From contig JAPLYL010000003.1 in NCBI GenBank assembly GCA_026395595.1, positions 12,136 to 76,135 on the forward strand: a stretch of 64,000 nt of DNA, read 5' to 3'. This stretch comes from Candidatus Parcubacteria bacterium (lineage in GTDB: Bacteria > Patescibacteriota > Minisyncoccia > Phycocordibacterales > CAIJYI01). The translations under genes were made by a program, and so were the position numbers. The notes under the pieces were generated by a model. That model was not told the origin of the DNA. It saw only the letters and a program-made list of their open reading frames with translations, and did no database searches. Shown here in pieces: positions 1 through 64,000 of the stretch (position 1 is its first letter; each line of letters starts with the position of its first letter).

Positions 1-921
1 ACCAATGCTTTTCTTGATTCACTCAAGATTCTTAGAGAAGAGAAGGACACTTTAGTGATAAAAGGCGATATCAAAAAAGAGAAACTTTCTGGAATTGAAG
101 TGTTTCATTTTGGACTTTCCCCGGACATGAATAAAACACCCGGAGATGATGATAAAAAAATAAATGTCTGGACCGATCAAAAGACCGGTGATCTGAGACA
201 AGTGCAGTTTTCTTCCGGAGGATATTCGGTAATCGTTACTCTTGTCCAGACGAATAAAGCGGTTAGTATTTCAGAACCGTCGGTATTTTTGTCGGCAGAG
301 GTGTGGAAAGAAAAACAGTTTGCTTCCGCTCTCCCCGAACACCTTATCACTGAGATATTTATCGGCTCCTACGGTTCCATTAAAAAAGAGTATTTAGATG
401 GAGTGAAGTCTGCCGTGCAAAAAGCAACTGGGGCAAAAGTCACGATAATGGGGAGCGGTTCTCCTCTTGAAAAAACAGCCCCTCTATTTGATGAAGCGCA
501 CCAGCAATTTGACGCCGATGCTCTCTTTAAAAGCATGGAAAGAACGTCTGCAAAATATGGCGATGTAAATCGTTTTATTTACGTTCTTGATGTTAGCCTG
601 TATTCCCCCTCTCATTTGGAAAAAGGGGCGGTATGGTATATGGAAAAACTCGGATCAAACACGGCGCTTGTTTCTTCTTACGGTCTGGAGAAAAAAAATG
701 ATACAGCAACAAGCTCGGCTTCTGTTTCAACCGTTATCAGTCGTCTTCAAAAAATATCTTTGCATGCGCTTGGAACAAGCATAGGTTTCTCAATCTCTTC
801 TTCTTCCGACAATAAAGCTTGTCTAATGTATCCTGCAACTACTCTCTCAGAACTTGATGCGCAAGGCTCAGGTTATTGCGAACCGGAAAAAGGCTTAATA
901 AGCAAAATCTTCAAAAAATAA
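1..921 (+). CDS. hypothetical protein, 5'-partial (frame stays open to window start)
   Basis: Frame 1 has no stop from nt 1 to 921; no recognisable motif. Confidence 0.4.
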   Translation, partial: TNAFLDSLKILREEKDTLVIKGDIKKEKLSGIEVFHFGLSPDMNKTPGDDDKKINVWTDQKTGDLRQVQFSSGGYSVIVTLVQTNKAVSISEPSVFLSAEVWKEKQFASALPEHLITEIFIGSYGSIKKEYLDGVKSAVQKATGAKVTIMGSGSPLEKTAPLFDEAHQQFDADALFKSMERTSAKYGDVNRFIYVLDVSLYSPSHLEKGAVWYMEKLGSNTALVSSYGLEKKNDTATSSASVSTVISRLQKISLHALGTSIGFSISSSSDNKACLMYPATTLSELDAQGSGYCEPEKGLISKIFKK

Positions 922-970
922 CACATAAAAAATCCCCCGATGTAAATGTAAATCGGGGGATTTTTAAGTA

Positions 971-1333
971 TTATTTTGTTGCTGCGGTATCAATGACTTT
1001 CGCAAAAACTTCAGGTTGGAATTCGGCGAGTTCGGCGAGCATTTTTCTGTTGAGAGCAATGTTCTTCTTTTTGAGAGCGTCAATCAATTTGCTGTAAGAG
1101 GGGATAGTGACATTTTCCAAAGCTCTGATACCGGCGTTGATTTTCACGTTCCATAATCGGCGGTAATCTCCTTTTTTATCACGTCGGTGCGCAAAGGCAT
1201 GACTTCCTGCATGGACGATAGCCTCGTATGCCTGGCGTTCTTTTGTGCTGCGTCCAAAACGATACCCTTTAGTTTGGGCGAGAACATTCTTGCGTGATTT
1301 ATTGGCGGTCGTGCCTCTTTTAACTCTTGTCAT
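971..1333 (-). CDS. rplT: 50S ribosomal protein L20
   Basis: 120 aa, basic, N-terminus MTRVKRG; canonical infC-rpmI-rplT order. Confidence 0.9.
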   Translation of the reverse strand: MTRVKRGTTANKSRKNVLAQTKGYRFGRSTKERQAYEAIVHAGSHAFAHRRDKKGDYRRLWNVKINAGIRALENVTIPSYSKLIDALKKKNIALNRKMLAELAEFQPEVFAKVIDTAATK

Positions 1334-1365
1334 GATAGTGTGTGATTACCGGGGTTCCGGCCTGA

Positions 1366-1554
1366 TTATTTGGTTTTTGTTAAAAATCTGCTTTTGGTTT
1401 TATTGGTCATTTTGAAAGCGATGTTCTTTCTCTTTCCCAATTGTTTGACTCTTTGCTTGCGAGAATTGAAATGGTTCAGACCGCCGACGCGTCCCAGCAC
1501 CTTTCCTTTCTTGGTGACTCTCAGTCGTTTTGTGTATGCTTTATTCGTTTTCAT
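1366..1554 (-). CDS. rpmI: 50S ribosomal protein L35
   Basis: 62 aa, very basic, between infC and rplT. Confidence 0.85.
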   Translation of the reverse strand: MKTNKAYTKRLRVTKKGKVLGRVGGLNHFNSRKQRVKQLGKRKNIAFKMTNKTKSRFLTKTK

Positions 1555-1579
1555 GGTGTTATTAAAATATCTCGTTTTG

Positions 1580-2092
1580 TTATTTCTTAACCGATCTTTC
1601 TACGATAAGGGTTAATCCTTTCGGGCCTTTTTTGGGGCCGTCAACAATCTTATACTCCTCGGTAATAAAATGAAGCAGTCGGTCTAATCGTTCTTTTAAA
1701 AATGATTCATTCAAATACTTCGCGCGGCCCTTCAAAAACAGATTTATCTTTACGCGATGGCCTTCTTTGAGCCATGTGGAAGCGTTTTTCGCTTTCAGCT
1801 CAAGATCATGCTCTCCGGTACCGATGGTAACCTGAAGCGACTTCAATTCAATGACGTGAGCCTTGGTTTTGGTCGCTTTTTCTTTTTTGTTCTTCTCGTA
1901 AACGAATTTACCATAATCTAGGATTTTTGCAACAGGCGGAACAGCATTCGGGGAAATTTCCACCAAGTCCATTCCGGCTTGCTCTGCTCGCGTAAGGGCT
2001 TCGTCTCGTGAGATAACTCCGAGAGGGGAACCGTCGGGTCCGATGACTCGCAGTTGAGGGGCCCGTATTTGAGTGTTTATTCGTTCGTCCAA
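1580..2092 (-). CDS. infC: translation initiation factor IF-3
   Basis: IF3 N- and C-domain signature (INTQIRAPQLRVIGPDG...GMDLVEISPNAVPPVAKILDYGKF). Confidence 0.9.
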   Translation of the reverse strand: MDERINTQIRAPQLRVIGPDGSPLGVISRDEALTRAEQAGMDLVEISPNAVPPVAKILDYGKFVYEKNKKEKATKTKAHVIELKSLQVTIGTGEHDLELKAKNASTWLKEGHRVKINLFLKGRAKYLNESFLKERLDRLLHFITEEYKIVDGPKKGPKGLTLIVERSVKK

Positions 2093-2240
2093 AGTAGTAT
2101 TTGAAAAAGGTTATGTTTATAAGCTACCGTAAATAGTAACAAATAATGCCATTTTTGGCAACAGGTAGTCTGTTTTTTTGGGTAAAAAATAAAAGAGCCT
2201 AAATAATAGGCTCTTTTGAATCAGTGGCGAGCATAATCAC

Positions 2241-2573
2241 CTAATAGTGAGAATGAAAGTTAATCGGTTCGGTTTCTGTTTTTGGTCCAGGAATAATGTG
2301 ACTCACATCAAGGGTGTAGTGATCCTTCAAGATCACTATTTCTTTGCGGACTGATGCTATATCGTTTCTCTTCTTTTCTCTTGTTTCAACACTCGTCACT
2401 ACGTCCACTTTTCCGTTTTCGTAAGAAACGCTGGTGATGCAAAAAACGAGATGGGTTCCGGGAATCGTTATTTCCGTTTCCACGCTTTTGGAGCAAGCAT
2501 GCCCTCCGGGGGCATCGGCAAATATATCGTCATTATTCATTTTCTTTCCTCCTCTTTTTACAGTAAAGAACAA
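2241..2573 (-). CDS. hypothetical protein
   Basis: 110-aa ORF, no motif. Confidence 0.35.
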   Translation of the reverse strand: MFFTVKRGGKKMNNDDIFADAPGGHACSKSVETEITIPGTHLVFCITSVSYENGKVDVVTSVETREKKRNDIASVRKEIVILKDHYTLDVSHIIPGPKTETEPINFHSHY

Positions 2574-2659
2574 AAATTTAGTTATTTATACCTTTCGTGG
2601 TTCTATAAGTCAAGGCCATGACGGGCAAGCCCTCCTTCGCTTGCGAGCTATGGCAAGCA

Positions 2660-2690
2660 AGGAAAAACCGCCCCATAGTTGGGGCGGTCA
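2660..2690 (-). terminator. rho-independent terminator (CCGCCCC-loop-GGGGCGG hairpin plus U-run on the minus strand)
   Basis: Hairpin ccgccccatagttggggcgg preceded by an A-run on the plus strand, immediately 3' of the minus-strand gene. Confidence 0.6.
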
Positions 2691-2696
2691 GCTTTT

Positions 2697-3416
2697 CTAT
2701 TGCAGAACTTTTTGAGTTCTTGGTTTCCGAATCATGGTGAGAGGAATGATTTGATCAATAAGACCGAATTCAAATGCTTCTTCCGCAGACATGATTCGTT
2801 CGCGAGTAAGCATCCTTCTTATCTCTTCCTCGCTTCGCATGGTTCTGTCCATAAGAATTTTTACCATCTTGTCATTGATTTTTTCAAATTCCTTAATCAT
2901 GAGCAATCTTTGTTTATCTTTTCTCAGGATACGAGCGTTTACGCGCATCATTCCTTGACTATAATGGCAAAAGAATTCCGTATTCGCCGTGGCGGACCGC
3001 CCTATGCATCCTTGCAAAAGAAGTTGTATCGCCGCGGAACTTACGTATTCGCAGACAACACCGTGCGCTCCACCGGGATAAAGCAGAAGTTGGTCATGAA
3101 TACCCATTCCAGCACGTATAAAGCCTCCGTCGGACGTGATATTCACTCTCACGGGAGGGGAGCCTTTCATTTTTAAAAGTTTAAGACTTTCCCGTACGTT
3201 GCTCGCCATTGCTTCATCAACAAAACCGAAGAGGTTTATTTCCGGTTCGGCGTCATCCAATAATTTGACATTGATGGCTTTTTCAAGACTATCGGAGAAC
3301 ATTTCATTTTTGTTTTGAAAGTACTTCACGAGGGAAGGGAGAGGAGCATCGCAAAAGAGAAACTCATCATATTCGTTATTGGTATTATACATTGTCCACC
3401 TCCTTTTAAAGGGCAA
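2697..3416 (-). CDS. clpP: ClpP-family (S14) peptidase paralog 1
   Basis: ClpP core with candidate Ser (EYVSSAAIQLL) and His (FFCHYSQG). The Asp position reads RERIMSAEEA, so Asp is replaced by Glu. Confidence 0.75.
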   Translation of the reverse strand: MPFKRRWTMYNTNNEYDEFLFCDAPLPSLVKYFQNKNEMFSDSLEKAINVKLLDDAEPEINLFGFVDEAMASNVRESLKLLKMKGSPPVRVNITSDGGFIRAGMGIHDQLLLYPGGAHGVVCEYVSSAAIQLLLQGCIGRSATANTEFFCHYSQGMMRVNARILRKDKQRLLMIKEFEKINDKMVKILMDRTMRSEEEIRRMLTRERIMSAEEAFEFGLIDQIIPLTMIRKPRTQKVLQ

Positions 3417-3493
3417 TTGTTTCTGATATTCAGACTACACCACTTTTTTGAGGCGGTCAAATAAACCCGCCTTCACCAAAGGCTACTGCGGGC

Positions 3494-3526
3494 AAAGAAA
3501 TACCGCCCCGATTTGCTCGGGGCGGT
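3494..3526 (-). terminator. rho-independent terminator
   Basis: Hairpin ccgccccgatttgctcggggcgg followed by a U-run on the minus strand. Confidence 0.6.
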
Positions 3527-3533
3527 CTTGGTG

Positions 3534-4247
3534 TTAAAAGGTGGGCCTTGTTATCCGTTTACGTTTTGCTTTTGTTGGTTTTTCTTCCTCGGGTTCTGCC
3601 ATTTTGAATTCAAGAACCCCGTCAAGGATACCGAACGCCAGCGCTTCTTGTGCCGTCATAAATCGTCCTTTTGCAAGAAGTTTGAAGATTTCTCCCTCTG
3701 TTCTTCCTGTCCTTCTCATGAGAATCCGCACGGCTTGAGCTTTTATTTTCTCAAGTTCGCGAATCATTCTCGTTCGCCACCCGACGCTTTTCAGATCGTG
3801 TTCCGTGATGAGATCTATGGTAAGAGCGTTATGGCACATGATTTCGCAGTTTTCCGTTGCGAAACGGACGGTGCATCCTTGGAGCAGGAACATCGCCGCT
3901 GCAGAGCAGGCTTGTCCAATGGCTAATCCCTCTACTCGTACTCCTGTTTCCAAAGAATACAGCATAAAGAGGTCGTGGATTTCCAACCCCGCTTGAACGC
4001 TTCCTCCGGGAGAGGAAATTCTGACCGTAAGAACGCCTTCTTTTGGTGGTTCGTAGGTGAGGATAACAAGAGCATCCCGCACATATTCGGCCATTTCTTC
4101 GTTTACTTCACCGTGAAGATAGAGAAGTCCTTGATCTAAAAGACTCAAGAGAGCCGCATTTTTAATATCTTTAGGAACAACGAATCTTTCTCGTCCTTCT
4201 CCATTTTCGTTTCGTAAGAATTTTCTTACGGTATATGAGATACTCAT
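3534..4247 (-). CDS. clpP: ClpP-family (S14) peptidase paralog 2 (Asp position is Gly)
   Basis: SSPGGSVQAGLEIHD, GQACSAAAMFLLQG and IMCHNA align to ClpP Ser/His regions. The Asp position reads AKGRFMTAQEA. Confidence 0.75.
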   Translation of the reverse strand: MSISYTVRKFLRNENGEGRERFVVPKDIKNAALLSLLDQGLLYLHGEVNEEMAEYVRDALVILTYEPPKEGVLTVRISSPGGSVQAGLEIHDLFMLYSLETGVRVEGLAIGQACSAAAMFLLQGCTVRFATENCEIMCHNALTIDLITEHDLKSVGWRTRMIRELEKIKAQAVRILMRRTGRTEGEIFKLLAKGRFMTAQEALAFGILDGVLEFKMAEPEEEKPTKAKRKRITRPTF

Positions 4248-4316
4248 GTATTACCTCCGTTTGTCTATGCTATTGAAAGGTACCCATCTTCTAATCTTAT
4301 TATTTCATTGTTTTAC

Positions 4317-5561
4317 CTATTTGTCAATACAAGTTTTTCTGGCATCGCTTCCTGCCACCCATCCGGTCGTCCAGCAAAGTTGGAGAGAAAAACCTCCCGA
4401 AGGGCGATTGATATCCAAAACATCGCCGAGCAAATACAGGTTTGGGTGGATTTTTGAAGTCATGTTTGTGAAGTTCACTTCGGTAAGAGCCACTCCTCCG
4501 TCGGCGATAAGCGCCTTTTCAAAACCGAGGGTTCCCGTAATAGGGAAGGAAAGATCCTTCATTTTTTTTACGAGCGCTTTGCGTTCTTCTTTGGTAACCG
4601 CATTCGCTTCTTTTTCGGCGAGTTGAATATCGGGCAGATTGAGTATTTGTTCCGCAAGAGATTTTTCCATCATCTCCGGCAAGATGTTTTTCAGTAATTT
4701 GTTTTTATTTTTCTCAAACAAACGCCAGACTCTTCGGTCAAGCTCATTTTCTTCCGTGTCGGGAAACATATCAATACTCGCCGTAACCGAACCTTTTTCC
4801 AAAAGTTTTTTCACTTCAAAAGAAGTGTTTAAAACGAGCGGGCCGGAAATGCCGAAATGGGTGAAAAGAATTTTTCCCGTTTTTTTGATCTTATTTTTCC
4901 CATCCTGACGAAAACGAATAGTCATAAAAGAAAGAGAAACGCCGGACAAGGCGTGTATCCATTTTGCATCGGTAGTAAGAGGAACGAGATTCGGATTCGG
5001 TTCTTTAACGGTATGTCCAAGTTTCTCAAGGATTGTCACGCCTTCGCCTCCAATACCGGAAGCAAGAGCGACCTTTTTTCCGATGAATGTTTCTTCTGAT
5101 TTTGTCTGTACGGAAAAAGTGCCATCTTCATTTTTTTTGAGCCCGGTAACTTTCATTCCCGATTTTATTTCCACGTTATTTTTCTTGATATAATTCTTCA
5201 TTACCGCCACGACATCGTTCGCATTCTGTGTCTTGGGAAAAGCGCGTTTCCTCCCTTCAACGACAAGTGGTAACCCTTTCTTCTCAAAAAAATTAAAAGT
5301 GTCCTGTATGGAAAATTTGGAAAATGGCGAAAAAAGAAATTCTTTCGCTTCGGGGAAGTTTGCCAAAAAAGCGCGGGTATCAAATTCCGCGTTCGTGATG
5401 TTGCATCGCCCGCCGCCGGTCAAAGAAAGCTTCTTGCCAAGGTCTTTGTTTTTTTCAGTCAAAAGCACCCGCGAGCCCAGTTCAGCAGCCCGCCCCGCGC
5501 ACATCATCCCTGAAGGCCCGCCCCCGATGACAATAAGATCAAAAATCCGATTATTTTGCAT
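4317..5561 (-). CDS. FAD-dependent flavoprotein, HI0933/YhiN-like family
   Basis: N-terminal DLIVIGGGPSGMMCAGRAAELG dinucleotide-binding motif; GGGRCNITN motif typical of the HI0933 family. Confidence 0.8.
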   Translation of the reverse strand: MQNNRIFDLIVIGGGPSGMMCAGRAAELGSRVLLTEKNKDLGKKLSLTGGGRCNITNAEFDTRAFLANFPEAKEFLFSPFSKFSIQDTFNFFEKKGLPLVVEGRKRAFPKTQNANDVVAVMKNYIKKNNVEIKSGMKVTGLKKNEDGTFSVQTKSEETFIGKKVALASGIGGEGVTILEKLGHTVKEPNPNLVPLTTDAKWIHALSGVSLSFMTIRFRQDGKNKIKKTGKILFTHFGISGPLVLNTSFEVKKLLEKGSVTASIDMFPDTEENELDRRVWRLFEKNKNKLLKNILPEMMEKSLAEQILNLPDIQLAEKEANAVTKEERKALVKKMKDLSFPITGTLGFEKALIADGGVALTEVNFTNMTSKIHPNLYLLGDVLDINRPSGGFSLQLCWTTGWVAGSDARKTCIDK

Positions 5562-5648
5562 ATCAAAAGACTAGCACCTATTGACAAAATATGCAATAGG
5601 GTGTATAGTTAAAATGGTTTTGATTTTTGATACAACGAGGAGAAAAAC

Positions 5649-5993
5649 ATGAAAACAACAAGTGTTTTGAAACAACTTACCGCCGCCGCTAACGATCAGC
5701 TTTGTTTTTGGAAAACAGCGAAAAAAACAGGCTTGGTGACCTATGACTTTGGAAATGATATTGTTTCTGTAGAAACAGGAACGGGGGATGATGACAAAGT
5801 GATCTTAATGACAACCGGGTTCTTGATCTCCCTTTTTTCTGATGTTGAACACACTCCGTATAACGCCTTGCTTGTCCTAGAATCAACAGGGTTGGATGTT
5901 ATGGTAGTCAATTGCCGTAAATATATTACCCCTGATTACCTGGCCGAACTTTGCGACCGCGCCGGTTTTAGTTTTTGCGAAGCTGTTGAATAA
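5649..5993 (+). CDS. hypothetical protein
   Basis: 114-aa ORF downstream of a TTGACA-N17-TATAGT promoter-like site (5581-5609). Confidence 0.4.
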   Translation: MKTTSVLKQLTAAANDQLCFWKTAKKTGLVTYDFGNDIVSVETGTGDDDKVILMTTGFLISLFSDVEHTPYNALLVLESTGLDVMVVNCRKYITPDYLAELCDRAGFSFCEAVE

Positions 5994-6029
5994 ATGAACG
6001 CAACGAACGGGTTTACGCCCGTTCGTTTT

Positions 6030-6224
6030 TTATTTTATATCAAACACGTTCTCAATATGTTTTTGTTTGAGAACTTCTGTGATTTTATGCGCCAAAAGCA
6101 GGGAGGGGTTATACCGTCCCGCTTCAAGAGAAATGATCGTTTGCCGCGTTACCCCGACTCGTTCCGCGAGTTCTTCCTGTGTCATTCCAATCTTTTTTCG
6201 CAGTTCTGAGATTCTGGTTTCCAT
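6030..6224 (-). CDS. XRE-family helix-turn-helix transcriptional regulator
   Basis: 64 aa; [29 protein letters not shown] is a Cro/C1-type HTH. Confidence 0.8.
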
Positions 6225-6319
6225 GATGTCTAAATAATAAAATAGAAAAATAAAATCAAAACATCAGTATCGTTATCGTTAATCTTTTTATTTTACTATT
6301 TTCTTATTTTTCTCTTTTT

Positions 6320-6814
6320 TTAGTTATTTCTATCCAGATACCAGTTTGTCGCGCCTTTGGCGATCAGTCCGGCAATAATGGCAATGATAATAACGGGATC
6401 AACGAGAATATCTTTTCCTCTCACTGCTGTTTGCGCGACCTCAAAGGCGATTCCCGTTGCCAGCACGGCGAGGATTACCCAAAGAGCATTTCTTTCCGCA
6501 AGCGCCTCATGTTGTCTTTCTCGTTCATCTTCCGGCAGATGGATCATAATATCCGCCAAATCAACTGCGAAGATAACCACCCAAACGATGAGAATTACAG
6601 GCACCGCTCCGTTTATCTGCATGAACGAAAGAGCCACAAGAGGGGAGATCATAATTGCGGTATACAACCATCCCTGCCATGTTGCCGGCGTAATTCCCCA
6701 GCCGGAGTATTTTCGTCTTTTAAACCACTCTTTTTTTCCTATCATATATTTGTTTATTATTATATGTAAAAAATATGTTACATATATCAATATAGCATAT
6801 TTTTTCTGCAACAC
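6320..6814 (-). CDS. hypothetical membrane protein (about 4 TM segments; alternative start near 6745)
   Basis: Hydrophobic helices; co-directional with, and downstream of, the XRE regulator. Confidence 0.5.
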   Translation of the reverse strand: MLQKKYAILIYVTYFLHIIINKYMIGKKEWFKRRKYSGWGITPATWQGWLYTAIMISPLVALSFMQINGAVPVILIVWVVIFAVDLADIMIHLPEDERERQHEALAERNALWVILAVLATGIAFEVAQTAVRGKDILVDPVIIIAIIAGLIAKGATNWYLDRNN

Positions 6815-6842
6815 AAGCCTTTTTCTGTGGATTTCCTAAAAT

Positions 6843-7271
6843 TTGACTTTTATTGCATATTATCTTACTTTCCGCGAGGTAAAAGCGTTTGAAGAAATGA
6901 CCGGCGTGGCGCGTCTTTGTTTGTCCGTCCCCGAAGGAAACACGGTAAAAAAAGAGATGATATGCGTCGGATTTGACATAAGAAGTCTTGCGGAAAAAAA
7001 AGAAAAGATGGAGCCGATTTCTTTTCCCGTAAAGAATGGAGATAAGGAGACCTCAGAATTTTTTCGGATATTGGAGATAAGACATCGGATTACTTACAAC
7101 TACGGTAAAGGAATAATGTATTTGATTGATAATACCGACGGAGAACATCCGGACGTCAAAACAATCCCTCATGAAGATTTTGCCAGAGCGGTCAGACAAG
7201 GTATTCCGACCTCTGCCGAAATGCTGCTGTTACTTTCTCTCTCATATCTCTTTCCGCGTTACCGAATATGA
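6843..7271 (+). CDS. hypothetical protein
   Basis: 142-aa ORF, no motif. Confidence 0.35.
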   Translation: MTFIAYYLTFREVKAFEEMTGVARLCLSVPEGNTVKKEMICVGFDIRSLAEKKEKMEPISFPVKNGDKETSEFFRILEIRHRITYNYGKGIMYLIDNTDGEHPDVKTIPHEDFARAVRQGIPTSAEMLLLLSLSYLFPRYRI

Positions 7272-7379
7272 GGACATGGTTTCCGAAGAACAGATGGCGG
7301 AACTCATTGAACTCTTCTATCGCTTGGTTCCGGCTGATGCATAAAAGTTAAAGCGTTCCAATACTCTTGGGACGCTTTT

Positions 7380-7871
7380 TTGTTTTTCGTTCTTCTTGTA
7401 TACTGTAATTCTATGCACACGCTATTATTTTTCGGTTTGATGTTTTGGGTCAGTTTTTGCTTCGCAAAAATGGAAATTGAAATAGAAGGGGCGCACGGGT
7501 GGGCGGGAGATCTTCCTACGTGGCGAATATCCAAAGAACACTTTATCAGTCGAATTTTTGCCGGAGGAAGAGAACTCACCGGTTATCATCTTTGGGTGCA
7601 GCTCTTTGTTTTCTCTCTTCTTCATCTGACATACTTGTTCACCCCGTTTAATCTTGGGGTGGAACTTCAGATTTTTTCTTTCATCTTTTTCGTCTGGATT
7701 ACGGAAGACTATATGTGGTTTCTTTTGAATCCCGCGTTCGGAATCGCGAAGTTTAAAAAAGAAAATATCTGGTGGCACGAACGCCATTGGTGGAAATTTG
7801 CCCCTCGGGATTATTTTATTTTTATCCCGATTGCGATAATACTCTATATCCTTTCTTTCTTTTTGGTATAA
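7380..7871 (+). CDS. hypothetical membrane protein
   Basis: 163 aa, multiple hydrophobic segments, Trp-rich. Confidence 0.4.
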   Translation: MFFVLLVYCNSMHTLLFFGLMFWVSFCFAKMEIEIEGAHGWAGDLPTWRISKEHFISRIFAGGRELTGYHLWVQLFVFSLLHLTYLFTPFNLGVELQIFSFIFFVWITEDYMWFLLNPAFGIAKFKKENIWWHERHWWKFAPRDYFIFIPIAIILYILSFFLV

Positions 7872-7910
7872 AAATAAGGCGTTACGGCTGAGTCGTAACG
7901 CCTTGTGTTT

Positions 7911-9044
7911 TTATACGGTGATTTTATAGCCGTATTCGGTTGTTTCCACTTTCGGTTCGTGATATTCCATTCCGAAAGCATCCGCAACCGCTCGATAGGT
8001 TATCTTTCCTTGAATGATATTCACACCCTTCAAAAGCGCTTCGTTTTCCGCAACCGCACGAATCCAGCCTTTATTGGCCAACTCAAGCGCATAAAGAAGA
8101 GTAGCGTTTGTCAACGCGATTGTTGAAGTTCTTGGAAACGCGCCCGGCATATTAGCCACGCCATAGTGTACGATGCCGTCAACGATAAAGATAGGGTCTT
8201 TGTGTGTGGTCGGATGAACCGTTTCCACACAGCCACCTTGGTCAATGGCAACGTCCACGATAACCGCGCCTTGCTTCATCAGTTTTAAATCTTCGCGACG
8301 AATCAATTTTGGAGCCGCTGCGCCGGGAATGAGAACGCCACCAATCACGAGATCCGCGTCTTTGATGTGTTTCAAGATATTTTCACGATTGGAAACAAGA
8401 CTTTCCGCATTCGGCAAGATATCTCGGAGATATCGCAAACGGGGAAGTGATGAATCCAATATAACCACATTCGCGCCCATACCGAGCGCTTTTTTTGCGG
8501 CATTTAATCCGACGATGCCTCCGCCTAAAACGACGACTTTTCCGCGCGCTGTGCCAGTGACTCCGCCGAGTAAAATACCGCGTCCGCCGTAGATTTTTTC
8601 CAGATACTTCGCACCCTCATGCGTTGCCATACTGCCGGCAACTTCCGACATAGGTACGAGCAACGGAAGGGAATGATCCGGCAATTCAACGGTTTCGTAG
8701 GCGATACACGTTGCGCCAGATTTTAAATGCGCTTCAGTCAGTTCTCGGTCTGCGGCGAAATGGAAGTAGGTGAAGATTACCTGATCTTTTTTCATGCGAG
8801 GCCATTCGGGGGTAATAGGCTCCTTGACCTTGATGATCATGTCGGTGAGATCCCATACGTCTTCAACCGGCATCACATGCGCTCCAGTTTTGAGGTATTC
8901 TTCATCACTGAAACCGCTTCCGATTCCCGCACCCTTTTCTACAAAAACTTTATGACCCGCGGAAACAAGCGCTTCCACGCCGGCGGGGGTTACTCCAACC
9001 CGATTTTCATTCGTTTTAATTTCTTTCGGTACACCTATTTTCAT
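7911..9044 (-). CDS. ald: L-alanine dehydrogenase (start at internal MKIGVPKEIK; ORF track extends to 9140)
   Basis: MKIGVPKEIKTNENRVGVTPAGV N-terminus and VVVLGGGIVGLNAAKKALGMGA NAD-binding fold. Confidence 0.85.
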   Translation of the reverse strand: MKIGVPKEIKTNENRVGVTPAGVEALVSAGHKVFVEKGAGIGSGFSDEEYLKTGAHVMPVEDVWDLTDMIIKVKEPITPEWPRMKKDQVIFTYFHFAADRELTEAHLKSGATCIAYETVELPDHSLPLLVPMSEVAGSMATHEGAKYLEKIYGGRGILLGGVTGTARGKVVVLGGGIVGLNAAKKALGMGANVVILDSSLPRLRYLRDILPNAESLVSNRENILKHIKDADLVIGGVLIPGAAAPKLIRREDLKLMKQGAVIVDVAIDQGGCVETVHPTTHKDPIFIVDGIVHYGVANMPGAFPRTSTIALTNATLLYALELANKGWIRAVAENEALLKGVNIIQGKITYRAVADAFGMEYHEPKVETTEYGYKITV

Positions 9045-9144
9045 CACATCCTCCTTTTGGATAGTGAAATCAATTAAAAATTCTTTTTTCAAAAGAACGC
9101 TCTTTGACCACACGATATATCTTATTTTATAGTTTGTCAATTAT

Positions 9145-9404
9145 TCGGTCCGTGAATCCAAAAACTCTTCGTTCGTCATCCTCGCGAATGCGGGGCGACC
9201 TAATTTTGACCTAATTTTTAAGGAGCGAAGCGACTATAAAAATGGAAATACTCTTGTAGTATAATGACCGAAGCGACTATAAAAATGGAAGTACTCTTGT
9301 GGTGCTCCAGAGTATGGCTTAATGACGTGGATCCCCGTATTCGCGAGGATGACGATTTGGGGATATTTTAGTCCAAGGAAATGAGTTTTTGGATTCACAG
9401 TTCG
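9145..9404. repeat. MITE-like palindromic element: ~45-55-bp imperfect terminal inverted repeats enclosing two tandem ~40-bp direct repeats
   Basis: Left arm ggtccgtgaatccaaaaactc...cgtcatcctcgcgaatgcgggg pairs with right arm ccccgtattcgcgaggatgacg...gagtttttggattcac. Internal tandem unit is gaagcgactataaaaatggaa[a/g]tactcttgt[a/g]gt, two copies. Confidence 0.6.
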
Positions 9405-9484
9405 GTATTTTTCCACAATCGCATTATCCGATAATATGGTATTATATACTTAGCAGAGCATTATTCGTTAATTCGTTTAATTTT

Positions 9485-9547
9485 ATGGCAAAAGGACAAG
9501 ATAAAAGAAAAGAAGTGAAGAAACCGAAAAAAGGAGCGAAAAAATAA
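9485..9547 (+). CDS. candidate 20-aa highly basic peptide (MAKGQDKRKEVKKPKKGAKK)
   Basis: Short ORF immediately followed by hairpin aaaaccgcgcaagcggttttttt; no clear SD. Confidence 0.2.
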   Translation: MAKGQDKRKEVKKPKKGAKK

Positions 9548-9631
9548 TTTTGAAAAACCGCGCAAGCGGTTTTTTTATTTCTGTATCTCTTCGGAATTTG
9601 TTATTATAAAGATGAGATAAAAAATAAAAAT

Positions 9632-10240
9632 ATGGAAACCGATAATAACAATCTTCATGTTCTTTGCGAAAAGGAAATAAAGAATTTAAAAACCGAACGC
9701 GACATCTTAAAAGAATCTTATTTCCAATTAAAAGAATTGAAAGAAAAGCTGGAAGAAAGCGAACGGCGTTTCAAGAATATTTTTGATTATACTTCTGTCG
9801 GAGTTTCTGTCGTTGCTCCAGACGGGCACTGGCTGGAAGTAAATGATTCTCTCTGTAAAATTACCGGCTATTCCCGCGAAGAATTGCTTACCAAACAATT
9901 CAATAAAATTACCTATTCCGAAGATGTCGAGAAAAGCGCTGAACTGTCTCGGAAGATTTTATCAGGCGAAGTTGACCACGCCTCTTTGGAGAAAAGATAT
10001 ACTCATAAAAATGGCCACATTGTTTGGGTTAACTTAAGTATTGCTCTCGTGCGAGACGACAAGAACATCCCTTTGTATTTTGTCGTTCATACCGAAGACA
10101 TCACCAAACGCCGCGAAGCCGAAAAAGCCTTAAAAGAAAAAGTAGGCGAGCTGGAAAAAATGAACAGCTTCATGGTAGGAAGGGAAGAGAAAATGATGGA
10201 ATTGAAAAAAGAAATTGAGGAATTGAAGAAAAAGAAATAA
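9632..10240 (+). CDS. PAS-domain protein with coiled-coil flanks and no output domain
   Basis: PAS fold stretch FKNIFDYTSVGVSVVAPDGHWLEVNDSLCKITGYSREELLTKQFNKITY...KNGHIVWV; coiled-coil N- and C-termini. Confidence 0.7.
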   Translation: METDNNNLHVLCEKEIKNLKTERDILKESYFQLKELKEKLEESERRFKNIFDYTSVGVSVVAPDGHWLEVNDSLCKITGYSREELLTKQFNKITYSEDVEKSAELSRKILSGEVDHASLEKRYTHKNGHIVWVNLSIALVRDDKNIPLYFVVHTEDITKRREAEKALKEKVGELEKMNSFMVGREEKMMELKKEIEELKKKK

Positions 10241-10452
10241 TAAAGAAACAGAACCATGCCTATTTTCAGAAGAAGGAGTCCATTAAAATGATGATGCGCC
10301 TCGTGTTCTGTTTGCCAATAAAAATTTCAGCCTGCGAACCGGAATTTTTATGCAAACTTGGAGGAGTCTGTGGATAATAAATTAGCGAGCGACTCTCGTT
10401 CGCAGTATACTGAAATCAGATCGTTAATGTATAAATTTAACAAAATTATTTT

Positions 10453-10965
10453 ATGAATAAGAATTTTTATATTACCGTCGTTATCTTGCTGGCATTTGTT
10501 TTTGTCGGAAACGCAAATGTTTTTGCAGAAGCAAAGAGCGGTGAAAAGATGAGCGAACAGCACAGAAACAATGTTTCAAAAGTTGTTCAAGAACTTGAAA
10601 AGGTTGCCGGTAAAGACGCGGGTATTGGAGAAGAAGTAAAAGCCGTAGCGCAAGAAGAAAAAGATACCGTCACCAGTGTTGCTGAAAAGATGGAAAAGGC
10701 GGAAAATAGAGGAGGTTTCAAAACCTTTCTCGTCGGTTCCGATTACAAAAACTTGGGAGCGTTGAGAAGCGATCTTGTGACAACGCAAAATCATATTGAC
10801 CGCTTGACGAAAGCAATAGAAAGAGCGACAAGCACGGAAGCAAAAACAGCACTTCAGACTCAGATCAACGAACTCAAAGGAATACAGACAAAAGCGGAAA
10901 CTTTCGTTAAAGCTCAAGAAGGAAAGTTCAGTTTGTTCGGTTGGCTGATAAAACTGTTTCAGTAA
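10453..10965 (+). CDS. secreted coiled-coil protein, hypothetical
   Basis: Signal-peptide-like N-terminus MNKNFYITVVILLAFVFVGNANVFA. Confidence 0.5.
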   Translation: MNKNFYITVVILLAFVFVGNANVFAEAKSGEKMSEQHRNNVSKVVQELEKVAGKDAGIGEEVKAVAQEEKDTVTSVAEKMEKAENRGGFKTFLVGSDYKNLGALRSDLVTTQNHIDRLTKAIERATSTEAKTALQTQINELKGIQTKAETFVKAQEGKFSLFGWLIKLFQ

Positions 10966-10990
10966 TCGTTTGGCTTAACTTAAACCAAAA

Positions 10991-11020
10991 CAATCCGCCC
11001 CAAAGGCGGATTGTTTTTAT
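10991..11020 (+). terminator. rho-independent terminator
   Basis: Hairpin aatccgccccaaaggcggatt followed by gtttttatt. Confidence 0.7.
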
Positions 11021-11095
11021 TCTTTCTCATAACTCTATCCTCATCTATATCAGTGGAGATTAATGAATGACGTTAGAACCTCTTTGATTGAAATC
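10997..11095. repeat. ~95-bp intergenic repeat copy R1 (terminator-proximal module containing the TTAGAACC motif)
   Basis: Aligns at about 70% to 11892-11988 (ttttattctt...ctatatc[a/t]gtggaga...ttagaacc..tttgattgaaa). Confidence 0.5.
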
Positions 11096-11249
11096 GAGAA
11101 TAGTCTGTATTTACAAGCGATGTTAGAATTTTCAAAAACACTGAATGCGAAGGGTGTCTAGGTGAGATTCGGGGAAGAGATTAGAACCTCCAAACAAATA
11201 TACTGAAAATATCTTCCGTTGATGCTTAATAGTTGATATAATCACTGGT

Positions 11250-11801
11250 ATGGAAAATGCAAATATTTTTATAGAAAAGGAACGTCCGATGTTGGAAAAC
11301 AAAGAATTATTTTATGAAGTAATGGGTCAAAGAGTCCAAAGATTAAGAGGGAATTCTTATACCGAAATGGCGGGAGAGAACTCGTCGATGGCTCATTTTG
11401 GTGGGGTAGTTTGTAAAGTTCCCGAAGGGAAACTCATTAAAGATGCGGTGATTTATGTCAATGAAGACGATTTTTTTGTGAAAGGAGAAGATTTTACAGA
11501 CATTATTCCTGTCGTTCTCAGGCACGAGATGTTTGAACTGTGGACTTATGTAAAAAACGGCTGGTCACTTTCACCAGCCCCAAAGCGAATTGGAAATGAA
11601 AACAGGGTTAGTGTTGCACACGGCTTAGCTCTTCGGGAAGAATATAGATATGCTGTTGAAATTGGAAAAGCTGAGAGGTATTTGGAATATATAAAAAAAT
11701 GGTCACAAGAACACCCAAGAGAAAATATGGAAGGTTTTATTTCGGAAAATGAGAATGCCTATAAAAAGGTAATATCTCGAACAGGAGAAACAGACAAATA
11801 A
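11250..11801 (+). CDS. hypothetical protein
   Basis: 183-aa ORF flanked by R1/R2 repeats; followed by a terminator hairpin at 11865-11897. Confidence 0.45.
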   Translation: MENANIFIEKERPMLENKELFYEVMGQRVQRLRGNSYTEMAGENSSMAHFGGVVCKVPEGKLIKDAVIYVNEDDFFVKGEDFTDIIPVVLRHEMFELWTYVKNGWSLSPAPKRIGNENRVSVAHGLALREEYRYAVEIGKAERYLEYIKKWSQEHPRENMEGFISENENAYKKVISRTGETDK

Positions 11802-11891
11802 TATCGAAGACGAGCACATGGTCTCACTGAAAATTATTTTAAATAAAAAGTAACTTACTAAAAAAGAACTCTGACTAAAATCAGAGTTCTT

Positions 11892-11988
11892 TTTTATTCT
11901 TCCATATAGTTCTACCTACTTCTATATCTGTGGAGAAGACTACAGGATATTAGAACCATTTTGATTGAAACACAGGCAATACATTTTC
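11892..11988. repeat. ~95-bp intergenic repeat copy R2
   Basis: Second copy of the R1 module; further TTAGAACC motifs at 11948 and 12048. Confidence 0.5.
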
Positions 11989-12094
11989 TTAGAATCGCAG
12001 ATGAGTGGAGTGGGTCAGATACCTCCGATGGTTATCGTTCGTCAACTCGTTAGAACCACAGAAAGGTTAACAAACGTTAATAACGTTAACGTTG

Positions 12095-13021
12095 TTAATT
12101 TTGTGAAAGTTTGGGCTGAAGAATAACCCAATTATACCCAAAAGGGTTGTCTCTTCGTTGCACAGCCATATCTCCAGGAGCTTTAAGCATATAGGTGAGA
12201 ATTATAAAGTTATTGACGAACAGGTTAAAATCAACCATCGTCCTTTTCATAAACCCTAAGACCAGTTCGGCTTCATCCTTGGAATGATGTATTACCTGAG
12301 GCTGAACTTGTTTCGTATCAGAATCAAACATTATATCTGAGATGTTTTTCATACCACCACGGTGGTGTGTCATATCTCTAAGTTTAACCAAATATGTTAA
12401 TGGCTCGAGATTTACCTCTAAGTGGTCAATAAGATTCTGGTATCTCTGGCTTTTATATTCGTCTTTTAGTTTTAGAGATTGCAGTTTCCTTACTATCTTT
12501 ATACCGCTAAGCTCTTTGCCGTTTTCGACACCTTTGTGCCATCCATCAATATTCTCGTCAAGAATATGGCCGAGTATTTGTCCGAGTTGGTCTAACGCTG
12601 ATTTTATTCCCGATAAGAAATAATCAATTTCTCGGTCTAATTCTGGAGACTTTGTTGTTAAGTATATATTTTGGTTTGTATCTTTAAGGCTTTTTTCTCG
12701 AAAAGTTTCAATACTTTCTTTTTGGACTTTTTCGTAATTTCGGAGTGAGTCGTTGGTTTTTGTCAGGATATGCCCCAAGTCAATCATTTGCCCAAAGTGC
12801 TTTTCGTGGGGCTTATCTTCCTTATTCCTGCCAAAGAAGATAAGAACTTCAGCTTGAAGATACATAGGAAGCTGTACTATTTCAGAAAGAATGTAAGAGT
12901 CGATATCATCCTTCGCTTGAAGAACTGTACCAAGTACAAACTTTTCTTTTTTGTTATTTTCTTTATCCATTGATTTAAACAAAATACTTTTATCTTTTCT
13001 TGTGTGCATGCGAACTAGCAA
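12095..13021 (-). CDS. hypothetical protein, third gene of the lexA-divergent operon
   Basis: 308-aa ORF, no recognisable motif; 20-nt gap to the upstream gene. Confidence 0.5.
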   Translation of the reverse strand: MLVRMHTRKDKSILFKSMDKENNKKEKFVLGTVLQAKDDIDSYILSEIVQLPMYLQAEVLIFFGRNKEDKPHEKHFGQMIDLGHILTKTNDSLRNYEKVQKESIETFREKSLKDTNQNIYLTTKSPELDREIDYFLSGIKSALDQLGQILGHILDENIDGWHKGVENGKELSGIKIVRKLQSLKLKDEYKSQRYQNLIDHLEVNLEPLTYLVKLRDMTHHRGGMKNISDIMFDSDTKQVQPQVIHHSKDEAELVLGFMKRTMVDFNLFVNNFIILTYMLKAPGDMAVQRRDNPFGYNWVILQPKLSQN

Positions 13022-13041
13022 AGTGGACTTTCATTAAAGGA

Positions 13042-13881
13042 CTACGTTTTATCTTCATTATGTCCAGCTTCCAATTTTATTACGATTTCATTCATTGTAT
13101 AGTGTACAAATTGTTTTCCGAGTTCGGTTAACTCATATTTCTTATCGTCATCGAAAGCTGAGGTTGCATATCTGGTCCCGTTGCTCTTTGATTTACTGCG
13201 CTGGGGAGTCTGAAGTATTATGCTACCGTTGTAGCCACGTTCTTTGTGTTGGGTTATGACGTGCCCAGTACTCAAGTCGTGTATGAGCAGTTTAAACAAA
13301 TCCGCTTCCGCTGAATCTTCTCGAGCTGGGTCTCCGTGTATTTCTTGCCATATTTGCTGGCGAGTGCAACCTGGATTTTTATAGACTTCTCGAATAACCG
13401 CAAAATGTGCTTCAGAATAAATATCTATCCATGTTACAAACATGCGCACAACATCATCACTACATATTTGAGATGAGGCAGAATTTGATAAAAGGTTGCG
13501 CACTAATTTTCTTTTTTCCTCACTTTCTGCAGCCGACCAGTCTCGGAAACATTTTTTTACTATTTTTAGATATTCTGGACTTTCCAAACGTTCACGTATT
13601 TTATCGTCTGTTTGGTCTAGTCGAGTTAAAACTTCAAAAATAGTTTGTCCAATTTCCTTCATCTCATCCTCCTGTAGTTTAAGCCAGCTTCCAAATATAT
13701 TGTTAAACCTTTTTTGTTCTTGTTCTGACCAACTTGCGCCTATACCACCAATGGCTCCACCCGCAAAAGGGACAGAGCTTAAACAAGCTAATGCAAATCG
13801 AGCGACTTTTGGTCCCGCGCCACTTTTTAACGCGTCATCAAGCTGTATTCTCAGCTCGTCTTTTTTTTGATTTTCGTCCAT
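13042..13881 (-). CDS. hypothetical protein, second gene of the lexA-divergent operon
   Basis: 279-aa ORF; 2-nt gap to the upstream gene. Confidence 0.5.
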   Translation of the reverse strand: MDENQKKDELRIQLDDALKSGAGPKVARFALACLSSVPFAGGAIGGIGASWSEQEQKRFNNIFGSWLKLQEDEMKEIGQTIFEVLTRLDQTDDKIRERLESPEYLKIVKKCFRDWSAAESEEKRKLVRNLLSNSASSQICSDDVVRMFVTWIDIYSEAHFAVIREVYKNPGCTRQQIWQEIHGDPAREDSAEADLFKLLIHDLSTGHVITQHKERGYNGSIILQTPQRSKSKSNGTRYATSAFDDDKKYELTELGKQFVHYTMNEIVIKLEAGHNEDKT

Positions 13882-13883
13882 AC

Positions 13884-14528
13884 CTACGTTTCAATAGTTA
13901 TTCCAAGTTTTGCTGATAAACTATTTAGACGTTCTCCGTCTCCCGAAATCTTCTTTTTCCTGTCGTTAATAAAATTAGATAATTCTGATTTAATTTTAGA
14001 ATGTCCTTCTTGAATATCTTTGTTTACCCAACTTATCCAATCTAACAAGTGCTTTTTTTGCGAAGTAACAGCGTTTGATACCCCCGTGTCGTCATGAGCA
14101 AATCCATAGCCTTTAATGTCTACAGAAAATGAAACATAATCATTATGCCAATCAAGGCTTTCTGGAGACCAACTGAATGTGCGGGTTGAAGGGTCAAGAG
14201 TTTTAATTATTTCTAGTGTATCGTTTGTGATTAAGGGGAGAACAATTTCAAGTGACTCATATTCCCATTCTTTATCTCCATCAGATTGATAAAAATCATC
14301 CCTCATGTGGGTGGGCACAATCCTCATTTCTTTTTTGAGTCGCATTATTTCTTTTCGATCAGTGTCAAACTCAATAGGGAGGAGAACATCTTCTGATGTT
14401 AAAAGCTCCTCTAGAAATTCCTCTGTGGTTTTATTGAGAATTTTTTCGTTAGGGCTAATTTGTATTTGTTTTTCCAGAGCACTTAAGAGTGCACGATAAT
14501 AATCTGAAATTGATGGTTTGTTAAACAT
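13884..14528 (-). CDS. hypothetical protein, first gene of the lexA-divergent operon
   Basis: 214-aa ORF, acidic, no motif. Confidence 0.5.
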   Translation of the reverse strand: MFNKPSISDYYRALLSALEKQIQISPNEKILNKTTEEFLEELLTSEDVLLPIEFDTDRKEIMRLKKEMRIVPTHMRDDFYQSDGDKEWEYESLEIVLPLITNDTLEIIKTLDPSTRTFSWSPESLDWHNDYVSFSVDIKGYGFAHDDTGVSNAVTSQKKHLLDWISWVNKDIQEGHSKIKSELSNFINDRKKKISGDGERLNSLSAKLGITIET

Positions 14529-14565
14529 GTTATTTGTGGATAACTTTTATTGCTTTTAAATTTCT

Positions 14566-14592
14566 TTCAAATATAATATAAGTATATTTGAA
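14566..14592. promoter_or_regulatory. perfect 10-bp inverted repeat TTCAAATATA-N7-TATATTTGAA, candidate operator (LexA box?)
   Basis: Lies in the 85-bp divergent intergenic region between lexA and the three-gene operon. Confidence 0.45.
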
Positions 14593-14613
14593 ACTAATTT
14601 GAAGGTCAAGTTT

Positions 14614-15276
14614 ATGCTGGGGAAAAAACAAAAAAAGATTTACGATTATATCACTTCGTATATAAAGGATAATGAAATACCGCCTTCTCTTGATGAAATT
14701 GCGGAGCACTGCTCTTTGGGGTACGCGTCATCTGCTCACTATCACGTAAAAAAACTTGAGGAGGAAGGATATCTTGAAAGGTACGCAGGAAAACCGCGGG
14801 GGATAGGTCTTTATGCAAAAAATGAAGTGCACTCTCCTCGATTGAGGAATATGGGGCTTGATTCTATCGGTATTCCTGTTCTCGGTACTGCCAATGCGGG
14901 ACCAGCCACTCTCTTTGCTGAAGAAGAAGCAATAGGACATTTAAAGGTTTCTAAAAGTATCGTTAAAAAGAAAGACGGGGTGTTTGCACTCAAGGTTGAC
15001 GGAGATTCAATGAACAAAGCACAAGTTAATGGGAAAAGCATATCGGATGGTGATTTTGTGGTTATAGATTCTGAATACAAACATCCGAAAGATGGAGACT
15101 ATGTACTTTCTGTACTAGACGGATGCGCAAACTTAAAGAAATTTTCTCGGGATAAAAAAACTGGTGAAATTTTACTACTATCGGAATCAGACAACCCAAA
15201 ACATAAACCGATTTATGTATCTAGCGAAGATAGTTTTATGGTGAACGGAAAAATCATTGCTGTGGTAAAGAGATAA
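14614..15276 (+). CDS. lexA: LexA repressor (S24 peptidase); ATG at 14614 with GAAGG SD, ORF track TTG at 14599
   Basis: N-terminal wHTH KKIYDYITSYIKDNEIPPSLDEIAEHCSLGYASSAHYHVKKLEEEGYLER. C-terminal peptidase with VDGDSMNKA (Ser) and NGKIIAVVKR (Lys). Confidence 0.85.
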   Translation: MLGKKQKKIYDYITSYIKDNEIPPSLDEIAEHCSLGYASSAHYHVKKLEEEGYLERYAGKPRGIGLYAKNEVHSPRLRNMGLDSIGIPVLGTANAGPATLFAEEEAIGHLKVSKSIVKKKDGVFALKVDGDSMNKAQVNGKSISDGDFVVIDSEYKHPKDGDYVLSVLDGCANLKKFSRDKKTGEILLLSESDNPKHKPIYVSSEDSFMVNGKIIAVVKR

Positions 15277-15406
15277 TTTTCTGTCACCTCGTTCGTGCTA
15301 CTACAAGTAATTTCGGGCGTCTTGTTATTTGCACATATTAAAATAATGTGCTATAATCAACAGCAGAATTTACTTTGAAATAACTTAAATAAAAGAGGAG
15401 AAAAAC

Positions 15407-17425
15407 ATGACGACTAATGCAATTACAGAAGACAAATATCGTTGGATGGAAAGCAATGAAAAGCCCGAAGTTCAAGAGTGGCTGAAACAACAATCCGAAA
15501 CAACAGGAAAATACCTTGATGGTATTCCTGTTCGTAAAGAATTGCGCGAGCAGTTTCAAAAGCTGTTTTCTTTGGATACTGTCGGAACACCAGCACCAAG
15601 AAAGGGGCTTTATTTTGTGATGAAACGCAGAGGCGACCAAGATATGTCGGTACTCTATGTTTCTGAAGGAATTTCAGGAATCCCGCGTGTTCTCATTGAT
15701 CCGAATACTCTTTCGGAAGATAAAACGGTTACAATAAAACAGTGGAGACCCTCTCGTGACGGCAAACTTCTTGCGTACGGATTATCAAATGCTGGAAATG
15801 ATAAGTTCGCCATTTATGTGATGGACGTTGTCACAGGAGTAAAACTTTCTGATGAAATTCCTGATGACTTTTACCCATCATTCTTATCGTGGAATACCGA
15901 TGGAACAGGATTCTGGTATCGGAAACATGACCCGCGAATGCCGATGTCAGAAGCTAAGCTTTACCTACGCATTTATTTTCATGCATTGGGAAGCAAGTAC
16001 CAAGACGACCTTCTTGTTTTTGGTGAAGACCTTGAAAAAGATGATTATCCAGGAATGACTATCTCGCAGGATGGACGATACATGCTTGTTGAGGTCGGAG
16101 GAAGAGACCGCCGAAGCGGAAAATGGTGGAATGAGATTTACCTGCGAGACCTTGCACTTTCAGACGTAAAATTTGTCAAAGTAATGGCTCGTATTCCTGA
16201 TATAACATACGATGGAAGATTACACAGAGATAGGCTGTATGTTATCACAAATCAAGATGCACCACGTATGCAAATTCTGGAAATGGATTTGAACGACGCT
16301 GTTTCAGGTCATGTGATTCCCAAGGTTCTCATACCAGAAGGAAAAGGCGTTATCGACGAAGTCGCTTTTGTCGGAAATAAGATTTTTGTCGCCACTCTTC
16401 AGAATGTTTATTCAGCTATTCACGAATATAACCTACACGGGGATTTTGTTAGCGAAGTTGTATTACCGTCTATCGGCTCCGCAGGAGGTTTCTCTTGCGA
16501 AAAAGAAGGGGAAGAACTTTTCTTTTCATTCGAGTCATTTGCTATTCCGCGTACGATTTATCGGTTGGATTTAGTAAAGAACAACCTTTCTATATTTGCA
16601 CAAATGGAAGCAGGTTTTGATGTTGAAATGATAGAAACAAAACAGGTGTGGTATCCGTCAAAAGACGGAACACAGATTCCGATGTTTCTTGTGTATAAAA
16701 AGGGAGTAGTTCTTGATGGCAATAACCCAACAGTTCTTTATGGATATGGCGGATTTAATATCAGTCTTACTCCATCTTTTAACAAAGGAATCATTCCGTT
16801 TGTATTGCATGGCGGTATTTATGCCATAGCAAATATTCGTGGAGGTGGCGAGTTTGGAAAAGAATGGCATGAAGCAGGAATGCAGAAAAACAAGCAGAAT
16901 GTTTTTGATGACTTTGCAGAAGCGGCAAAATGGCTTATCTCGTCTAAATATACAAGAAAAGAAAAACTTGCAATAGAAGGCGGAAGCAATGGCGGTTTGC
17001 TTGTTACTGCAATCGTTATACAAAATCCTGGCCTTGTTGAAGCGGGAATTGCGTCGGTGCCGGTAACTGACATGTTGCGTTATCACCTCTTTTTCGGCGG
17101 AGTTCATTGGATTCCAGACTATGGAGACCCTGACAATGAAGAGATGAGAAAGTATTTGCTCGGATACAGTCCGTATCACAACGTGAAAGACGGAGAAAAA
17201 TATCCAGCAATGCTTATTGTAACATCGGATAATGATGACCGTGTGCATCCAATGCATTCATATAAAATGACCGCTCGTTTGCAGGAAGCAAATACTTCGA
17301 AGTATCCAATTCTTCTTCGTGTGGAATTGAAAGCGGGGCATGGTGGTGCGAGTGCTATCACCAAGTATGTTGAAGAACAAGCCGATGTGTGGAGTTTTGT
17401 ATTTGATCAGCTGAAAATGCTTTGA
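15407..17425 (+). CDS. prolyl oligopeptidase (S9A family)
   Basis: N-terminal propeller and C-terminal alpha/beta hydrolase with GGSNGGLLV nucleophile elbow; terminator hairpin at 17448-17478. Confidence 0.85.
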   Translation: MTTNAITEDKYRWMESNEKPEVQEWLKQQSETTGKYLDGIPVRKELREQFQKLFSLDTVGTPAPRKGLYFVMKRRGDQDMSVLYVSEGISGIPRVLIDPNTLSEDKTVTIKQWRPSRDGKLLAYGLSNAGNDKFAIYVMDVVTGVKLSDEIPDDFYPSFLSWNTDGTGFWYRKHDPRMPMSEAKLYLRIYFHALGSKYQDDLLVFGEDLEKDDYPGMTISQDGRYMLVEVGGRDRRSGKWWNEIYLRDLALSDVKFVKVMARIPDITYDGRLHRDRLYVITNQDAPRMQILEMDLNDAVSGHVIPKVLIPEGKGVIDEVAFVGNKIFVATLQNVYSAIHEYNLHGDFVSEVVLPSIGSAGGFSCEKEGEELFFSFESFAIPRTIYRLDLVKNNLSIFAQMEAGFDVEMIETKQVWYPSKDGTQIPMFLVYKKGVVLDGNNPTVLYGYGGFNISLTPSFNKGIIPFVLHGGIYAIANIRGGGEFGKEWHEAGMQKNKQNVFDDFAEAAKWLISSKYTRKEKLAIEGGSNGGLLVTAIVIQNPGLVEAGIASVPVTDMLRYHLFFGGVHWIPDYGDPDNEEMRKYLLGYSPYHNVKDGEKYPAMLIVTSDNDDRVHPMHSYKMTARLQEANTSKYPILLRVELKAGHGGASAITKYVEEQADVWSFVFDQLKML

Positions 17426-18211
17426 TTAAACCTTTGTAAAAATCACAAAAGCAGTCTTTCGGGGCTGCTTTTTTTATTGTAAAATTTTACATTTTCGTAA
17501 AAACATAATACTATAAAGTTACAACTTAATATCGTTGACCTAAACCAGCGCTTCGGTGCTGGCATGGTTGAAAATCGTTAGGCAAGAATCGGGGTCAGGT
17601 ACTCATTCTTTTTTAAATCTGTGGTGTAGTATTTTTTGATGGACGACGGACGGCGCACGGGGAATTGTGTGCTTCGCACGCTATTTTACGGGGATATCTT
17701 CCCTTACAGGGACGGTACATGTTTCGTATCTCACTTCGCCTGCGGGCTCGTTATGATATACTCAACATCTTCGATTCCCCACGGAAGACAAGCAGTTGTC
17801 TTCCTCCATCTCCACCGAAAATTTACAAACAAAAAATGCCAGTTTGCAAACTGGCATTTTTTGTGTAAATTTTGGTGGACATACTGTCGGAGGGGTGGAA
17901 CCGCCTTGAGGAGTTTGTTTTTAGGGCTTATGCGATGGTAAAAGGAGTACAAACAACGTAAAAGTACTGAAATCATCGGCTTATTTACTCACACACTGTG
18001 AATGGAACAAAGGCAGGGACGCGTCAAACAACAAAAAAACAAGAAAACGGAAACCTCGCAATTTTGTGGAATTTAATATATAATGAAGCGTATCAGGGGG
18101 GTTAAATTATCGCTGGAATTTTGTAATATTTCAGCACGATTCAGCGTAAGATGGTCGTGCTCGCTACTGATAATAACCGATATTTTTTCAAAACGGAAAC
18201 GAAGCCAAATA

Positions 18212-18382
18212 ATGAGTTTTGTTAAGAATAAGGACAGTAAGATCGAGGTCAAATTTCGAAAAATATTATGGGCACTCGGTTTTCAATACCGCAAACACCC
18301 AAAAGGCTATTTTGGAAAACCTGATGTGGTCTTAAAAAAATATAAAACTGTATTTTTTGTCGATCCTGGTTCAATCATCTAA
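18212..18382 (+). pseudogene. vsr: Vsr-like very-short-patch-repair endonuclease remnant (N-terminal ~56 aa only; catalytic His cluster missing)
   Basis: SKIEVKFRKILWALGFQYRKHPKGYFGKPDVVLKKYKTVFFVD aligns to the Vsr N-terminal half (GxPD retained). The ORF stops before the FVDGCFWH motif; the next gene starts 13 nt later. Confidence 0.5.
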
Positions 18383-18394
18383 AACTTTAATATT

Positions 18395-21103
18395 ATGAAT
18401 AAACCATGTTTGGTGCTTACTCAATCGAGAGAAGAAAGCGGGTATAACGATTTTATCGGGCGTTTTTATCATTTTCCAGAAAAATATCTTGGTCAATTCA
18501 AGGAACTTCCTGCGGAATTTGTTTATTACGAGCCGACAAAAAGCGGGGATGGAGTATATTTCGGATACGGAAGGATAGAAAATCAGCCGACAGCAGACAA
18601 ACGAGAGGACGGACATTATTTTGTAGAGATTTCAGATTATAAGCCTTTTGCAAAACCAGTTCCGTTTAAAAACGAGACCGGGATTATACGAGAAGCGGAC
18701 TCGCCTCATTATAATGCGCAAAATGCGGTACGGAAACTGCCAACACTAACTCTGGATGAAATTTGTCTCGATGGGAAAGTTCGTCTTAATTTCAAGGCGG
18801 ATGCTCACCTCATCAAGGTACTCGGAGAACAACTCATTGCTTCGGAGAAGGTCGGGATACTCGAACTTATTAAAAACGCATACGATGCGGGAGCATCATA
18901 TTGCAGGGTTAGAATCGAAAATATTCCTGGTATGTTGCCCGCGCCGGAAAGCGAATGCTTGTTTCCTGAACTCTCCGGACCAGTAATCATAATTGATGAC
19001 GATGGTTATGGAATGACTCGTTCGGTCATTGAAGACGGCTGGCTGCGACCAGCATCCACTATCAAAACAACGGTGAAAGAAACGATGCGAAAAGAAAGAG
19101 AGAAGGCCGCCGCCTCGGGAAGACTCGGTTCTTATGATAAGCTGATCGACGAAATTAAAAAGGAACGCGGGGGAAGAATACCGTTGGGCGAAAAAGGCGT
19201 TGGCCGGTTTGCTTCGCACCGTCTGGGAAAACGTCTTTTGTTAACGACAAAAACCCGTGATCTTGACTACGAGTATGTGCTCGACATAGATTGGGATCAG
19301 TTTGACAGCGATGATGGTGCGGTTAAAAATCTTGACGCTGTCGGCATAAACTTATACCGCCAAAAGCCATCAAGGAACTATGGAAAGAAAGGGTCCGGAA
19401 CTCAGCTTGTGATACACGGTGGGCGTAAAGGTTTTTCTTGGGAACCGGAAACGGTTGGTGATTTACAAAGATCCATCTCCAGTTTGAATTCCCCTCAGGT
19501 TGTACAAAAACCGGATATGGAATTGCCGTTTAAGGCGTTTTTGGAATGTCCGCAAATAGGATACACAAAGAATGATGCCGAAACACTTACTTTTCCCCCC
19601 ATCTTTTCATTTGACGGACAAATCGATGAAAACGGAATTTTGAAATATACGCTAAAATTTACCCCGCCCAAGTCGGTACCGATGTCGCCCGAAACGACGG
19701 AAGACAAAAACTTTGATCTGAGGAAGGCCAAACCGGAACACTGGAAGAAAACGGAAACGGAAGAAGGTTTTCGAAAACCTGAATCCGGCCCTTTCCGGTT
19801 GCACGTGGATGCATGGTACAGAACCGGTCCGTGGATTGTGGGACCCGAGGTGGATTCGTTTACAAAACGACTTGACGACTTTGGCGGAGTATCGATTTTC
19901 AGAGACGGAATCAATGTTTTCCCCGCGGAATGGGGTGCGGAAACGGATTGGCTTGATTTGTCGACAAGACACATTAAACGGGGACGTCATCTTTCCTACT
20001 ACAACATAATCGGTAATCTGGAAATCAACCAAGAGAATAATATTAATCTCATTGATAAGACAGACCGCGAAGGGTTAATCAAAAACAAAGCGTATAACGA
20101 TTTGGTGCTCCTCACACGGGCGGCCATACTCAATATCCTCGAAATATCTTTTGAAGGAAAGCGCGACCAATATAGCAAATTAATCGGTGAGGTGGTACGA
20201 GACCCCGCTGCATTAAAAAATTATGCAAAACAAGGATCGTCTCTCATTTCATCGATTAAAGAAAAGTACCCGTTCGAACAGGATCCCTATGATATTCTCG
20301 ATTCTGTTGGTAAACCCGCAGAGCGTGGAGAAAATCTCGTTAATCTTTCAACGTCGCTTAAAAACCTTCAGAAGAGTCTTGATCTTATGAAAGAGTCTCA
20401 AGAAATGCTCACCGAACAAGCGGGTTATGGATTGGCTGTCGCCGTTTCAGTACACGAGATTGCGAAGATCGCCGCAAATTTCTATACGGGGGTGTCTCAA
20501 CTTTTGAAGTCCGATCGACAGGATGCCGACAAACTTCGAAATCTCAAAGACGCATCGGCCTCCTTGCAGTCGGAACTTAAACGGCTCAGTCCTCTTCGGG
20601 CTGTTCGTACCGAGGCGCGTACCGAATTCCCAATAACGAAACCGATCAATTTTGCCGTTGAGGTCTTTCGATCCAGATTCGAAAAAATGGGGGTGGAAGT
20701 AAAAGTTAATACCAAAGAACAATTTTCCGTATATGGCAGATACGGCGCATTTGCTCAAGTCTTTTCGAATTTATTTGATAACAGTTGCTATTGGTTAGAG
20801 TCGATGCCGCGCAAAAACAGAAAAATTGAAGTCCTCATAGATGCAAAGCATAGAACGATAACAGTCGCCGATTCGGGTCCGGGTATCGCTGAGGTGATTT
20901 TGCCGTACATTTTCGAGCAGGGCTACAGTTTGAAAATTCCACCAAGCGGTCTCGGCTTATATATCTGCAAACATTATATGCATAGTATGAGGGGAGATAT
21001 TTACCTGACGTTGGACAGAGAAAGAATAAACGAACTTTCTGGGGCGCAATTTACTCTGGATTTGGGAAAGGTCGAATCAGAACGTCCGATAGCAAAGAAA
21101 TAA
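18395..21103 (+). CDS. 902-aa multidomain protein: N-terminal unknown domain, GHKL/MORC-like ATPase, C-terminal histidine-kinase core (DHp-like plus HATPase_c)
   Basis: N-box ELIKNAYDAGAS, G1 IIIDDDGYGM and G2 GEKGVGRFASHRLG. C-terminal candidate H-box VSVHEIAKIA followed by ITVADSGPGIAEV...GLGLYICKHYMHSMRGDIYL. Confidence 0.7.
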   Translation: MNKPCLVLTQSREESGYNDFIGRFYHFPEKYLGQFKELPAEFVYYEPTKSGDGVYFGYGRIENQPTADKREDGHYFVEISDYKPFAKPVPFKNETGIIREADSPHYNAQNAVRKLPTLTLDEICLDGKVRLNFKADAHLIKVLGEQLIASEKVGILELIKNAYDAGASYCRVRIENIPGMLPAPESECLFPELSGPVIIIDDDGYGMTRSVIEDGWLRPASTIKTTVKETMRKEREKAAASGRLGSYDKLIDEIKKERGGRIPLGEKGVGRFASHRLGKRLLLTTKTRDLDYEYVLDIDWDQFDSDDGAVKNLDAVGINLYRQKPSRNYGKKGSGTQLVIHGGRKGFSWEPETVGDLQRSISSLNSPQVVQKPDMELPFKAFLECPQIGYTKNDAETLTFPPIFSFDGQIDENGILKYTLKFTPPKSVPMSPETTEDKNFDLRKAKPEHWKKTETEEGFRKPESGPFRLHVDAWYRTGPWIVGPEVDSFTKRLDDFGGVSIFRDGINVFPAEWGAETDWLDLSTRHIKRGRHLSYYNIIGNLEINQENNINLIDKTDREGLIKNKAYNDLVLLTRAAILNILEISFEGKRDQYSKLIGEVVRDPAALKNYAKQGSSLISSIKEKYPFEQDPYDILDSVGKPAERGENLVNLSTSLKNLQKSLDLMKESQEMLTEQAGYGLAVAVSVHEIAKIAANFYTGVSQLLKSDRQDADKLRNLKDASASLQSELKRLSPLRAVRTEARTEFPITKPINFAVEVFRSRFEKMGVEVKVNTKEQFSVYGRYGAFAQVFSNLFDNSCYWLESMPRKNRKIEVLIDAKHRTITVADSGPGIAEVILPYIFEQGYSLKIPPSGLGLYICKHYMHSMRGDIYLTLDRERINELSGAQFTLDLGKVESERPIAKK

Positions 21104-21107
21104 AATC

Positions 21108-22541
21108 ATGCGCTATTCCGTTTGCATTATCGATGATGAAATACCTGTTGCCGGAGTTGAAGGTTTTCGGGATACCGAATTGCTTAATTCGTCAAATCTC
21201 GGGCAGCTACTGCGACAAAATGAGCATCCTTGGACAGATGAAGTGGTAAAGCACTTCGTTCAAACGTTGTTGGAGGAAAAGGAGGATGACGGCACTTCGA
21301 AATGGGATGTATATGCTTTTACAAATCCCGCGCTTTATATCAACCATTTGGAAAACGGAACGTTTCGCCCCGATCTCTTGGTTTTTGATTGGGATTATTC
21401 CACCGGAGGTGTTGATTCCGAAGCACGTCTGAAGGAAATCCTCGAAAGAACCTTTTGTCTCGTGTTTGTCTTTTCAAAAGCCGACAGAGAAGACGAAATA
21501 AACGCCATTTTGAGCACACCGGAGTTTTTGGAATATCAAGGTCGGGTGAGTTATCTCAAAAAAGGCGATCCGGCTGCGGACAATGTCAATACTCTTTTGG
21601 AAAAAGCGAATGAAATGGATAAGAACAATTTTTCTTTTAAGTTTGCTGGCAGGTTACGGCGCGAGTCTTTGAAAATCATGGATAGAACTTTGTCCGATCT
21701 TGGTAAAGCGACAGTCAGTGATATTAAAAATTATCTTGCCTTGGAGGACGGAGAAGAAAAGCATGGGCTTATTGACTTTATTGCTGATCGCTTTCGGTCA
21801 GGTCTTGTTGAAACGGATTTTCCTGAATTGACTGAGGCGTACACCACACCCGCAACAACGGGTACAGGAGGGATTGATAATAACCTCGTAAAAAAGATAT
21901 GGGCATATCGACTTTATCGACCCCTTGATGGAACAGTCTCTTTGGCAAATGAACTTGTGCGTCGCGGAGATATTATCAAATACGAAGACAACCATTACCT
22001 TGTTGTATCAGCGGCTTGTGATTTAAAAAGATTTTGGAAAAAAAATTTCGGAACAATAAATTTGCTCCCGCTTCATAGACTTCATAACTCGAATACGGAG
22101 TTAAAAGATTTGCTGAGTTTTTGTTTGGACCCCGAAAATGTCTCAAAAAAATTAAAGACCGGAAAATTTCAAAATCTTACTGGAAGGTTGGGTGATCTTC
22201 CAGACGGTCCGTTCATTTTGCCGTTCTTGAAAGAGAACGACAACTACGAATGTTTCGTCGTACTTCCAAAAGAAATGTCTGGGCATAAAATTCCTGTTCA
22301 TCGAGACGTTTCTGCATTAGAATTAGATAAAAGAAAGGAAGCTTCTCTAAAATATGAGTGGTTGGGAGCGGAAAAGTTGTGTTCGGTATCTGAGCCATTC
22401 CTATCTGCCATAATTCAGCATACGTTTGGGACTATCGGCGGGTATGGAACCCCAGACTACCCTAAGGAGATGAAAAAAATCTTTGAGGAAATTTTAGATG
22501 AGTTCACCGCTGCTATTCCAGCGGAAAGAATACAAACATGA
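21108..22541 (+). CDS. 477-aa protein with degenerate receiver-like N-terminus and uncharacterised C-terminal domain
   Basis: SVCIIDDE (beta1 acidic pair), RPDLLVFDWDY (candidate phospho-Asp), CLVFVFSKAD (Thr/Ser position), VSYLKKG (Lys). Start 4 nt after the upstream stop; ATGA overlap with dcm. Confidence 0.45.
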   Translation: MRYSVCIIDDEIPVAGVEGFRDTELLNSSNLGQLLRQNEHPWTDEVVKHFVQTLLEEKEDDGTSKWDVYAFTNPALYINHLENGTFRPDLLVFDWDYSTGGVDSEARLKEILERTFCLVFVFSKADREDEINAILSTPEFLEYQGRVSYLKKGDPAADNVNTLLEKANEMDKNNFSFKFAGRLRRESLKIMDRTLSDLGKATVSDIKNYLALEDGEEKHGLIDFIADRFRSGLVETDFPELTEAYTTPATTGTGGIDNNLVKKIWAYRLYRPLDGTVSLANELVRRGDIIKYEDNHYLVVSAACDLKRFWKKNFGTINLLPLHRLHNSNTELKDLLSFCLDPENVSKKLKTGKFQNLTGRLGDLPDGPFILPFLKENDNYECFVVLPKEMSGHKIPVHRDVSALELDKRKEASLKYEWLGAEKLCSVSEPFLSAIIQHTFGTIGGYGTPDYPKEMKKIFEEILDEFTAAIPAERIQT

Positions 22542-23578
22542 AAAAATTCAACGCAATAGATTTGTTTTCCGGATGCGGCGGTTTAACACAGGGATTAAAA
22601 ACCGCCGGATTTGAGGTGCTTGCAGCTTTTGATAATGATGACGACTCAATAGCGGCATATCGGTTAAATCACCCGGAAGCCGTTATTTTCGAGGGCGACA
22701 TCCGCAAAGTACAAACGGCGGACGTTAAGAAATTATTGAAGGGAGAGCCCTTGCATCTTTTAGCTGGTTGCCCGCCTTGCCAGGGTTTTTCCTCTATGCG
22801 ACGGCGCAATAATAAAAGAACCAAAAACGATTCTCGAAACAACCTGATTTTGGAATATCTGCGATTTGTGAAAGAACTCGAACCGCTAACGATCATGATG
22901 GAAAATGTTCCCGGTCTGAAAAATTATCATTTGTTTCAGTACACAATGCGCGAATTGCAAAAACTCGGATATAATCCGAAATATCAAGCTGTTAAGATTC
23001 AAGAATACGGAATTCCGCAGCGGCGCAAGCGTCTCGTTGTCGTCGGTTCGTTGCTTGGCGATATTAATATTGCTGGCCCGACAATGGAAAAAATGACGGT
23101 TCGAGATATGATCGGTCACATAGAATCGGTTGCTGAAACGAAAGACCCGATTCATAAAATCGTCGCGTCGCATACACCGGAAGTGATGAAGCGCATAAAA
23201 GCCACTCCCAAAAATGGTGGGAGTCGTTCGGATCTTCCCAAAAAATACGAACTCGAGTGCCACAAAGAAGAAGGGGTGGGGTTTAATGACGTTTACGGTC
23301 GCTTGCGGTGGGACGATTATTCAACGACAATGACTGGCGGTTGTTTAAATCCCTCCAAGGGTCGTTTCTTGCACCCGGAAGAAAATAGAGCGATCACGGC
23401 AAGAGAAGCGGCACTTTTGCAAACTTTTCCTAAGGACTACAAATTTCCGGACCGTATTTCAAAAACTTCAATCTCGTTGTTGATAGGCAACGCCCTTCCG
23501 CCGAAATTCAGCCACATTCAATCAACCAATATTTTGGAACACCTAAAAGAATTTGAGATCAAAAATAAAACGCACTAA
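22538..23578 (+). CDS. dcm: DNA (cytosine-5)-methyltransferase
   Basis: Motif I FSGCGG, motif IV GCPPCQGFS, motif VI ENVPGL, motif VIII QRRKR, motif X GNALPP. Confidence 0.9.
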   Translation: MKKFNAIDLFSGCGGLTQGLKTAGFEVLAAFDNDDDSIAAYRLNHPEAVIFEGDIRKVQTADVKKLLKGEPLHLLAGCPPCQGFSSMRRRNNKRTKNDSRNNLILEYLRFVKELEPLTIMMENVPGLKNYHLFQYTMRELQKLGYNPKYQAVKIQEYGIPQRRKRLVVVGSLLGDINIAGPTMEKMTVRDMIGHIESVAETKDPIHKIVASHTPEVMKRIKATPKNGGSRSDLPKKYELECHKEEGVGFNDVYGRLRWDDYSTTMTGGCLNPSKGRFLHPEENRAITAREAALLQTFPKDYKFPDRISKTSISLLIGNALPPKFSHIQSTNILEHLKEFEIKNKTH

Positions 23579-23593
23579 TGGACCAAATTGTGT

Positions 23594-23790
23594 AAAAAAC
23601 CACACAAACCGCACACTGCAAATGGTTCCAGACGATACGAAAAAACGTGAAAATGGCACAAACGGCACACCCAACGCATTCATTATATCCAGCTTTTACG
23701 TCGAAATGACACAAACGACACACGAAACCGCACAAACCTCACACAGAAAATGGCTTATTATTGTGAAAATGCCACAAATGCCACACTCAC
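23594..23790. repeat. iteron-like array of five ~21-bp units, each a duplicated half-site xCACAAAy-xCACAC with covarying x
   Basis: Units at about 23596, 23650, 23703, 23724 and 23765 (GGCACAAACGGCACAC, GACACAAACGACACAC, GCCACAAATGCCACAC and so on). Start-to-start spacing is 54, 53, 21 and 41 bp, roughly whole helical turns. Confidence 0.55.
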
Positions 23791-23939
23791 GCTCGTTGTT
23801 TTACACCCAAGGCGACCACAATCGACTGTGTGGGGAGTTTTGGCGCGGGTTTAAGGTTTCCTCGGTTTTGAACAAAAAGACAGACCGCGAGAATTTTTGA
23901 AGGAAAACTGGATTTATCAGCGAACGTGGAGTAAAATGA

Positions 23940-24140
23940 AACTACAACTAAATAAGTATTGACCTAACCCACCGGGTCTGCCGATGGTATGGTCAGAGAG
24001 TCGATCAAGCATAAAGAACCCGTCAGGGGGTTTGCTTGATCGCCATATCGGGAAACCGGTATGAAGGGCTTCGGCTCTTACCCGTGGCGGGCTTTTTGTA
24101 CCCGAAACCGCGGTTATAAATAAGACGATCAAGCAAATTT
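23940..24140 (+). promoter_or_regulatory. structured 5' leader (candidate cis-regulatory RNA) upstream of 24141 gene
   Basis: About 190-nt ORF-free leader with nested hairpins (gatcaagca...tgcttgatc) and a short cccgtggcggg-ctttttg terminator-like stem before the start codon. Confidence 0.3.
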
Positions 24141-24569
24141 ATGGAAGAAGTAAAAAAGGAACCTCCGCGGAAAAGTCATTTACTCCGCGTATTGTTCATA
24201 TCTATCGGAATTATTATTTTTGTTCCGTTTATCGTTGGTTTAAGTACGGGCGCGGGTAAGGGCAAAACTCTAAACCAGCCGCAGATCGGAGAAACATATA
24301 CCCTTAACTATAACGACGATGTATCCAATTGCGACGGAAAAGTTGTCGTGCCAATCGATGAAAAAAGTCAGGAAGCTTACGGCAAAGCGGCGGTGGCGAA
24401 AGATAATGAAGAAATTGCCATGATGGTACTTGAGGGTAACGCCTTCTTCGTACCGAACTGCACAACCGTGAAAGTGATAGATCGAAACATGTACATACGA
24501 AAAATCAGAATTATGGATGGAGAACAAACATTAAAAACAGGGTGGGTTCCGAATGAATATTTGAAGTAA
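24141..24569 (+). CDS. small secreted/membrane-anchored protein, hypothetical
   Basis: N-terminal TM/signal segment LLRVLFISIGIIIFVPFIVGLS. Confidence 0.45.
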   Translation: MEEVKKEPPRKSHLLRVLFISIGIIIFVPFIVGLSTGAGKGKTLNQPQIGETYTLNYNDDVSNCDGKVVVPIDEKSQEAYGKAAVAKDNEEIAMMVLEGNAFFVPNCTTVKVIDRNMYIRKIRIMDGEQTLKTGWVPNEYLK

Positions 24570-24638
24570 GAGAAGAACGATAAAAGCTCGCCGATAAAAA
24601 ATATTGGCGGTCTTTTGTTTTTAGGGTAATATGAGCGC

Positions 24639-25328
24639 ATGAAAGGTGACACAAACAAACTCTCGCGCGGGGAGAAACTTTTTCAGCGTATATCTCAAGG
24701 AGAAAAGTTTACCCATCTCGTAGAAAACATACGGAAAAACTATAAAATCTCGACTGAAGGATTTTCATTTCAGGAAGATATTACGGACTGGTATGCACAG
24801 CATAGCTCGGGGGTCGGGTCCGGAGACTACGAAGAATTCAAGGATGAAATAAACAAACTGCTCATGAAAAATGCACTGCCAGTCAATCAGTGGTGGTGGA
24901 CGAGGGCAACGACGCATATTTTGTCCGGAGACAAGGTTTCTTTTCTACCGCCGTTGCACTCGTTTCAGCATCCGTTTGTTGAAATGATGGATAAGCATGT
25001 CGGAAGAGATGGAAGTTACACTGATATTCGTTTATATGAGGGAGCGGTCCAAAGGGATATGGATGATTTCATGAGCGAAAATTGGGGACGGATGAAACCA
25101 TCGTATCGTGTGGGTACCATCCAAAAAATTCGCAAAGAAAGTCCCGTTGATATCGAAATCAATAAGGAGGCGGATTTCCTTTTGAGGCACTCAAAAAGTG
25201 ATCTTGGAATAAAGAACACGACAAAAGAAATCGCCGTGAGCGGACATCTTACGAAAAAATATGGCAAAAAAATAACGAGCGATTCTGTAAAAATGCGGGT
25301 TCAACGATTGCGTCGAAAGAAGAGGTAA
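24639..25328 (+). CDS. hypothetical protein (basic C-terminal tail QRLRRKKR)
   Basis: 229-aa ORF, no motif. Confidence 0.45.
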   Translation: MKGDTNKLSRGEKLFQRISQGEKFTHLVENIRKNYKISTEGFSFQEDITDWYAQHSSGVGSGDYEEFKDEINKLLMKNALPVNQWWWTRATTHILSGDKVSFLPPLHSFQHPFVEMMDKHVGRDGSYTDIRLYEGAVQRDMDDFMSENWGRMKPSYRVGTIQKIRKESPVDIEINKEADFLLRHSKSDLGIKNTTKEIAVSGHLTKKYGKKITSDSVKMRVQRLRRKKR

Positions 25329-25470
25329 CAGATATTGCACCGCAATACATGTCACTTACCGGAAAAAGAAAAAATGCGACCATAATCTTGTGGCCGCATT
25401 TTGCGTCCACGAGGTGACGTCACAAAGCTCAAGCCGCTCCGGTGAGTCACCCTCCGGAGCGGCTTAGTGC

Positions 25471-25644
25471 ATGAATGACACAAGGCTCACAATTGAAAAT
25501 TGCCGAAAACTTTTAGGTGATGAAGATTTAATCGACGAGAGGGTCGTGGAAATTCGCGATGCCTTGTATTCCATTGCGGAAAGTGTTTTTGATAAACACA
25601 AAAACACTGGATATACCCCGGATATAGGGTATAATTCTCAATAA
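25471..25644 (+). CDS. candidate 57-aa small protein immediately upstream of the recombinase (possible accessory or directionality factor)
   Basis: ORF MNDTRLTIENCRKLLGDEDLIDERVVEIRDALYSIAESVF..., below the ORF-track length cutoff; ends 11 nt before the recombinase start. Confidence 0.25.
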   Translation: MNDTRLTIENCRKLLGDEDLIDERVVEIRDALYSIAESVFDKHKNTGYTPDIGYNSQ

Positions 25645-25655
25645 TCAAAAAGTTT

Positions 25656-27257
25656 ATGTTAGATGGTGATAAAAAAGAAATCGCGCTTATCTACTGTCGA
25701 GTTTCTTCTGAACGGCAAAAAAATGATGGTCATGGTCTTGATGGGCAGGAACATCGTTGCCGGATCCATGCGGAAGATCAAGGGTATGAAGTTGAAAAAA
25801 TTTTCAGAGATAGTTTCAGTGGGGCGGGAGATTTTATGCAACGTCCCGCGATGGCAGAAATGATAAACTACATGGATAAGAACGCACATAAAAAGTATGT
25901 GGTGATTTTTGACGACCTTTCTCGTTTTGCCAGAGATACAGTATTTCATCTCAAACTGGCGTCGGCGTTTAAGGTGCGCGGGGCGCGACGCGAATGTCTC
26001 AATTTTAACTTTGATGATTCTCCGGAAGGGGAATTTGCTGAAACGATCGTAGCCGCTTCAAACGCTCTTGACCGGCAGAAAAACCGTCGTCAGGTTATCC
26101 AGAAGCAAAAAGCGCGTCTAGAAAAAGGATACTGGCCATTCTTCCCGCCACCGGGATATAAGCATATAAAAGATCCGGTTCACGGAAAACTTTTGACCCC
26201 GGAGGAACCCAAGGCAAGTATCATAAGGGAGGCGTTTGAAGGCTTTGCCAATGGACGTTTTTTGACACAAACAGACGTTATGAAGTTTCTCAGGGAAAAA
26301 GATTTTTGTGACGGAAAACCAACGCATCTTTTTTATGTAAAAAGATTGCTGGTTCGAGCCGTTTATTCAGGATACATAGAGTATCCCGACTGGGGCGTTT
26401 CGAGAATGCTCGGACATCATAAACCAATTGTTGATCCGGAAGTATGGGGACAAGTTCAGAAAAAACTCTCGGAAAAAGCCCCGATACGGACGAGAAAGGA
26501 CTATAGCTGTATCTTATCTCTTCGCGGATATGCTTGTTGTGCTTATTGCGGTGAACCAATGACAGGAAGCGAGAGCACGGGACGGCACGGAAATAAATTC
26601 GCTTACTATCGTTGTCGAAACAGAAATTGCTCGCATCGAACCAAAAGCATAAAGAAAAAAGACCTTGAGGATGAATTCTGCCGGATTCTTGGTAATACAC
26701 AACCGAAAAAGAATATCATCACATTAGCAAGGGCGATCATCGAAGATGTTTATTCGAAAAGACAAAATTCCTCTGGTGAGCTGTTCAGTCGAACGGAAAA
26801 ACAGATCGCAAAGATTGACGAAGAAATGAAGGCTCTCGGCTTACTGGCAGGGAGGTCGAAAAAAGAAAGCGCCATCACTTTGTACGAAGAGCAGATCGAC
26901 GATTTAAGCAAAAAGAAAAAGGAACTGGAGAAAAAGAGAGACTCTACGGCTTCCGGTCCTGTGAGTGTTGGAACCGCTTTTGACGAAGTGATGAAATATC
27001 TGAATGATCCAGTAAATATGTGGGTTAATGGTGATCCAAACGACAAAAGACGAGTGCAAGCACTCGTCTTTGAGGAAAACTTCGTATACGATCGGAAAAA
27101 CGGTGTTGGAACCGCCAAAGTGTCAGTCCTGTACGAGTTTTTTGAGCGAACTCGCGACCGCGAGTTGCAGGATGTGGAGATGGGGGGAATCGAACCCCCG
27201 TGCAAAAAGGAACTCTCGTTACTTTGTACAAACGTATTCTGTTTATTTTTTGTTTGA
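25656..27257 (+). CDS. large serine recombinase (resolvase/invertase catalytic domain, recombinase domain, zinc ribbon, coiled coil)
   Basis: N-terminus ALIYCRVSSERQKNDGHGLDGQ holds the catalytic Ser motif. Zn ribbon CCAYCGEPMTGS...YYRCRNRNC. C-terminal codons run into the tRNA-like repeat. Confidence 0.9.
   Translation: MLDGDKKEIALIYCRVSSERQKNDGHGLDGQEHRCRIHAEDQGYEVEKIFRDSFSGAGDFMQRPAMAEMINYMDKNAHKKYVVIFDDLSRFARDTVFHLKLASAFKVRGARRECLNFNFDDSPEGEFAETIVAASNALDRQKNRRQVIQKQKARLEKGYWPFFPPPGYKHIKDPVHGKLLTPEEPKASIIREAFEGFANGRFLTQTDVMKFLREKDFCDGKPTHLFYVKRLLVRAVYSGYIEYPDWGVSRMLGHHKPIVDPEVWGQVQKKLSEKAPIRTRKDYSCILSLRGYACCAYCGEPMTGSESTGRHGNKFAYYRCRNRNCSHRTKSIKKKDLEDEFCRILGNTQPKKNIITLARAIIEDVYSKRQNSSGELFSRTEKQIAKIDEEMKALGLLAGRSKKESAITLYEEQIDDLSKKKKELEKKRDSTASGPVSVGTAFDEVMKYLNDPVNMWVNGDPNDKRRVQALVFEENFVYDRKNGVGTAKVSVLYEFFERTRDRELQDVEMGGIEPPCKKELSLLCTNVFCLFFV
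27172..27200 (-). other. tRNA 3'-fragment-like sequence (T-arm GGGGGTTCGATTCCCCC plus acceptor 3' strand), no 5' half
   Basis: Minus strand reads gggggttcgattccccccatctccaca. No complementary 5' acceptor strand within 100 nt. Equals the right inverted repeat of the 17770-27200 segment. Confidence 0.55.
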
Positions 27258-27686
27258 GCTTGAAAAGTTTGAAACAGACAAAATCTTTACAAGCCGAGCT
27301 TCCTTTATTTTGAAAATACGCCAAAACGCTCATATTTTCTATCCTGAAGTTTATTACACTGATATTTTCCTAACAGGATTCAGAATATATCAATGCCGAA
27401 TTTACGCTAAAGCGAATTCCGGAGCAAAGGAGAAATATGGTGAAACCATACCCTTTACTTTTGAAGATAAGTTTGCACTTATTCTTTTTTCCTGCACACG
27501 ATAACGGACGAGCAGGAGTAGCCGGTTTGAGTAAACGAGAGAGCGGCTTATTGTCTAGGCCGATCATCCCCATATATTTGTCTTTCAAAGGACTCCTCTA
27601 TTATACTCCAATGCCTTGGTACTTGTCAAATATCATTTTGCGTGCTACTCTCATCTCGGATAAGTTATTTGAAGAGGGAAAAAAGA

Positions 27687-28646
27687 ATGAATAAAGATGA
27701 AAATTTGATACGGAAACTTCTTGCTCTCAACGACGAACGAAGCAAAGAATTTGCAAGGCTGGAGCTGGAAAGAAAATGTTGGACAGATATCCGTCCGACA
27801 AAAATAATTGTTTTTGAGTGCATGGACGGCAGGGTAAATTTTCCGCTTTCGGTCGGATTGCCATTTGGAATAGTTTCTTCATTCAGAAGCATGGGTGGAA
27901 TCTTTGATCTCGGTATTCCGTACTTTGCAAAAACTTTGAACACCATCGTTCGGAAATCATTAGCGGAAGGTCGTGACGGTCTTTTGATTGTGACCTATCA
28001 CTTTTCAAAAGGGGATAAACATAACGGATGTAAGGGTCATAATTATGACACCGATTCGGCGAAGCTGAGTGCAGAAAAATTTTGCGCGGAATTGAAAGAA
28101 GTTTTTGCGAAGGGTAAAGTATATCCTATCGTTCTTGGCATTGAAACTGACGAAGATCGTTTTATTGTTGAAAGTTCTTTTTTGGAAAAACTTCCGAAAA
28201 CAGTGCGAAAAGATTTGGATTATCTTTTGTCGGAAAATGTGAAGCGTGCGAATAAACTTATTCGCACCGAAAAAGAAAAACAGCATGGTGAAAATATCGT
28301 TGCCGTCGGTACTGGTTTTGATTGGTTTCATTCTTACAATCAGTCTCTTATTATTGGCCCGTGGCATTATGATCTGAATGCTTCGGTTGTAACCGCGGCG
28401 AATATAGTCCTATTTAATTTGAAAGAGAAACGAATTTCTGAAAGCGATGGTTTGTTTCTTTTGTGCGGAGCGGTTCCATCCGGCAGCAGCGCGATTGAAT
28501 TGTCTTTTGCAAAAAAAGAAGCAAAAGCTCTTTCCGGACATTGCGTGAAGATACTTGAAACTTCCGTACCGGAAATTATTCCGCATCTCCATGTTCTTGC
28601 GGGAATAACCAATCCGAAAACAAGAAAATTTTTACCCGTATTATAA
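27687..28646 (+). CDS. hypothetical protein with Cys/His motifs faintly reminiscent of beta-carbonic-anhydrase (CMDGR...HNGCKGH)
   Basis: ATG at 27687 (GTG at 27642 in the ORF track); FECMDGRV and DKHNGCKGH motifs. Confidence 0.4.
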   Translation: MNKDENLIRKLLALNDERSKEFARLELERKCWTDIRPTKIIVFECMDGRVNFPLSVGLPFGIVSSFRSMGGIFDLGIPYFAKTLNTIVRKSLAEGRDGLLIVTYHFSKGDKHNGCKGHNYDTDSAKLSAEKFCAELKEVFAKGKVYPIVLGIETDEDRFIVESSFLEKLPKTVRKDLDYLLSENVKRANKLIRTEKEKQHGENIVAVGTGFDWFHSYNQSLIIGPWHYDLNASVVTAANIVLFNLKEKRISESDGLFLLCGAVPSGSSAIELSFAKKEAKALSGHCVKILETSVPEIIPHLHVLAGITNPKTRKFLPVL

Positions 28647-28814
28647 AGAAGTATCGCAATCCCTCTCACTTTATTGTGGGAGGGATTTTACTATAGATGA
28701 ATTTGACAAAATTCCTTTTGAAATTGCTTGACAACTTTAATACAAAATGTATCATTACTCCGATTTGGGAAATTCCCCAAAGAGTTCTATGACAATTAAA
28801 TAGAGGTTTAAAGT

Positions 28815-30632
28815 ATGGAAATTATTTCAGGATTACTGGGCTATTGGTGGGTTATCCCTATCATTTTGGCTATTGTATGCTGGAAACAGATCGTCTTGTT
28901 GTTTTTTGGGATGAAAATCATTCCGGAAAACCATATGGGTAAAGTGAATAAAAAATTCGTATTATTTGGTAATAACAGAACATTGCCGGACGGTAAAATC
29001 ATCGCTTTAAACGGTGAAGCCGGTGACCAAGCAGACACCCTTGCTCCGGGTCTCTATTGGGGATACTGGGTATGGCAATATGATGTTAAGGTTGAACCCT
29101 TTACTCATATTGAAAAAGGGTATGTCGGATGCGTTGTTGCTCGCGATGGTACTCCTATCGTTGGCGGACGCGTTCTTGGTAAAAGTGTGAAGTGTGATGC
29201 TTTCCAGGATGCTCGTGCTTTTTTGAACAAAGGCGGCGAACGCGGACCGCAACTGGATTGCATACCTCCCGGCGACTGGCGTATCAACACTTCGTTGTTC
29301 ACCATCAATCCAGAAAGGGCTTATGTTGTTGCTGATAATAAAGTCGGATTAGTTACCACAAAAGACGGTAAAGCTCTTCCTGAGGGTGAAATTGCCGGTA
29401 AAGTAATTAATGGGCATAACGGCTTCCAAGACGGACAAGTATTTATAGACAATGGTGGATTTAAAGGGCCGCAAGAACAAGTGATTCTTGCCGGGCTTTA
29501 TTATCTTAACCCTTGGTTTGCTACCGTCAAAGAAGTGGATCTGACCGAAGTGGAAATGGCTCACGTAGGTGTTGTTGTTTCTTTTGTCGGTGAAAAAGGC
29601 GAAGACGTTACTGGTGATGAATTTAAACACGGGAATTTGGTAAAACGCGGTTTCCGCGGAGTCTGGGTTGATTCTTATGATCCGGGCAGATATCCAATCA
29701 ACCCACTGACGCATCGTGTCGAACAAGTTTCAACGGCAAACATTGTTCTGAACTGGGCAACCGGTAAAAATGAATCGCATAATTTGGACAAAAATTTGTC
29801 TACGATTATGGTACGGTCTTCTGACGGTTTTAAGTTTCCTCTTGACGTAAGTCAGATCATTCATATTCCGCGCGCTGATGCTCCAAAAGTAATTGCTCGT
29901 TTTGGTAGTGTCGCAAACTTGGTTACTCAAGTGCTTGAACCAACCATCGGCAACTATTTTCGTAACGCGGCACAAAGCTCAGATGCTCTCGCTTTCTTGA
30001 AGGAGCGTGAAAAACGGCAATCAGATGCTCGGCAGAAAATTGCTGAGGCTCTTCGCGAGTACAATGTGGTGGCTGTTGACACTTTGATTGGTGATATCGT
30101 TCCTCCTGACGAGTTGATGAAAACTCTGACAGATCGTAAGATTGCGGAGCAAGAACAAATCACTTTTAAAACACAACAAGAAGCACAAGACGTTCGTAAA
30201 GAGTATATGCAAGCCCAAGCAATTGCTGATACGCAAGCAAACGTTGTGGCGTCTCAACGAAAAGTTGAGATTGCAAAATTTGACGCTGATTCAGCTGTCA
30301 AAAAAGCGGAAGGCGAAGCAAAAGCTAAAATCATCAATGCTGAAGCCGATGCGAACGTATTGCAAGTTGTCGGTAACGCTGAGGCTGTCAAAATCACTGC
30401 CGTCGGTACCGCCGAAGCGGAAGTTATCAAATTGAAAACCTCTGCAGTCGGTCAAACCAACTACGCGGTCATTGAAGTCGGTCGTGCATTGGCAGAACAC
30501 GGTATCAAACTGGTTCCTGAAATTGTCGCAGGTGGCAATGGCAGTGGTGGCGGAACAATTGTTGATGTTCTCGTCGCTCAAATGCTTAAAGATCGTCTAC
30601 ATAAAACGTCAAACGAAACCCTTACCGAATAA
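28815..30632 (+). CDS. flotillin-like SPFH/band-7 protein
   Basis: N-terminal TM, SPFH-like core, C-terminal Ala/Glu-rich coiled-coil repeats (AEGEAKAKIINAEADANVLQVVGNAEAVKITAVGTAEAEV). Confidence 0.75.
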   Translation: MEIISGLLGYWWVIPIILAIVCWKQIVLLFFGMKIIPENHMGKVNKKFVLFGNNRTLPDGKIIALNGEAGDQADTLAPGLYWGYWVWQYDVKVEPFTHIEKGYVGCVVARDGTPIVGGRVLGKSVKCDAFQDARAFLNKGGERGPQLDCIPPGDWRINTSLFTINPERAYVVADNKVGLVTTKDGKALPEGEIAGKVINGHNGFQDGQVFIDNGGFKGPQEQVILAGLYYLNPWFATVKEVDLTEVEMAHVGVVVSFVGEKGEDVTGDEFKHGNLVKRGFRGVWVDSYDPGRYPINPLTHRVEQVSTANIVLNWATGKNESHNLDKNLSTIMVRSSDGFKFPLDVSQIIHIPRADAPKVIARFGSVANLVTQVLEPTIGNYFRNAAQSSDALAFLKEREKRQSDARQKIAEALREYNVVAVDTLIGDIVPPDELMKTLTDRKIAEQEQITFKTQQEAQDVRKEYMQAQAIADTQANVVASQRKVEIAKFDADSAVKKAEGEAKAKIINAEADANVLQVVGNAEAVKITAVGTAEAEVIKLKTSAVGQTNYAVIEVGRALAEHGIKLVPEIVAGGNGSGGGTIVDVLVAQMLKDRLHKTSNETLTE

Positions 30633-30663
30633 TTCGGTAAAATAGTTCTTTAGAGAGTCACAC

Positions 30664-30694
30664 AAACGCCCCGAGCAATCGGGGCGTTCTTTTA
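30664..30694 (+). terminator. rho-independent terminator
   Basis: acgccccgagcaatcggggcgt followed by tctttt. Confidence 0.6.
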
Positions 30695-31132
30695 TATATG
30701 ATATTCTCTCGCCAGATCTCTTTCCGTATCTCTTTTTTTTATCGTCTCGCGTTTGTCGTATTTTTTCTTTCCTCGGACGACAGCAATCTCAACTTTTATT
30801 TTTCTCCCTTTTTGATACAGAGAAACAGGAACGATGGTCAATCCTTTCTTTCCTTCAATCTGTGCGAGGTCAATGAGTTCTTTTTTGGTGAGCAGTAATT
30901 TGCGATTCCGGTCGGGTTCATATCCTTTCGGCGTGTTTTGCGGTTGATAGGCGGGAATACTGGCACCGATCAAAAAGGCTTCGCTTCCTCGGACGAGCAC
31001 GCGCGCACCATCAAGATGCCCGTGTTTGGCTTTTACGGACTTCACTTCAAGACCGAGCAATTCAATGCCGGCCTCAAACTTTTCCAGTATTTCGTAGTCA
31101 AAAGAGACTTTTTTATTAAATATGAGGGACAC
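30692..31132 (-). CDS. smpB: SsrA-binding protein SmpB
   Basis: FDYEILEKFEAGIELLGLEVKSVK...GKKGLTIVPVSLYQKGRKIKVEIAVVRGKKKYDKRE. Confidence 0.9.
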   Translation of the reverse strand: MSLIFNKKVSFDYEILEKFEAGIELLGLEVKSVKAKHGHLDGARVLVRGSEAFLIGASIPAYQPQNTPKGYEPDRNRKLLLTKKELIDLAQIEGKKGLTIVPVSLYQKGRKIKVEIAVVRGKKKYDKRETIKKRDTERDLAREYHI

Positions 31133-31207
31133 GTCATAAGTATATCAGGGAAAAGGATAGTTGACAAATAATATATCATGAGCTAATATATAGAAAGGTT
31201 CCGTTGC

Positions 31208-31438
31208 TTGCGAGTGACGGAGAATGTGTTGTTTTTACAGAGGAGAGACTTTATGAGATTATCTCATGAACCCCAAGATACATCAGATCCCTATTTGCTG
31301 GCCGGTGTAATCGAATTGCATCAAAAACAAGAATTTTCGCATCCCATTACCGTTACGGCCTCCGCCGCAAAAGTTTTGGAAAAAGAAGGGTGGCATGTGA
31401 TTTCTGACTCCGACCTCGGTGCCGGCGGTGAAATTTAA
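31208..31438 (+). CDS. hypothetical small protein
   Basis: 76-aa ORF; terminator hairpin at 31450-31486 follows. Confidence 0.3.
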   Translation: MRVTENVLFLQRRDFMRLSHEPQDTSDPYLLAGVIELHQKQEFSHPITVTASAAKVLEKEGWHVISDSDLGAGGEI

Positions 31439-31517
31439 TTGAAGGGCAAGCCCCGCGAACGCAAAACGTTTTCGCGGGGCTTTTTTGTTTCGCATTTTGT
31501 GTTATGATGGATTTTAT

Positions 31518-33461
31518 ATGAAAGAACAAGAACCAGACAAAAAATTAAAAAATGATACAAAAGGAGGAGAAAAGAATGGTAAAATGAAAATGCCGGAAAT
31601 GAATCCGAAACAGCAATTTTTCACGAATATCGCCAGTTCGCTCCTTATCTTTTTAGTGATTATCACTCTCTACTCGTATTTCACTACGGAGCAAACGAAG
31701 AAACCGAAAGAAATTTCTGTTTCGGAATTAGTCTCTCTGGTTAAAAAAGGGGAAGTTTCTGCTATTTCTGTTGACGGAGAAAAGTTGAGCATTGACCTCA
31801 AAGACAAAACACAAAAAGAAGCGAAGAAAGAAACCGAAGATTCTCTTTCTCAAACGCTTCTCAATTACGGCGTTACGCAAGATCAGCTTTCCGCGACAAA
31901 AATAAAAGTGGTGGAACCGACCGGTTTTTGGTTTTGGTTTTTGAATCTCGCTCCGATACTTATTCCTGTCATTTTTATTCTTCTTTTCTTCTGGATTATT
32001 ACGAGGCAGGTGAAAGGCGCCGGCGTGCAGGCGTTTACCTTCGGCCAATCCAAAGCGCGCATTATTGATCCCGATGATACGAATCAGATTGTCACTTTCA
32101 AAGATGTCGCCGGAGTAAAAGAAGCCAAAGAAGAACTTTCCGAAATCGTAGATTTTTTGAAAAATCCCAAAAAATTCTTGGACATCGGAGCGCGCATTCC
32201 GAAAGGAGTGATTCTTATGGGAGCGCCGGGAACAGGAAAGACTCTGTTGGCTCGTGCCGTCGCGGGAGAAGCGCATGTGCCGTTCTTCCATCTTTCCGGT
32301 TCGGAATTTGTGGAAATGTTTGTCGGTGTTGGAGCTTCCCGCGTTCGCGATTTATTCAAGATGGCGAAAAAAGCCGCGCCCGCGATAATTTTCATTGATG
32401 AAATAGATGCCGTCGGACGGATTAGAGGAACCGGCGTCGGAGGAGGAAATGACGAACGCGAACAAACACTCAATCAGATACTCGTAGAAATGGACGGTTT
32501 TGAACCGAACGAAAAAGTCATCATTATTGCGGCCACAAACCGTCCTGATGTTTTGGATCCCGCCCTGCTTCGCCCCGGACGTTTTGACCGACGAGTTACT
32601 TTAGATTTGCCCGACTTAGAAGACCGTCAAGAGATCTTGAAAATTTACGCGAACAAAAAACCGTTTGCCGAAGATGTGAATCTGCGAACTATTGCCGAAA
32701 GAACCCCGGGGTTTTCCGGCGCCGACCTGTATTCTCTCATGAATGAAGGCGCTATTCTCGCCGCCCGCGAAGGACGGAAAAAGGTGGCGCAGTTTGATCT
32801 CGTCCGTTCCATAGAAAAAGTCATGCTGGGGCCCGAACGACGAAGCCATATTCTTTCCAAAGATGAAAAGAAAATTACCGCGTACCACGAAGTAGGACAC
32901 GCGCTCGTCGCTTCTGTTCTCAAGTATTCCGACCCGGTTCACAAAGTTTCCATTATTTCTCGCGGACATGCCGCCGGTTACACTTTGACGCTTCCTCTGG
33001 AAGAAAGAAAACTTCAGAGCAAAAAAGAATTTCTTGATGATATTGCGAAAATGCTCGGCGGATATGCGGCGGAAAGAATTGCCTTCGGTGATATTACGAC
33101 CGGCCCGTCTAACGATTTACAGGTAGCCACTTCTCTCGCGCGAAGCATGGTGACGAGATGGGGAATGTCCGACAAAATCGGCCCGGTGGCATTGGAAGAT
33201 CCGTCAGGAAAGATCATTTACGGAAGGGGAATTGGAGAGAAAGAATACTCTGAACAAGTTTTCGCTTTAGTTGACGCCGAAGTGTCGCTCATTATGAACG
33301 AAGGACTGGCAAGAGCCAATGAAGTACTTGCCACTCACCGAAAAGCGCTTGATCTTATTTCAGAAGAGCTCATCCGAGTAGAAACGATAGAACATACTGA
33401 ATTTGATACTCTCTTGGTTGCAAACGGAATTATTCCCAAGAAAAAAACAGAAGAAGTTTAA
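31518..33461 (+). CDS. ftsH: ATP-dependent zinc metalloprotease FtsH (ATG at 31518; ORF track TTG at 31485)
   Basis: N-terminal TM pair, AAA Walker [24 protein letters not shown], zinc motif HEVGHAL. Confidence 0.9.
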
Positions 33462-33592
33462 TAGAAAGATAAAAAATAGTAAAATAGAAAAACTCTGACG
33501 ACCGTCATTATGTTTTTCTATTTTACTATTTTTACTTTTTTGACAAATATGGTGTAAAAACGTATTCTCTATCCCAGATATATGATTGTTCC

Positions 33593-33940
33593 TTGGAGGT
33601 TTTAATGTCTGATTTATATCTATACCACTCCCGCGCCGGATTTTGTCATCTGAAATACCGCGCCACCGGGCACGTTTGGGGCTGGTTTACTCCCGAATGT
33701 TTACCTATCGCGACCCACTTTATCGCTTATTCTGAAGGCGGACTCGTTTTTGCGGTTCCGTATTCCGTATTTTGCGAAGGAAAAATCTGCATTTACGCCG
33801 AAACCTATTGCCTCGGACAAAAAACCGGCACCGGAAAAATTTCCGAAGCTCATAACTGGGAAGAACGGCTGGCACATCACGGTCTTTCCGCTGAATTGAT
33901 AGGAAGAATAAGCGGGTTCTTAAAAACAGCAGAACTCTAA
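33593..33940 (+). CDS. hypothetical protein
   Basis: 115-aa ORF downstream of a TTGACA-N17-TATTCT promoter-like site; terminator hairpin at 33948-33975. Confidence 0.4.
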   Translation: MEVLMSDLYLYHSRAGFCHLKYRATGHVWGWFTPECLPIATHFIAYSEGGLVFAVPYSVFCEGKICIYAETYCLGQKTGTGKISEAHNWEERLAHHGLSAELIGRISGFLKTAEL

Positions 33941-34180
33941 AATAACCATAGCCCCGCAATGCGGGGCTATTTTTAGAGAATCCCTTGACTATTCCAACCG
34001 TTTTGCTATTATGACTAACACCTCTATCGCTCGTAGGCGTATTTTTTTATAGCGCTTTTTGCGGTAAATAGATGTAATTTATTAATTATTAGCTTAAGTC
34101 ATTATTTATTAACGGTCAGGGTTAAGTTGATCAAATCTTAAGAGCTTAACTTTGACCGGTAAATAATAAAAAATAATACT

Positions 34181-35377
34181 ATGGCAGCAGAAGAATTCAA
34201 AAGAGACAAACCGCATGTGAATGTGGGAACCATCGGTCACGTTGACCACGGCAAGACTACTCTTACCGCGGCTATTCTCCATGTCCTCAATATGGCAGGA
34301 AAGACCGTTAAAATGAAAAGCGTTGACCAAATAGACTCAGCGCCGGAAGAAAAAGCTCGTGGAATCACGATTGCTCTTTCTCACAATGAATACGCAACCG
34401 ATACGCGCCACTACGCGCACATTGATGCTCCGGGACATGCCGACTATATTAAGAACATGATCACCGGTGCCGCTCAGATGGACGGCGCAATCCTCGTCGT
34501 TGCCGCAACTGACGGCGCAATGCCTCAGACTCGCGAACACATCTTGCTCGCGCGCCAGGTTGGAGTACCGAAAATGTTGGTATTCTTGAACAAATGCGAC
34601 ATGGTTGAAGATCCTGACTTGATTGAACTCGTTGAAGAAGAAGTTCGCGAGCTCCTCACGAAACAAGGATATGACGGCGCAAACGCCCCGGTTATCCGTG
34701 GTTCGGCCCTGAAAGCACTTGAGGCAAAAACTCTTGATGATCCGTACGCAAAAGCTATTTTGCAGCTTACCGATGCTTTGGATTCCTACATTCCGGTTCC
34801 TGAGCGCCAGACCGACAAGCCGTTCCTTATGCCGGTTGAAGACATCTTCACCATTGAAGGACGCGGAACCGTTGCTACCGGACGTATTGAAAGAGGCGTC
34901 ATCAAAGTCGGACAAGAAATTGAGATCGTTGGTTTGAAACCGACCGTCAAAACTACTGTTACTGGTATTGAAATGTTCAACAAGTCCCTCCAAGAAGGTA
35001 TGGCTGGAGACAACGCCGGAGTTCTCCTCCGCGGTGTTAAAAAAGAAGACGTTACCAGAGGACAAGTCCTCGCAGCTACCGGTTCCGTTACTCCTCACAC
35101 GGAGTTCACCGGAGAAGTCTACATTCTTTCAAAAGAAGAAGGAGGCCGTCACACTCCGTTCTTCACGGGCTACAAACCTCAGTTCTATATCCGAACCACT
35201 GACGTTACCGGAGAGGTAACCTTGGCAGAAGGCGTAGAAATGGTTATGCCGGGAGATACCGTTACTTTCAAAGTAAAGCTCATCATGCCGGTCGCTCTTG
35301 AAGAGAAAATGCGTTTCGCCGTCCGCGAAGGAGGACGAACCGTCGGATCAGGCGTTGTTACTTCAATCATTGCGTAA
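34181..35377 (+). CDS. tuf: elongation factor Tu
   Basis: [14 protein letters not shown] and DCPGHADY-type G motifs ([26 protein letters not shown]). Confidence 0.95.
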
Positions 35378-35397
35378 CTCGGTGATCCGAAAAGCGC

Positions 35398-35841
35398 TTG
35401 AGCGCTCATAAAAAAATGCCTACAAAAACTACTACCACAAAAACACCGGCAAAAACGGTAAAAGCCCCCGCAAAAACCGCGGCTGTCAAAACGACGGCCG
35501 CTCCGAAAGCGGTCGCGAAACCGAAGACCGACGAGTTTCAGAAGCTCCGTATCCGCGTTCGCGCCTACGAGCACAAGATCCTTGATGCTTCCGTAAAGCA
35601 GATCATTGATACGGCATTGCGTTATGATGCCAAAGTGATCGGTCCCGTACCGTTGCCTGCCGAGATCAAAAAGTATACCGTCAACCGTTCCACGTTCGTT
35701 CACAAAGATGCTCGCGAGCAATTTGAAATGCGAATCCATAAACGATTGATCGATATAGTGAGCCCGAACGCGAAAGTGATCGAGGCCCTCACTAATCTAT
35801 CTCTTCCGTCAGGAGTGAGCATAGATGTCAAAATGATCTAA
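35398..35841 (+). CDS. rpsJ: 30S ribosomal protein S10 with ~46-aa Lys/Ala/Thr-rich N-terminal extension
   Basis: Core QKLRIRVRAYEHKILDASVKQIIDTA... aligns to S10; preceded by AKTVKAPAKTAAVKTTAAPKAVAKPK low-complexity extension. Confidence 0.85.
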   Translation: MSAHKKMPTKTTTTKTPAKTVKAPAKTAAVKTTAAPKAVAKPKTDEFQKLRIRVRAYEHKILDASVKQIIDTALRYDAKVIGPVPLPAEIKKYTVNRSTFVHKDAREQFEMRIHKRLIDIVSPNAKVIEALTNLSLPSGVSIDVKMI

Positions 35842-36309
35842 TCCATTCCAAAAGGAATGAACAAAAACACACGACAAAGGTCGTGTGTTTTTGTTTGCGT
35901 ATCATTTTCGTGACGTCGCGGAAACGATACGCCTTCCGTCGCCGGTTCGGGGTTGTACCCCGAACCGAAACGTTTGGATAAAACACAGAACTCGAGTATC
36001 TCAAATGTTTCGGATAGAGATAAAACTTCCGTCCTGCGGATATAAATTGTTTACTCCCGATTCTTGCGAATCGGGAGCGAGCCGTGAGGCCATTTGTGTT
36101 TAGTATAAACTATTTTCTCCCACTCGTCATCCCGGGCCACGACCCGGGATCCAGGAGTTGATGACAAAATCGTCACTTCACTAAAAAGTGAAGCTCAGTG
36201 GGAAATCCCAAAAATCTTTACTTCCCGAAGGAAGGGTGTCCTTGGTGGACATTTGCATATAATAATACTCTTTTTTGGTAATTTGTCATAATCCTGATAC
36301 AATTTTACT

Positions 36310-36720
36310 ATGAAATCTTGGCATTATGGAATAAACAGTCTGTATAAAACCGGGCATATCATACGCGAAGAAGCGCCGTGGTATATTTTTGCCATAGATC
36401 GCGTTTCAATATGGTTTTGTGACCACTTTCCGCCCATTCCTTTTCCTTCTGTTTCGATGAAAGACGACGACGGGGAAGAAACGACTTGGAAAGAATATTA
36501 CGGCGACGCGAGGGCACTTTTTCACATTAAAGTATGTATGCCGATATTTGAATGGGTTGAAAGCAAAAAGAAAACGGTTTCTGTCGACGTTCCTTACGAT
36601 ATTCTCAAAGAAAAATTTTACGAAACGGATAAGAAGTTTTTTGATGAGGAGGCAGAAAATTGCGAAAGCATAAACGAATCAAAAAATGGGGAAGTTACCC
36701 CAATAGAAAGCATCCTCTAA
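36310..36720 (+). CDS. hypothetical protein
   Basis: 136-aa ORF after a TTGGTA-N17-TACAAT promoter-like site. Confidence 0.4.
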   Translation: MKSWHYGINSLYKTGHIIREEAPWYIFAIDRVSIWFCDHFPPIPFPSVSMKDDDGEETTWKEYYGDARALFHIKVCMPIFEWVESKKKTVSVDVPYDILKEKFYETDKKFFDEEAENCESINESKNGEVTPIESIL

Positions 36721-36766
36721 GTCGGATGTTTTTTGTGGTGGAGAGTTTTCGTGATAGGATATCAAT

Positions 36767-37327
36767 ATGGAAAAGGAATATTTAAATGTTTACGCGTTTA
36801 TTGACGCTTCCAACTTATGGCAGGCGCAAAAGGTAAAAGGACGAATGTTTGATTTTGAAAAACTTAAAAGGTTTTTGAAAGAAAAATTCAATGCCAAAAA
36901 TTTGAAAGTCTTTTACTATACCGCTTATCCCGCGGACGGAACGCGCGATTATAGTTTGGATTCAAAGCATAAATTTTTTACTTATTTAAAGAAAGGTTTA
37001 GATTTTGAGGTGGTCAAAAAAGAGCTGAAACGGATCAATGTTTCCAATGAATGCGGTGTCGTAATAGAAGAAAAAGGAAATATGGATGTTGAACTTACTA
37101 TTGACACGGTTCGTCATCTGGAGAAATATGATGCCGCGATATTTTTTACTGGTGATTCTGACTTTTTGGCACTGGTTACCTATTTAAGAAACCTCAAGAA
37201 AGACGTTTATGTTTTTTCTTCTAAAAATAATGTTTCTCAGGAATTAAGAACAGGAAGTAATGGTTATTTTGATGTTCTTGAAATAGGAGAAGACATTTGG
37301 GGCAAAAATCTTGAACATCGCCACTAA
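36767..37327 (+). CDS. NYN-domain (LabA-like, PIN-fold) putative ribonuclease
   Basis: YAFIDASNLW, MDVELTIDTV and FFTGDSDFLALV acidic motifs of the NYN/LabA fold. Confidence 0.7.
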   Translation: MEKEYLNVYAFIDASNLWQAQKVKGRMFDFEKLKRFLKEKFNAKNLKVFYYTAYPADGTRDYSLDSKHKFFTYLKKGLDFEVVKKELKRINVSNECGVVIEEKGNMDVELTIDTVRHLEKYDAAIFFTGDSDFLALVTYLRNLKKDVYVFSSKNNVSQELRTGSNGYFDVLEIGEDIWGKNLEHRH

Positions 37328-37530
37328 CAAAAAGCAACCCTCCTTGCGGAGGGTTGCCCTAGGATGTAGAACCCTTTCAGTCTATGAAAAACCGAAAGAC
37401 TCCTTTAATATAAGCTTATTGGGTGTTGGTGTCAAGTGCGTTTTGTGGATAAACCCCGCCACGGTTTGCGTTCCGCCAAAATTAGCGGTATTGTTTTGGT
37501 AAAGAAAAATTGTTAAATAAATTAAAATTT

Positions 37531-38106
37531 ATGGATGAACATAAAAAAGAAAATAAAATCTCTAAATTTAACCGCCCCAATCGTTCGTATCATATCGAAA
37601 CACATGATCCGCGCTGGTTTGATGAATTCGCAAAACGAAAATCAAAACTAGAAGCAATCCTAGGTGATATTGTGGTAGATATTCAACACACTGGAAGTAC
37701 TTCCGTACAAGGGCTCATCGCCAAACCACAAATTGATATCCTTGTAGTCGTAAAAAGGCTTGATGATATAATTCCTCATTACGATGACATGGAGGTCGCA
37801 GGGTTCACTCCGCGAGGTGATTATACTCATATCGGCGAAGAATATTTCACTGAGGATGATGAGCAAGGGACACGTCTTGCCAGTATACATATCCTCCCTG
37901 TCGGACATCCGGAGATTTCCGCAATTCTGGATTTTAGGGACTATCTTCGCTCTAATGCTAAAGATAGGAATTTATATGCCGCGACGAAACAAATCCTTTT
38001 TAAAAAGTTTCCCGATGATTATAAATCATACGATAGTGGTAAAACCGAGGTAATACTTGCGATTAAAAAACGTGCGAAAAACTGGGCGAATCAACGCGGA
38101 AAATAA
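37531..38106 (+). CDS. GrpB/UPF0157 family nucleotidyltransferase-fold protein
   Basis: DIQHTGSTSVQGLIAKPQIDILVVV and HIHILPVGHPE motifs typical of GrpB (COG2320). Confidence 0.7.
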   Translation: MDEHKKENKISKFNRPNRSYHIETHDPRWFDEFAKRKSKLEAILGDIVVDIQHTGSTSVQGLIAKPQIDILVVVKRLDDIIPHYDDMEVAGFTPRGDYTHIGEEYFTEDDEQGTRLASIHILPVGHPEISAILDFRDYLRSNAKDRNLYAATKQILFKKFPDDYKSYDSGKTEVILAIKKRAKNWANQRGK

Positions 38107-38145
38107 AAATCGCTACCGCCCATATAAGACGGTAGCGATGCTGTG

Positions 38146-38595
38146 TTAATTTCTGTAGACTTTTGTCGTTCGTAGAAACAATTTGTTGGTCGACACATAA
38201 TCATCAAAGTTAGAATATTGCTCCGTCGTAATGCAAAATACCTCACGAGGTGTTTTATTTGTCGGATTTTGTTCTGTTGCAAAAATTCCATAGGTTGAGG
38301 GCTCTAGAAAATACTCGTCGTTTTCCAGACCTCCGATACATCTCATATCCCCCAATCCCATGAATACTGAGAATTTGCGAATATCCACTATTTCACATTG
38401 TTTCTCGTCGCATATTTCTTCATATGCACCACTTACGACTTGAAATGGTTTGGACCATGCGATAAGTAAATCTTCGCTGTCAAAAGTCCCGGAAAGGAAA
38501 ATGTTTTCTGTGGATAATAATGTCGTTAGATCGAGTACCGGAATAAATCCAAAATCGGTCATCTTTACTCGTCCGTCTGTATTGTTTTGTCTCAT
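38146..38595 (-). CDS. hypothetical protein
   Basis: 149-aa ORF on the opposite strand within the inserted segment between rpsJ and rplC. Confidence 0.4.
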   Translation of the reverse strand: MRQNNTDGRVKMTDFGFIPVLDLTTLLSTENIFLSGTFDSEDLLIAWSKPFQVVSGAYEEICDEKQCEIVDIRKFSVFMGLGDMRCIGGLENDEYFLEPSTYGIFATEQNPTNKTPREVFCITTEQYSNFDDYVSTNKLFLRTTKVYRN

Positions 38596-38821
38596 TTTGA
38601 ATACCTCGTTTGAAATCTGAGTTTAGTATATCATTATAATTATGTAGTGTCAAGTTCATGTCGGAAAAGAAAAAAAGCGTTTGACGTCGGAGAATATTTC
38701 TGCTAGGATTAAAGCCAAACCTTAAAGGGCTTTTTTATTTTGCTCATGGTTGTTTTCACAGAGCTAATGGGACCAATGGCGATTGGGTGGTTACACACGC
38801 CCCGCGAAAGTCCCCAGAATT

Positions 38822-39439
38822 ATGAAATTTATACTCGGAGAAAAACTTGCGATGACGCAGATCTTCACAGAAGACGGCGTGGTCCATCCGGTTACCGCTG
38901 TTCAGTCAGGACAGATGACCGTTGTTCAAGTAAAGAACAAGAAAAAGGACGGTTACGACGCTATTCAGTATGGATATGGCGTTCGCAACGAAAAGAATAT
39001 CAATAAAGCGCAGATCGGCCATGCTAAAACGCTTGGCAATTTCCGATATTACCGCGAAGAACGTTTGCCGAACGAGGCGACTGTCAACCCGGGCGATACC
39101 GTTTCTTTGGATACCTTCAAAGTCGGTGATATCGTTGAGGTTTCGGCCATTTCCAAAGGTAAAGGTTTCCAAGGCGTTGTCAAAAGACATATGTTTGAAG
39201 GAGGCCGCCGAACTCACGGACAAAAACACTCAGAACGCGAAGCCGGTTCTATCGGCGGAGGTTCAAACGGCGGAGGAAGAGTCGCGAAAGGAAAAAGAAT
39301 GCCGGGAAGAATGGGTTCTGATCGCGTAACGGTTAAAAATTTGAAAATAGTAGCGATTGACCCGAGCACGAATCAGATATTCGTGTCCGGTGCAACACCT
39401 GGTCGAAGAGGAACTCTTATCGAAATTAAAGGTCTATAA
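38822..39439 (+). CDS. rplC: 50S ribosomal protein L3
   Basis: MKFILGEKLAMTQIFTEDGVVHPVTAV; start chosen at the internal ATG of the ORF-track ORF. Confidence 0.9.
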   Translation: MKFILGEKLAMTQIFTEDGVVHPVTAVQSGQMTVVQVKNKKKDGYDAIQYGYGVRNEKNINKAQIGHAKTLGNFRYYREERLPNEATVNPGDTVSLDTFKVGDIVEVSAISKGKGFQGVVKRHMFEGGRRTHGQKHSEREAGSIGGGSNGGGRVAKGKRMPGRMGSDRVTVKNLKIVAIDPSTNQIFVSGATPGRRGTLIEIKGL

Positions 39440-39443
39440 TTCC

Positions 39444-40106
39444 ATGGAAGCTAAAATATACAATCAAACAGGGAAGAGCGTAGGCACCATCGCTTTGCCG
39501 GAAGAAGTTTTCGGAGCGCAATGGAACGGCGACTTGGTACATCAGGTATTGATGTCTGAAGGCGGAAATGCTCGCGCCACCGTTGCTCATGCTAAAGGAC
39601 GCGGAGAAGTCCGCGGAGGAGGAAGAAAGCCATGGAAACAAAAAGGCACAGGACGCGCCCGACATGGTTCTACTCGCTCACCAATCTGGATTGGAGGAGG
39701 AGTCACCCATGGCCCGCTCACTGAAAAGGATTACACCCGAAAAATCAATCGAAAAATGAAAGCGGCCGCTTTATACGCGATCCTTTCAGAAAAATTGAAA
39801 AGCGGAGAAATCATCTTCTTGGATGAAATAAAAGCGAAGGATATCAAAACGAAAGAAGCGAAAACCATCATCACTTCCATCGCCAATATCCCGGGATGCG
39901 CCGATATTGCCACCAAAAGAAAAAATGCCGCCTTTATCGCGCTCGGAAAGAAAGACAAAGAGGCAGAGCGAATTTTTGGAAACATTAAAAGCGTTGTTAT
40001 TGGAGAATGGCGAAACATTACGCCTTCCGACCTTTTGAAATACAAATATATCGTTGTATCTCATCCGGAAGAAAGCGTGAAATTTGTCGCTTCAAAAATG
40101 AAATAA
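39444..40106 (+). CDS. rplD: 50S ribosomal protein L4
   Basis: MEAKIYNQTGKSVGTIALPEEVFG...; start placed after the rplC stop. Confidence 0.9.
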   Translation: MEAKIYNQTGKSVGTIALPEEVFGAQWNGDLVHQVLMSEGGNARATVAHAKGRGEVRGGGRKPWKQKGTGRARHGSTRSPIWIGGGVTHGPLTEKDYTRKINRKMKAAALYAILSEKLKSGEIIFLDEIKAKDIKTKEAKTIITSIANIPGCADIATKRKNAAFIALGKKDKEAERIFGNIKSVVIGEWRNITPSDLLKYKYIVVSHPEESVKFVASKMK

Positions 40107-40107
40107 C

Positions 40108-40407
40108 ATGACTGAAAACACTTTTAAAAACAAAACCGCCTCGGCCGTCTTGAAACGACCTCGCGTTACCGAAAAAGCGGCTATTCTCGTAGAGAACAAT
40201 GCCTATACGTTTGAGGTTGCCAGCGATGCGACAAAATCGGAAGTAAAAGCGGCCATCAAAGCGATGTACAAAGTCACTCCGATTCAGATCAACATGACGC
40301 AAGGCACCAAAAAGAATATCGTTCGCCGTGGTCGGGCGGGGGTAAAAACAACCAGCAAAAAAGCGGTTGTTCACCTTAAAAAAGGTGATAAAATAGAATT
40401 CATCTAA
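40108..40407 (+). CDS. rplW: 50S ribosomal protein L23
   Basis: 99 aa, VTEKAAILVENNAYTFEV... Confidence 0.9.
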   Translation: MTENTFKNKTASAVLKRPRVTEKAAILVENNAYTFEVASDATKSEVKAAIKAMYKVTPIQINMTQGTKKNIVRRGRAGVKTTSKKAVVHLKKGDKIEFI

Positions 40408-40487
40408 CTCTAGAAAAAAGGAAAAAGCAAAAAGAAAAAAGGGACGACACGCGGTATCTTTTTCTTTCAATTTTTCTTCAAAATTTT

Positions 40488-41330
40488 ATGAAAACACATA
40501 GACCTACAACCCCTTCAATGCGACACACAACGGTGGTTTCTTACCGCAACGTGTTGACCGCGACAAAACCCCACAAGGCTTTGACTTTTGGGCGTAAACG
40601 CGATGTTGGACGGAATGCCGACGGACGCATCACTACGCGTCATCAGGGAGGCGGACACAAACGCTTGTACCGCGAAATTGACTTTAAATATGCCAAAAAA
40701 GATATTCCGGCGAAGATTGAATCTATTGAATATGACCCGAACCGCACCGGTTTTATTTCCCTCGTCTGCTATAAAGACGGAGAAAGACGCTATATCTTAA
40801 CCCCAAAAACCATGAAGGTGGGCGACATGGTTATTATCTCAGAAAATGCAGAGATTAAACCGGGAAATCGTCTTCCGATGAAAAACATTCCTCAGAGTAC
40901 TTTTGTGTACAATGTGGAAGTAAAACCCGATGGAGGAGCTAAATTGGTTCGTTCCGGAGGAAGCTATGCTGAAATTGTGGCGAAGGATGCTCCGTATGTT
41001 CACTTGAAAATGCCGTCAGGAGAAATTCGCAAAATTCACGAAACCTCATGGGCTTCTGTCGGCGTTGTTTCCAACGATGAACACAAGCTTCGCAACGTCG
41101 GAAAAGCCGGCCGTTCCCGATGGCTCGGTATTCGTCCGACGGTCCGCGGTTCAGCGATGAATCCGGTTGACCACCCATACGGAGGAGGAGAAGGATCCCA
41201 AGGAAGAGGCTTGAAACGAGCCAAAACCGCTTGGGGAAAACCGTCAGGAAAAGGCCAGAAAACCAGAACCCCGAAGAAATACTCCAACGTCTTCATCGTC
41301 TCCCGCAGAAAAACTCGAAAGAAGAAATAA
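40488..41330 (+). CDS. rplB: 50S ribosomal protein L2
   Basis: 280 aa; GRNADGRITTRHQGGGHKRLYR and VRGSAMNPVDHPYGGGEG motifs. Confidence 0.95.
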   Translation: MKTHRPTTPSMRHTTVVSYRNVLTATKPHKALTFGRKRDVGRNADGRITTRHQGGGHKRLYREIDFKYAKKDIPAKIESIEYDPNRTGFISLVCYKDGERRYILTPKTMKVGDMVIISENAEIKPGNRLPMKNIPQSTFVYNVEVKPDGGAKLVRSGGSYAEIVAKDAPYVHLKMPSGEIRKIHETSWASVGVVSNDEHKLRNVGKAGRSRWLGIRPTVRGSAMNPVDHPYGGGEGSQGRGLKRAKTAWGKPSGKGQKTRTPKKYSNVFIVSRRKTRKKK

Positions 41331-41400
41331 AAAACTTTCAACAAAAAACCGCCGAAAGGCGGTTTTTGTATTGACAAATTGTACTGTATATGATATATAA
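41219..41400 (+). repeat. rplB-3'-tail/terminator/promoter module, copy 1 (native)
   Basis: Last ~110 nt of rplB, hairpin ccgccgaaaggcgg-ttttt, then TTGACA-N17-TATATA. Confidence 0.7.
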
Positions 41401-41438
41401 AAACAGGATACATTTCTATTTACAATAGGAGAATTTAA

Positions 41439-41744
41439 ATGTGGTACGTTATTGGTGGAATTAGCTTGTTCATACTCGGAATATTATGCATAGTTATGCA
41501 AACAAGCGAGTGGATGAAGACGGGTGATAAAAGTATTTTAAATGGTCTTTTGGCACCCTATGCTATGATATTTTTTGGCTGGATACTTATGGAGGACGTT
41601 CTTGTCTCATCGGTTGATTTTGTTTTTTATCTCCATACTCAATGGTGGTATGTGTCTGCGTTAGTTAGTATGCCACTTGTGATAATAATATCATGTGCTG
41701 TTGCTGTAATTTGCATTAAAAGTCGCGAGGACTCAAAAAAATAA
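41439..41744 (+). CDS. small membrane protein, hypothetical
   Basis: 101 aa, 3 hydrophobic helices. Confidence 0.4.
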   Translation: MWYVIGGISLFILGILCIVMQTSEWMKTGDKSILNGLLAPYAMIFFGWILMEDVLVSSVDFVFYLHTQWWYVSALVSMPLVIIISCAVAVICIKSREDSKK

Positions 41745-41845
41745 AAAGTGATATTTCGCCGGACGCGGGTCTTTGCCCTCGTCCGTTTTTTTGTACGAAA
41801 ATTTTTGTCGCAAAGCGCCTGTTTTTTTGGTATAATAAATGTACC

Positions 41846-42142
41846 ATGATAATGGATTCTGCACGAACAATCGAAAAAATCCCGCAATATGTTGCGCCAT
41901 TTTTGTGGTCGTATGATATTGCAGCACTTGATTTTGAGCGGGATAAAAAGAGGATCGTGGTAAACGTCCTTAACTTCGGGACAAAAGAAGCTACCGATTG
42001 GCTGTTTTCCGTGTATCCAAAGGAGGAAATTCGCAAGATCGTCGCCGAGTCGCTGTATGGAGAATGGAATAAAAAATCCTTATATTATTGGCGGTTTGTG
42101 CTTGGAATTTCCACACAGCTTAAAACCTCGCGTTTTTCATAA
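41846..42142 (+). CDS. putative antitoxin partner of the downstream DUF1814 nucleotidyltransferase
   Basis: 98-aa ORF immediately upstream of, and co-directional with, the NTase; no motif. Confidence 0.35.
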   Translation: MIMDSARTIEKIPQYVAPFLWSYDIAALDFERDKKRIVVNVLNFGTKEATDWLFSVYPKEEIRKIVAESLYGEWNKKSLYYWRFVLGISTQLKTSRFS

Positions 42143-42146
42143 TTCT

Positions 42147-42767
42147 ATGCACTACGAAATTTTAGACGAACAAAGAAGAAATATGTTGCCGCTTTTTCGT
42201 GAATTTAAAAATGACTTCTATATGGCGGGCGGTACGGCACTTGCGCTCCAGCTTGGACACCGTGACAGCATTGATTTTGATTTTTTTTCAGAAACGCCGA
42301 TAAATACGCAGAAATTGTTTGAAAAAATTCGCGAGGTTTTTCAAGGGCATATCATCGCAAAAACGCAAGAAGAGGCCAATACTCTTTCCGTGCTTATTGA
42401 TGAACGAATTAAATTAAGTTTTTTCTCATATTCGTACCCTTTGCTTGCGGAAACTATTGACGAAGAAAATTTTCGTTTGGCGAGTGTTAAAGATATCGCT
42501 TGCATGAAATTGTCGGCGATCACGGGTCGCGCCAGCAACAAAGACTATATTGATCTCTATTATATTCTCCAAACCATTCCGCTTTCGCATCTGCTTATTT
42601 TGGCGGAACAAAAATTTGATGCGTTGGATCAGAATCTTCTCTTAAAAAGTATTATCTATTTTGAAGATATCACGGTTGATCCGATCTTATTCAAAGAAGG
42701 CAAAGAAGTTTCGTTTGAAGTCGTAAAAACATTTTTAGAAAACGAAGTAAAGAAAATAACGAGATAA
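42147..42767 (+). CDS. DUF1814 nucleotidyltransferase (AbiEii/MenT-like toxin family)
   Basis: YMAGGTALALQLGHRDSIDFDFF NTase motif. Start at the internal ATG; the upstream part of ORF 42057 is read-through. Confidence 0.7.
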   Translation: MHYEILDEQRRNMLPLFREFKNDFYMAGGTALALQLGHRDSIDFDFFSETPINTQKLFEKIREVFQGHIIAKTQEEANTLSVLIDERIKLSFFSYSYPLLAETIDEENFRLASVKDIACMKLSAITGRASNKDYIDLYYILQTIPLSHLLILAEQKFDALDQNLLLKSIIYFEDITVDPILFKEGKEVSFEVVKTFLENEVKKITR

Positions 42768-42768
42768 G

Positions 42769-42955
42769 AGCCAAAACCGCTTGGGGAAAACCGTCAGGAA
42801 AAGGCCAGAAGACCAGAACGCCGAAGAAATACTCCAACGTCTTCATCGTTTCCCGCAGAAAAACAAGAAAGAAAAAATAAAATACCAAACAAAAATCCGC
42901 CAAAAAAGGCGGTTTTTTGTATTGTATTGACAAAATGGTATTATCGTGTATTATC
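42769..42955 (+). repeat. rplB-3'-tail/terminator/promoter module, copy 2
   Basis: Near-identical rplB tail (still encodes AKTAWGKPSGKGQKTRTPKKYSNVFIVSRRKTRKKK), terminator hairpin and TTGACA-N16-TATTAT; begins 1 nt after the NTase stop. Confidence 0.75.
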
Positions 42956-43000
42956 AAAATAGGTTTATTTTAGTTGATTGATATTTTAGGAGAGAACAAA

Positions 43001-43186
43001 ATGAAGAAAAAACACTATACATGCGTTAGGTGTGGAGCACAAGATTACGAAACCGAATCCAATTTTTGCGATAAATGCAGAGTGCAAGCATTAGCGCCAA
43101 AATGGGAAAAAGATTATAGCGGCGGTTTTGCATTAACAGGAACACTTGCTCTTTATGCCTCTTTAGCTATAACTTTGTTTTTGTAA
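43001..43186 (+). CDS. small zinc-ribbon protein with C-terminal TM, hypothetical
   Basis: CVRCGAQDY...CDKCRVQ two CxxC pairs; hydrophobic tail. Confidence 0.35.
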   Translation: MKKKHYTCVRCGAQDYETESNFCDKCRVQALAPKWEKDYSGGFALTGTLALYASLAITLFL

Positions 43187-43291
43187 GTTTTTTTATTCCG
43201 GACGGGGTTTCTCACCTCGTTCGGTTTTTTGTATTTTTGAATCGAGTTCGGTTTGTTTTGGAAATTAACTGATATATGTTAAAATAACATC

Positions 43292-43645
43292 ATGAATGAG
43301 AAAACCCCGATAATCCTTTTTGGTTCTCAAGCACGCGGTGTTGCTCGGGTGGATTCTGATGTGGATATTGGCGTGCTTGGAGAACAAAACCTTACTCTTG
43401 ATGAAAAAATGGCGGTGTGTGAAAAAGTTGCGCGCGAGCTTAAGGTTTCGGAAGATAAGATTGATTTGGTAGAACTTCGTCATGCTTCGCCTCTGCTTCA
43501 GTACCATGCGGGAAGGGAAGGAAAATTGCTTTTTGGAGACCATCAAAAGTTTATTCGTTTTCAGGTGCTTTCATGGAAACTTTATTTGAGCACGGCGAAA
43601 TTTAGAAGAATGCGCGAATTATCACTGGCAAAAAAATATGCTTAA
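43292..43645 (+). CDS. minimal nucleotidyltransferase (MntA-type antitoxin)
   Basis: GSQARGVARVDSDVDIGVL NTase signature; overlaps the downstream HEPN gene by 8 nt. Confidence 0.8.
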   Translation: MNEKTPIILFGSQARGVARVDSDVDIGVLGEQNLTLDEKMAVCEKVARELKVSEDKIDLVELRHASPLLQYHAGREGKLLFGDHQKFIRFQVLSWKLYLSTAKFRRMRELSLAKKYA

Positions 43646-44054
43646 CGAAATTTTAATCAAAAAGATAGAACAGATAGATATTCTTCTCCGCGAGCTTGAA
43701 GGATTTACTGCGCATACTTTTGAAGAATTTGAAAAAGATATCTCCGATATGAGAGCATCGGAACGGAATTTTCAGCTTATCGTCGATCTTGCTTCCGACG
43801 TGAATACCGAGCTTCTTTTGGAAAGCGGACATCGTGCACCGGATACGTACAAGCAGTCGTTTCTTTTTCTTGCCGATATTGGAATCGTTGAGAAAAAACT
43901 TGCGGAAGAACTTTCACAAAGTGCTCTGATTCGAAATATATTGGTTCATGAATATGACATAGACGAAGACAATGCGACATTTTATCGCGAAGCAAAAAGA
44001 TTTTTGCCGATTTTTCGGGAATACCTGAAAGCGGTTATCGGGTACAAGAAGTAA
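43638..44054 (+). CDS. HEPN/DUF86 protein (HepT-type toxin)
   Basis: Rx4-6H HEPN motif RNILVHEYD near the C-terminus. Confidence 0.8.
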   Translation: MLNEILIKKIEQIDILLRELEGFTAHTFEEFEKDISDMRASERNFQLIVDLASDVNTELLLESGHRAPDTYKQSFLFLADIGIVEKKLAEELSQSALIRNILVHEYDIDEDNATFYREAKRFLPIFREYLKAVIGYKK

Positions 44055-44057
44055 ATA

Positions 44058-44278
44058 AACGAGACAAAATTGCAAAGGGAAAACCATCAGGAAAAGTTTA
44101 TCTCTCTTCTCTCTCTGAGAGACGCGGGACAAGGAAAGACCAGAACTCCGAAGAAATACTCAAACGTCTTCCTTGTCTCCCGCAGAAAAACAAGAAAGAA
44201 AAAATAAAATACCAAACAAAAATCCGCCAAAAAAGGCGGTTTTTTGTATTGACAGAAAGTAAGGAAGTAATATAATAA
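44058..44278 (+). repeat. rplB-3'-tail/terminator/promoter module, copy 3 (with ~40-nt internal indel)
   Basis: Starts 4 nt after the HEPN stop; tail plus hairpin ccgccaaaaaaggcgg-tttttt and TTGACA-N16-TATAAT ending 7 nt before the ATG of 44284 (leaderless-like). Confidence 0.7.
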
Positions 44279-44283
44279 GAAAT

Positions 44284-44538
44284 ATGGAAACAACCACAAC
44301 TCGCATTCAAAAAATTACGAGCAAGGGGCAAATCACGTTGCCCGCCTCTTGGCGCGCACGGACAAAAACGGATACCATCACCGTAAAGATAATCGGCGAC
44401 ACAGTGGAAATTTCACCTGCTCGTTTGCAAGATAAAGATGAATACACCGTTTTTGATGCCATTCGCGATAACAAAGGAAAAGGAATAAAGGCCTCTGATT
44501 TGATAAAAATACTCCGCAAAATCGATGAAGGAAATTGA
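44284..44538 (+). CDS. AbrB/MazE/SpoVT-fold antitoxin
   Basis: ITSKGQITLPASWRARTKTDTITVKIIGDTVEI swapped-hairpin motif. Confidence 0.7.
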   Translation: METTTTRIQKITSKGQITLPASWRARTKTDTITVKIIGDTVEISPARLQDKDEYTVFDAIRDNKGKGIKASDLIKILRKIDEGN

Positions 44539-44767
44539 AAAACTCCTTCGGAAAATATCAGCAAAAGAACGAGCAGGATTGCTTGCTTTTTTGGAACAAT
44601 TATCCGTCAAAAATGAACACGGAAATCTTGATGTAAAAAAACTGAAAGGAAGTGATCTTTTTCGTGCGCGAAAAGGAAATTTCCGTATAATTTTTCATTA
44701 CGAAGAAAAAGAAATCACTATCGATTCTATTCGGTTGCGAAATGATAATACTTATCACGATGTGTAA
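44525..44767 (+). CDS. RelE/ParE-family toxin
   Basis: 80 aa, FRARKGNFRIIFHYEEKEITIDSIRLRNDNTY; overlaps the antitoxin gene by 14 nt. Confidence 0.65.
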   Translation: MKEIEKLLRKISAKERAGLLAFLEQLSVKNEHGNLDVKKLKGSDLFRARKGNFRIIFHYEEKEITIDSIRLRNDNTYHDV

Positions 44768-44782
44768 AATGAAACAAAAAAA

Positions 44783-44820
44783 GTAAAAAATCCCCCGACT
44801 TGTCGGGGGATTTTTGTTTG
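44783..44820. terminator. bidirectional rho-independent terminator
   Basis: atcccccgacttgtcgggggat flanked by an A-run and a T-run. Confidence 0.65.
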
Positions 44821-44823
44821 TCG

Positions 44824-45003
44824 TTATTTCGGCAAAACATATTTTCCGGTAAATGGTCCGTAGAAAAAAGATTTTGCAAACACTACGGCAAATTGATTCC
44901 GTGTTAAATGGATAAGTTTGCTTGAGTTTTGTCTCAATTCGTCTCGAATAATGGATATTCCGATACCGCACCAGAAAAGTAGTGCAACTAATATATATAT
45001 CAT
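44824..45003 (-). CDS. small single-TM protein, hypothetical (start at internal ATG with AAGGAG SD)
   Basis: MIYILVALLFWCGIGISII hydrophobic helix. Confidence 0.3.
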   Translation of the reverse strand: MIYILVALLFWCGIGISIIRDELRQNSSKLIHLTRNQFAVVFAKSFFYGPFTGKYVLPK

Positions 45004-45133
45004 AAAGAACTCCTTTTGTTTGTCTCTTTGTTCCTTTGAGAATTTATCATAATTCTCAATTAAAAGCAAAAAAATGGCATGTTTACGAATAATCTCTTTT
45101 TTTGATTGATATATTAGGTTATACTATAACCAT

Positions 45134-46042
45134 ATGAAAGAAACAAAAACATTAAAAAAGGCAGGAGAACATATTCGAAAAGCGTTTGACTTTTACCAAC
45201 AGAAATATCGCGCTCTCCTTTTTGTTTCCTGTATTATTATTGTCCCATCTCTTCTCGTTTCTATTTTTTCTCAGAAAGAGGTAATGCTTTCTGTTGTGCA
45301 TACTTTCGGTTTTTTCTTCACTCTTTTTTGTGGAGTTGTTTTGGGAATTCTTTTCATTGTCATTTCTTCATGGGGACAGATTGCTCTTATGTACATGGTG
45401 AAAGATTCGGATGATAAACTCACACCATCTCATGCCTTCAATCTTGCGTGGCAAAAATTGATGTCTTATTGGTGGGTAATGTTTCTCATCGGTTTTTTGG
45501 TTTTTGGCGGAATAATGCTGTTTATTGTTCCCGGATTTCTTTTTGCGATATGGTTCAGTATGGCTTATTTTGTGTTAATTGCGGAAGGTGAAAAAGGAAT
45601 GAATGCGCTGTTGAAAAGCCGAGAGTATATAAAAGGGAGAGCCTGGTCAGTTTTTTGGAGATACCTCGTTTTATCTTTTTGCACGCTTCTTTTTGGTATT
45701 CCCGTGAGTATTCTTTTCTCTGGTATTCCCGAACCGTGGGGCGGGATCATTACACAAAACATCTTTTCTTTTTTTGTTGTCCCGTTCAACGTTATATACA
45801 TATTTCTGGTTTATCGCGATCTTGTGGAAACAAAAGGTGAGTTTTCTTTTGTTCCTAAACAAAAAACTAAAAGAATTTTTATTGCTCTCGGATGGCTTGG
45901 TATTCTGTTGCCGATAATTCTTATTATTTCTCTTTGGAAGTTTCTTCCTCCTGAAAAATTGAATACGCTTATTCCTCCAAAATTTGATATGACGCAAAAA
46001 AGCATTAACTCTCTTTCTTCTGCAATCATTCCCTTTATTTAA
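45134..46042 (+). CDS. polytopic membrane protein, hypothetical
   Basis: 302 aa, about 6 hydrophobic helices. Confidence 0.5.
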   Translation: MKETKTLKKAGEHIRKAFDFYQQKYRALLFVSCIIIVPSLLVSIFSQKEVMLSVVHTFGFFFTLFCGVVLGILFIVISSWGQIALMYMVKDSDDKLTPSHAFNLAWQKLMSYWWVMFLIGFLVFGGIMLFIVPGFLFAIWFSMAYFVLIAEGEKGMNALLKSREYIKGRAWSVFWRYLVLSFCTLLFGIPVSILFSGIPEPWGGIITQNIFSFFVVPFNVIYIFLVYRDLVETKGEFSFVPKQKTKRIFIALGWLGILLPIILIISLWKFLPPEKLNTLIPPKFDMTQKSINSLSSAIIPFI

Positions 46043-46103
46043 AAGGCATATTGCTTTTTATTGAAAATTGTTGTTAAATACATCCGGACACTTTTACATT
46101 AAC

Positions 46104-46161
46104 CAGCCCGCCTTCGCTCTGAGTTTATCGAAGGGCTATGGCGGGCAAAGAAGGAGGTTCT
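46104..46161 (+). promoter_or_regulatory. conserved 5' leader stem-loop plus RBS, copy A (upstream of gcvT)
   Basis: gcccgcc-ttcgctcTGAGTTTAtcgaagggctat-ggcgggc-aaagAAGGAGGttctATG; near-identical copy at 47655-47712. Confidence 0.5.
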
Positions 46162-47316
46162 ATGTCCGAACTTTTGAAAACACCGCTTTCCGATTGTCAT
46201 ATCACCAACGGCGCAAGAATGGCGGAATTCGCTGGCTATTCCATGCCGATCAATTATCAGACCGGAGCATTGAAAGAAATCAAAGCCGTTCGCGAGACTG
46301 CGGGACTTTTTGATATTTCCCATATGCGCCCGATTGTCGTGGAGGGTCTTTCTGCCCGAAGTTTTCTCAACTATATTGATACACGGGATCTTTCCCTCAT
46401 GAAACCAGGTGATGCCCTCTACGGGATAGTCTGTAACGATTTGGGAGAGCCAATAGATGATATCATTGTGTATCAAGACCCATTCTCTGAAAAAGAACGC
46501 GAGTCATTTCTTGTCATTTCAAATGCCAGCAATGGTGCACAAGTTCACCGGCATTTGTGTGGAGTGAAAAAAGCCTTTAACCTTCCCGACGAACACGTGA
46601 AAATTGAGGACGGTTTAGGTCAGTACGGCTTTCTTTCTTTGCAGGGGCCGAATGCGGAAGCTATTTTGGCGGAAGCAATTCATTGTCGCGATGCTATTCC
46701 GAAAAAGTACTATTCGTGTCAGTATGCGCTTCTCTTCGGATATTTGGCTCTCGTGGCAAAAACGGGATACACCGGCGAAGCGGGTTTTGAAATTCTGTGT
46801 GACAAACAAGTTACGCTGGAAATCTGGACGAAGTTACTGGAAGTCGGAGCACCTCATGGACTCATTCCTTGCGGTCTTGCTTCACGAGATACTTTGCGTC
46901 TGGAGGCTGGTATGCCACTCTTTGGACACGAAATGGACGCTGACCATGATCCGATAATGGCGGGCTTGGGTAAGTACGTTAATTTTGACAAACTCCGGTA
47001 TTTCCTCGGAAAAATTTCTTTGCAAAATGTTCTGAATGGAAAATCTTCAAAACCGCGCGAATATCTCCATGCCTTCATTATGGAAAAAGGACGCGTTCCA
47101 AGACATGGCGATAAACTTTTCTTGAAAGATGAAATGAATCTTAAAATAGGGAAGCTGACCAGTGCCGGTTTTTCTCCAACGTTGGAAAAAAACATTGCCA
47201 TGGGATACGTAGACCGCGAACTGGCTTTCGGTTCAGAGGTTCTTATTGAAATCGGCGGAAAGTTATATCCCGCCGTCGTTACAAAACTTCCGTTCTACAA
47301 AAGAACGAAGAAATAA
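46162..47316 (+). CDS. gcvT: glycine cleavage system aminomethyltransferase T
   Basis: TPLSDCHITNGARMAEFAGYSMPINYQ...GYTGEAGFEI GcvT signature; start at the second ATG after the RBS. Confidence 0.85.
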   Translation: MSELLKTPLSDCHITNGARMAEFAGYSMPINYQTGALKEIKAVRETAGLFDISHMRPIVVEGLSARSFLNYIDTRDLSLMKPGDALYGIVCNDLGEPIDDIIVYQDPFSEKERESFLVISNASNGAQVHRHLCGVKKAFNLPDEHVKIEDGLGQYGFLSLQGPNAEAILAEAIHCRDAIPKKYYSCQYALLFGYLALVAKTGYTGEAGFEILCDKQVTLEIWTKLLEVGAPHGLIPCGLASRDTLRLEAGMPLFGHEMDADHDPIMAGLGKYVNFDKLRYFLGKISLQNVLNGKSSKPREYLHAFIMEKGRVPRHGDKLFLKDEMNLKIGKLTSAGFSPTLEKNIAMGYVDRELAFGSEVLIEIGGKLYPAVVTKLPFYKRTKK

Positions 47317-47328
47317 AGAGTAAAACCC

Positions 47329-47357
47329 ATCGCCCCGAGTAATCGGGGCGATTTTTC
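47329..47357 (+). terminator. rho-independent terminator
   Basis: cgccccgagtaatcggggcg followed by atttttct. Confidence 0.65.
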
Positions 47358-47373
47358 TAAACCCTGTCTATGT

Positions 47374-47545
47374 CGTATTGCAAGGTCTTTCCTTAAGGAG
47401 GAGTGTAGCGAAGCGGAACGACGGGGAAAGGTGAGGAATGGGTAAGGGACCCATTCTGCAAGACTTTTTGAGAAATTTTATGAGGTACGAATAAAATATC
47501 CAAAAAGTAACTGCTCCTGTAAGGAGAGACCTTGGGGCTATTTTG
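47374..47545. repeat. dispersed hairpin element, long copy (core 12-bp stem CAAGGTCTTTCC/GGAGAGACCTTG with ~100-nt nested insertion)
   Basis: Same core as 55904-55971; shares AAGGAGGAGCGAAGCG with the MITE-like element at 9145-9404. Confidence 0.55.
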
Positions 47546-47654
47546 CTTGGTTAGAACTTATTGACAATCTAAACAACGGTATGAGTAACATCGTGTCAAC
47601 GTTGATATGCTTTGCGTGTCTGGTATCATTGTCAATGGTTTTGATATTTGAAAT

Positions 47655-47712
47655 AAACCCGCCTATGCCCTGAGTTTACCGAGGGGCTATGGCGGGCAGA
47701 GAAGGAGGTACT
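47655..47712 (+). promoter_or_regulatory. conserved 5' leader stem-loop plus RBS, copy B (upstream of metallophosphoesterase gene)
   Basis: acccgcc-tatgcccTGAGTTTAccgaggggctat-ggcgggc-agagAAGGAGGtactATG. Confidence 0.5.
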
Positions 47713-48876
47713 ATGGATACGACGCAAACCGCTGTAACCGTTTGGTATGAACAAGCTGTAAAGCTTCTTCAGTCCGCTCGGAAAAAAGCGAAAAAAATGT
47801 CTCCGGAAGAACTTATTGTTCTGAAAAAAGAGACGTATGAAGAACTGGAACATCTTTTTACCGAACGCAGTCTTCGCGAAGAGATTGCGGAAGATAGAAA
47901 TCTCCGCAAGACAAAAGCGGAAGAAAGCGATCTGAAAAAGAAGTACAAAGCGCTTCAAGAACAAGTAGAAATGCTTGAAAGAGAAAATCTGGCGATACGT
48001 GAACTGCAAAAAGATCACAATACTCATGCCATTACACCGAATACCGGTCTTGGAACTTCCGAAGCAACCGCAGTTGCCATTCTTTCCGATTGGCATTGTG
48101 AAGAAATAGTTCGTTCCGAAACGGTTAACGGGAAAAATTCTTTCAATCTGGATCGTGCAAGAAAACGCGCAGACCGGTGTTTCCAAAAGATTGTCAGTTT
48201 GACGAGAAAAGAACAGCAAGATGTTACCATCAATAATCTGGTTGTAGGATTGCTCGGCGATTTTATCTCCGGCAACATTCACGAAGAATTGTTGGAAAAT
48301 TGCCAGCTTCGCCCGATGGAAGCGATTCTCTTTGCTCAAGGACTTCTTGAGTCCGGAATTTTGTTTCTTCTTGAACAAACGAAACTGAATTTGACGTTCG
48401 TCTGTCATGTCGGCAACCATACGCGGATTACGAAAAAAGTGCATATTTCCACGGAGATGGGGAATTCGCTTGAGTCTTTAATGTATTGTTCGCTCAAACA
48501 AAGATTTGCTTCCGAACCCCGCGTGAAGTTCATTATCGCGGAAGGGTATCACTCTTATCTGGAAGTGTACGGAACGAAAATCCGTTTTCATCACGGACAT
48601 TCTTTGCGGTATCAAGGCGGTGTCGGCGGATTAACCATTCCTGTCAATAAAGCCATTGCTCAGTGGAATAAGATCATACCGGTTGACTTGGACATCTTCG
48701 GACACTGGCACACCTACATGCACATGAAGAACTTTGTGGCCAACGGCTCGCTCATCGGCTACAATGCCTTTGCTCTTTCCATTAAAGCGGACTTTGACGT
48801 CCCCAAACAGGCCTATTTCTTGATAGACAAACGCCTCGGCCCGTCAATTTTCGCCCCGATTTTTGTAGATAAGTAG
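47713..48876 (+). CDS. calcineurin-like metallophosphoesterase with N-terminal coiled-coil
   Basis: GNHTR, GHSLRYQGG and GHWHTYMH metallophosphatase motifs; N-terminal ~110 aa coiled-coil. Confidence 0.65.
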   Translation: MDTTQTAVTVWYEQAVKLLQSARKKAKKMSPEELIVLKKETYEELEHLFTERSLREEIAEDRNLRKTKAEESDLKKKYKALQEQVEMLERENLAIRELQKDHNTHAITPNTGLGTSEATAVAILSDWHCEEIVRSETVNGKNSFNLDRARKRADRCFQKIVSLTRKEQQDVTINNLVVGLLGDFISGNIHEELLENCQLRPMEAILFAQGLLESGILFLLEQTKLNLTFVCHVGNHTRITKKVHISTEMGNSLESLMYCSLKQRFASEPRVKFIIAEGYHSYLEVYGTKIRFHHGHSLRYQGGVGGLTIPVNKAIAQWNKIIPVDLDIFGHWHTYMHMKNFVANGSLIGYNAFALSIKADFDVPKQAYFLIDKRLGPSIFAPIFVDK

Positions 48877-48884
48877 TATTTTGT

Positions 48885-48919
48885 CCCATTCCCGCCCCAG
48901 TAACTGGGGCGGTTTTTTT
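48885..48919 (+). terminator. rho-independent terminator
   Basis: cccgccccagtaactggggcgg followed by tttttta. Confidence 0.65.
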
Positions 48920-49051
48920 ATACAAAAATGACCCTTTTTCCAAAGTCTCGGTCTTTTCTCTCTCTTGTATTGACTTAATCACTCCTTTTTGTTAGGATAC
49001 ACCGTAAAGCTCACAAATAAGCGGAGCTTTTGTTTTTGACTAAAAATCACT

Positions 49052-49405
49052 ATGACTAGATCGCTCAAAAAAGGTCCTTATGTGGACGAAAAACTGTTAA
49101 AGAAGATTGAAGGCAAAAAGCCTTCTCAAACGCCTCCGATCAAAACTTGGGCGCGCGCGAGTCAGATTTCCCCTGAAATGGTGGGATTCATTTTTGGCGT
49201 TCATAACGGAAGAGCGCACGTTGAAGTGTTAGTAAGCGAAGACATGGTCGGCCATCGTTTGGGTGAGTTTTCTCCGACGAGAAAGTTCATCAGACATGGA
49301 GGTAAAATGCAGAAAGAAATAGAACAGAAGAAGAAGGAGTCCGAAATCTCCGCCGCGAAAGCCGCAAAGGCCGCGCCTGCAGCTGATACAAAAAAGAAGA
49401 AATAA
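49052..49405 (+). CDS. rpsS: 30S ribosomal protein S19 (K/A-rich C-terminal tail)
   Basis: [19 protein letters not shown]... Confidence 0.9.
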
Positions 49406-49426
49406 AACTGAAATATCACAATCACC

Positions 49427-49870
49427 ATGGAAACTGGAACAGCAACACTTAAGAACTATAGGCAGGCGCCGAGAAAAGTACGTCTCATCGCCGGCTTGAT
49501 TAAAGGACGAGAGGCAAAGGAAGCTTTGACTATTCTTCGTTTTACTCCGAAAAGAGCTTCTCTCCCGATCGTTAAACTTCTTGAAAGCGCTCTCTCTAAT
49601 GTAAAGAATGCCGGGGCTTCCGACAAAGATTCTTTCCGAATCGCCAACATGACCGTAGACAAAGGCGTTGTCATGAAAAGAAGCATGCCTCGCGCCAGAG
49701 GAAGGGCTTTTCCTATCAAGAAACGAACCAGCCACATCACCATCACAATTGAAAGGATGGACACCGTAGAAAAAGCAAAGAAAGCGGTAAAGGAAACAAA
49801 AGAGACTGTAAAGAAAACCGCCGTTGTAAAGAAACCGGCAACAAAGAAAAAGACGGCAATCAAAGAATAA
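49427..49870 (+). CDS. rplV: 50S ribosomal protein L22 (K-rich C-terminal extension)
   Basis: Position and RKVRLIAGLIKGREAKEALTILRFTPK core. Confidence 0.9.
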   Translation: METGTATLKNYRQAPRKVRLIAGLIKGREAKEALTILRFTPKRASLPIVKLLESALSNVKNAGASDKDSFRIANMTVDKGVVMKRSMPRARGRAFPIKKRTSHITITIERMDTVEKAKKAVKETKETVKKTAVVKKPATKKKTAIKE

Positions 49871-49906
49871 TTTTTTAATTTTTCATTTTTAATTTTTAAC
49901 TCTGTT

Positions 49907-50578
49907 ATGTCACACACCGTTCATCCATATTCGCATCGCTTGGGAATACTTCGGGATTGGAAATCTCGTTGGTTTGCTGCGCCCGGAAAATATCAGGACT
50001 TCTTGAAAACAGACGTTCTTATTCGCGAATACTTGGAAAAACGCCTTCATGGTCACCACGTGAGCGCTCTTGATTTTGAAAGAAGCGCTGATACTTTGAA
50101 GATCGTCATCAAAACAGCTCGCCCCGGTATGATTATCGGACGCAGCGGAGAAGGACACGCCAAACTCCGAAAAGATGTTTTTGAATTCGCAAAAAGACAC
50201 AACATCACTCTTTTGGAAAACCTGAAGATTGATATTGAAGAAGTTCGTTATCCTGAAACGGATGCGGCCATTGTGGCGCAAATGATCGCGGAAGGACTTG
50301 AAAAGCGTATGCCTTTCAGACGTGTTCTCAAACAAACCGTAGAAAAAGTTATGGCGAGCAAATCAGTCCTTGGAGCAAGAATCGGTATTTCCGGTCGTTT
50401 GGGTGGAGCAGAAATGAGCCGTTCAGAACAGATCAAAAAAGGAAACATTCCTTTGCAGACGTTCCGCGCTGATATTGATTTCGCAAAAGAAAGAGCCAAC
50501 CTTCCTTACGGAGTTATCGGTATTAAAGTGTGGATTTACAAAGGCGAAGTTTTTGAACACAAGCCGAAGACGTTTTAA
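49907..50578 (+). CDS. rpsC: 30S ribosomal protein S3
   Basis: KH-domain core and GIKVWIYKGEVF C-terminal region; position. Confidence 0.9.
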   Translation: MSHTVHPYSHRLGILRDWKSRWFAAPGKYQDFLKTDVLIREYLEKRLHGHHVSALDFERSADTLKIVIKTARPGMIIGRSGEGHAKLRKDVFEFAKRHNITLLENLKIDIEEVRYPETDAAIVAQMIAEGLEKRMPFRRVLKQTVEKVMASKSVLGARIGISGRLGGAEMSRSEQIKKGNIPLQTFRADIDFAKERANLPYGVIGIKVWIYKGEVFEHKPKTF

Positions 50579-50599
50579 TGTAATTTATAAACAACCAAC

Positions 50600-51022
50600 A
50601 TGTTATCTTTCCCAAGAAAAGTAAAGCATCGGAAATGGCAGACCAGCCGTATCAATCCGAAAAAACCGAAAGTTGAATCGCGCGGCATTACCGTAGCGTT
50701 CGGTTCCTTTGGTCTGAAAGCGCAAACCCCGGGACGTGTTCGTTCCAATCAGATTGAAGCAGCGAGAAAAACACTCACTCGTACGCTTTCCAAGGCGGGA
50801 AAGGTTTGGATTCGTATCTTTACCGATAGGCCGTTTACTCACAAAGCGGCACAGATGCCGATGGGTAAAGGAAAAGGAGAACCGGAAGGATATTGTTTTG
50901 AAGTTTTTCCTGGACGCGTACTTTTTGAAGTAGACGGGGTAACCGAAGCGGTTGCCAAAGAAGCGTTGCGCAAAGCGGGAGCAAAACTTCCGATTAAGAC
51001 GAAAGTGGTCGCTCACGTCTAA
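50600..51022 (+). CDS. rplP: 50S ribosomal protein L16
   Basis: MLSFPRKVKHRKWQ...; 140 aa. Confidence 0.9.
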   Translation: MLSFPRKVKHRKWQTSRINPKKPKVESRGITVAFGSFGLKAQTPGRVRSNQIEAARKTLTRTLSKAGKVWIRIFTDRPFTHKAAQMPMGKGKGEPEGYCFEVFPGRVLFEVDGVTEAVAKEALRKAGAKLPIKTKVVAHV

Positions 51023-51039
51023 CCAATATATTTACAAAC

Positions 51040-51228
51040 ATGAAAGACGAAATAAAAACAAAAAGCGATCAGGACCTGACGAAAGATCTCACTGAAAAGA
51101 GGGAGGGTTTGCGCGGAATGAGATTCAATATCGCCGGTTCTAAAATTAAGAACGTTAAAGAACAGAAAGGCAGAAAGAAAGAAATTGCTCGAATTTTAAC
51201 CGAACTTAATGCACGACGAGAGATTTAA
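51040..51228 (+). CDS. rpmC: 50S ribosomal protein L29
   Basis: 62 aa, position between rplP and rpsQ. Confidence 0.85.
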   Translation: MKDEIKTKSDQDLTKDLTEKREGLRGMRFNIAGSKIKNVKEQKGRKKEIARILTELNARREI

Positions 51229-51280
51229 GATTTACGATTTAAGAATTATGAATACGGAAACGTCGGTCGTCATTCTTGAA

Positions 51281-51309
51281 TCATAAATCATAAATCATAA
51301 ATCATAAAC
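51281..51309. repeat. heptamer microsatellite (ATCATAA)x4 in the rpmC-rpsQ spacer
   Basis: aatcataaatcataaatcataaatcataaac, preceded by gatttaaga x2. Confidence 0.6.
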
Positions 51310-51312
51310 AAC

Positions 51313-51567
51313 ATGGAAAAGAAAACAATACATCTGAAAAAGTTTAAAGGGGTCGTCGTCTCCGATAAAATGAATAAGACCGTCGTCGTACGCGTCAACC
51401 GTTTCGTGAAGCATCCGAAATACGGAAAATTCATTGAGTCAAGCAAGCGTTTCAAAGCGCATGATGAGACGAACGAGTACAAAACGGGTGATAAAGTCAT
51501 CATAGAAGAAACTCGCCCGATTTCAAAAGATAAAACCTTTAAGGTGACAGGGAAGCAAGCCCAATAA
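51313..51567 (+). CDS. rpsQ: 30S ribosomal protein S17
   Basis: [22 protein letters not shown]. Confidence 0.9.
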
Positions 51568-51588
51568 AAATCACGGAAAAGCAATAAC

Positions 51589-51960
51589 ATGATACAGCCA
51601 CAAACTATAGTTAAAATAGCGGACAACACCGGAGCTAAGATCGGAAGGGTGTTCAAAATACCCGGAGGTTCAAAAAAGCGATACGCTGAAATAGGCGAAG
51701 TCGTTATTTTGGCAGTTCAGGTAGTAGAGCCACGCAAATCCGTAAAAAGGAAAGACGTTCTTCAGGCCGTTGTCGTGAGACAAACCAAACCTTTCCGAAG
51801 AAAAGACGGCTCATACGTTCGTTTTGACGAAAATGCGGTTGTTATTTTAGAAAAAGGAAAGCTTGAACCGAAAGGAGGTCGCGTGTTCGGGCCGATTCCG
51901 CGCGAGCTCGCGGAACGCGGATACCAGAAGATTGTTTCTCTCGCGCCGGAAATTGTTTAA
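51589..51960 (+). CDS. rplN: 50S ribosomal protein L14
   Basis: MIQPQTIVKIADNTGAK. Confidence 0.9.
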   Translation: MIQPQTIVKIADNTGAKIGRVFKIPGGSKKRYAEIGEVVILAVQVVEPRKSVKRKDVLQAVVVRQTKPFRRKDGSYVRFDENAVVILEKGKLEPKGGRVFGPIPRELAERGYQKIVSLAPEIV

Positions 51961-51974
51961 CTTCAAATACATAT

Positions 51975-52280
51975 ATGAACGTAAAGAAAGACGACATGGT
52001 CATAGTCCTCACGGGCAAGGATAAAGGAAAGAAAGGAAAAATCCTTCGGGTTTTCCGTGATGCCAATAAAGTAACGGTTGAAGGCGTGGCCATCAGAAAG
52101 AAAACTCTCAAAGCAAAGAAAAAAGGAGGGAAGGGTCAGATTATTGAAATGGCTTCTCCTATCAACGCTTCAAACGTCGCTTTGATTGATCCGAAAACGG
52201 ATAAGCCCACCAGAGTCGGACACAAAATTGTTGCCGGCAAAAAGGTAAGAGTTACCAAAAAAAGCGGAGTAGAAATTTAA
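51975..52280 (+). CDS. rplX: 50S ribosomal protein L24
   Basis: KOW motif region VKKDDMVIVLTGKDKGKKGKI. Confidence 0.9.
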   Translation: MNVKKDDMVIVLTGKDKGKKGKILRVFRDANKVTVEGVAIRKKTLKAKKKGGKGQIIEMASPINASNVALIDPKTDKPTRVGHKIVAGKKVRVTKKSGVEI

Positions 52281-52340
52281 TAAAAAGAAAAAGGTACTTG
52301 CGTATGCTTGTCATATGCTTATCCTATATCACCTAATACC

Positions 52341-52886
52341 ATGGAAACCATTAAAGATAGAGAAAAGAAAGCCTTTGAGCTCATGAAGAGCGAATTTGGC
52401 TATAAAAATCCGATGCAGGCCCCTCGTCTCGCCAAAGTTATTGTTAGCTCAGGCACAGGAAAATCAAAAGATCCGAAAAGAAACGATCTCGTCATTGACC
52501 GTCTTACAAAAATTACCGGACAGAAACCTTCTCTTCGCGGAGCAAAGAAATCCATCGCTTCCTTCAAAGTAAGAGAAGGAGACCCTGTCGGCGTTATGGT
52601 AACCCTTCGCTCGGGAAGAATGTATGGTTTCTTGGATAAACTCATCAATGTCGCTATTCCCCGCATGAAAGACTTCCGTGGATTGGAAGCGAAAGCGATA
52701 GACGAGATTGGAAACTACACCATGGGACTTCGCGAACACACCATTTTTACCGAAGCGACCAATGAAGACCTGAAAGATGTTTTCGGACTCGCCATCACCG
52801 TCGTTACTACCGCCAAGAATGCCAAAGAAGCCAAAGCCTTCCTTGATATCCTCGGTTTCCCGTTCAAGAAAACCGAAGCGAAATAA
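52341..52886 (+). CDS. rplE: 50S ribosomal protein L5 (alternative start 52308)
   Basis: NPMQAPRLAKVIVSSGTG...; 181 aa from the internal ATG. Confidence 0.85.
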   Translation: METIKDREKKAFELMKSEFGYKNPMQAPRLAKVIVSSGTGKSKDPKRNDLVIDRLTKITGQKPSLRGAKKSIASFKVREGDPVGVMVTLRSGRMYGFLDKLINVAIPRMKDFRGLEAKAIDEIGNYTMGLREHTIFTEATNEDLKDVFGLAITVVTTAKNAKEAKAFLDILGFPFKKTEAK

Positions 52887-52899
52887 ATTTACAAAAAAA

Positions 52900-52926
52900 A
52901 AGCCGCTCACACTGAGCGGCTTTTTG
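52900..52926 (+). terminator. rho-independent terminator; the S10/spc-type cluster ends here
   Basis: agccgctcacactgagcggct followed by ttttgg. Confidence 0.65.
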
Positions 52927-52928
52927 GT

Positions 52929-53228
52929 TTAGAATAAAGAAATCATCCAAGGTTCAAAAGATTTTTTGCTAAAATCAATAAGCCAGTCTTCTTTTGCATA
53001 CCTTATTGTTAGTTCAATCATAATATCTCTATTTAGATTGAATTTGGGGGGAAGAATGATCCGTATAGGGTCACTGCCTGTTAAATTATCCGCAGTCAAA
53101 TTGATGAGATAACTGTCAACAAAATTTTCAATTTCCTTTATCATCTCAAAGTTCCTGATGTATTTTTCAGCTTCTACCGCATCATTTTTTTCTTTGAGCG
53201 AGAGACAAGCTTTTTTACTAATTGCCAT
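52929..53228 (-). CDS. hypothetical protein
   Basis: 99-aa ORF. Confidence 0.35.
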   Translation of the reverse strand: MAISKKACLSLKEKNDAVEAEKYIRNFEMIKEIENFVDSYLINLTADNLTGSDPIRIILPPKFNLNRDIMIELTIRYAKEDWLIDFSKKSFEPWMISLF

Positions 53229-53336
53229 TTTTCATCTCCTTTTTGATGTTCAAAATCTGGTTTCAATTATAAACTATTTTTTAGACATGTCAAGTTTTGA
53301 TAAAAAGCCGTCCATTTGGGACGGCTTTTGTTTTAA

Positions 53337-53567
53337 CTATGGCATTGAGTCAAAAGTCTCCTCGCCCCCTTTTAGTTCAGATATCGGTTTTGGGGGTACG
53401 GGGACTTGCCTTGTTTGAGGTTTTTGTTTTGCCTGTATTTTTGGATCAGGTTTTGATTCAAGGGCTTTTTCTTCCTGTTTCTTTTTAAAAAAAGCGATGA
53501 TTCCATAACCTATGGCAATAAAAAGATTTTCTAAAGCTTTCTTTTCGAACTCATGATATTCGCTCAT
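53337..53567 (-). CDS. hypothetical small membrane-anchored protein
   Basis: 76 aa with one TM (IAIGYGIIAFF). Confidence 0.35.
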   Translation of the reverse strand: MSEYHEFEKKALENLFIAIGYGIIAFFKKKQEEKALESKPDPKIQAKQKPQTRQVPVPPKPISELKGGEETFDSMP

Positions 53568-53762
53568 TGATGTAACCTCATTTTTAGTACTTTGTTTCTG
53601 AGGGGTAGTATATCGTATTATTATTATCAGTCAACCCTAAATACAGTTTGCCATATTGAGAAAAATAGTTTAGAATATCCGTAATGAAGCCAACCGTGGC
53701 TTTTTTGTTTAGACATATTTATTCATCTTAAAAGTTAATTTTAACAAAAGTTCATCAATTTT

Positions 53763-55910
53763 ATGGAACGTGATTATCCACTGGAGAAAGTAAGAAATAT
53801 CGGAATTATTGCCCACATAGATGCCGGCAAAACGACGTGCTCTGAGCGCGTGCTTTTCTATACCGGAGTAACGCACAAGATCGGAGAGGTGCACGAAGGA
53901 GAGGCGGTCATGGACTGGATGGAACAGGAACAGGAGCGTGGAATCACGATTACCTCGGCGGCGACCACTTGTTTTTGGGTCCCGACCTATGCCAAAGGAG
54001 ATGTCTCTAAAAAGCATCGCTTTAACCTGATTGACACCCCCGGGCACATTGACTTTACCATTGAGGTGAAGCGTTCCCTTCGTGTTCTTGACGGAGCCGT
54101 CGTCGTTTTTGACGGCGTTGCCGGCGTTGAACCTCAGTCTGAAACCAACTGGCGCTATGCCGATGACGGTAATGTTCCTCGTATCTGCCTCATCAATAAA
54201 TTGGACAGAACCGGTGCATCCTTTGAACGTTCCTATCAGAGCATTCTTGCTCGTTTGACCAAAGATGCGGTTCGCATGCATCTTCCTATCGGAGAAGAAG
54301 ATAAACTTCTCGGCGTTGTTGATCTGCTTGAAATGAAAGGCTATCACTTTGACGGAGAAAGAGGAGAGAAAGTAGTAGAAGTTCCGGTTCCGGAAAACAT
54401 GAAAGCTGATGTGGAAAAATATCATAATGAATTAGTTGAAAAAATAGTGGAACAGGATGAAGAATTGATGAATGAGTATCTTGAAGGAAAAATTCCTTCA
54501 ACTGAAGTATTAAAAACAACGCTTCGCAAAGCGGTTATCGCGAATAAGATCGTTCCTGTTATGGCCGGTTCTGCTTTGAAGAATAAAGGAATTCAGCTTA
54601 CTCTTGATGCCGTGGTTGATTACCTCCCGAGTCCTCTTGATATTCCCGCTCCGAAAGGAATTGATCCGAACACCAACGAAGAAATCACGCGAGAAGTTTC
54701 CGACAAGGCTCCTTTGTCCGCACTCGCTTTCAAGATTGCCAGCGATCCGTACGTCGGACAACTCGTTTTCTTCCGCGTCTATTCCGGAACGCTTGAATCA
54801 GGTTCTTACGTCTTCAATGCGACCAAAAACAAAAAAGAAAGAATCGGACGCATCCTTCGAATGCACGCCAACGAAAGAGAAGAGGTGAAAAAAGTTTTTG
54901 CCGGAGAAATTGCCGCTGCTGTTGGATTGAAAGACGCGACGACTTCCGACACCTTCTGTGACGAAGACCACCCGATTATTCTTGAAAGAATTATCGCTCC
55001 GGATTCCGTCATCTCCATGCGCATTGAACCGAAGACGAAAGCCGACCAAGAGAAAATGGGTATGGCGCTCTCTCGTCTTGTTGCTGAAGACCCGACCTTC
55101 CGCGTGAAAACCGATCCCGAAACGCTTGAGACGATTATCTCGGGAATGGGAGAACTCCACTTGGACGTTATGGTTGAACGCATGAAAAGAGAGTTCGGCG
55201 TTGAAGCCAACGTCGGCAAACCGCAAGTCGCCTATCGCGAGACCATTCTCGGAAATGCGGAAGCGGAAGGAAAATACATCAAGCAGTCCGGCGGTAAAGG
55301 TCAGTATGGGCACGTACGCATTCGCATGAAACCGCTTGATAAAACGGTTGATGTGGAGGAGTTGCCGAAGAACACCAAACGCAACAAAGAAAACACTTTT
55401 GAATTCATCAATAGTATTAAAGGAGGAGTCATTCCGCAGGAATTTATTCCCGCTGTTGAAAAAGGACTCCGCGAGGCGATGGATCGCGGAGTGCTCGCCG
55501 GATTCCCTATGGTTGACCTCTCTATTGAACTCTACGACGGTTCTTACCACGATGTTGACTCATCAGAAATCGCCTTTAAAGTCGCCGCTTCTATGGCCTT
55601 CCAGGAGGCAACCAAGCACGCGAAAGCCGTTATCTTAGAGCCGATCATGAAAGTGGAAGTCGTTATGCCGGAAAAATTCATGGGAGATATCTCCGGACAC
55701 CTTTCCTCACGACGCGGACAAATTGAATCCATGGAAGATCGTGGAATGAACAAAGTCGTGAAAGCGACCGTTCCGTTGTCCGAAATGTTCGGTTATGTCA
55801 CCAGTCTTCGTTCCATGACCGAAGGTCGCGGAATGTCCACGATGGAATTCTCGCACTATGCGGTCGTGCCGAACAACGTGGCGACGACGATTATTGAGAG
55901 CAGAAAATAA
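53763..55910 (+). CDS. fusA: elongation factor G
   Basis: [21 protein letters not shown]; 715 aa. Confidence 0.95.
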
Positions 55911-55971
55911 TTTCGTATTGCAAGGTCTTTCCTTAAGGAGGAGCGAAGCGACGGGGAAAGGAGAGACCTTG
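55904..55971. repeat. dispersed hairpin element, short copy
   Basis: cgtattgcaaggtctttccttaaggaggagcgaagcgacggggaaaggagagaccttggggctattt, starting inside the fusA stop codon. Confidence 0.55.
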
Positions 55972-56047
55972 GGGCTATTTCACTCTATTTTTATAATCCA
56001 AAAAAACGGCACTCGCCGTTTTTTTGTTTTGTTGATATACTCTGTAT

Positions 56048-56425
56048 ATGAAAAAGAAACATTTTTTTGCTATCGCTCTTTTTTCTCTCATCCCCATCTC
56101 TGTTTTTGCCGTGTATGGCGGAACCTACGACAATATCGTCGGATGCGGAATAAATACGATTCCGAAATTTATTAAAGCGACGCTTGATCTCGTTATAAAA
56201 GTCGGCATCCCCGTCGCCTCCGTTTTTCTTATCTTCGCCGGCTTCATGTTTCTTACCGCGCAAGGAAATGAAGGCAAACTCACCGCCGCCAAAAGCGCTT
56301 TCCTCTGGTCGTGTGTCGGTTTCGGTGTTCTTATCGGAGCATGGCTCTTTTCAACTGCCTTTGTCGGAATTATGACCTCCATTACTGGCGGCAATGCTGA
56401 ATCGGTTACCATCACACCCTGTTAA
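56048..56425 (+). CDS. small secreted two-TM protein, possible TrbC/VirB2-like pilin (speculative)
   Basis: Signal peptide, then two long hydrophobic helices separated by a short loop; 125 aa. Confidence 0.35.
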   Translation: MKKKHFFAIALFSLIPISVFAVYGGTYDNIVGCGINTIPKFIKATLDLVIKVGIPVASVFLIFAGFMFLTAQGNEGKLTAAKSAFLWSCVGFGVLIGAWLFSTAFVGIMTSITGGNAESVTITPC

Positions 56426-56431
56426 GATACA

Positions 56432-56992
56432 ATGAATGAGATCTGTTTTGGCTCTGAAAAAATAGCATATATTCTCAAACGGTATCCGCGTTCAAAGCGG
56501 GTGCGTTTGTGTATTTCACGTGATAGGGCTTTGCTGGTAACCGCTCCGAAAAGAACACCGTTTTATTTCATTGAACGAGTGCTTCAGGAAAAACAAGATT
56601 GGATACGAAAAACGCTCAAGTATTTTGAAGCATTACCAAAACCGGTATCTTTTGTTTCGGGAAGAAAACTCTATGAAAAGCACAAAGAAGAAGCAAGAGA
56701 ACTCGTTTCCATTCGGCTTGTTTACTGGAACCAATGGTATAATTTCTCATGGGGAAGGATAAGTATCCGCAACCAGAAAACGCGATGGGGAAGCTGTTCC
56801 AAAAAAGGAAATCTTAATTTTAGTTACAAACTCGCCCTGCTTCCTCAAGAATTGTCAGATTATGTCATCGTCCACGAACTGTGCCACCTGAGAGAATTCA
56901 ACCACTCAAAAAATTTCTGGGATCTTGTCTCTCAAGCTATCCCCGATCACAAAGAAAAACGAGAAGCGCTTCATCAACATCGACTTTCGTAA
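56432..56992 (+). CDS. M48/DUF45-family metal-dependent hydrolase (YgjP-like)
   Basis: TRWGSCS and HELCHLREFNHSKNFW (HExxH) motifs. Confidence 0.75.
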   Translation: MNEICFGSEKIAYILKRYPRSKRVRLCISRDRALLVTAPKRTPFYFIERVLQEKQDWIRKTLKYFEALPKPVSFVSGRKLYEKHKEEARELVSIRLVYWNQWYNFSWGRISIRNQKTRWGSCSKKGNLNFSYKLALLPQELSDYVIVHELCHLREFNHSKNFWDLVSQAIPDHKEKREALHQHRLS

Positions 56993-57093
56993 TCGTACCT
57001 CCTCCCCTTTTTAAAGGGGAGGATTGAGGTGGGGTTTGATGAGCCACCATACTTTGTCTTGACCACTCAATTGTTTAATGTTTGAATAGCTCT

Positions 57094-57639
57094 ATGGAAA
57101 AATTCTTACTTCATACTTGTTGCGCTCCTTGCGGGGTAGCGGTTATTGATGAACTTCGCAAGAAGTTTGATTTGACTGTGTTTTTTTACAATCCAAACAT
57201 ATTTCCCGAGGAAGAATACCTGAAACGAAAAAAAGAAGTGATTCTCGTATGTGAAGAATGGAATGTTTCCATGATAGACCACGACTATATCCCCGAAGAA
57301 TGGAATGAAAAAGTGCGAGGTCTGGAAAACGAACCCGAAGGTGGAATGCGATGCGGAGCATGCATTAAAATGCGTTTGCTTCGCACTGGCGAGATTGCCA
57401 AAGAAAACAATTTTGAAATTTTCGGAACGACCCTCACGATGGGCCGGCAAAAAACAGCCAAAGTCATCACTCCGATAGGCGAAGCCATCGCGCAGATTTT
57501 CGGCCTCAAATATCTCGCCGAAGACTGGAAAAAAGGTGGCAGGCAAGAAATAGCGCGCCACTTAATAAAGGAAAAAAATATCTATCAGCAAAATTACTGC
57601 GGTTGCAAATACTCGTTGCAAGCAAGAAGAGAAGAATAG
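57094..57639 (+). CDS. queH: epoxyqueuosine reductase QueH (DUF208); ORF-track TTG at 57082
   Basis: LLHTCCAPCG motif plus C-terminal NYCGCKYS cysteine cluster. Confidence 0.8.
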   Translation: MEKFLLHTCCAPCGVAVIDELRKKFDLTVFFYNPNIFPEEEYLKRKKEVILVCEEWNVSMIDHDYIPEEWNEKVRGLENEPEGGMRCGACIKMRLLRTGEIAKENNFEIFGTTLTMGRQKTAKVITPIGEAIAQIFGLKYLAEDWKKGGRQEIARHLIKEKNIYQQNYCGCKYSLQARREE

Positions 57640-57766
57640 AAGCCAGAGGTAGCTATTTTTTGGAGGTGAGTCCTCCCTTTGGAGGTCTCTCCTCCAAAAA
57701 ATAGCGGTGTTTAAAACACAAAACTCCATGTAAAAAACAGCCTCGCAAATGCGAGGCTGTTGTCTT

Positions 57767-58276
57767 CTACTCTACTTTATACAACGGTAAGAATTTGAAA
57801 AATTTCGGATATTCAGGGAGAACGCGAAATCCCAGTCCGAGTTCGCCGAGCTCTTGGTGACGAACTTCTGTTAGAGCAAAGTAATCTCCTTGTTCTTTTG
57901 CTTTCCAAAAAACTTCCGGGGTGACTTTGCAAATTACCTTTTTTTGCAGTTTGGTTTCAAACCATTTTTGCACAACGAAACGGTCTTTAAATTTTTTATA
58001 CGTCCCCATTGATGTATGAGCTGCAATAAGGGGAACAAGGTCAGCCGGTGTATCATCTCTTATGAGAATATACATTTTAAGCTGTTCCGGTTTCCATAAG
58101 TTTTGGGAGTATTGCGGTCTTGGTGGTGGTTCTGGCCATACAATGGCCGGTATGTTCCATGTGCAAGTATCGCGACGACAACCGGTACCTCCACACATTC
58201 CGCGAGACGGGTCAGTATAATAACAGTCGTGAAAACCAAAAAAACAAAGTATTTTTCCAAAGAACTTTTTAGACAT
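57767..58276 (-). CDS. hypothetical Cys-rich protein
   Basis: CYYTDPSRGMCGGTGCRRDTCTW N-terminal cysteine cluster; terminator hairpin at 57731-57755. Confidence 0.4.
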   Translation of the reverse strand: MSKKFFGKILCFFGFHDCYYTDPSRGMCGGTGCRRDTCTWNIPAIVWPEPPPRPQYSQNLWKPEQLKMYILIRDDTPADLVPLIAAHTSMGTYKKFKDRFVVQKWFETKLQKKVICKVTPEVFWKAKEQGDYFALTEVRHQELGELGLGFRVLPEYPKFFKFLPLYKVE

Positions 58277-58404
58277 TTTTCTCTCCTTCCTTGCCTCGCC
58301 GTAGCTTCAGCGGTGGGTTTTGTGAAATGCTAAATAGGATATTACTATAATAACCATAGTCTGTCAACATTTCGTCATTATGGTATTTTCGTTATCATAC
58401 TCGT

Positions 58405-59835
58405 ATGGAACCAAAAGAATTTTTCAAAAACAAGAGTGTTCTCGTTGTCATTTTGGGTATTTACGGCGGGGGCGCCGCGACAGCGAAGTGGTTGTTTCAA
58501 AACGGCGCAGAGGTAACGGTGACTGATATGCGTTCGGAAAAAGAACTGGAAGAATCTATGAAATTATTTACCCCAAAAGAACGGAAGGGAATTCGTTTTG
58601 TTCTTGGAGGGCAACAGGAAGAAGATTTTTCTTCGCACGACATTATTGTCCTCGGCCCGGGCGTACCGAGAGAAAGCAAGTATCTTGCCGTGGCGAAAAA
58701 AGCAGGCAAGCAGATAGAAAATGATGCGAGCTTATTTTTTCGCTTCGTAAAAAATCCGGTAATCGCAGTAACGGGTACACGAGGGAAATCAACAACTACT
58801 TCATGGATTGCCCATATTTTATCTCACAAGTATGGAGATTTTATTCCTACCGGAAACAATCCAAAACACGCTTTTTTGAAAGAACTTTCTTTATTGAAAG
58901 ACGAAAGTCGTCCCGTTGTTGCGGAAATGTCTTCGTGGCAGCTTGAGTATTTACCTCATGCAGAAAAAGCGCCTCATATTGCCGTCATAACCAACCTCAC
59001 ACTCGATCACCTCAACCGATATCAGGGAGGAATGGAAGACTACGCCGGAGCGAAAGCCAACATTTTTAAAGACCAAACTGAAAATGATTTTCTTATTTTG
59101 AATGCTGATAATGAATGGACAAAGTTCTATCTTTCCAAAAAACCGAAAGCGAAACTCTATTATTTTTCCAAAAAACCGCTCGCGAAAGGCAAGAACGGGA
59201 TGTTTACAAAAGAGGGGAAAATGATATTCCAAAACGGAAAAGAAGGAAAAGAAATTCTTGATATAAAAAAGTTTTCCGAAACCATGGGAACCCATAATTT
59301 GGAAAATCTTTTAGCTACCGTACTTTCCATCACTCTTTTTGATCCAAAATTCCATATTACAAGAAAGATGATTGATTCACTCCCTCAAATTCCTTTTCGC
59401 CAAGAAATTATTTTTTCAAAAAACGGATTGACCATTGTGAATGACAGCGCTGGAACTTCTCCGGATGCCACAATCGCCGTTCTCCGCAGGTTTCCTAAAA
59501 ATAGCATTTTGGTTACTGGCGGAACGGATAAAGATCTGGAATTTCGCGAATTGGCGAAAGAAATAAAGGAAACACTCACCCCTGCGAAACTCATTTTATT
59601 GAACGGTTCTGCCACCAAAAAACTTATTTTGGAACTCAAGAAAATACATTTCTTCAAAGATAAAAAAATACTTCTTTTTGAAACACTGGAAGAATGCACC
59701 GATTTTGCTCTCGGAGTGCTCCCACAAAAAAAAGGAACCGTTCTCTTCTCCCCTGGCTCTGCCAGTTTTGAAAAGTTCCAAAATGAGTTTGACAGAGGCG
59801 GTAGGTTTAACGCCATCATTCAGTCACTCTTGTAA
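58405..59835 (+). CDS. murD: UDP-N-acetylmuramoylalanine--D-glutamate ligase
   Basis: Mur ligase P-loop AVTGTRGKSTTTSW and Mur ligase middle/C-terminal domains. Confidence 0.8.
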   Translation: MEPKEFFKNKSVLVVILGIYGGGAATAKWLFQNGAEVTVTDMRSEKELEESMKLFTPKERKGIRFVLGGQQEEDFSSHDIIVLGPGVPRESKYLAVAKKAGKQIENDASLFFRFVKNPVIAVTGTRGKSTTTSWIAHILSHKYGDFIPTGNNPKHAFLKELSLLKDESRPVVAEMSSWQLEYLPHAEKAPHIAVITNLTLDHLNRYQGGMEDYAGAKANIFKDQTENDFLILNADNEWTKFYLSKKPKAKLYYFSKKPLAKGKNGMFTKEGKMIFQNGKEGKEILDIKKFSETMGTHNLENLLATVLSITLFDPKFHITRKMIDSLPQIPFRQEIIFSKNGLTIVNDSAGTSPDATIAVLRRFPKNSILVTGGTDKDLEFRELAKEIKETLTPAKLILLNGSATKKLILELKKIHFFKDKKILLFETLEECTDFALGVLPQKKGTVLFSPGSASFEKFQNEFDRGGRFNAIIQSLL

Positions 59836-59856
59836 TTTCACAATAAGCGTGGTATT

Positions 59857-60787
59857 GTGCGTTTAGATTATTTCATTTTATTTCGGAGGTGTCTCATGAA
59901 AATACAGATCTCGGACACCGCGTCCGGTTCTCTTCATATGATCTTTGCCAGCGTATCTTTTTCGTTGATGGTGGCTTGTGTCTATCTTGCGCGAGTGCTT
60001 GATCCGAGTGTTTCGTCTGTTGTCGTCAGTTTTGTGCGAGTACTGGTCAACTTGATCATTCTGCTTATTCCGGCGATATTCGCTCGCGACATAAGGGGTC
60101 TTTTTGGGGACGGACGAGCCTCTCTTTGGTTCCGCGGATTGTTCGGCGGAATATCGCTCATGCTTTTCTTTTTTGCGATTCAGTCTATCGGCATGGCGGA
60201 ATCAACTTTTATTCAGTCAAGCAACGGAATTTTCATCGTGCTGCTCTGTCCGTTCTTCCTCTCTGAAAAGTTTTCGTTCTCGGCTCTTTTTGCGGTCTTC
60301 GGTTCTCTTATCGGGTTGTACTTTTTTGTTTGACCCGCATCTTGGCATGGCTCATTTGGTCGGAAAATCCATCGCCCTTGCCGCCGGGTTTTTTGCCGCT
60401 CTCTCCAATCTTATGGTGGCGAGAGCAGGAAGAAGCAATACCTCAGCCTGTGTTGTTTTTTATTTTTGCTTCGTTTCCGTCTTCATCCACATTCCATATT
60501 TTTGGCAATACGGATTGATTATTCCTTCCGGAACTTTTATCTGGCTGGCGATGATAGGAGCGGGATTGTTTGCCAGTATCGGACAGCTCTGTATGACCAA
60601 AGCGTACCAACTTGCGAACATAGGGAAGATGACCATTCTCGGATATTTTGCGCCTGTATTCAGTTTAGTCTGGAGCGTGCTGTTCTTTCATCAGGTGCTT
60701 ACCGCAAGGTCTCTTATCGGTTGTTTCATTATTCTTGTGTGCGGAGTATTTTTCTCTCTTCTCCGAAACGAAAAAGTTGTTTCATAA
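59857..60787 (+). pseudogene. EamA/DMT-family transporter split by a +1 frameshift at a T6 run (~60325)
   Basis: ORFs 59857-60333 (frame 1) and 60104-60787 (frame 2) each encode one EamA repeat; they join to a 10-TM protein of about 305 aa. Confidence 0.55.
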
Positions 60788-60823
60788 ATCAAACTGCCCC
60801 GATAGAGGGGCAGTTTTTTCTCT

Positions 60824-61651
60824 TTATCTTCCTCGTATTCTTAGTGAAAAATCAGGGTCTTCTCCGTGTTTTTTGGCGAAATGATTGATAATATGTTTTT
60901 TTCGTATCTCTTGAAAGGGAAGTTCTGTATCTATAATGTTGAGCGCATGGATATATTGGTCGGCGTTCTCCGGAAGGATAATGCGATAGTTAAAAGGTAT
61001 TTTCCCCGGAACCACATGATTGATATGTTTTACGATATTGCCGAAGCAAGCGTTTGAGACGGAGTGATAAAATTCCGGATTTTGGGAAAGTTCGTTTGAC
61101 CTTTTAAGCATATCCGAGAAAAGTTCCTGTGATTGTTTTTTGTTAAAGCGAAGCGGATAGAGAAAAAGATTATCCTTATGATGATCCGTACGAAGGCGCA
61201 TGACATCGCGTTCATCCGCGATAACATACATGAGTTCAAATTGGCGGAAAAGACCTTTGAAGGCGGAATACTTTTCTCCTTTTTTCTTTCGTATTTCAAC
61301 GGAAATGGAAACAAAAACATCACCTTCAAATTCAAATGAAAGGAAAGTGTGCGCGGCATATTTGTATCCGGTGAAGTGGACCAGAGAGAGCCAGACTTTT
61401 TTAAGTTTGTTGAGATCGTATTCGCGGTCGTCATAACTGACGACGTAATCGGTCGCGGTTTTGTACGATACATGACGGACGTTTTTTATGAGAATTTTTC
61501 CATCGTCTTTAAACTCCGAGATTGGAAGCACTTTTTGATCAAGGCTCCAATCACGTTCTTTTAAGGGACGTTTTTTATAGAGCCAAAAAGAGACGATCAA
61601 AATGATTGCCGTGCACGCGATTAAAAAAAACTTGAGAAAAATTAAAAACAT
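60824..61651 (-). CDS. hypothetical protein with N-terminal TM anchor
   Basis: 275-aa ORF. Confidence 0.45.
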   Translation of the reverse strand: MFLIFLKFFLIACTAIILIVSFWLYKKRPLKERDWSLDQKVLPISEFKDDGKILIKNVRHVSYKTATDYVVSYDDREYDLNKLKKVWLSLVHFTGYKYAAHTFLSFEFEGDVFVSISVEIRKKKGEKYSAFKGLFRQFELMYVIADERDVMRLRTDHHKDNLFLYPLRFNKKQSQELFSDMLKRSNELSQNPEFYHSVSNACFGNIVKHINHVVPGKIPFNYRIILPENADQYIHALNIIDTELPFQEIRKKHIINHFAKKHGEDPDFSLRIRGR

Positions 61652-61655
61652 ATTT

Positions 61656-61994
61656 TTATCCGTCGCCCCACTTCCTTGTTTCGTTTATTTTGTTTTTCTC
61701 GCGAAAAGCTTTTTCCAGATCAACCTCAAAATAGTTTGCGAGATCAAGAAGATAATTCAGAACATCGGCAAATTCGTGCTCAAGATGGTGTTTTTGCCCC
61801 TTCTTGCTTTCTTTGCCTTCTTGCTCCCATTCTCCATTATAATCACGCATGGCGCGAGTAAGTTCCCCAAGCTCTTCTACGAGTCCGCTTAAAATGACGA
61901 GATTGGAATTTTTATCAAAACCGCGTTCTTTGCAAAATTCTTTTACGTTCAATTGCAAATCTGCGAGCGTTGGATTTTCTTTTAGTGTGTTCAT
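61656..61994 (-). CDS. MazG-like nucleoside triphosphate pyrophosphohydrolase
   Basis: EELGELTRAM...EFADVLNYLLDLA EExxE/D motifs of the MazG fold. Confidence 0.7.
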   Translation of the reverse strand: MNTLKENPTLADLQLNVKEFCKERGFDKNSNLVILSGLVEELGELTRAMRDYNGEWEQEGKESKKGQKHHLEHEFADVLNYLLDLANYFEVDLEKAFREKNKINETRKWGDG

Positions 61995-62381
61995 ATATAT
62001 ATTAAAACAAAAAGGGAACGGATTTGCCAGTTAATCCGTTCCCGTGAATAATCGTCCTCGTTTTTATTCCTCGGAACGAAGGGTTTGCGTCTCTTTCATA
62101 AGGGTTCCCAGCTTCTTTTGCAGGTCGTCTATTTCTTTCTCTTTTTTCAGTATTTTCTTGATTACTTTTTCTTGCTCTTTCTGGAGATTCTGCCTCTTAA
62201 ACTCTTTTAAAATATACCGCATCATGACGGCTCCCCGAAGTTAATTCTGTGTATATTATATATCTAATACGATATTTTGTCAAATTATTCCGGAAAGATA
62301 GCTTGACATATTTTTAGATATATAGTATGTTATATCAGGCTTTTGTTATTTTACATTATTCTATTTTCGGGAGGACGAATT

Positions 62382-63053
62382 ATGAATCTTATAGAGTTTT
62401 TGGCCTTTGTCTTGTTGTTTTTGGTCGTTTGGGTCCAATACTCAACGATTAAAGACCTCAGGAACGAGTTGACCCATGATCCGCTGACCGGTCTTCGCAT
62501 TATGCGCCATTTTGAAAAAAAATGTCTCGATGTTATGGATCGAGTGGAAAGAAAAAGGGAAGCGTCTTTGACGGCATCGCAGGAAGAACACACGGCCCAC
62601 CGGTCTCACAACCATTCTCATTGCGTTGCTTTCGTAGATTTGGACGGTCTTCAGTGGACAAACAACCATGCTGATTTTGGATACTTTGTCGGAGATCGCG
62701 TATTGGTCGCATTGGCAAACATTTTGAATCGTTGGAAACGGCAAGATGACTTGGTGGTACGCCGTTCAAAAGGCGGAGATGAATTTCTTCTGCTTTTTGC
62801 CGGATCTACCGAAGAGGAAGCGGAACGGCTTCTCTTGGAAAACAGAAGACGTTTTGAAACGGTTATCGCGAAGCGTTTTCCCGGGCTTGCCGGTAATGTC
62901 AGTTTTTCTTTCGGAGTAAGAGAAGTGAATCTTGGACAAACTGAAGACGATATCGCTCAAGCGATTGAAGCTTCCAGTAAGGTCATGCATCGTTTCAAAA
63001 CGGAACGGAAAATGGATCGTCGCATCTCTTCTCTTAAAGAAGAAGTGTCATAA
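62382..63053 (+). CDS. GGDEF-domain protein (putative diguanylate cyclase) with N-terminal TM
   Basis: VDLDGLQWTNNHADFGYFVGDRVL and RSKGGDEFLLLF (GGDEF) motifs; GGGAGGA SD before the ATG at 62382. Confidence 0.8.
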   Translation: MNLIEFLAFVLLFLVVWVQYSTIKDLRNELTHDPLTGLRIMRHFEKKCLDVMDRVERKREASLTASQEEHTAHRSHNHSHCVAFVDLDGLQWTNNHADFGYFVGDRVLVALANILNRWKRQDDLVVRRSKGGDEFLLLFAGSTEEEAERLLLENRRRFETVIAKRFPGLAGNVSFSFGVREVNLGQTEDDIAQAIEASSKVMHRFKTERKMDRRISSLKEEVS

Positions 63054-63156
63054 AATATGGGTAAAAAGGGGGTTCTTACGAACCCCCTTTCTTTTTGTTT
63101 AAAAATAAGATATATTAGTACCAGTCAAAAGTTAAAAAGTTTAATTTTTAGAATAA

Positions 63157-63229
63157 GCCTGGTTAGCTCAGTTGGTAGAGCACGTCATTGGTAATGACGA
63201 GGTCCACAGTTCAATCCTGTGACCAGGCT
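63157..63229 (+). tRNA. tRNA-Thr (anticodon GGU)
   Basis: Cloverleaf: acceptor gcctggt/accaggc, D-arm tagctcagttggtagagc, anticodon stem cgtca/tgacg with loop ttGGTaa, T-arm cacag-ttcaatc-ctgtg; no encoded CCA. Confidence 0.85.
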
Positions 63230-63310
63230 CAAGACAATAGAAAAATAGTAAAATAATGAAATAGAAAATTTAAGTAGCCGATTTCCTATTTTTATATCAT
63301 TCTATTTTAG

Positions 63311-63383
63311 GCCACCTTAGCTCAGTTGGTAGAGCATCTCACTCGTAACGAGAAGGTCCCCAGTTCAATCCTGGGAGGTGGCT
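63311..63383 (+). tRNA. tRNA-Thr (anticodon CGU)
   Basis: Acceptor gccacct/aggtggc, anticodon loop ctCGTaa, T-arm cccag-ttcaatc-ctggg; terminator-like hairpin plus T-run at 63390-63418. Confidence 0.8.
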
Positions 63384-63497
63384 CACAAAAAAAAGCGACG
63401 GTATTCCGGCGCTTTTTTGTTTGCACTTTTATTGAATTCATGGTACTTTGCAAACAGATATATTTGCGTCCCTAAGGAGGCCAGAGTGGACCTTGAT

Positions 63498-64000
63498 ATG
63501 AAAAAAGTTCGGAATCTCCGAATGACCGCAAGAACGATTCAATTTTTCATTCTTGCTATCGTAGCGCTTTATGCTGTCTTTTGTTTCTATTTTGTCTTGT
63601 TTGATAGTGGAACACTAGACGGAAGATTTTTTCTGTACTCTCTCGTTCCGATTCCTTTTTTTTGGTATGCGGAAATAAAAGAACGTCAGGATACGTCTCC
63701 TTTTTTGGTAAAACTTAACCGCCTTTTTGCCGGAAAAAATGTTCACATCCGCGAAGCGACCGATACGGAAAAAAAAATCGTCAAAAGCTTTTTTGATGAA
63801 AAAGGGTACGAAATGCCCCTCCTCTTTACCTGCCGCCCAACGGAAGAAGTAAATGCGTTGATCGGACATTGCCATCAAACCAAATTTCTTCTTTTTACGG
63901 AGGAAGCATACTGGAAATGTTCCCCCCAAGAGATATGGGTAATACTCGCTCATGAAGTAGGACATTTGATAAACCGGGATATATTGCTTATGGCGGTGGA
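63498..64000 (+). CDS. M48-family (HtpX-like) zinc metallopeptidase, 3'-partial (runs off the window)
   Basis: Open frame from the ATG at 63498 to the window end; N-terminal TM helices and a HEVGHLINRD (HExxH...) motif. Not in the ORF track because it has no stop. Confidence 0.55.
   Translation, partial: MKKVRNLRMTARTIQFFILAIVALYAVFCFYFVLFDSGTLDGRFFLYSLVPIPFFWYAEIKERQDTSPFLVKLNRLFAGKNVHIREATDTEKKIVKSFFDEKGYEMPLLFTCRPTEEVNALIGHCHQTKFLLFTEEAYWKCSPQEIWVILAHEVGHLINRDILLMAV

What the first reader, a model, noticed from the sequence alone, without database searches (positions are those of the whole stretch)
23594..23790. Iteron-like array: five ~21-bp units, each a duplicated half-site whose variable base covaries within the unit
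Seen in sequence: units GGCACAAAC-GGCACAC, GACACAAAC-GACACAC, GCCACAAAT-GCCACAC and two more. Start-to-start spacings of 54, 53, 21 and 41 bp approximate integral helical turns. The units sit in different reading frames of the overlapping ORF 23553-23900, which argues against coding.

Inference: binding-site array for a dimeric DNA-binding protein. It could be a replication-origin iteron, a partition centromere or a regulator array belonging to the mobile segment.
Basis: partly seen in the sequence, partly recalled or inferred. Interest (0 to 1): 0.55.

Follow-up and report, generated by a model that had tools for sequence, protein, structure and literature searches.

The report
Phased twin-repeat array in CPR island
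The five repeats are real, non-coding and lie on one face of the DNA helix, and arrays built the same way occur at the same spot in related mobile islands of Parcubacteria; this points to a protein-binding or DNA-bending boundary element of unknown partner, with no sign of a replication origin.

Summary
Observation confirmed. Five units (23598-23786, + strand) are each a tandem copy of a 9-mer AA-N4-ACA. The motif occurs nowhere else in 64 kb apart from one relaxed match (5 exact hits vs 0.39 expected). Spacings are 54/53/21/42 bp; the best-fitting period is 10.6 bp (P=0.007 at 10.5).

New: arrays of the same architecture, with different N4, lie at the same position in three related island lineages (L172, L174, L171). 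The N4 are duplicated within units (41/52 matches vs about 20-23 expected, P<=1e-5). All four arrays have 10.3-10.7 bp A-tract/ACA periodicity. L174 uses 10-mers, which rules out coding there.

The array sits inside a ~9.3-kb island integrated in the tmRNA gene by a large serine recombinase. It lies between a Vsr-ATPase-Dcm cargo cassette and the promoter of a LOOT small RNA.

ORF 23553-23900 has no homologue among 1.84 billion proteins. I found no RNA structure, Rep/Par gene, DnaA-box cluster or AT-rich unwinding region.

Best reading (about 0.4): a DNA-level, helically phased binding or bending array that marks the cargo/core boundary and controls or insulates the LOOT-recombinase module. 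Rivals: Rho-type terminator RNA, slippage-prone neutral repeats, origin or centromere. The binding partner is unknown.

The parts
23598..23616 (+). Unit 1: AACCACACA|AACCGCACA+C (AAACC subtype)
23652..23670 (+). Unit 2: AATGGCACA|AACGGCACA+C (GAAAATG subtype)
23705..23723 (+). Unit 3: AATGACACA|AACGACACA+C (GAAAATG subtype)
23726..23744 (+). Unit 4: AACCGCACA|AACCTCACA+C (AAACC subtype), abutting unit 3
23768..23786 (+). Unit 5: AATGCCACA|AATGCCACA+C (the two halves are identical)
23620..23628 (+). Degenerate single half-site AAATGGTTC after unit 1. A second one, AAATGGCTT, lies at 23749-23757 after unit 4.
   Evidence: read; family D2
23816..23833 (+). Inverted copy of the motif: CCACA-N8-TGTGG. 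The right arm CTGTGTGGGG is 90% complementary to CCTCACACAG of unit 4.
   Evidence: I10; read
23855..23908 (+). Block GGTTTCCTCGG..ACAAAAAG..GACCG..GAAGGAAAAC. By eye it is shared with the p229-type islands L005, L006, L008 and L002, just upstream of their LOOT or p229 promoter.
   Evidence: aligned by eye; MAFFT placed the window sequence differently
23909..23937 (+). LOOT promoter: TGGATT-N17-TAAAAT. The pattern TGGnnn-N17-TAnAAT is conserved in W, L006, L008 and L036.
23961..24098 (+). LOOT small RNA (Rfam RF03000, 73.4 bits; model ends at 24079) plus conserved terminator ACCCGTGGCGGGCTTTTT
18212..23578 (+). Cargo cassette: truncated Vsr, HATPase 902 aa, 477-aa protein, Dcm. It moves as a block, about 80% identical, in other genomes. 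The Dcm stop lies 16-19 nt before unit 1.
25471..27257 (+). Small acidic helical ORF (p57 family) plus large serine recombinase. The 3' end of the recombinase ORF runs into the 3' end of the tmRNA gene (27172-27571, minus strand); this is the right end of the island.
17874..17906 (+). Probable left end of the island: a displaced native tmRNA 3' end (reverse complement, TGGTGGACATAC...) next to a two-way terminator at 17828-17865.
   Evidence: by eye; the same TTTGGTGGACATAG motif occurs in L032

Best explanation
The array is a DNA-level, helically phased repeat element that belongs to a family of tmRNA-integrating large-serine-recombinase islands of Parcubacteria.

Anatomy (shown):
- Each unit is two adjacent copies of a helical-turn-sized 9- or 10-mer, AA(A)-N4-ACA.
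- The constant A-tract and ACA boxes of all units fall on one face of the helix.
- The N4 between the boxes differs from unit to unit but is nearly the same in the two copies of a unit.
- The array always lies between the last cargo gene and the promoter of the LOOT small RNA that opens the conserved core (LOOT, small proteins, recombinase).

Function (inferred):
- The phased boxes bend the DNA and/or carry a row of head-to-tail bound protein molecules, either a small island protein or a host nucleoid protein.
- This nucleoprotein or curved structure sets the boundary between cargo and core. It would insulate the LOOT-recombinase module from read-through out of the cargo, and/or set the activity of the LOOT promoter.
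- The N4 are uncontacted spacer. They are kept alike within a unit by slippage between the two adjacent copies, while selection keeps exactly two copies.
For: - Real and non-random.
- Phasing at 10.5-10.6 bp in the window.
- The same 10.3-10.7 bp periodicity of AAA and ACA occurs in three further, non-alignable arrays (L172, L174, L171), each with P<=0.003.
- Same architecture and position in islands whose recombinases are 58-60% identical to this one.
- Within-unit duplication of N4: 41 of 52 positions vs about 20-23 expected, P<=1e-5. N4 identity between different units is only 1.3 of 4.
- In L172 the four 32-nt units share their 3' flank (TTTGnGACCT) while the N4 changed in both halves together. 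Whole units were therefore copied, and the two halves then evolved in concert.
- Not coding: plus the 10-mer period in L174.
- Not a structured RNA: z = +0.5 and +0.24 on the two strands.
- No pairing with LOOT beyond chance.
- In the cases seen, the array is present where the upstream cargo gene points the same way (W, L172, L171, L174). It is absent in L169 (upstream gene on the other strand) and L032 (no co-oriented gene call immediately upstream).
- Against a close relative (L171 vs L176-179), the array changed less (2 of 55) than the spacer next to it (about 9 of 135).
Against: - No binding protein is identified. The only non-recombinase protein shared by all array-bearing islands is the small acidic helical p57 family, which does not look like a DNA binder (low-confidence model).
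- p229 gave no fold or family match.
- The array is missing from some related islands (L169, L032, L036) and from 23 other LOOT loci, so it is dispensable.
- The half-site period differs between islands (9 vs 10 bp). That is awkward for one conserved binder.
- The A/C-rich strand is always the sense strand, which also fits an RNA-level role.
- A-tract phasing of this strength is found in a few other places in the window.
- The SNP counts are too small to show constraint.
Confidence: 0.4

Rival explanations
1. RNA-level terminator or insulator. Transcribed as the tail of the cargo operon, the C-rich, G-poor, unstructured RNA acts as a Rho-loading (rut) site, or as a binding platform for another RNA-binding protein. 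This would stop cargo transcription before the LOOT promoter.
For: - C 28% vs G 14% on the sense strand; the C-G excess is in the top 0.05% of windows.
- The other arrays have the same bias.
- The RNA is unstructured.
- No intrinsic terminator was called between the cargo stop codon and LOOT in W, L172 or L174.
- The array starts 16-27 nt after the stop codon in W and L172, and about at the stop codon in L171.
- It is always on the sense strand. In the cases seen it is present only where the upstream gene is co-oriented.
Against: - The conserved boxes are AAA and ACA, not the YC dimers that Rho's primary site prefers (established knowledge). Only about 6 of 10 half-sites in the window contain CC or TC.
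- A period of exactly 10.3-10.7 in four independent arrays is the DNA helical repeat and has no clear meaning for RNA.
- Precise twin 9/10-mers are not needed for a rut site.
- Whether this organism has Rho is unknown; no rho gene was seen among the window ORFs I tested.
Confidence: 0.2
2. Non-functional, slippage-prone repeat DNA. This would be a fast-evolving minisatellite-like filler at a recombination-prone cargo/core junction. Turn-sized tandem duplications arise easily in A-rich DNA there and then decay.
For: - The array lies in about 345 nt that replace about 40 nt in the otherwise similar Dcm-to-LOOT-like junction of L163.
- Arrays cannot be aligned between islands, vary from 4 to 7 units, and are absent in some relatives.
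- The only other copy of this exact array (L001) is 100% identical, so there is no population evidence for constraint.
Against: - The same architecture, strand, position and 10.3-10.7 bp phasing recur in four lineages separated by about 40% recombinase divergence.
- The constant boxes are kept while the N4 vary (though units were defined by these boxes).
- Each 9/10-mer is present exactly twice in all 13 scored units, whereas free slippage should give 1, 3 or more copies.
- L171's array is not in clear twin form.
Confidence: 0.15
3. One reading: iterons of a replication origin, or a partition centromere, of the excised island.
For: - Phased direct repeats of about 20 bp that are internally bipartite resemble iterons.
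- They also resemble ParR-type centromeres such as the 20-bp repeats of pSK41 parC (from memory; not tested here).
- Several island proteins have no assigned function (p229, p142, the 477-aa protein).
Against: - No Rep, helicase/primase, ParA/ParM or ParB/ParR-type hit in Pfam, PHROGs or NCBIfam.
- No DnaA-box cluster and no AT-rich unwinding stretch beside the array.
- Units are not identical to each other, whereas iterons and centromere repeats of one element normally are.
- Array-bearing L172 has no p229-type gene, so no candidate initiator is shared.
- No similar DNA in 72,556 plasmids or 50,697 phages.
Confidence: 0.1
4. Recombination or cargo-capture sites. Each twin 9/10-mer would be the footprint of a staggered cut (like a target-site duplication), or a docking site used when cargo cassettes are swapped at this boundary.
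For: - The array sits exactly where the cargo differs between islands: Vsr/Dcm, two Dcm plus HNH, Dcm plus NgoFVII-like enzyme, or a protein kinase.
- Tandem copies of 9-10 bp of arbitrary sequence are what staggered cuts with fill-in produce (established knowledge of transposition).
- The LOOT 5' region is itself duplicated or truncated in places: window 17537-17671, and L163 downstream of dcm.
Against: - No transposase or second recombinase is present in any of the islands.
- Serine recombinases make 2-nt staggers and leave no duplication.
- The regular 32-nt tandem units with shared flanks in L172 show that units were copied whole rather than made by separate insertions.
- No matching 9-mer was seen at the far side of the cargo.
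Confidence: 0.07
5. Protein-coding. Candidates are small ORFs starting at the three ATG-bearing units (MAQTAH.., MTQTTH.., MPQMPH..), a frameshifted gene with X-Q-T-X-H repeats, or a Cys-rich CxxC peptide on the minus strand (23559-23735).
For: - Three of four spacings are multiples of 3.
- In one phase every unit reads X-Q-T/M-X-H.
- An ATGA stop/start overlap lies at 23705-23708.
- On the minus strand every unit reads C-x-V/I-C.
Against: - Period 3 is not significant (P=0.27).
- Both strands need a frameshift between units 2 and 3.
- Unit 1 has no start codon in its phase.
- ORF 23553-23900 has 0 homologues among 1.84 billion proteins, no family hit and no gene call.
- The homologous arrays use 10-mers in L174.
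- The minus-strand ORF was not searched for homologues.
Confidence: 0.02

Closest known systems
Iterons of theta-replicating plasmids and phage origins (e.g. F, P1, pPS10, lambda ori)
   Same: Clustered direct repeats of about 19-22 bp, in phase with the DNA helix and often intrinsically bent. Copy number varies between related elements. (From established knowledge.)
   Different: - Iterons of one replicon share one sequence; here each unit has its own N4.
- No Rep gene, DnaA boxes or AT-rich unwinding element.
- Spacing is irregular at 2-5 helical turns.
ParR-type centromeres and operator arrays of ribbon-helix-helix proteins (R1 parC 11-bp repeats, pSK41 parC 20-bp repeats, omega heptads of pSM19035)
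   Same: Rows of turn-sized direct half-sites bound head-to-tail, with the DNA wrapped on one face. These arrays double as operators upstream of an operon. (From memory; not tested here.)
   Different: - No ParM/ParA partner.
- No ribbon-helix-helix protein was recognised. The p57 family is acidic and lacks the basic N-terminal strand.
- Repeats differ from each other in the N4.
Phased A-tract curved DNA upstream of bacterial promoters
   Same: A3-A6 tracts recur every 10.3-10.7 bp over 85-270 bp, 25-125 bp upstream of a sigma-70-type promoter.
   Different: - An ACA box is conserved as well.
- The twin-copy structure is not a feature of known curved upstream elements.
- Curvature itself was not computed or measured.
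Rho-utilisation (rut) sites
   Same: C greater than G, unstructured, 80-200 nt, directly after the last gene of an operon.
   Different: The conserved boxes are not YC dimers, and the structure is a strict helical-repeat period with precise twin repeats.
tmRNA (ssrA)-specific genomic islands with serine recombinases, as in Dehalococcoides (PMC3146451)
   Same: This is the context, not the array. The island is integrated at the single tmRNA gene by a serine recombinase, carries adaptive cargo, and shows signs of repeated or tandem insertion.
   Different: - Different phylum.
- These islands carry a LOOT small RNA and the repeat array. I did not check whether comparable arrays occur in the Dehalococcoides islands.

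Membership tests
Plasmid/phage replication-origin iterons | Adjacent gene for a Rep initiator that binds the repeats | tested here: not met
   No Rep, primase or helicase family in any island ORF (Pfam; PHROGs; NCBIfam). p229 has no fold or sequence match and is absent from array-bearing L172.
Plasmid/phage replication-origin iterons | AT-rich unwinding element and DnaA boxes beside the repeats | tested here: not met
   Within 23000-24500 no box has fewer than 2 mismatches to TTATCCACA. AT content of 40-nt windows across the array is 0.47-0.62, with no AT-rich stretch flanking the repeats on the LOOT side; the 0.72 stretch at 23520-23599 is the Dcm 3' end and the A-run before unit 1.
Plasmid/phage replication-origin iterons | Repeats of one element share one recognition sequence | tested here: not met
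   The N4 differ between units (1.3 of 4 identity). Only AA, ACA and flanking A's are constant.
Partition centromere (type I/II/III) | Cognate NTPase (ParA/ParM/TubZ) and centromere-binding protein encoded next to the repeats | tested here: not met
   No such family in the island or in the related islands' gene lists.
Helically phased protein-binding or curved-DNA array (generic) | Repeat positions and A-tracts recur at about 10.5 bp | tested here: met
   Window: R=0.90, P=0.007, best period 10.6. Periodograms: (four arrays, peaks at 10.3-10.7).
Helically phased protein-binding or curved-DNA array (generic) | Physical binding of a protein, or anomalous gel mobility | not testable with these tools
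   Needs EMSA, footprinting or DAP-seq, and permutation gel assays.
LOOT RNA (Rfam RF03000) | Match to the covariance model | tested here: not met
   LOOT is at 23961-24079 (73.4 bits). The array lies outside the model and upstream of the LOOT promoter. 23 other LOOT loci have no such array.
Rho-dependent terminator (rut site) | C-rich, G-poor, unstructured RNA downstream of a stop codon | tested here: met
   C 28.4%, G 14.2%; folding z = +0.5.
Rho-dependent terminator (rut site) | Rho present in the organism, and Rho-dependent 3' ends | not testable with these tools
   Only a 64-kb window is available, with no transcript data.
Protein-coding gene | Conserved product, intact frame | tested here: not met
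   0 hits among 1.84 billion representatives. The frame breaks between units 2 and 3. The homologous array in L174 is built of 10-mers.
Attachment site of the large serine recombinase | Located at an island end; similar to the sequence at the recombinase/tmRNA junction | tested here: not met
   The array is 3.4 kb from the tmRNA junction and about 5.7 kb from the probable left end. Local alignment to the junction region is not above shuffles.

The most novel reading that the evidence does not exclude
The twin 9/10-mers are not passive spacers. The machinery would need the two copies of each unit to be identical, for example through slipped-strand pairing, or as footprints or docking sites of a staggered-cut enzyme. 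The array would then be the site at which these CPR islands capture and exchange cargo cassettes next to the LOOT RNA gene. That would be a new kind of cassette platform.
Probability: 0.07. Interest if true: 0.8.

Novelty: new variant of a known kind. Interest (0 to 1): 0.5.

Why it matters
Mobile elements of the candidate phyla radiation are almost unstudied. This work delineates a large family of small islands: about 1,490 recombinase relatives at E<=1e-60. In each of the five closest lineages I fetched, the island sits in the tmRNA gene and carries cargo (restriction-modification genes in two of them and in this window), and most carry a LOOT small RNA of unknown role.

The repeat array is a conserved cis-element at the junction between swappable cargo and the conserved core. 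If it is a binding or bending element, it offers a handle on two questions: how such minimal islands keep their recombination module under control, and what LOOT does.

The rule 'any tetranucleotide, but twice' is unusual. It is easy to test by mutating one half of a unit.

Tried and rejected
1. Remnant of an older recombinase 3' end or attachment site upstream of LOOT. By eye I saw KVSSV.., GACCGCGAG and GTGGAG. The DNA alignment is not above shuffles and BLASTP gives E>4. Dropped.
2. Structured RNA on either strand. z = +0.5 and +0.24, and no Rfam hit.
3. Pairing between the array and LOOT or the neighbouring RNA. Not above shuffles in four islands.
4. The array as part of the Vsr-ATPase-Dcm cassette. 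The cassette occurs elsewhere at about 80% identity with other flanks and no array.
5. The array as a general companion of LOOT. Among the 26 LOOT copies examined at that point, only the window has repeats above shuffles.
6. p229 as the binder. The AlphaFold model is poor (pLDDT 64). No PDB fold match, PDB sequence match, Pfam hit or NCBIfam hit.
7. p57 as a ribbon-helix-helix binder. The model is low confidence. The family alignment shows an acidic helical protein starting at MISIxxCK.
8. A sixth unit at 25479-25491 as an operator at the start of p57. It is the only other CACAA-N4-CACA in the window. However, the same bases encode conserved T-K/R-L-T-I in L169, so it is weak evidence. The TGACACAA at the p229 start is likewise explained by the conserved G-D codons.
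9. Units as extra promoters. GTGAAAATG resembles the LOOT -10 region, but no -35 element lies at the right distance (by eye; one search found none on the + strand).
10. CRP-like palindromes TGTGA-N6-CACA. Present in only 3 units; not pursued.
11. Same array elsewhere. A viral-contig scan gave single chance hits only. Phage and plasmid BLAST gave nothing. Viral scans with p142 and p229 gave nothing. The metagenome scan with the p229 profile gave one short contig without an array.
12. DnaA boxes and an AT-rich unwinding element. Absent.

Full report

Yes. CACAAAYNNCACAC occurs five times exactly in 64 kb, at 23603, 23657, 23710, 23731 and 23773. All five are on the + strand. Allowing up to one mismatch, 0.39 matches are expected by chance, and no shuffle reaches the observed count.

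The repeat finder splits the units into two subtypes. Three are GAAAATG-x-CACAAAYG-x-CACAC. Two are AAACC-x-CACAAACC-x-CACAC..AAATGG. A cleaner description came out later: every unit is a tandem copy of a 9-mer AA-N4-ACA followed by C. The stretch is the most C+A-rich 197 nt in the window, at 42% A, 28% C, 14% G and 16% T.

**Phasing and covariation**

The five unit positions fit a 10.5-bp period (R=0.90, P=0.007). The best period anywhere between 2.5 and 30 bp is 10.6. Period 3 is not significant (P=0.27). AAA, AA, CAC and CACA periodograms all peak at 10.6 bp, with 0 of 300 shuffles as strong. A-tract phasing of this strength is not unique in the window, where it ranks about 9th of 6380 windows.

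Covariation of the single base X is weak within the window alone: 3 of 5 units, P about 0.1. The three spacer bases before each CAC match at 11 of 15 positions (P=0.017).

**Coding?**

Units 1-2 and 3-5 lie in different phases of ORF 23553-23900. Relative to the motif, every unit can be read as X-Q-T/M-X-H on the + strand or as C-x-V/I-C on the minus strand. That made coding a serious rival for a while. It fails on several counts:
- ORF 23553-23900 has no homologue among 1.84 billion representative proteins.
- It has no Pfam or PHROG hit.
- It was not called as a gene in the identical public contig L001.
- Either strand needs a frameshift between units 2 and 3.
- The homologous array in L174 is made of 10-mers.

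**Where is it?**

The window comes from a Candidatus Parcubacteria genome bin (source name of P0001). A tmRNA gene lies at 27172-27571 on the minus strand. The ORF of a large serine recombinase (25656-27257) runs into its 3' end.

At 17874-17906 there is what looks like the displaced native tmRNA 3' end. It sits next to a two-way terminator, and a relative (L032) shows the same motif. The island therefore spans about 17.9-27.2 kb.

From left to right the island holds:
- a four-gene cargo cassette: truncated Vsr, a 902-aa HATPase, a 477-aa protein and Dcm;
- the array;
- a sigma-70-type promoter, TGGATT-N17-TAAAAT;
- a LOOT small RNA (RF03000, 73.4 bits, 23961-24079) with its terminator;
- a 142-aa protein with an N-terminal hydrophobic segment (p142; no family assigned);
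- a 229-aa protein with no family (p229);
- a conserved non-coding element;
- a 57-aa ORF (p57);
- the recombinase.

The cargo cassette travels as a block, about 80% identical, in other genomes with other flanks. In one of those (L163) the sequence downstream of Dcm looks by eye like a LOOT 5' end, although Rfam did not call a LOOT there; the LOOT it did call in L163 lies at 11327-11451. Relative to that junction, the window has about 345 extra nucleotides, which contain the array.

**Relatives**

Islands found through p229 (45-55% identical) have LOOT and only weak CA-rich repeats (L006, L008) or none (L036). Of 26 LOOT loci from CPR genomes, only the window has repeats above shuffles.

The window's recombinase is of a different type from those of the p229 islands, at about 25% identity. 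So I searched with the recombinase itself and fetched the closest relatives, which are 58-60% identical. They share one layout: cargo, LOOT (in three of the four lineages), a roughly 200-aa protein (in three of the four), a p57-like ORF, recombinase, tmRNA, then SmpB and FtsH.

Three of those four lineages carry an array of the same architecture at the same place:
- **L172** has four tandem 32-nt units:
  - AAAA-CCGT-ACAAA-CCGT-ACAC-TTTGTGACCTT
  - AAAA-CTGC-ACAAG-CTGC-ACAC-TTTGGGACCTC
  - AAAA-TGCA-ACAAA-TGCC-ACAC-TTTTCACCTAG
  - AAA-CTTT-ACAAA-TCTT-ACAG-ATTTGGGGCC
- **L174** has at least five units made of 10-mers, for example AAACCTAACA|AAACCTAACA and AAACCGCACA|AAAGCGCACA.
- **L171** has five half-sites in a row.

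Over 13 units from three islands, 41 of 52 N4 positions are identical within a unit. Shuffled pairings give about 20-23 (P<=1e-5). N4 of different units share only 1.3 of 4 positions. All four arrays have their strongest AAA and ACA periodicity at 10.3-10.7 bp.

It is therefore passed.

**What the anatomy says**

Four points follow.
- (i) The constant parts are A-tracts and ACA boxes on one face of the helix. The N4 are free between units.
- (ii) In L172 the units share their 3' flank, so whole units were copied. The N4 then changed in both halves together. This means either concerted evolution of two adjacent copies, or selection for identical halves.
- (iii) Each 9/10-mer is present exactly twice in the 13 units scored; L171's array is not in clear twin form.
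- (iv) The A/C-rich strand is always the sense strand of the flanking genes. Where an array is present, the upstream cargo gene is co-oriented. L169 and L032, which lack such a gene immediately upstream, have no array. L036 is an exception in the other direction.

The helical period in four non-alignable arrays argues for a DNA-level role. My best reading is a bent and/or protein-coated stretch that marks the cargo/core boundary and controls or shields the LOOT-recombinase module. In that reading the N4 are spacer, homogenised by slippage between the two copies. I put this at about 0.4.

**Rivals**

- An RNA-level Rho-type terminator fits the composition, the lack of structure, the position after the stop codon, and the absence of a called intrinsic terminator. 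It does not fit the conserved boxes or the exact helical period (0.2).
- Neutral slippage-prone filler fits the turnover and the indel status. It does not fit the recurrence of architecture, phase and copy number (0.15).
- Origin or centromere lacks every partner feature tested (0.1).
- A recombination or cargo-capture role is attractive because of the position and the duplication-like twins, but no enzyme for it is present (0.07).
- Coding is at 0.02.

**Who binds?**

This is unresolved.
- p229 gave a poor model and no match, and it is absent from L172.
- The p57 family is the only non-recombinase protein common to all array-bearing islands. It is acidic and helical, and it is also present in array-less islands.
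- A sixth motif at the p57 start is explained by conserved codons.
- A host nucleoid protein remains possible.

**Novelty**

I know of no described element with this rule: helically phased twin 9/10-mers whose variable tetranucleotide is repeated within a unit but not between units. The literature tool returned nothing on LOOT function or on CPR islands of this type. The closest system context is the tmRNA-specific serine-recombinase islands of Dehalococcoides (PMC3146451).

I file it as a new variant of the known kind 'phased direct-repeat binding or bending array'. It is not a member of the iteron or centromere families, whose defining features were tested and not met.

Noticed in passing
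window 23961-24098 (+): LOOT small RNA (RF03000, 73.4 bits) with its own promoter (TGGATT-N17-TAAAAT, then ACAACTAAATAAG) and a conserved terminator. The same pattern matched 24 contig stretches from CPR genome assemblies (Saccharibacteria, Paceibacterota and others; one labelled Oscillochloridaceae); at least one contig carries two copies (L027).
   Followed up: partly
window 23999-24011 and 24123-24135: The 5' strand of the long LOOT hairpin (AGTCGATCAAGCA) is repeated just before the start codon of the next gene (AGACGATCAAGCAAATTTATG). The 3' strand of the hairpin could therefore pair with that translation start region. L036 and L174 show the same pattern (..CGATCAAGCAAAAATATG; ..CCAATCAAGCAAAAATATG). 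This may mean LOOT acts on the downstream gene in cis.
   Followed up: no
window 25329-25470 (+); L006 3445-3590; L005 5090-5235; L002 3055-3200; L008 2022-2170; L036 1549-1700: A non-coding element of about 140 nt between p229 and the small ORF/recombinase is conserved at nucleotide level in all p229-type islands. It has an invariant GGTGACGTCAC palindrome and a 3' hairpin with GTCACC in the loop. 12 of 26 predicted pairs show compensatory changes. There is no Rfam match. It is a candidate new structured RNA or operator region.
   Followed up: partly
window 17537-17671 (+) and 17770-17815 (+): A second, degenerate LOOT copy (28 bits, E=0.004) with an intact promoter and first hairpin lies just outside the probable left end of the island. 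It is followed by a tmRNA-3'-end-like piece in inverted orientation (TTCGATTCCCC..hairpin..TCCATCTCCACC). This suggests earlier insertions or rearrangements at this tmRNA locus.
   Followed up: partly
window 25656-27257 (+) and 27172-27571 (-): The recombinase reading frame continues about 85 nt into the 3' end of the tmRNA gene (..VEMGGIEPP..). The island therefore supplies the working tmRNA 3' end. The same arrangement is seen in L005, L006, L169, L171, L172 and L174.
   Followed up: partly
window 18212-23578 (+); L157-L168: The four-gene block Vsr / roughly 905-aa double-HATPase protein / roughly 480-aa unknown / Dcm is conserved at about 80% protein identity across distant genomes. It looks like a mobile restriction- or defence-type module. 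Vsr is truncated to 56 aa in the window.
   Followed up: partly
L163-L168, about 8080-9610: Directly after the Dcm cassette there is LOOT-like 5' sequence, seen by eye as duplicated (not called by Rfam). A diversity-generating retroelement follows (reverse transcriptase plus bAvd). An Rfam-called LOOT lies further on in L163, at 11327-11451.
   Followed up: no
window 24620-24641; L005 4385-4415; L002 2355-2371; L036 860-876: p229-family genes have a TATAAT-like box 6-7 nt before the ATG and no Shine-Dalgarno sequence. This suggests leaderless mRNAs.
   Followed up: no
L172 4530-4800 (+): Where the other islands have LOOT, L172 has a LOOT-type promoter and 5' motif (GATATAAT..ACAATCGAATAAAAAG). 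It is followed by a different sequence of about 250 nt that ends in a strong terminator. This is possibly another small RNA replacing LOOT.
   Followed up: no
window 13042-13881 (-): A 279-aa ORF with a weak Abi_alpha (abortive infection) match (below the Pfam cut-off), next to two ORFs without family. This may be another defence locus upstream of the island.
   Followed up: no

What the first reader, a model, noticed from the sequence alone, without database searches (positions are those of the whole stretch)
41219..44278. Three copies of an rplB-3'-tail/terminator/promoter module delimit serially inserted cassettes inside the S10 ribosomal operon
Seen in sequence: the last ~110 nt of rplB, its terminator hairpin and a TTGACA-N16/17-TATAAT-like promoter recur at 42769-42955 and 44058-44278. 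Copy 2 begins 1 nt after the stop of the DUF1814 NTase gene and copy 3 begins 4 nt after the HEPN gene stop. Copies 2 and 3 are closer to each other than to copy 1. Cassettes are a membrane protein plus antitoxin plus DUF1814 NTase; a Zn-ribbon protein plus MntA plus HepT; and AbrB plus RelE plus a membrane protein plus gcvT plus a phosphoesterase. rpsS resumes at 49052.

Inference: a site-specific or homology-driven cassette-accretion mechanism targets the rplB terminator. It resembles an integron in outcome but has no integrase nearby, and each cassette inherits a promoter.
Basis: partly seen in the sequence, partly recalled or inferred. Interest (0 to 1): 0.75.

Follow-up and report, generated by a model that had tools for sequence, protein, structure and literature searches.

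The report
Cassette hotspot behind ribosomal gene rplB
In a tiny-genome groundwater bacterium (Paceibacterota), the spot just after ribosomal gene rplB collects small toxin-antitoxin units, and each arrival pushes the old gene end one place downstream, apparently without an integrase of its own.

Summary
The last ~115-135 nt of rplB, its terminator and a TTGACA promoter occur three times: 41213-41399, 42763-42954 and 44057-44276. They bracket two toxin-antitoxin (TA) units.

Fifteen or so related rplB loci vary strongly here. The shared backbone is rplB-(small ORF)-gcvT-395-aa gene-rpsS. Between rplB and gcvT, relatives carry zero to six different small genes or TA pairs. Several carry their own displaced rplB ends.

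Displaced tails keep an intact L2 reading frame: 34 synonymous against 3 non-synonymous codon differences. They lack start codons, so they are young or are refreshed from working rplB genes. What follows a displaced tail in one genome sits directly after rplB in another. rplB itself is mosaic.

Best reading (about 0.5): sequential displacement anchored on rplB homology, followed by exchange at the shared linkers. A recombinase encoded elsewhere and acting on the hairpins is not excluded (about 0.25).

Verdict: a new variant of a known kind. It is unusual for sitting inside the S10 ribosomal operon.

The parts
40488..41330 (+). rplB (ribosomal protein L2, 280 aa). It serves as the conserved anchor gene.
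   Evidence: Pfam Ribosomal_L2_N and L2_C match at E 1e-34 and 1e-48. It is 84-95% identical to L2 of the related arrays.
41213..41399 (+). Module copy 1. It holds the working rplB tail (to 41330), a terminator hairpin (41344-41367), a -35 box (41371-41376) and an extended -10 TGaTATATA (41391-41399).
   Evidence: hairpin -11.6 kcal/mol, z -4.6. The promoter was read by eye.
41439..41744 (+). Small membrane-type ORF of 101 aa (mem101). It fills the first slot as a small-ORF cassette.
   Evidence: No family was found. A homologue 74% identical lies in L088 in front of MntA-HepT instead of AbiE.
41759..41796 (+). hp element copy 1: CCGGACG, an inner stem-loop, CGTCCG, then a T run and GTA.
   Evidence: (34.8 bits).
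41846..42142 (+). DUF6922 protein, the presumed antitoxin partner of AbiEii.
   Evidence: Pfam PF21956 matches at 44.7 bits against a cut-off of 27. It is always paired with AbiEii in L093, L098 and L100.
42150..42767 (+). AbiEii-type nucleotidyltransferase toxin. The longest ORF starts at 42057; homologues start at MHYEILDEQ, which is 42150.
   Evidence: Pfam PF08843 matches at 59.2 bits against a cut-off of 22.5. PADLOC AbiEii models also match. Gene calls in relatives give 206 aa.
42763..42954 (+). Module copy 2. It holds a displaced rplB tail with an intact L2 frame but no start codon, a terminator (42897-42912), a -35 box (42927-42932) and a -10 box (42949-42954).
43001..43186 (+). Small Zn-ribbon ORF of 61 aa from the ATG (the ORF list gives a TTG start at 42974).
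   Evidence: It shows CxxC...CxxC motifs. Matches to L37e-type ribbons are weak and below cut-off.
43198..43246 (+). hp element copy 2, with the conserved 3' flank TTTTTTGTATTTTTGAAT.
   Evidence: (42.3 bits).
43292..43645 (+). MntA nucleotidyltransferase antitoxin.
   Evidence: NCBIfam NF047752 matches at 73 bits against a cut-off of 60. Pfam Polbeta matches.
43638..44054 (+). HepT (HEPN) RNase toxin.
   Evidence: NCBIfam NF047751 matches at 75.5 bits against a cut-off of 60. Pfam HepT-like matches.
44057..44276 (+). Module copy 3, an older and decaying displaced tail. It has a 39-nt mini-hairpin-like insert (44097-44135) and a frame shift. It also holds a terminator (44224-44239), a -35 box (44249-44254) and a -10 box (44271-44276).
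44284..44767 (+). AbrB/MazE-type antitoxin (44284-44538) and a ParE/RelE-like toxin (44525-44767), followed by a terminator (44786-44815).
   Evidence: Pfam MazE_antitoxin scores 25.0 against a cut-off of 24.7. ParE_toxin scores 20.2, below its cut-off of 23. The same pair, 82% identical and with the same promoter, lies in L001/L084.
45134..48876 (+). Backbone genes: a membrane protein (45134-46042), gcvT (46162-47316 from the RBS-linked ATG) and a 387/395-aa protein of unknown family (47713-48876).
   Evidence: The same order, gcvT then a ~387-aa gene then rpsS, is seen in relatives with 88% identical L2. G+C is 44-45%, like the ribosomal genes, against 37-38% for the cassettes.
48892..49405 (+). 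Terminator (48892-48912), promoter-like site (48970-48998) and rpsS (49052-49405), where the operon resumes.

Best explanation
The three modules are the working 3' end of rplB and two former rplB ends that were pushed downstream. The position directly after rplB is a population-wide cassette hotspot in one clade of Paceibacterota (Candidate Phyla Radiation, CPR).

New DNA arrives from related cells as a piece that starts inside the donor's rplB end. That piece carries, in order, the tail, the terminator, the promoter, a small ORF, the hp hairpin and a TA pair.

The highly conserved rplB sequence provides the homology that anchors recombination. The far end is then joined in one of two ways. 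One is an illegitimate joint inside the resident tail. The other applies once arrays exist: ordinary 'ends-in' or single-crossover recombination of a fragment or circle that carries module sequence.

The resident tail, with its terminator, promoter and everything behind it, moves one place downstream. This is sequential displacement, with the newest unit next to rplB.

Afterwards the shared linkers (the tail module and hp) act as homology for swapping, deleting and converting cassettes within and between strains. No dedicated recombinase is required.

Shown: the anatomy, the variation among relatives, the coding-type conservation of displaced tails, the slot shifts and the mosaic rplB.

Inferred: the recombination pathway itself.
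For: 1. The backbone rplB-(small ORF)-gcvT-~390-aa gene-rpsS is shared by relatives with 88% identical L2. The TA units are extra. L087 has none, and L086 carries only one small ORF.

2. The first slot after rplB holds a different gene in 9 of 9 lineages.

3. What follows a displaced tail in one genome is the first-slot cassette in another.
- The 170-aa family is in slot 1 in L089 but lies after the displaced tail in L088.
- The 'leader X/MSEKV' cassette is in slot 1 in L085 and L099 but lies after the displaced tail in L083.
- The 113-aa family is in slot 1 in L084 but lies after the displaced tail in L099.

4. Displaced tails keep the L2 reading frame. Synonymous to non-synonymous codon differences between the working tail (M1) and the displaced tail (M2) of the same genome are 6:0 (window), 8:2 (L085), 9:1 (L100) and 11:0 (L099). 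The copies in the window and in L088 have no in-frame start codon. They were therefore parts of working rplB genes until recently, or are overwritten from such genes.

5. The distal copy 3 is decayed while the proximal copy 2 is intact. This fits the newest unit lying next to rplB.

6. rplB is mosaic between lineages with different cassettes. L085 and L087 are 83.5% identical over nt 1-399 and 94.4% over nt 400-843 (Fisher p 3.6e-7 before correction for about 720 break points).

7. Copies within a genome share derived features. In L100 both M1 and M2 carry the same substitutions and the same mini-hairpin insert. In the window, copies 2 and 3 are identical over 64 nt. This indicates recombination or conversion between copies.

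8. Left edges of independent displaced tails differ, at window positions of about 41197, 41213 or earlier, about 41221 and about 41236.

9. No recombinase gene lies in any array.

10. Cassettes have 37-38% G+C against 44-46% for the neighbouring ribosomal genes.

11. The same logic is published for T6SS effector-immunity arrays and for Rhs 'C-terminal displacement' (PMC5361080, read).
Against: - All four independent tail edges fall within about 40 nt, and all lie 95-135 nt before the stop codon. Random illegitimate joints need not cluster like this. However, instability of long repeats and the limit of detection narrow the expected range.
- Three different toxin genes (AbiEii, HepT, HicA-like) each end 0-18 nt before the displaced tail. 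This suggests that the cassettes have a defined right end.
- The hp element has an invariant outer stem and a conserved 30-nt 3' flank. It occurs almost only in these arrays, which looks more like a recognised site than a plain terminator.
- Nine different genes in one slot imply a high rate of new insertions, whereas illegitimate recombination is rare.
- No clear microhomology was found at the joints.
- Competence of this organism was not tested. A ComEC-type gene was seen only on the contig of relative L103.
Confidence: 0.5

Rival explanations
1. Site-specific recombination by an enzyme encoded elsewhere in the genome. In this reading the hp hairpin and the module terminator are recombination sites, and cassettes move as small circles that integrate next to rplB. 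This would resemble integron cassettes, cis-mobilizable elements lacking an integrase, or Xer-dependent elements.
For: - hp has an invariant outer stem (CCGGACG/CGTCCGG), interchangeable inner stems of three subtypes and a conserved 3' flank.
- Strong hp matches occur only in the arrays and always on the + strand.
- Direct hp copies flank AbrB-RelE in L084 and the Y1_Tnp unit in L092. Module copies flank the TA units in the same way.
- L093 and L094 encode an identical L2 and share the same 88-aa gene. They are identical in the stretch shown through hp and diverge 19 nt after it.
- L088 lacks exactly the hp-to-hp segment of the window.
- Toxin stop codons abut the displaced tails closely.
- Contents of the first slot turn over fast.
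Against: - No tyrosine or serine recombinase lies in or near any of about 15 arrays. The only one in the window is a large serine recombinase 14 kb away, beside the tmRNA gene.
- Integron core motifs are absent from hp and from the module.
- Right edges of hp homology vary: after the T run, after GTA, after GAAC or after GGGATTTT.
- Left edges of the displaced tails vary over about 40 nt.
- Cassettes carry their own promoters.
- hp subtype does not travel with the neighbouring ORF.
Confidence: 0.25
2. Single-strand transposition by a Y1 (HUH) transposase of the IS200/IS605 or RAYT kind. In this reading hp hairpins are the ends it recognises, and TA cassettes are non-autonomous passengers moved in trans.
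For: - A Y1_Tnp gene (PF01797) sits in the rplB array of L091/L092. It is flanked by inverted REP-type hairpins, and the whole unit lies between two direct hp copies.
- Other Y1_Tnp genes lie in the rpsJ-rplC gap of L100 and, by eye plus homology to the L100 gene, in the rplB-rpsS gap of L017.
- REP-type hairpins follow hp in L084, L092, L099 and L103. One lies in the window at 35942.
- All hp copies lie on one strand.
Against: - The window has no Y1_Tnp (tblastn).
- The hairpins that flank the transposase in inverted orientation are the REP type, not hp.
- IS200/IS605 transposition makes no long duplications, so it does not explain repeated 115-240-nt rplB ends.
- No conserved tetranucleotide target was identified.
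Confidence: 0.08
3. A local tandem duplication of the rplB end plus downstream genes, followed by divergence. No horizontal input is involved.
For: - Two units of the same architecture (tail, terminator, promoter, small ORF, hp, antitoxin, toxin) lie head to tail with periods of 1550 and about 1300 nt.
- Copies within a genome share derived features.
Against: - The cargo of the two units is unrelated: mem101 against a Zn-ribbon ORF, and DUF6922-AbiEii against MntA-HepT.
- The same cassettes occur in other orders and other slots in relatives.
- In L099 the displaced tail resembles the L100 alleles (91%) more than its own working tail (89%). It also carries the L100-type insert.
Confidence: 0.05
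4. An assembly artefact, in which alternative strain variants were stitched in series through a shared repeat.
For: - The source is evidently a metagenome-assembled genome.
- Contigs of relatives often break at the module or at hp (L093-L096).
Against: - The AbiEii-to-tail junction is present in independent assemblies from different samples and assemblers: L085, L093, L096, L098 and L100-L102.
- The HepT-to-tail junction is also present in L088.
- The copies differ from each other, so they are not collapsed or duplicated reads.
Confidence: 0.02

Closest known systems
Sequential displacement arrays: Rhs 'C-terminal displacement', orphan CDI toxin/immunity modules, and orphan immunity arrays of Vibrio T6SS clusters (PMC5361080)
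   Same: - A conserved upstream gene serves as the homology anchor.
- Incoming modules take the position next to it.
- Older modules shift downstream, each preceded by a leftover piece of the anchor gene's 3' part.
- The arrays are heterogeneous and differ between strains.
- No integrase is involved. Homology-facilitated illegitimate recombination was proposed as the mechanism.
   Different: - The anchor here is an essential ribosomal protein gene inside the S10 operon, not a polymorphic toxin gene.
- The incoming tail encodes the same protein end rather than a new toxin tip.
- The cargo is self-contained TA pairs and small ORFs with their own promoters.
- A second conserved linker (hp) is present.
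Tandem accretion of integrative elements at the 3' end of a housekeeping gene. Examples recalled from memory are e14 or phage 21 in icd, which carry a substitute 3' end; ICE/CIME at fda; and SCC elements at rlmH. The CIME and accretion concept is cited only as a search hit (PMC5704250, listed, not read).
   Same: - Direct repeats made of the target gene's end flank each unit.
- The working gene is restored by element-borne sequence whose differences are mostly synonymous.
- Units without an integrase can sit in such arrays.
   Different: - No integrase was found in any unit of about 15 arrays.
- The units are only 1.3-1.6 kb.
- Repeat edges are not constant.
- The repeats are long (115-240 nt) and include the terminator and promoter.
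Integrons and integrase-less attC clusters (CALINs)
   Same: - Arrays of small, diverse and often TA-bearing cassettes lie next to a fixed site.
- The cassettes are separated by hairpin-forming elements whose outer part is conserved and whose inner part varies.
- Content varies between strains.
   Different: - There is no intI gene.
- The RYYYAAC/GTTRRRY core sites are absent.
- Cassettes carry their own promoters.
- One linker type is a piece of a ribosomal protein gene.
Minimal mobile elements of Neisseria (search hits PMC3787668 and PMC3082526; the description below is from general knowledge, the papers were not read)
   Same: - Different whole-gene cassettes occupy the same site between conserved flanking genes in different strains.
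- They are exchanged by homologous recombination after DNA uptake, without mobility genes.
   Different: Here the cassettes stack up in series, with duplication of the left flank. They also share internal linker elements.
IS200/IS605 elements and RAYT/REP systems
   Same: - Hairpin elements lie on one strand.
- A Y1 transposase flanked by inverted REP-type hairpins sits inside the array of one relative.
   Different: - The window has no transposase.
- hp is not the hairpin that flanks the transposase in inverted orientation.
- Long duplications are not a product of this kind of transposition.

Membership tests
Integron | An intI tyrosine recombinase gene next to the array. | tested here: not met
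   All ORFs from 39357 to 49870 were scanned against Pfam and none is a recombinase. Gene calls within 10 kb of rplB in L089-L103 list none either. The only recombinase in the window is a large serine recombinase at 25656-27257.
Integron | attC sites with RYYYAAC ... GTTRRRY core boxes. | tested here: not met
   By inspection of the hp alignment and the module alignment, the outer boxes are CCGGACG/CGTCCGG or CCGCC/GGCGG. No GTTRRRY is present. No dedicated attC model was run.
Integron | Promoterless cassettes expressed from one common promoter. | tested here: not met
   Near-consensus promoter-like sites precede each unit. TGGTATAAT-type sites precede the AbiE pair.
Integron | Cassette content varies between close relatives. 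| tested here: met
Integrative elements accreted at a gene's 3' end (CIME/ICE, e14-icd type) | Direct repeats of the target gene's 3' end flank each unit, and the working gene stays intact. | tested here: met
Integrative elements accreted at a gene's 3' end (CIME/ICE, e14-icd type) | An integrase in at least one unit of such arrays. | tested here: not met
   None was found in the window array or in about 15 related arrays.
Integrative elements accreted at a gene's 3' end (CIME/ICE, e14-icd type) | A constant crossover core, so that the repeat edge is constant. | tested here: inconclusive
   Edges lie at window positions of about 41197, 41213 or earlier, about 41221 and about 41236 in four independent junctions. 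Secondary deletions have occurred. The edges cluster but are not fixed.
Sequential displacement by homology-anchored recombination (Rhs / CDI / T6SS arrays) | Leftover 3' pieces of the anchor gene each precede an older module. | tested here: met
Sequential displacement by homology-anchored recombination (Rhs / CDI / T6SS arrays) | A displaced module in one genome is the first-position module in another. | tested here: met
   This holds for the 170-aa family, the 113-aa family and the leader-X cassette.
Sequential displacement by homology-anchored recombination (Rhs / CDI / T6SS arrays) | Recombination break points inside the anchor gene. | tested here: met
   rplB of L085 against L087 has a break near nt 399: 83.5% identity before it and 94.4% after. 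This is one clear pair; other pairs are weak.
Sequential displacement by homology-anchored recombination (Rhs / CDI / T6SS arrays) | Microhomology at the illegitimate joint. | tested here: inconclusive
   The joints are purine-rich on both sides, and no clear shared motif was found.
IS200/IS605 or RAYT-REP | A Y1 HUH transposase. | tested here: not met
   tblastn with three Y1_Tnp proteins finds nothing in the window. The gene is present in relatives L091/L092 and L100 (Pfam gene calls) and in L017 (by eye and 37% identity to the L100 gene).
IS200/IS605 or RAYT-REP | Related hairpins at both ends of the moved unit. | tested here: inconclusive
   hp copies flank the Y1_Tnp unit in L092 and AbrB-RelE in L084. 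The transposase's own inverted hairpins are of the REP type.
Type VII toxin-antitoxin MntA/HepT | Both proteins score above the curated family cut-offs, and the genes are adjacent and overlapping. | tested here: met
   MntA scores 73 bits and HepT 75.5 bits, each against a cut-off of 60. The genes overlap by 8 nt.
AbiE (type IV toxin-antitoxin / abortive infection) | An AbiEii nucleotidyltransferase together with an AbiEi antitoxin. | tested here: inconclusive
   AbiEii is met (Pfam 59.2 bits against a cut-off of 22.5; PADLOC). The partner is DUF6922, not a recognised AbiEi.

The most novel reading that the evidence does not exclude
The hp hairpin and the rplB-end terminator are sites for a dedicated recombinase that has not yet been identified and is encoded elsewhere in the genome. 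On this reading, this clade of CPR bacteria has its own integron-like gene-capture platform. It would be anchored inside the S10 ribosomal operon and would stack self-promoted TA and small-ORF cassettes.
Probability: 0.2. Interest if true: 0.85.

Novelty: new variant of a known kind. Interest (0 to 1): 0.6.

Why it matters
- The S10 operon has one of the most conserved gene orders in bacteria. Here it is split after rplB and used as a landing pad for TA and defence-type cassettes in bacteria with very small genomes and few classical mobile elements.
- The locus shows how a highly conserved essential gene can serve as a universal homology arm for gene gain without an integrase. It offers a compact natural system of 1.3-1.6-kb units for telling that route apart from a hidden site-specific one.
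- There is a practical side. The repeated rplB ends and the strain variation break metagenome contigs exactly at the ribosomal marker block used for CPR phylogeny and binning (L093-L096).

Tried and rejected
- Exact look-up of the window's L2 and HepT proteins found nothing on record. The S19 look-up gave only a 948-nt contig.
- Representative genomes with 62-72% identical L2 (L002-L022) have variable rplB-rpsS gaps (148 nt to more than 10 kb) but no tail duplicates. They also lack the window's cassette genes. The module system is therefore confined to the clade with 84-95% identical L2.
- Scans of viral contigs for the hp flank and for the tail pattern gave 0 hits.
- Rfam found nothing in 41150-49100 above a gathering score, only weak terminator-driven matches.
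- I considered that displaced tails are translated as small basic peptides or as frameshift fusions. There is no in-frame start codon in the window or L088 copies. In L085 the frame opens only after the AbiEii stop codon. Rejected.
- I considered that 'TTTTTGTATT' is a generic terminator feature. It occurs only four times in 64 kb, all within the array, so it is not generic. In the module it is partly explained as the 3' arm of an extended A-tract/T-tract palindrome.
- I considered that L085 and L088 are overlapping pieces of one array. No sequence overlap was found, so this stays open.
- Pair counting on the hp alignment was not run, because the inner stems are misaligned by MAFFT and the outer stem never varies.
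- Full-text searches on CPR, integrons, and ribosomal operons with TA insertions found no description of this locus.

Full report
**What is there**

The window comes from a Patescibacteria/Paceibacterota genome. The best matches of its L2 protein are metagenome-assembled genomes of that group.

rplB occupies 40488-41330 and rpsS starts only at 49052. In ordinary bacteria the two genes are 3-40 nt apart.

The end of rplB, its terminator hairpin and a promoter-like site are present three times.
- Copy 1 is the working end (41213-41399).
- Copy 2 (42763-42954) is 87% identical to copy 1 over 172 nt.
- Copy 3 (44057-44276) is split by a 39-nt insert.
- Copies 2 and 3 are 95.7% identical over 116 nt and identical over their last 64 nt.
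- The promoter-like sites of copies 3 and 2 match the consensus at 12 and 11 of 12 positions.
- The hairpins fold far better than shuffled sequence.

- Unit 1 holds a 101-aa membrane-type ORF, DUF6922 and AbiEii.
- Unit 2 holds a small Zn-ribbon ORF, MntA and HepT.
- After copy 3 come an AbrB/MazE-like protein and a ParE/RelE-like protein.
- Then follow a membrane protein, gcvT and a 395-aa protein.
- The 395-aa protein matched no family, so 'phosphoesterase' is unconfirmed.

**A second linker**

A hairpin element, here called hp, follows the first small ORF of each unit (41759-41796 and 43198-43246).
- It reads CCGGACG, an inner stem-loop, CGTCCGG, then ATTTTTGTATTTTTGAACGGGATTTT.
- It occurs nowhere else in the 64-kb window.
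- In relatives it always lies on the + strand inside the array behind rplB.
- The outer stem is invariant.
- The inner stem comes in three self-complementary subtypes, which do not follow the neighbouring ORF.

The repeated architecture is therefore: rplB tail, terminator, promoter, small ORF, hp, antitoxin, toxin.

**Relatives**

A pattern scan of metagenome contigs and context look-ups of close L2 homologues gave about 15 related loci with 84-95% identical L2.

- L089/L090 have rplB, a 170-aa ORF, gcvT, a 387-aa gene and rpsS. gcvT and the 395-aa gene are therefore the old backbone. Their G+C (44-45%) matches the ribosomal genes, whereas the cassettes have 37-38%.
- L087 has rplB, the membrane protein and gcvT, with no TA units. 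L086 has one 80-aa ORF.
- L001/L084 has a 113-aa ORF, hp, a REP-type hairpin pair, the same AbrB-RelE pair with the same promoter as the window, and hp again.
- L085/L093/L096 have an 88-aa ORF, hp, DUF6922-AbiEii and a displaced tail.
- L098 has the same AbiE unit, with a displaced tail broken by four ~32-nt inserts.
- L100-L102 have the AbiE unit followed by a 240-nt copy of their own rplB end, 91% identical.
- L083 has a HicB/HicA-like pair (judged by eye) followed by a displaced tail.
- L099 has a displaced tail directly after hp and a REP palindrome.
- L088 has mem101, hp, MntA-HepT and a displaced tail. It lacks exactly the hp-to-hp stretch of the window.
- L093 and L094 encode an identical L2 and share the same 88-aa gene. 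They are identical in the stretch shown through hp and diverge 19 nt after it.
- Contigs of this group often end at a module or at hp.

More distant relatives (62-72% identical L2) also have variable rplB-rpsS gaps, but no tail copies and none of these cassettes.

**Junctions**

- The AbiEii-to-tail junction is the same event in the window, L085, L098 and L100, because the stop codon sits at the same place. L085 and L100 keep an ~18-nt spacer and a tail that starts about 20 nt further 5'. The window has lost 37 nt and L098 24 nt. The '1 nt after the stop' fit is therefore secondary.
- The HepT-to-tail junction is shared by the window and L088.
- Independent junctions are therefore few: AbiEii, HepT, HicA-like and L099. 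Their left edges spread over about 40 nt.

**State of the displaced tails**

Intact displaced tails still read as the L2 C-terminus. Against the working tail of the same genome, the codon differences are:

| Genome | Synonymous | Non-synonymous |
|---|---|---|
| Window | 6 | 0 |
| L085 | 8 | 2 |
| L100 | 9 | 1 |
| L099 | 11 | 0 |

- Roughly a quarter to a third of random base changes in a coding sequence are synonymous (general knowledge). A total of 34 of 37 is far beyond that expectation.
- The window and L088 copies have no in-frame start codon. In L085 the frame opens only after the toxin's stop codon. The tails are therefore not translated.
- It follows that they were parts of working rplB genes until recently, or are overwritten from such genes.
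- Both routes occur. In L100 the two copies share private substitutions and a private insert after the stop codon.
- In L099 the displaced copy resembles the L100 alleles (91%) more than its own working tail (89%). It also carries the L100-type insert. L099 and L100 come from the same sample.
- Other copies are decaying: window copy 3, and the displaced tails of L098 and L083.

**Direction of growth**

- The cassette behind a displaced tail in one genome is the first-slot cassette in another. This holds for the 170-aa family, the 113-aa family and the leader-X cassette.
- In the window the distal copy is the decayed one.
- Both facts fit insertion next to rplB, with older units pushed downstream.
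- rplB itself is mosaic between L085 and L087, which carry different cassettes.

**Mechanism**

I commit, at about 0.5, to sequential displacement anchored on rplB homology, followed by exchange at the shared linkers. This is the logic proposed for Rhs, CDI and T6SS arrays (PMC5361080).

A fragment or circle that carries module sequence can also enter a naive locus by ordinary recombination and leave the module duplicated. That step is inference.

Several points keep a hidden site-specific system alive, at about 0.25:
- the site-like conservation of hp;
- direct hp copies around AbrB-RelE (L084) and around a Y1 transposase unit (L092);
- the tight toxin-to-tail joints;
- nine different genes in one slot.

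No recombinase lies in any array. The window's only one is a large serine recombinase beside the tmRNA gene, 14 kb away.

A Y1/HUH route is less likely. The window has no such gene, and that chemistry does not make long duplications.

Plain local duplication is contradicted by the unrelated cargo of the two units. An assembly artefact is contradicted by the same junctions appearing in independent assemblies.

**Comparison and novelty**

The locus works like displacement arrays and like the hotspot 'minimal mobile elements' of Neisseria (search hits; concept from general knowledge). It resembles integrons in outcome but fails their defining tests.

I found no description of it in the searchable literature. 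I rate it a new variant of a known kind. It is notable for its place inside the S10 operon of a CPR bacterium, for the coding-grade freshness of the displaced gene ends, and for the array-specific hp element.

Noticed in passing
window 46107-46147, 47658-47698, 58287-58317 (-), and the insert 44097-44135; L098 4904-5099; L100 10858-10893 and 12478-12513; L099 11425-11460, 2238-2270 and 14365-14400: A family of ~32-45-nt mini-hairpins (CCyGCCTyCGC...GCTACGGCGnGGCrAAGG) sits immediately upstream of the Shine-Dalgarno sequence and start codon of several genes (gcvT, the 395-aa gene and others). It also occurs as insertions in displaced rplB tails: four in L098 and one each in L083 and window copy 3. 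In L100 and L099 it sits after the rplB stop codon with an apparent 9-nt AAGAAATAA duplication. It contains a CCTCC stretch that could pair with the ribosome-binding site. It may be a mobile leader or translational-control hairpin.
   Followed up: partly
window 47370-47540 and 55910-55985: A structured-looking sequence (GCAAGGTCTTTCCTTAAGGAGGAG...GGGGAAAGG...GAGACCTTGGGGCTATTT) follows both gcvT and the EF-G-like gene. The first 49 nt are 90% identical between the two copies. The copy after gcvT carries a ~100-nt internal insert. No Rfam match was found.
   Followed up: no
window 35860-35970 and 36300-38600: The rpsJ-rplC junction is a second insertion zone of the same operon. It holds an NYN-domain gene, a GrpB gene and a REP-type hairpin (CCGGTTCGGGGTTGTACCCCGAACCGAAA at 35942). 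That hairpin is of the kind that flanks the Y1 transposase in L092. In L100 a Y1_Tnp gene sits at this same junction.
   Followed up: partly
window 17600-27600: A large serine recombinase (25656-27257) overlaps the 3' side of the tmRNA gene (27172-27571, - strand). Upstream lie large ORFs (18395-23578), one of which looks by eye like a DNA methyltransferase, and a LOOT RNA (23961-24079). This is probably a separate island integrated at the tmRNA gene.
   Followed up: partly
window 52308-55910: The ribosomal protein block stops after rplE (judged by eye). It continues with a reverse-strand ORF and an EF-G-like gene instead of rpsH/rplF. The operon is therefore fragmented at several points in this genome.
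   Followed up: no
L093-L096 (contig ends), L002 and L021: Contigs carrying closely related rplB genes often end at the rplB tail module or at hp. The repeats and strain variation fragment assemblies at the ribosomal marker block.
   Followed up: partly
L085 2623-3465 against L087 1947-2789: rplB is mosaic between the two lineages: 83.5% identity in nt 1-399 against 94.4% in nt 400-843.
   Followed up: yes
L091/L092 6160-6900; L084 1670-1850: A 167-aa Y1_Tnp gene is flanked by inverted REP-type hairpins (RAYT-like). A transposase-less REP pair sits at the same relative place in L084.
   Followed up: partly
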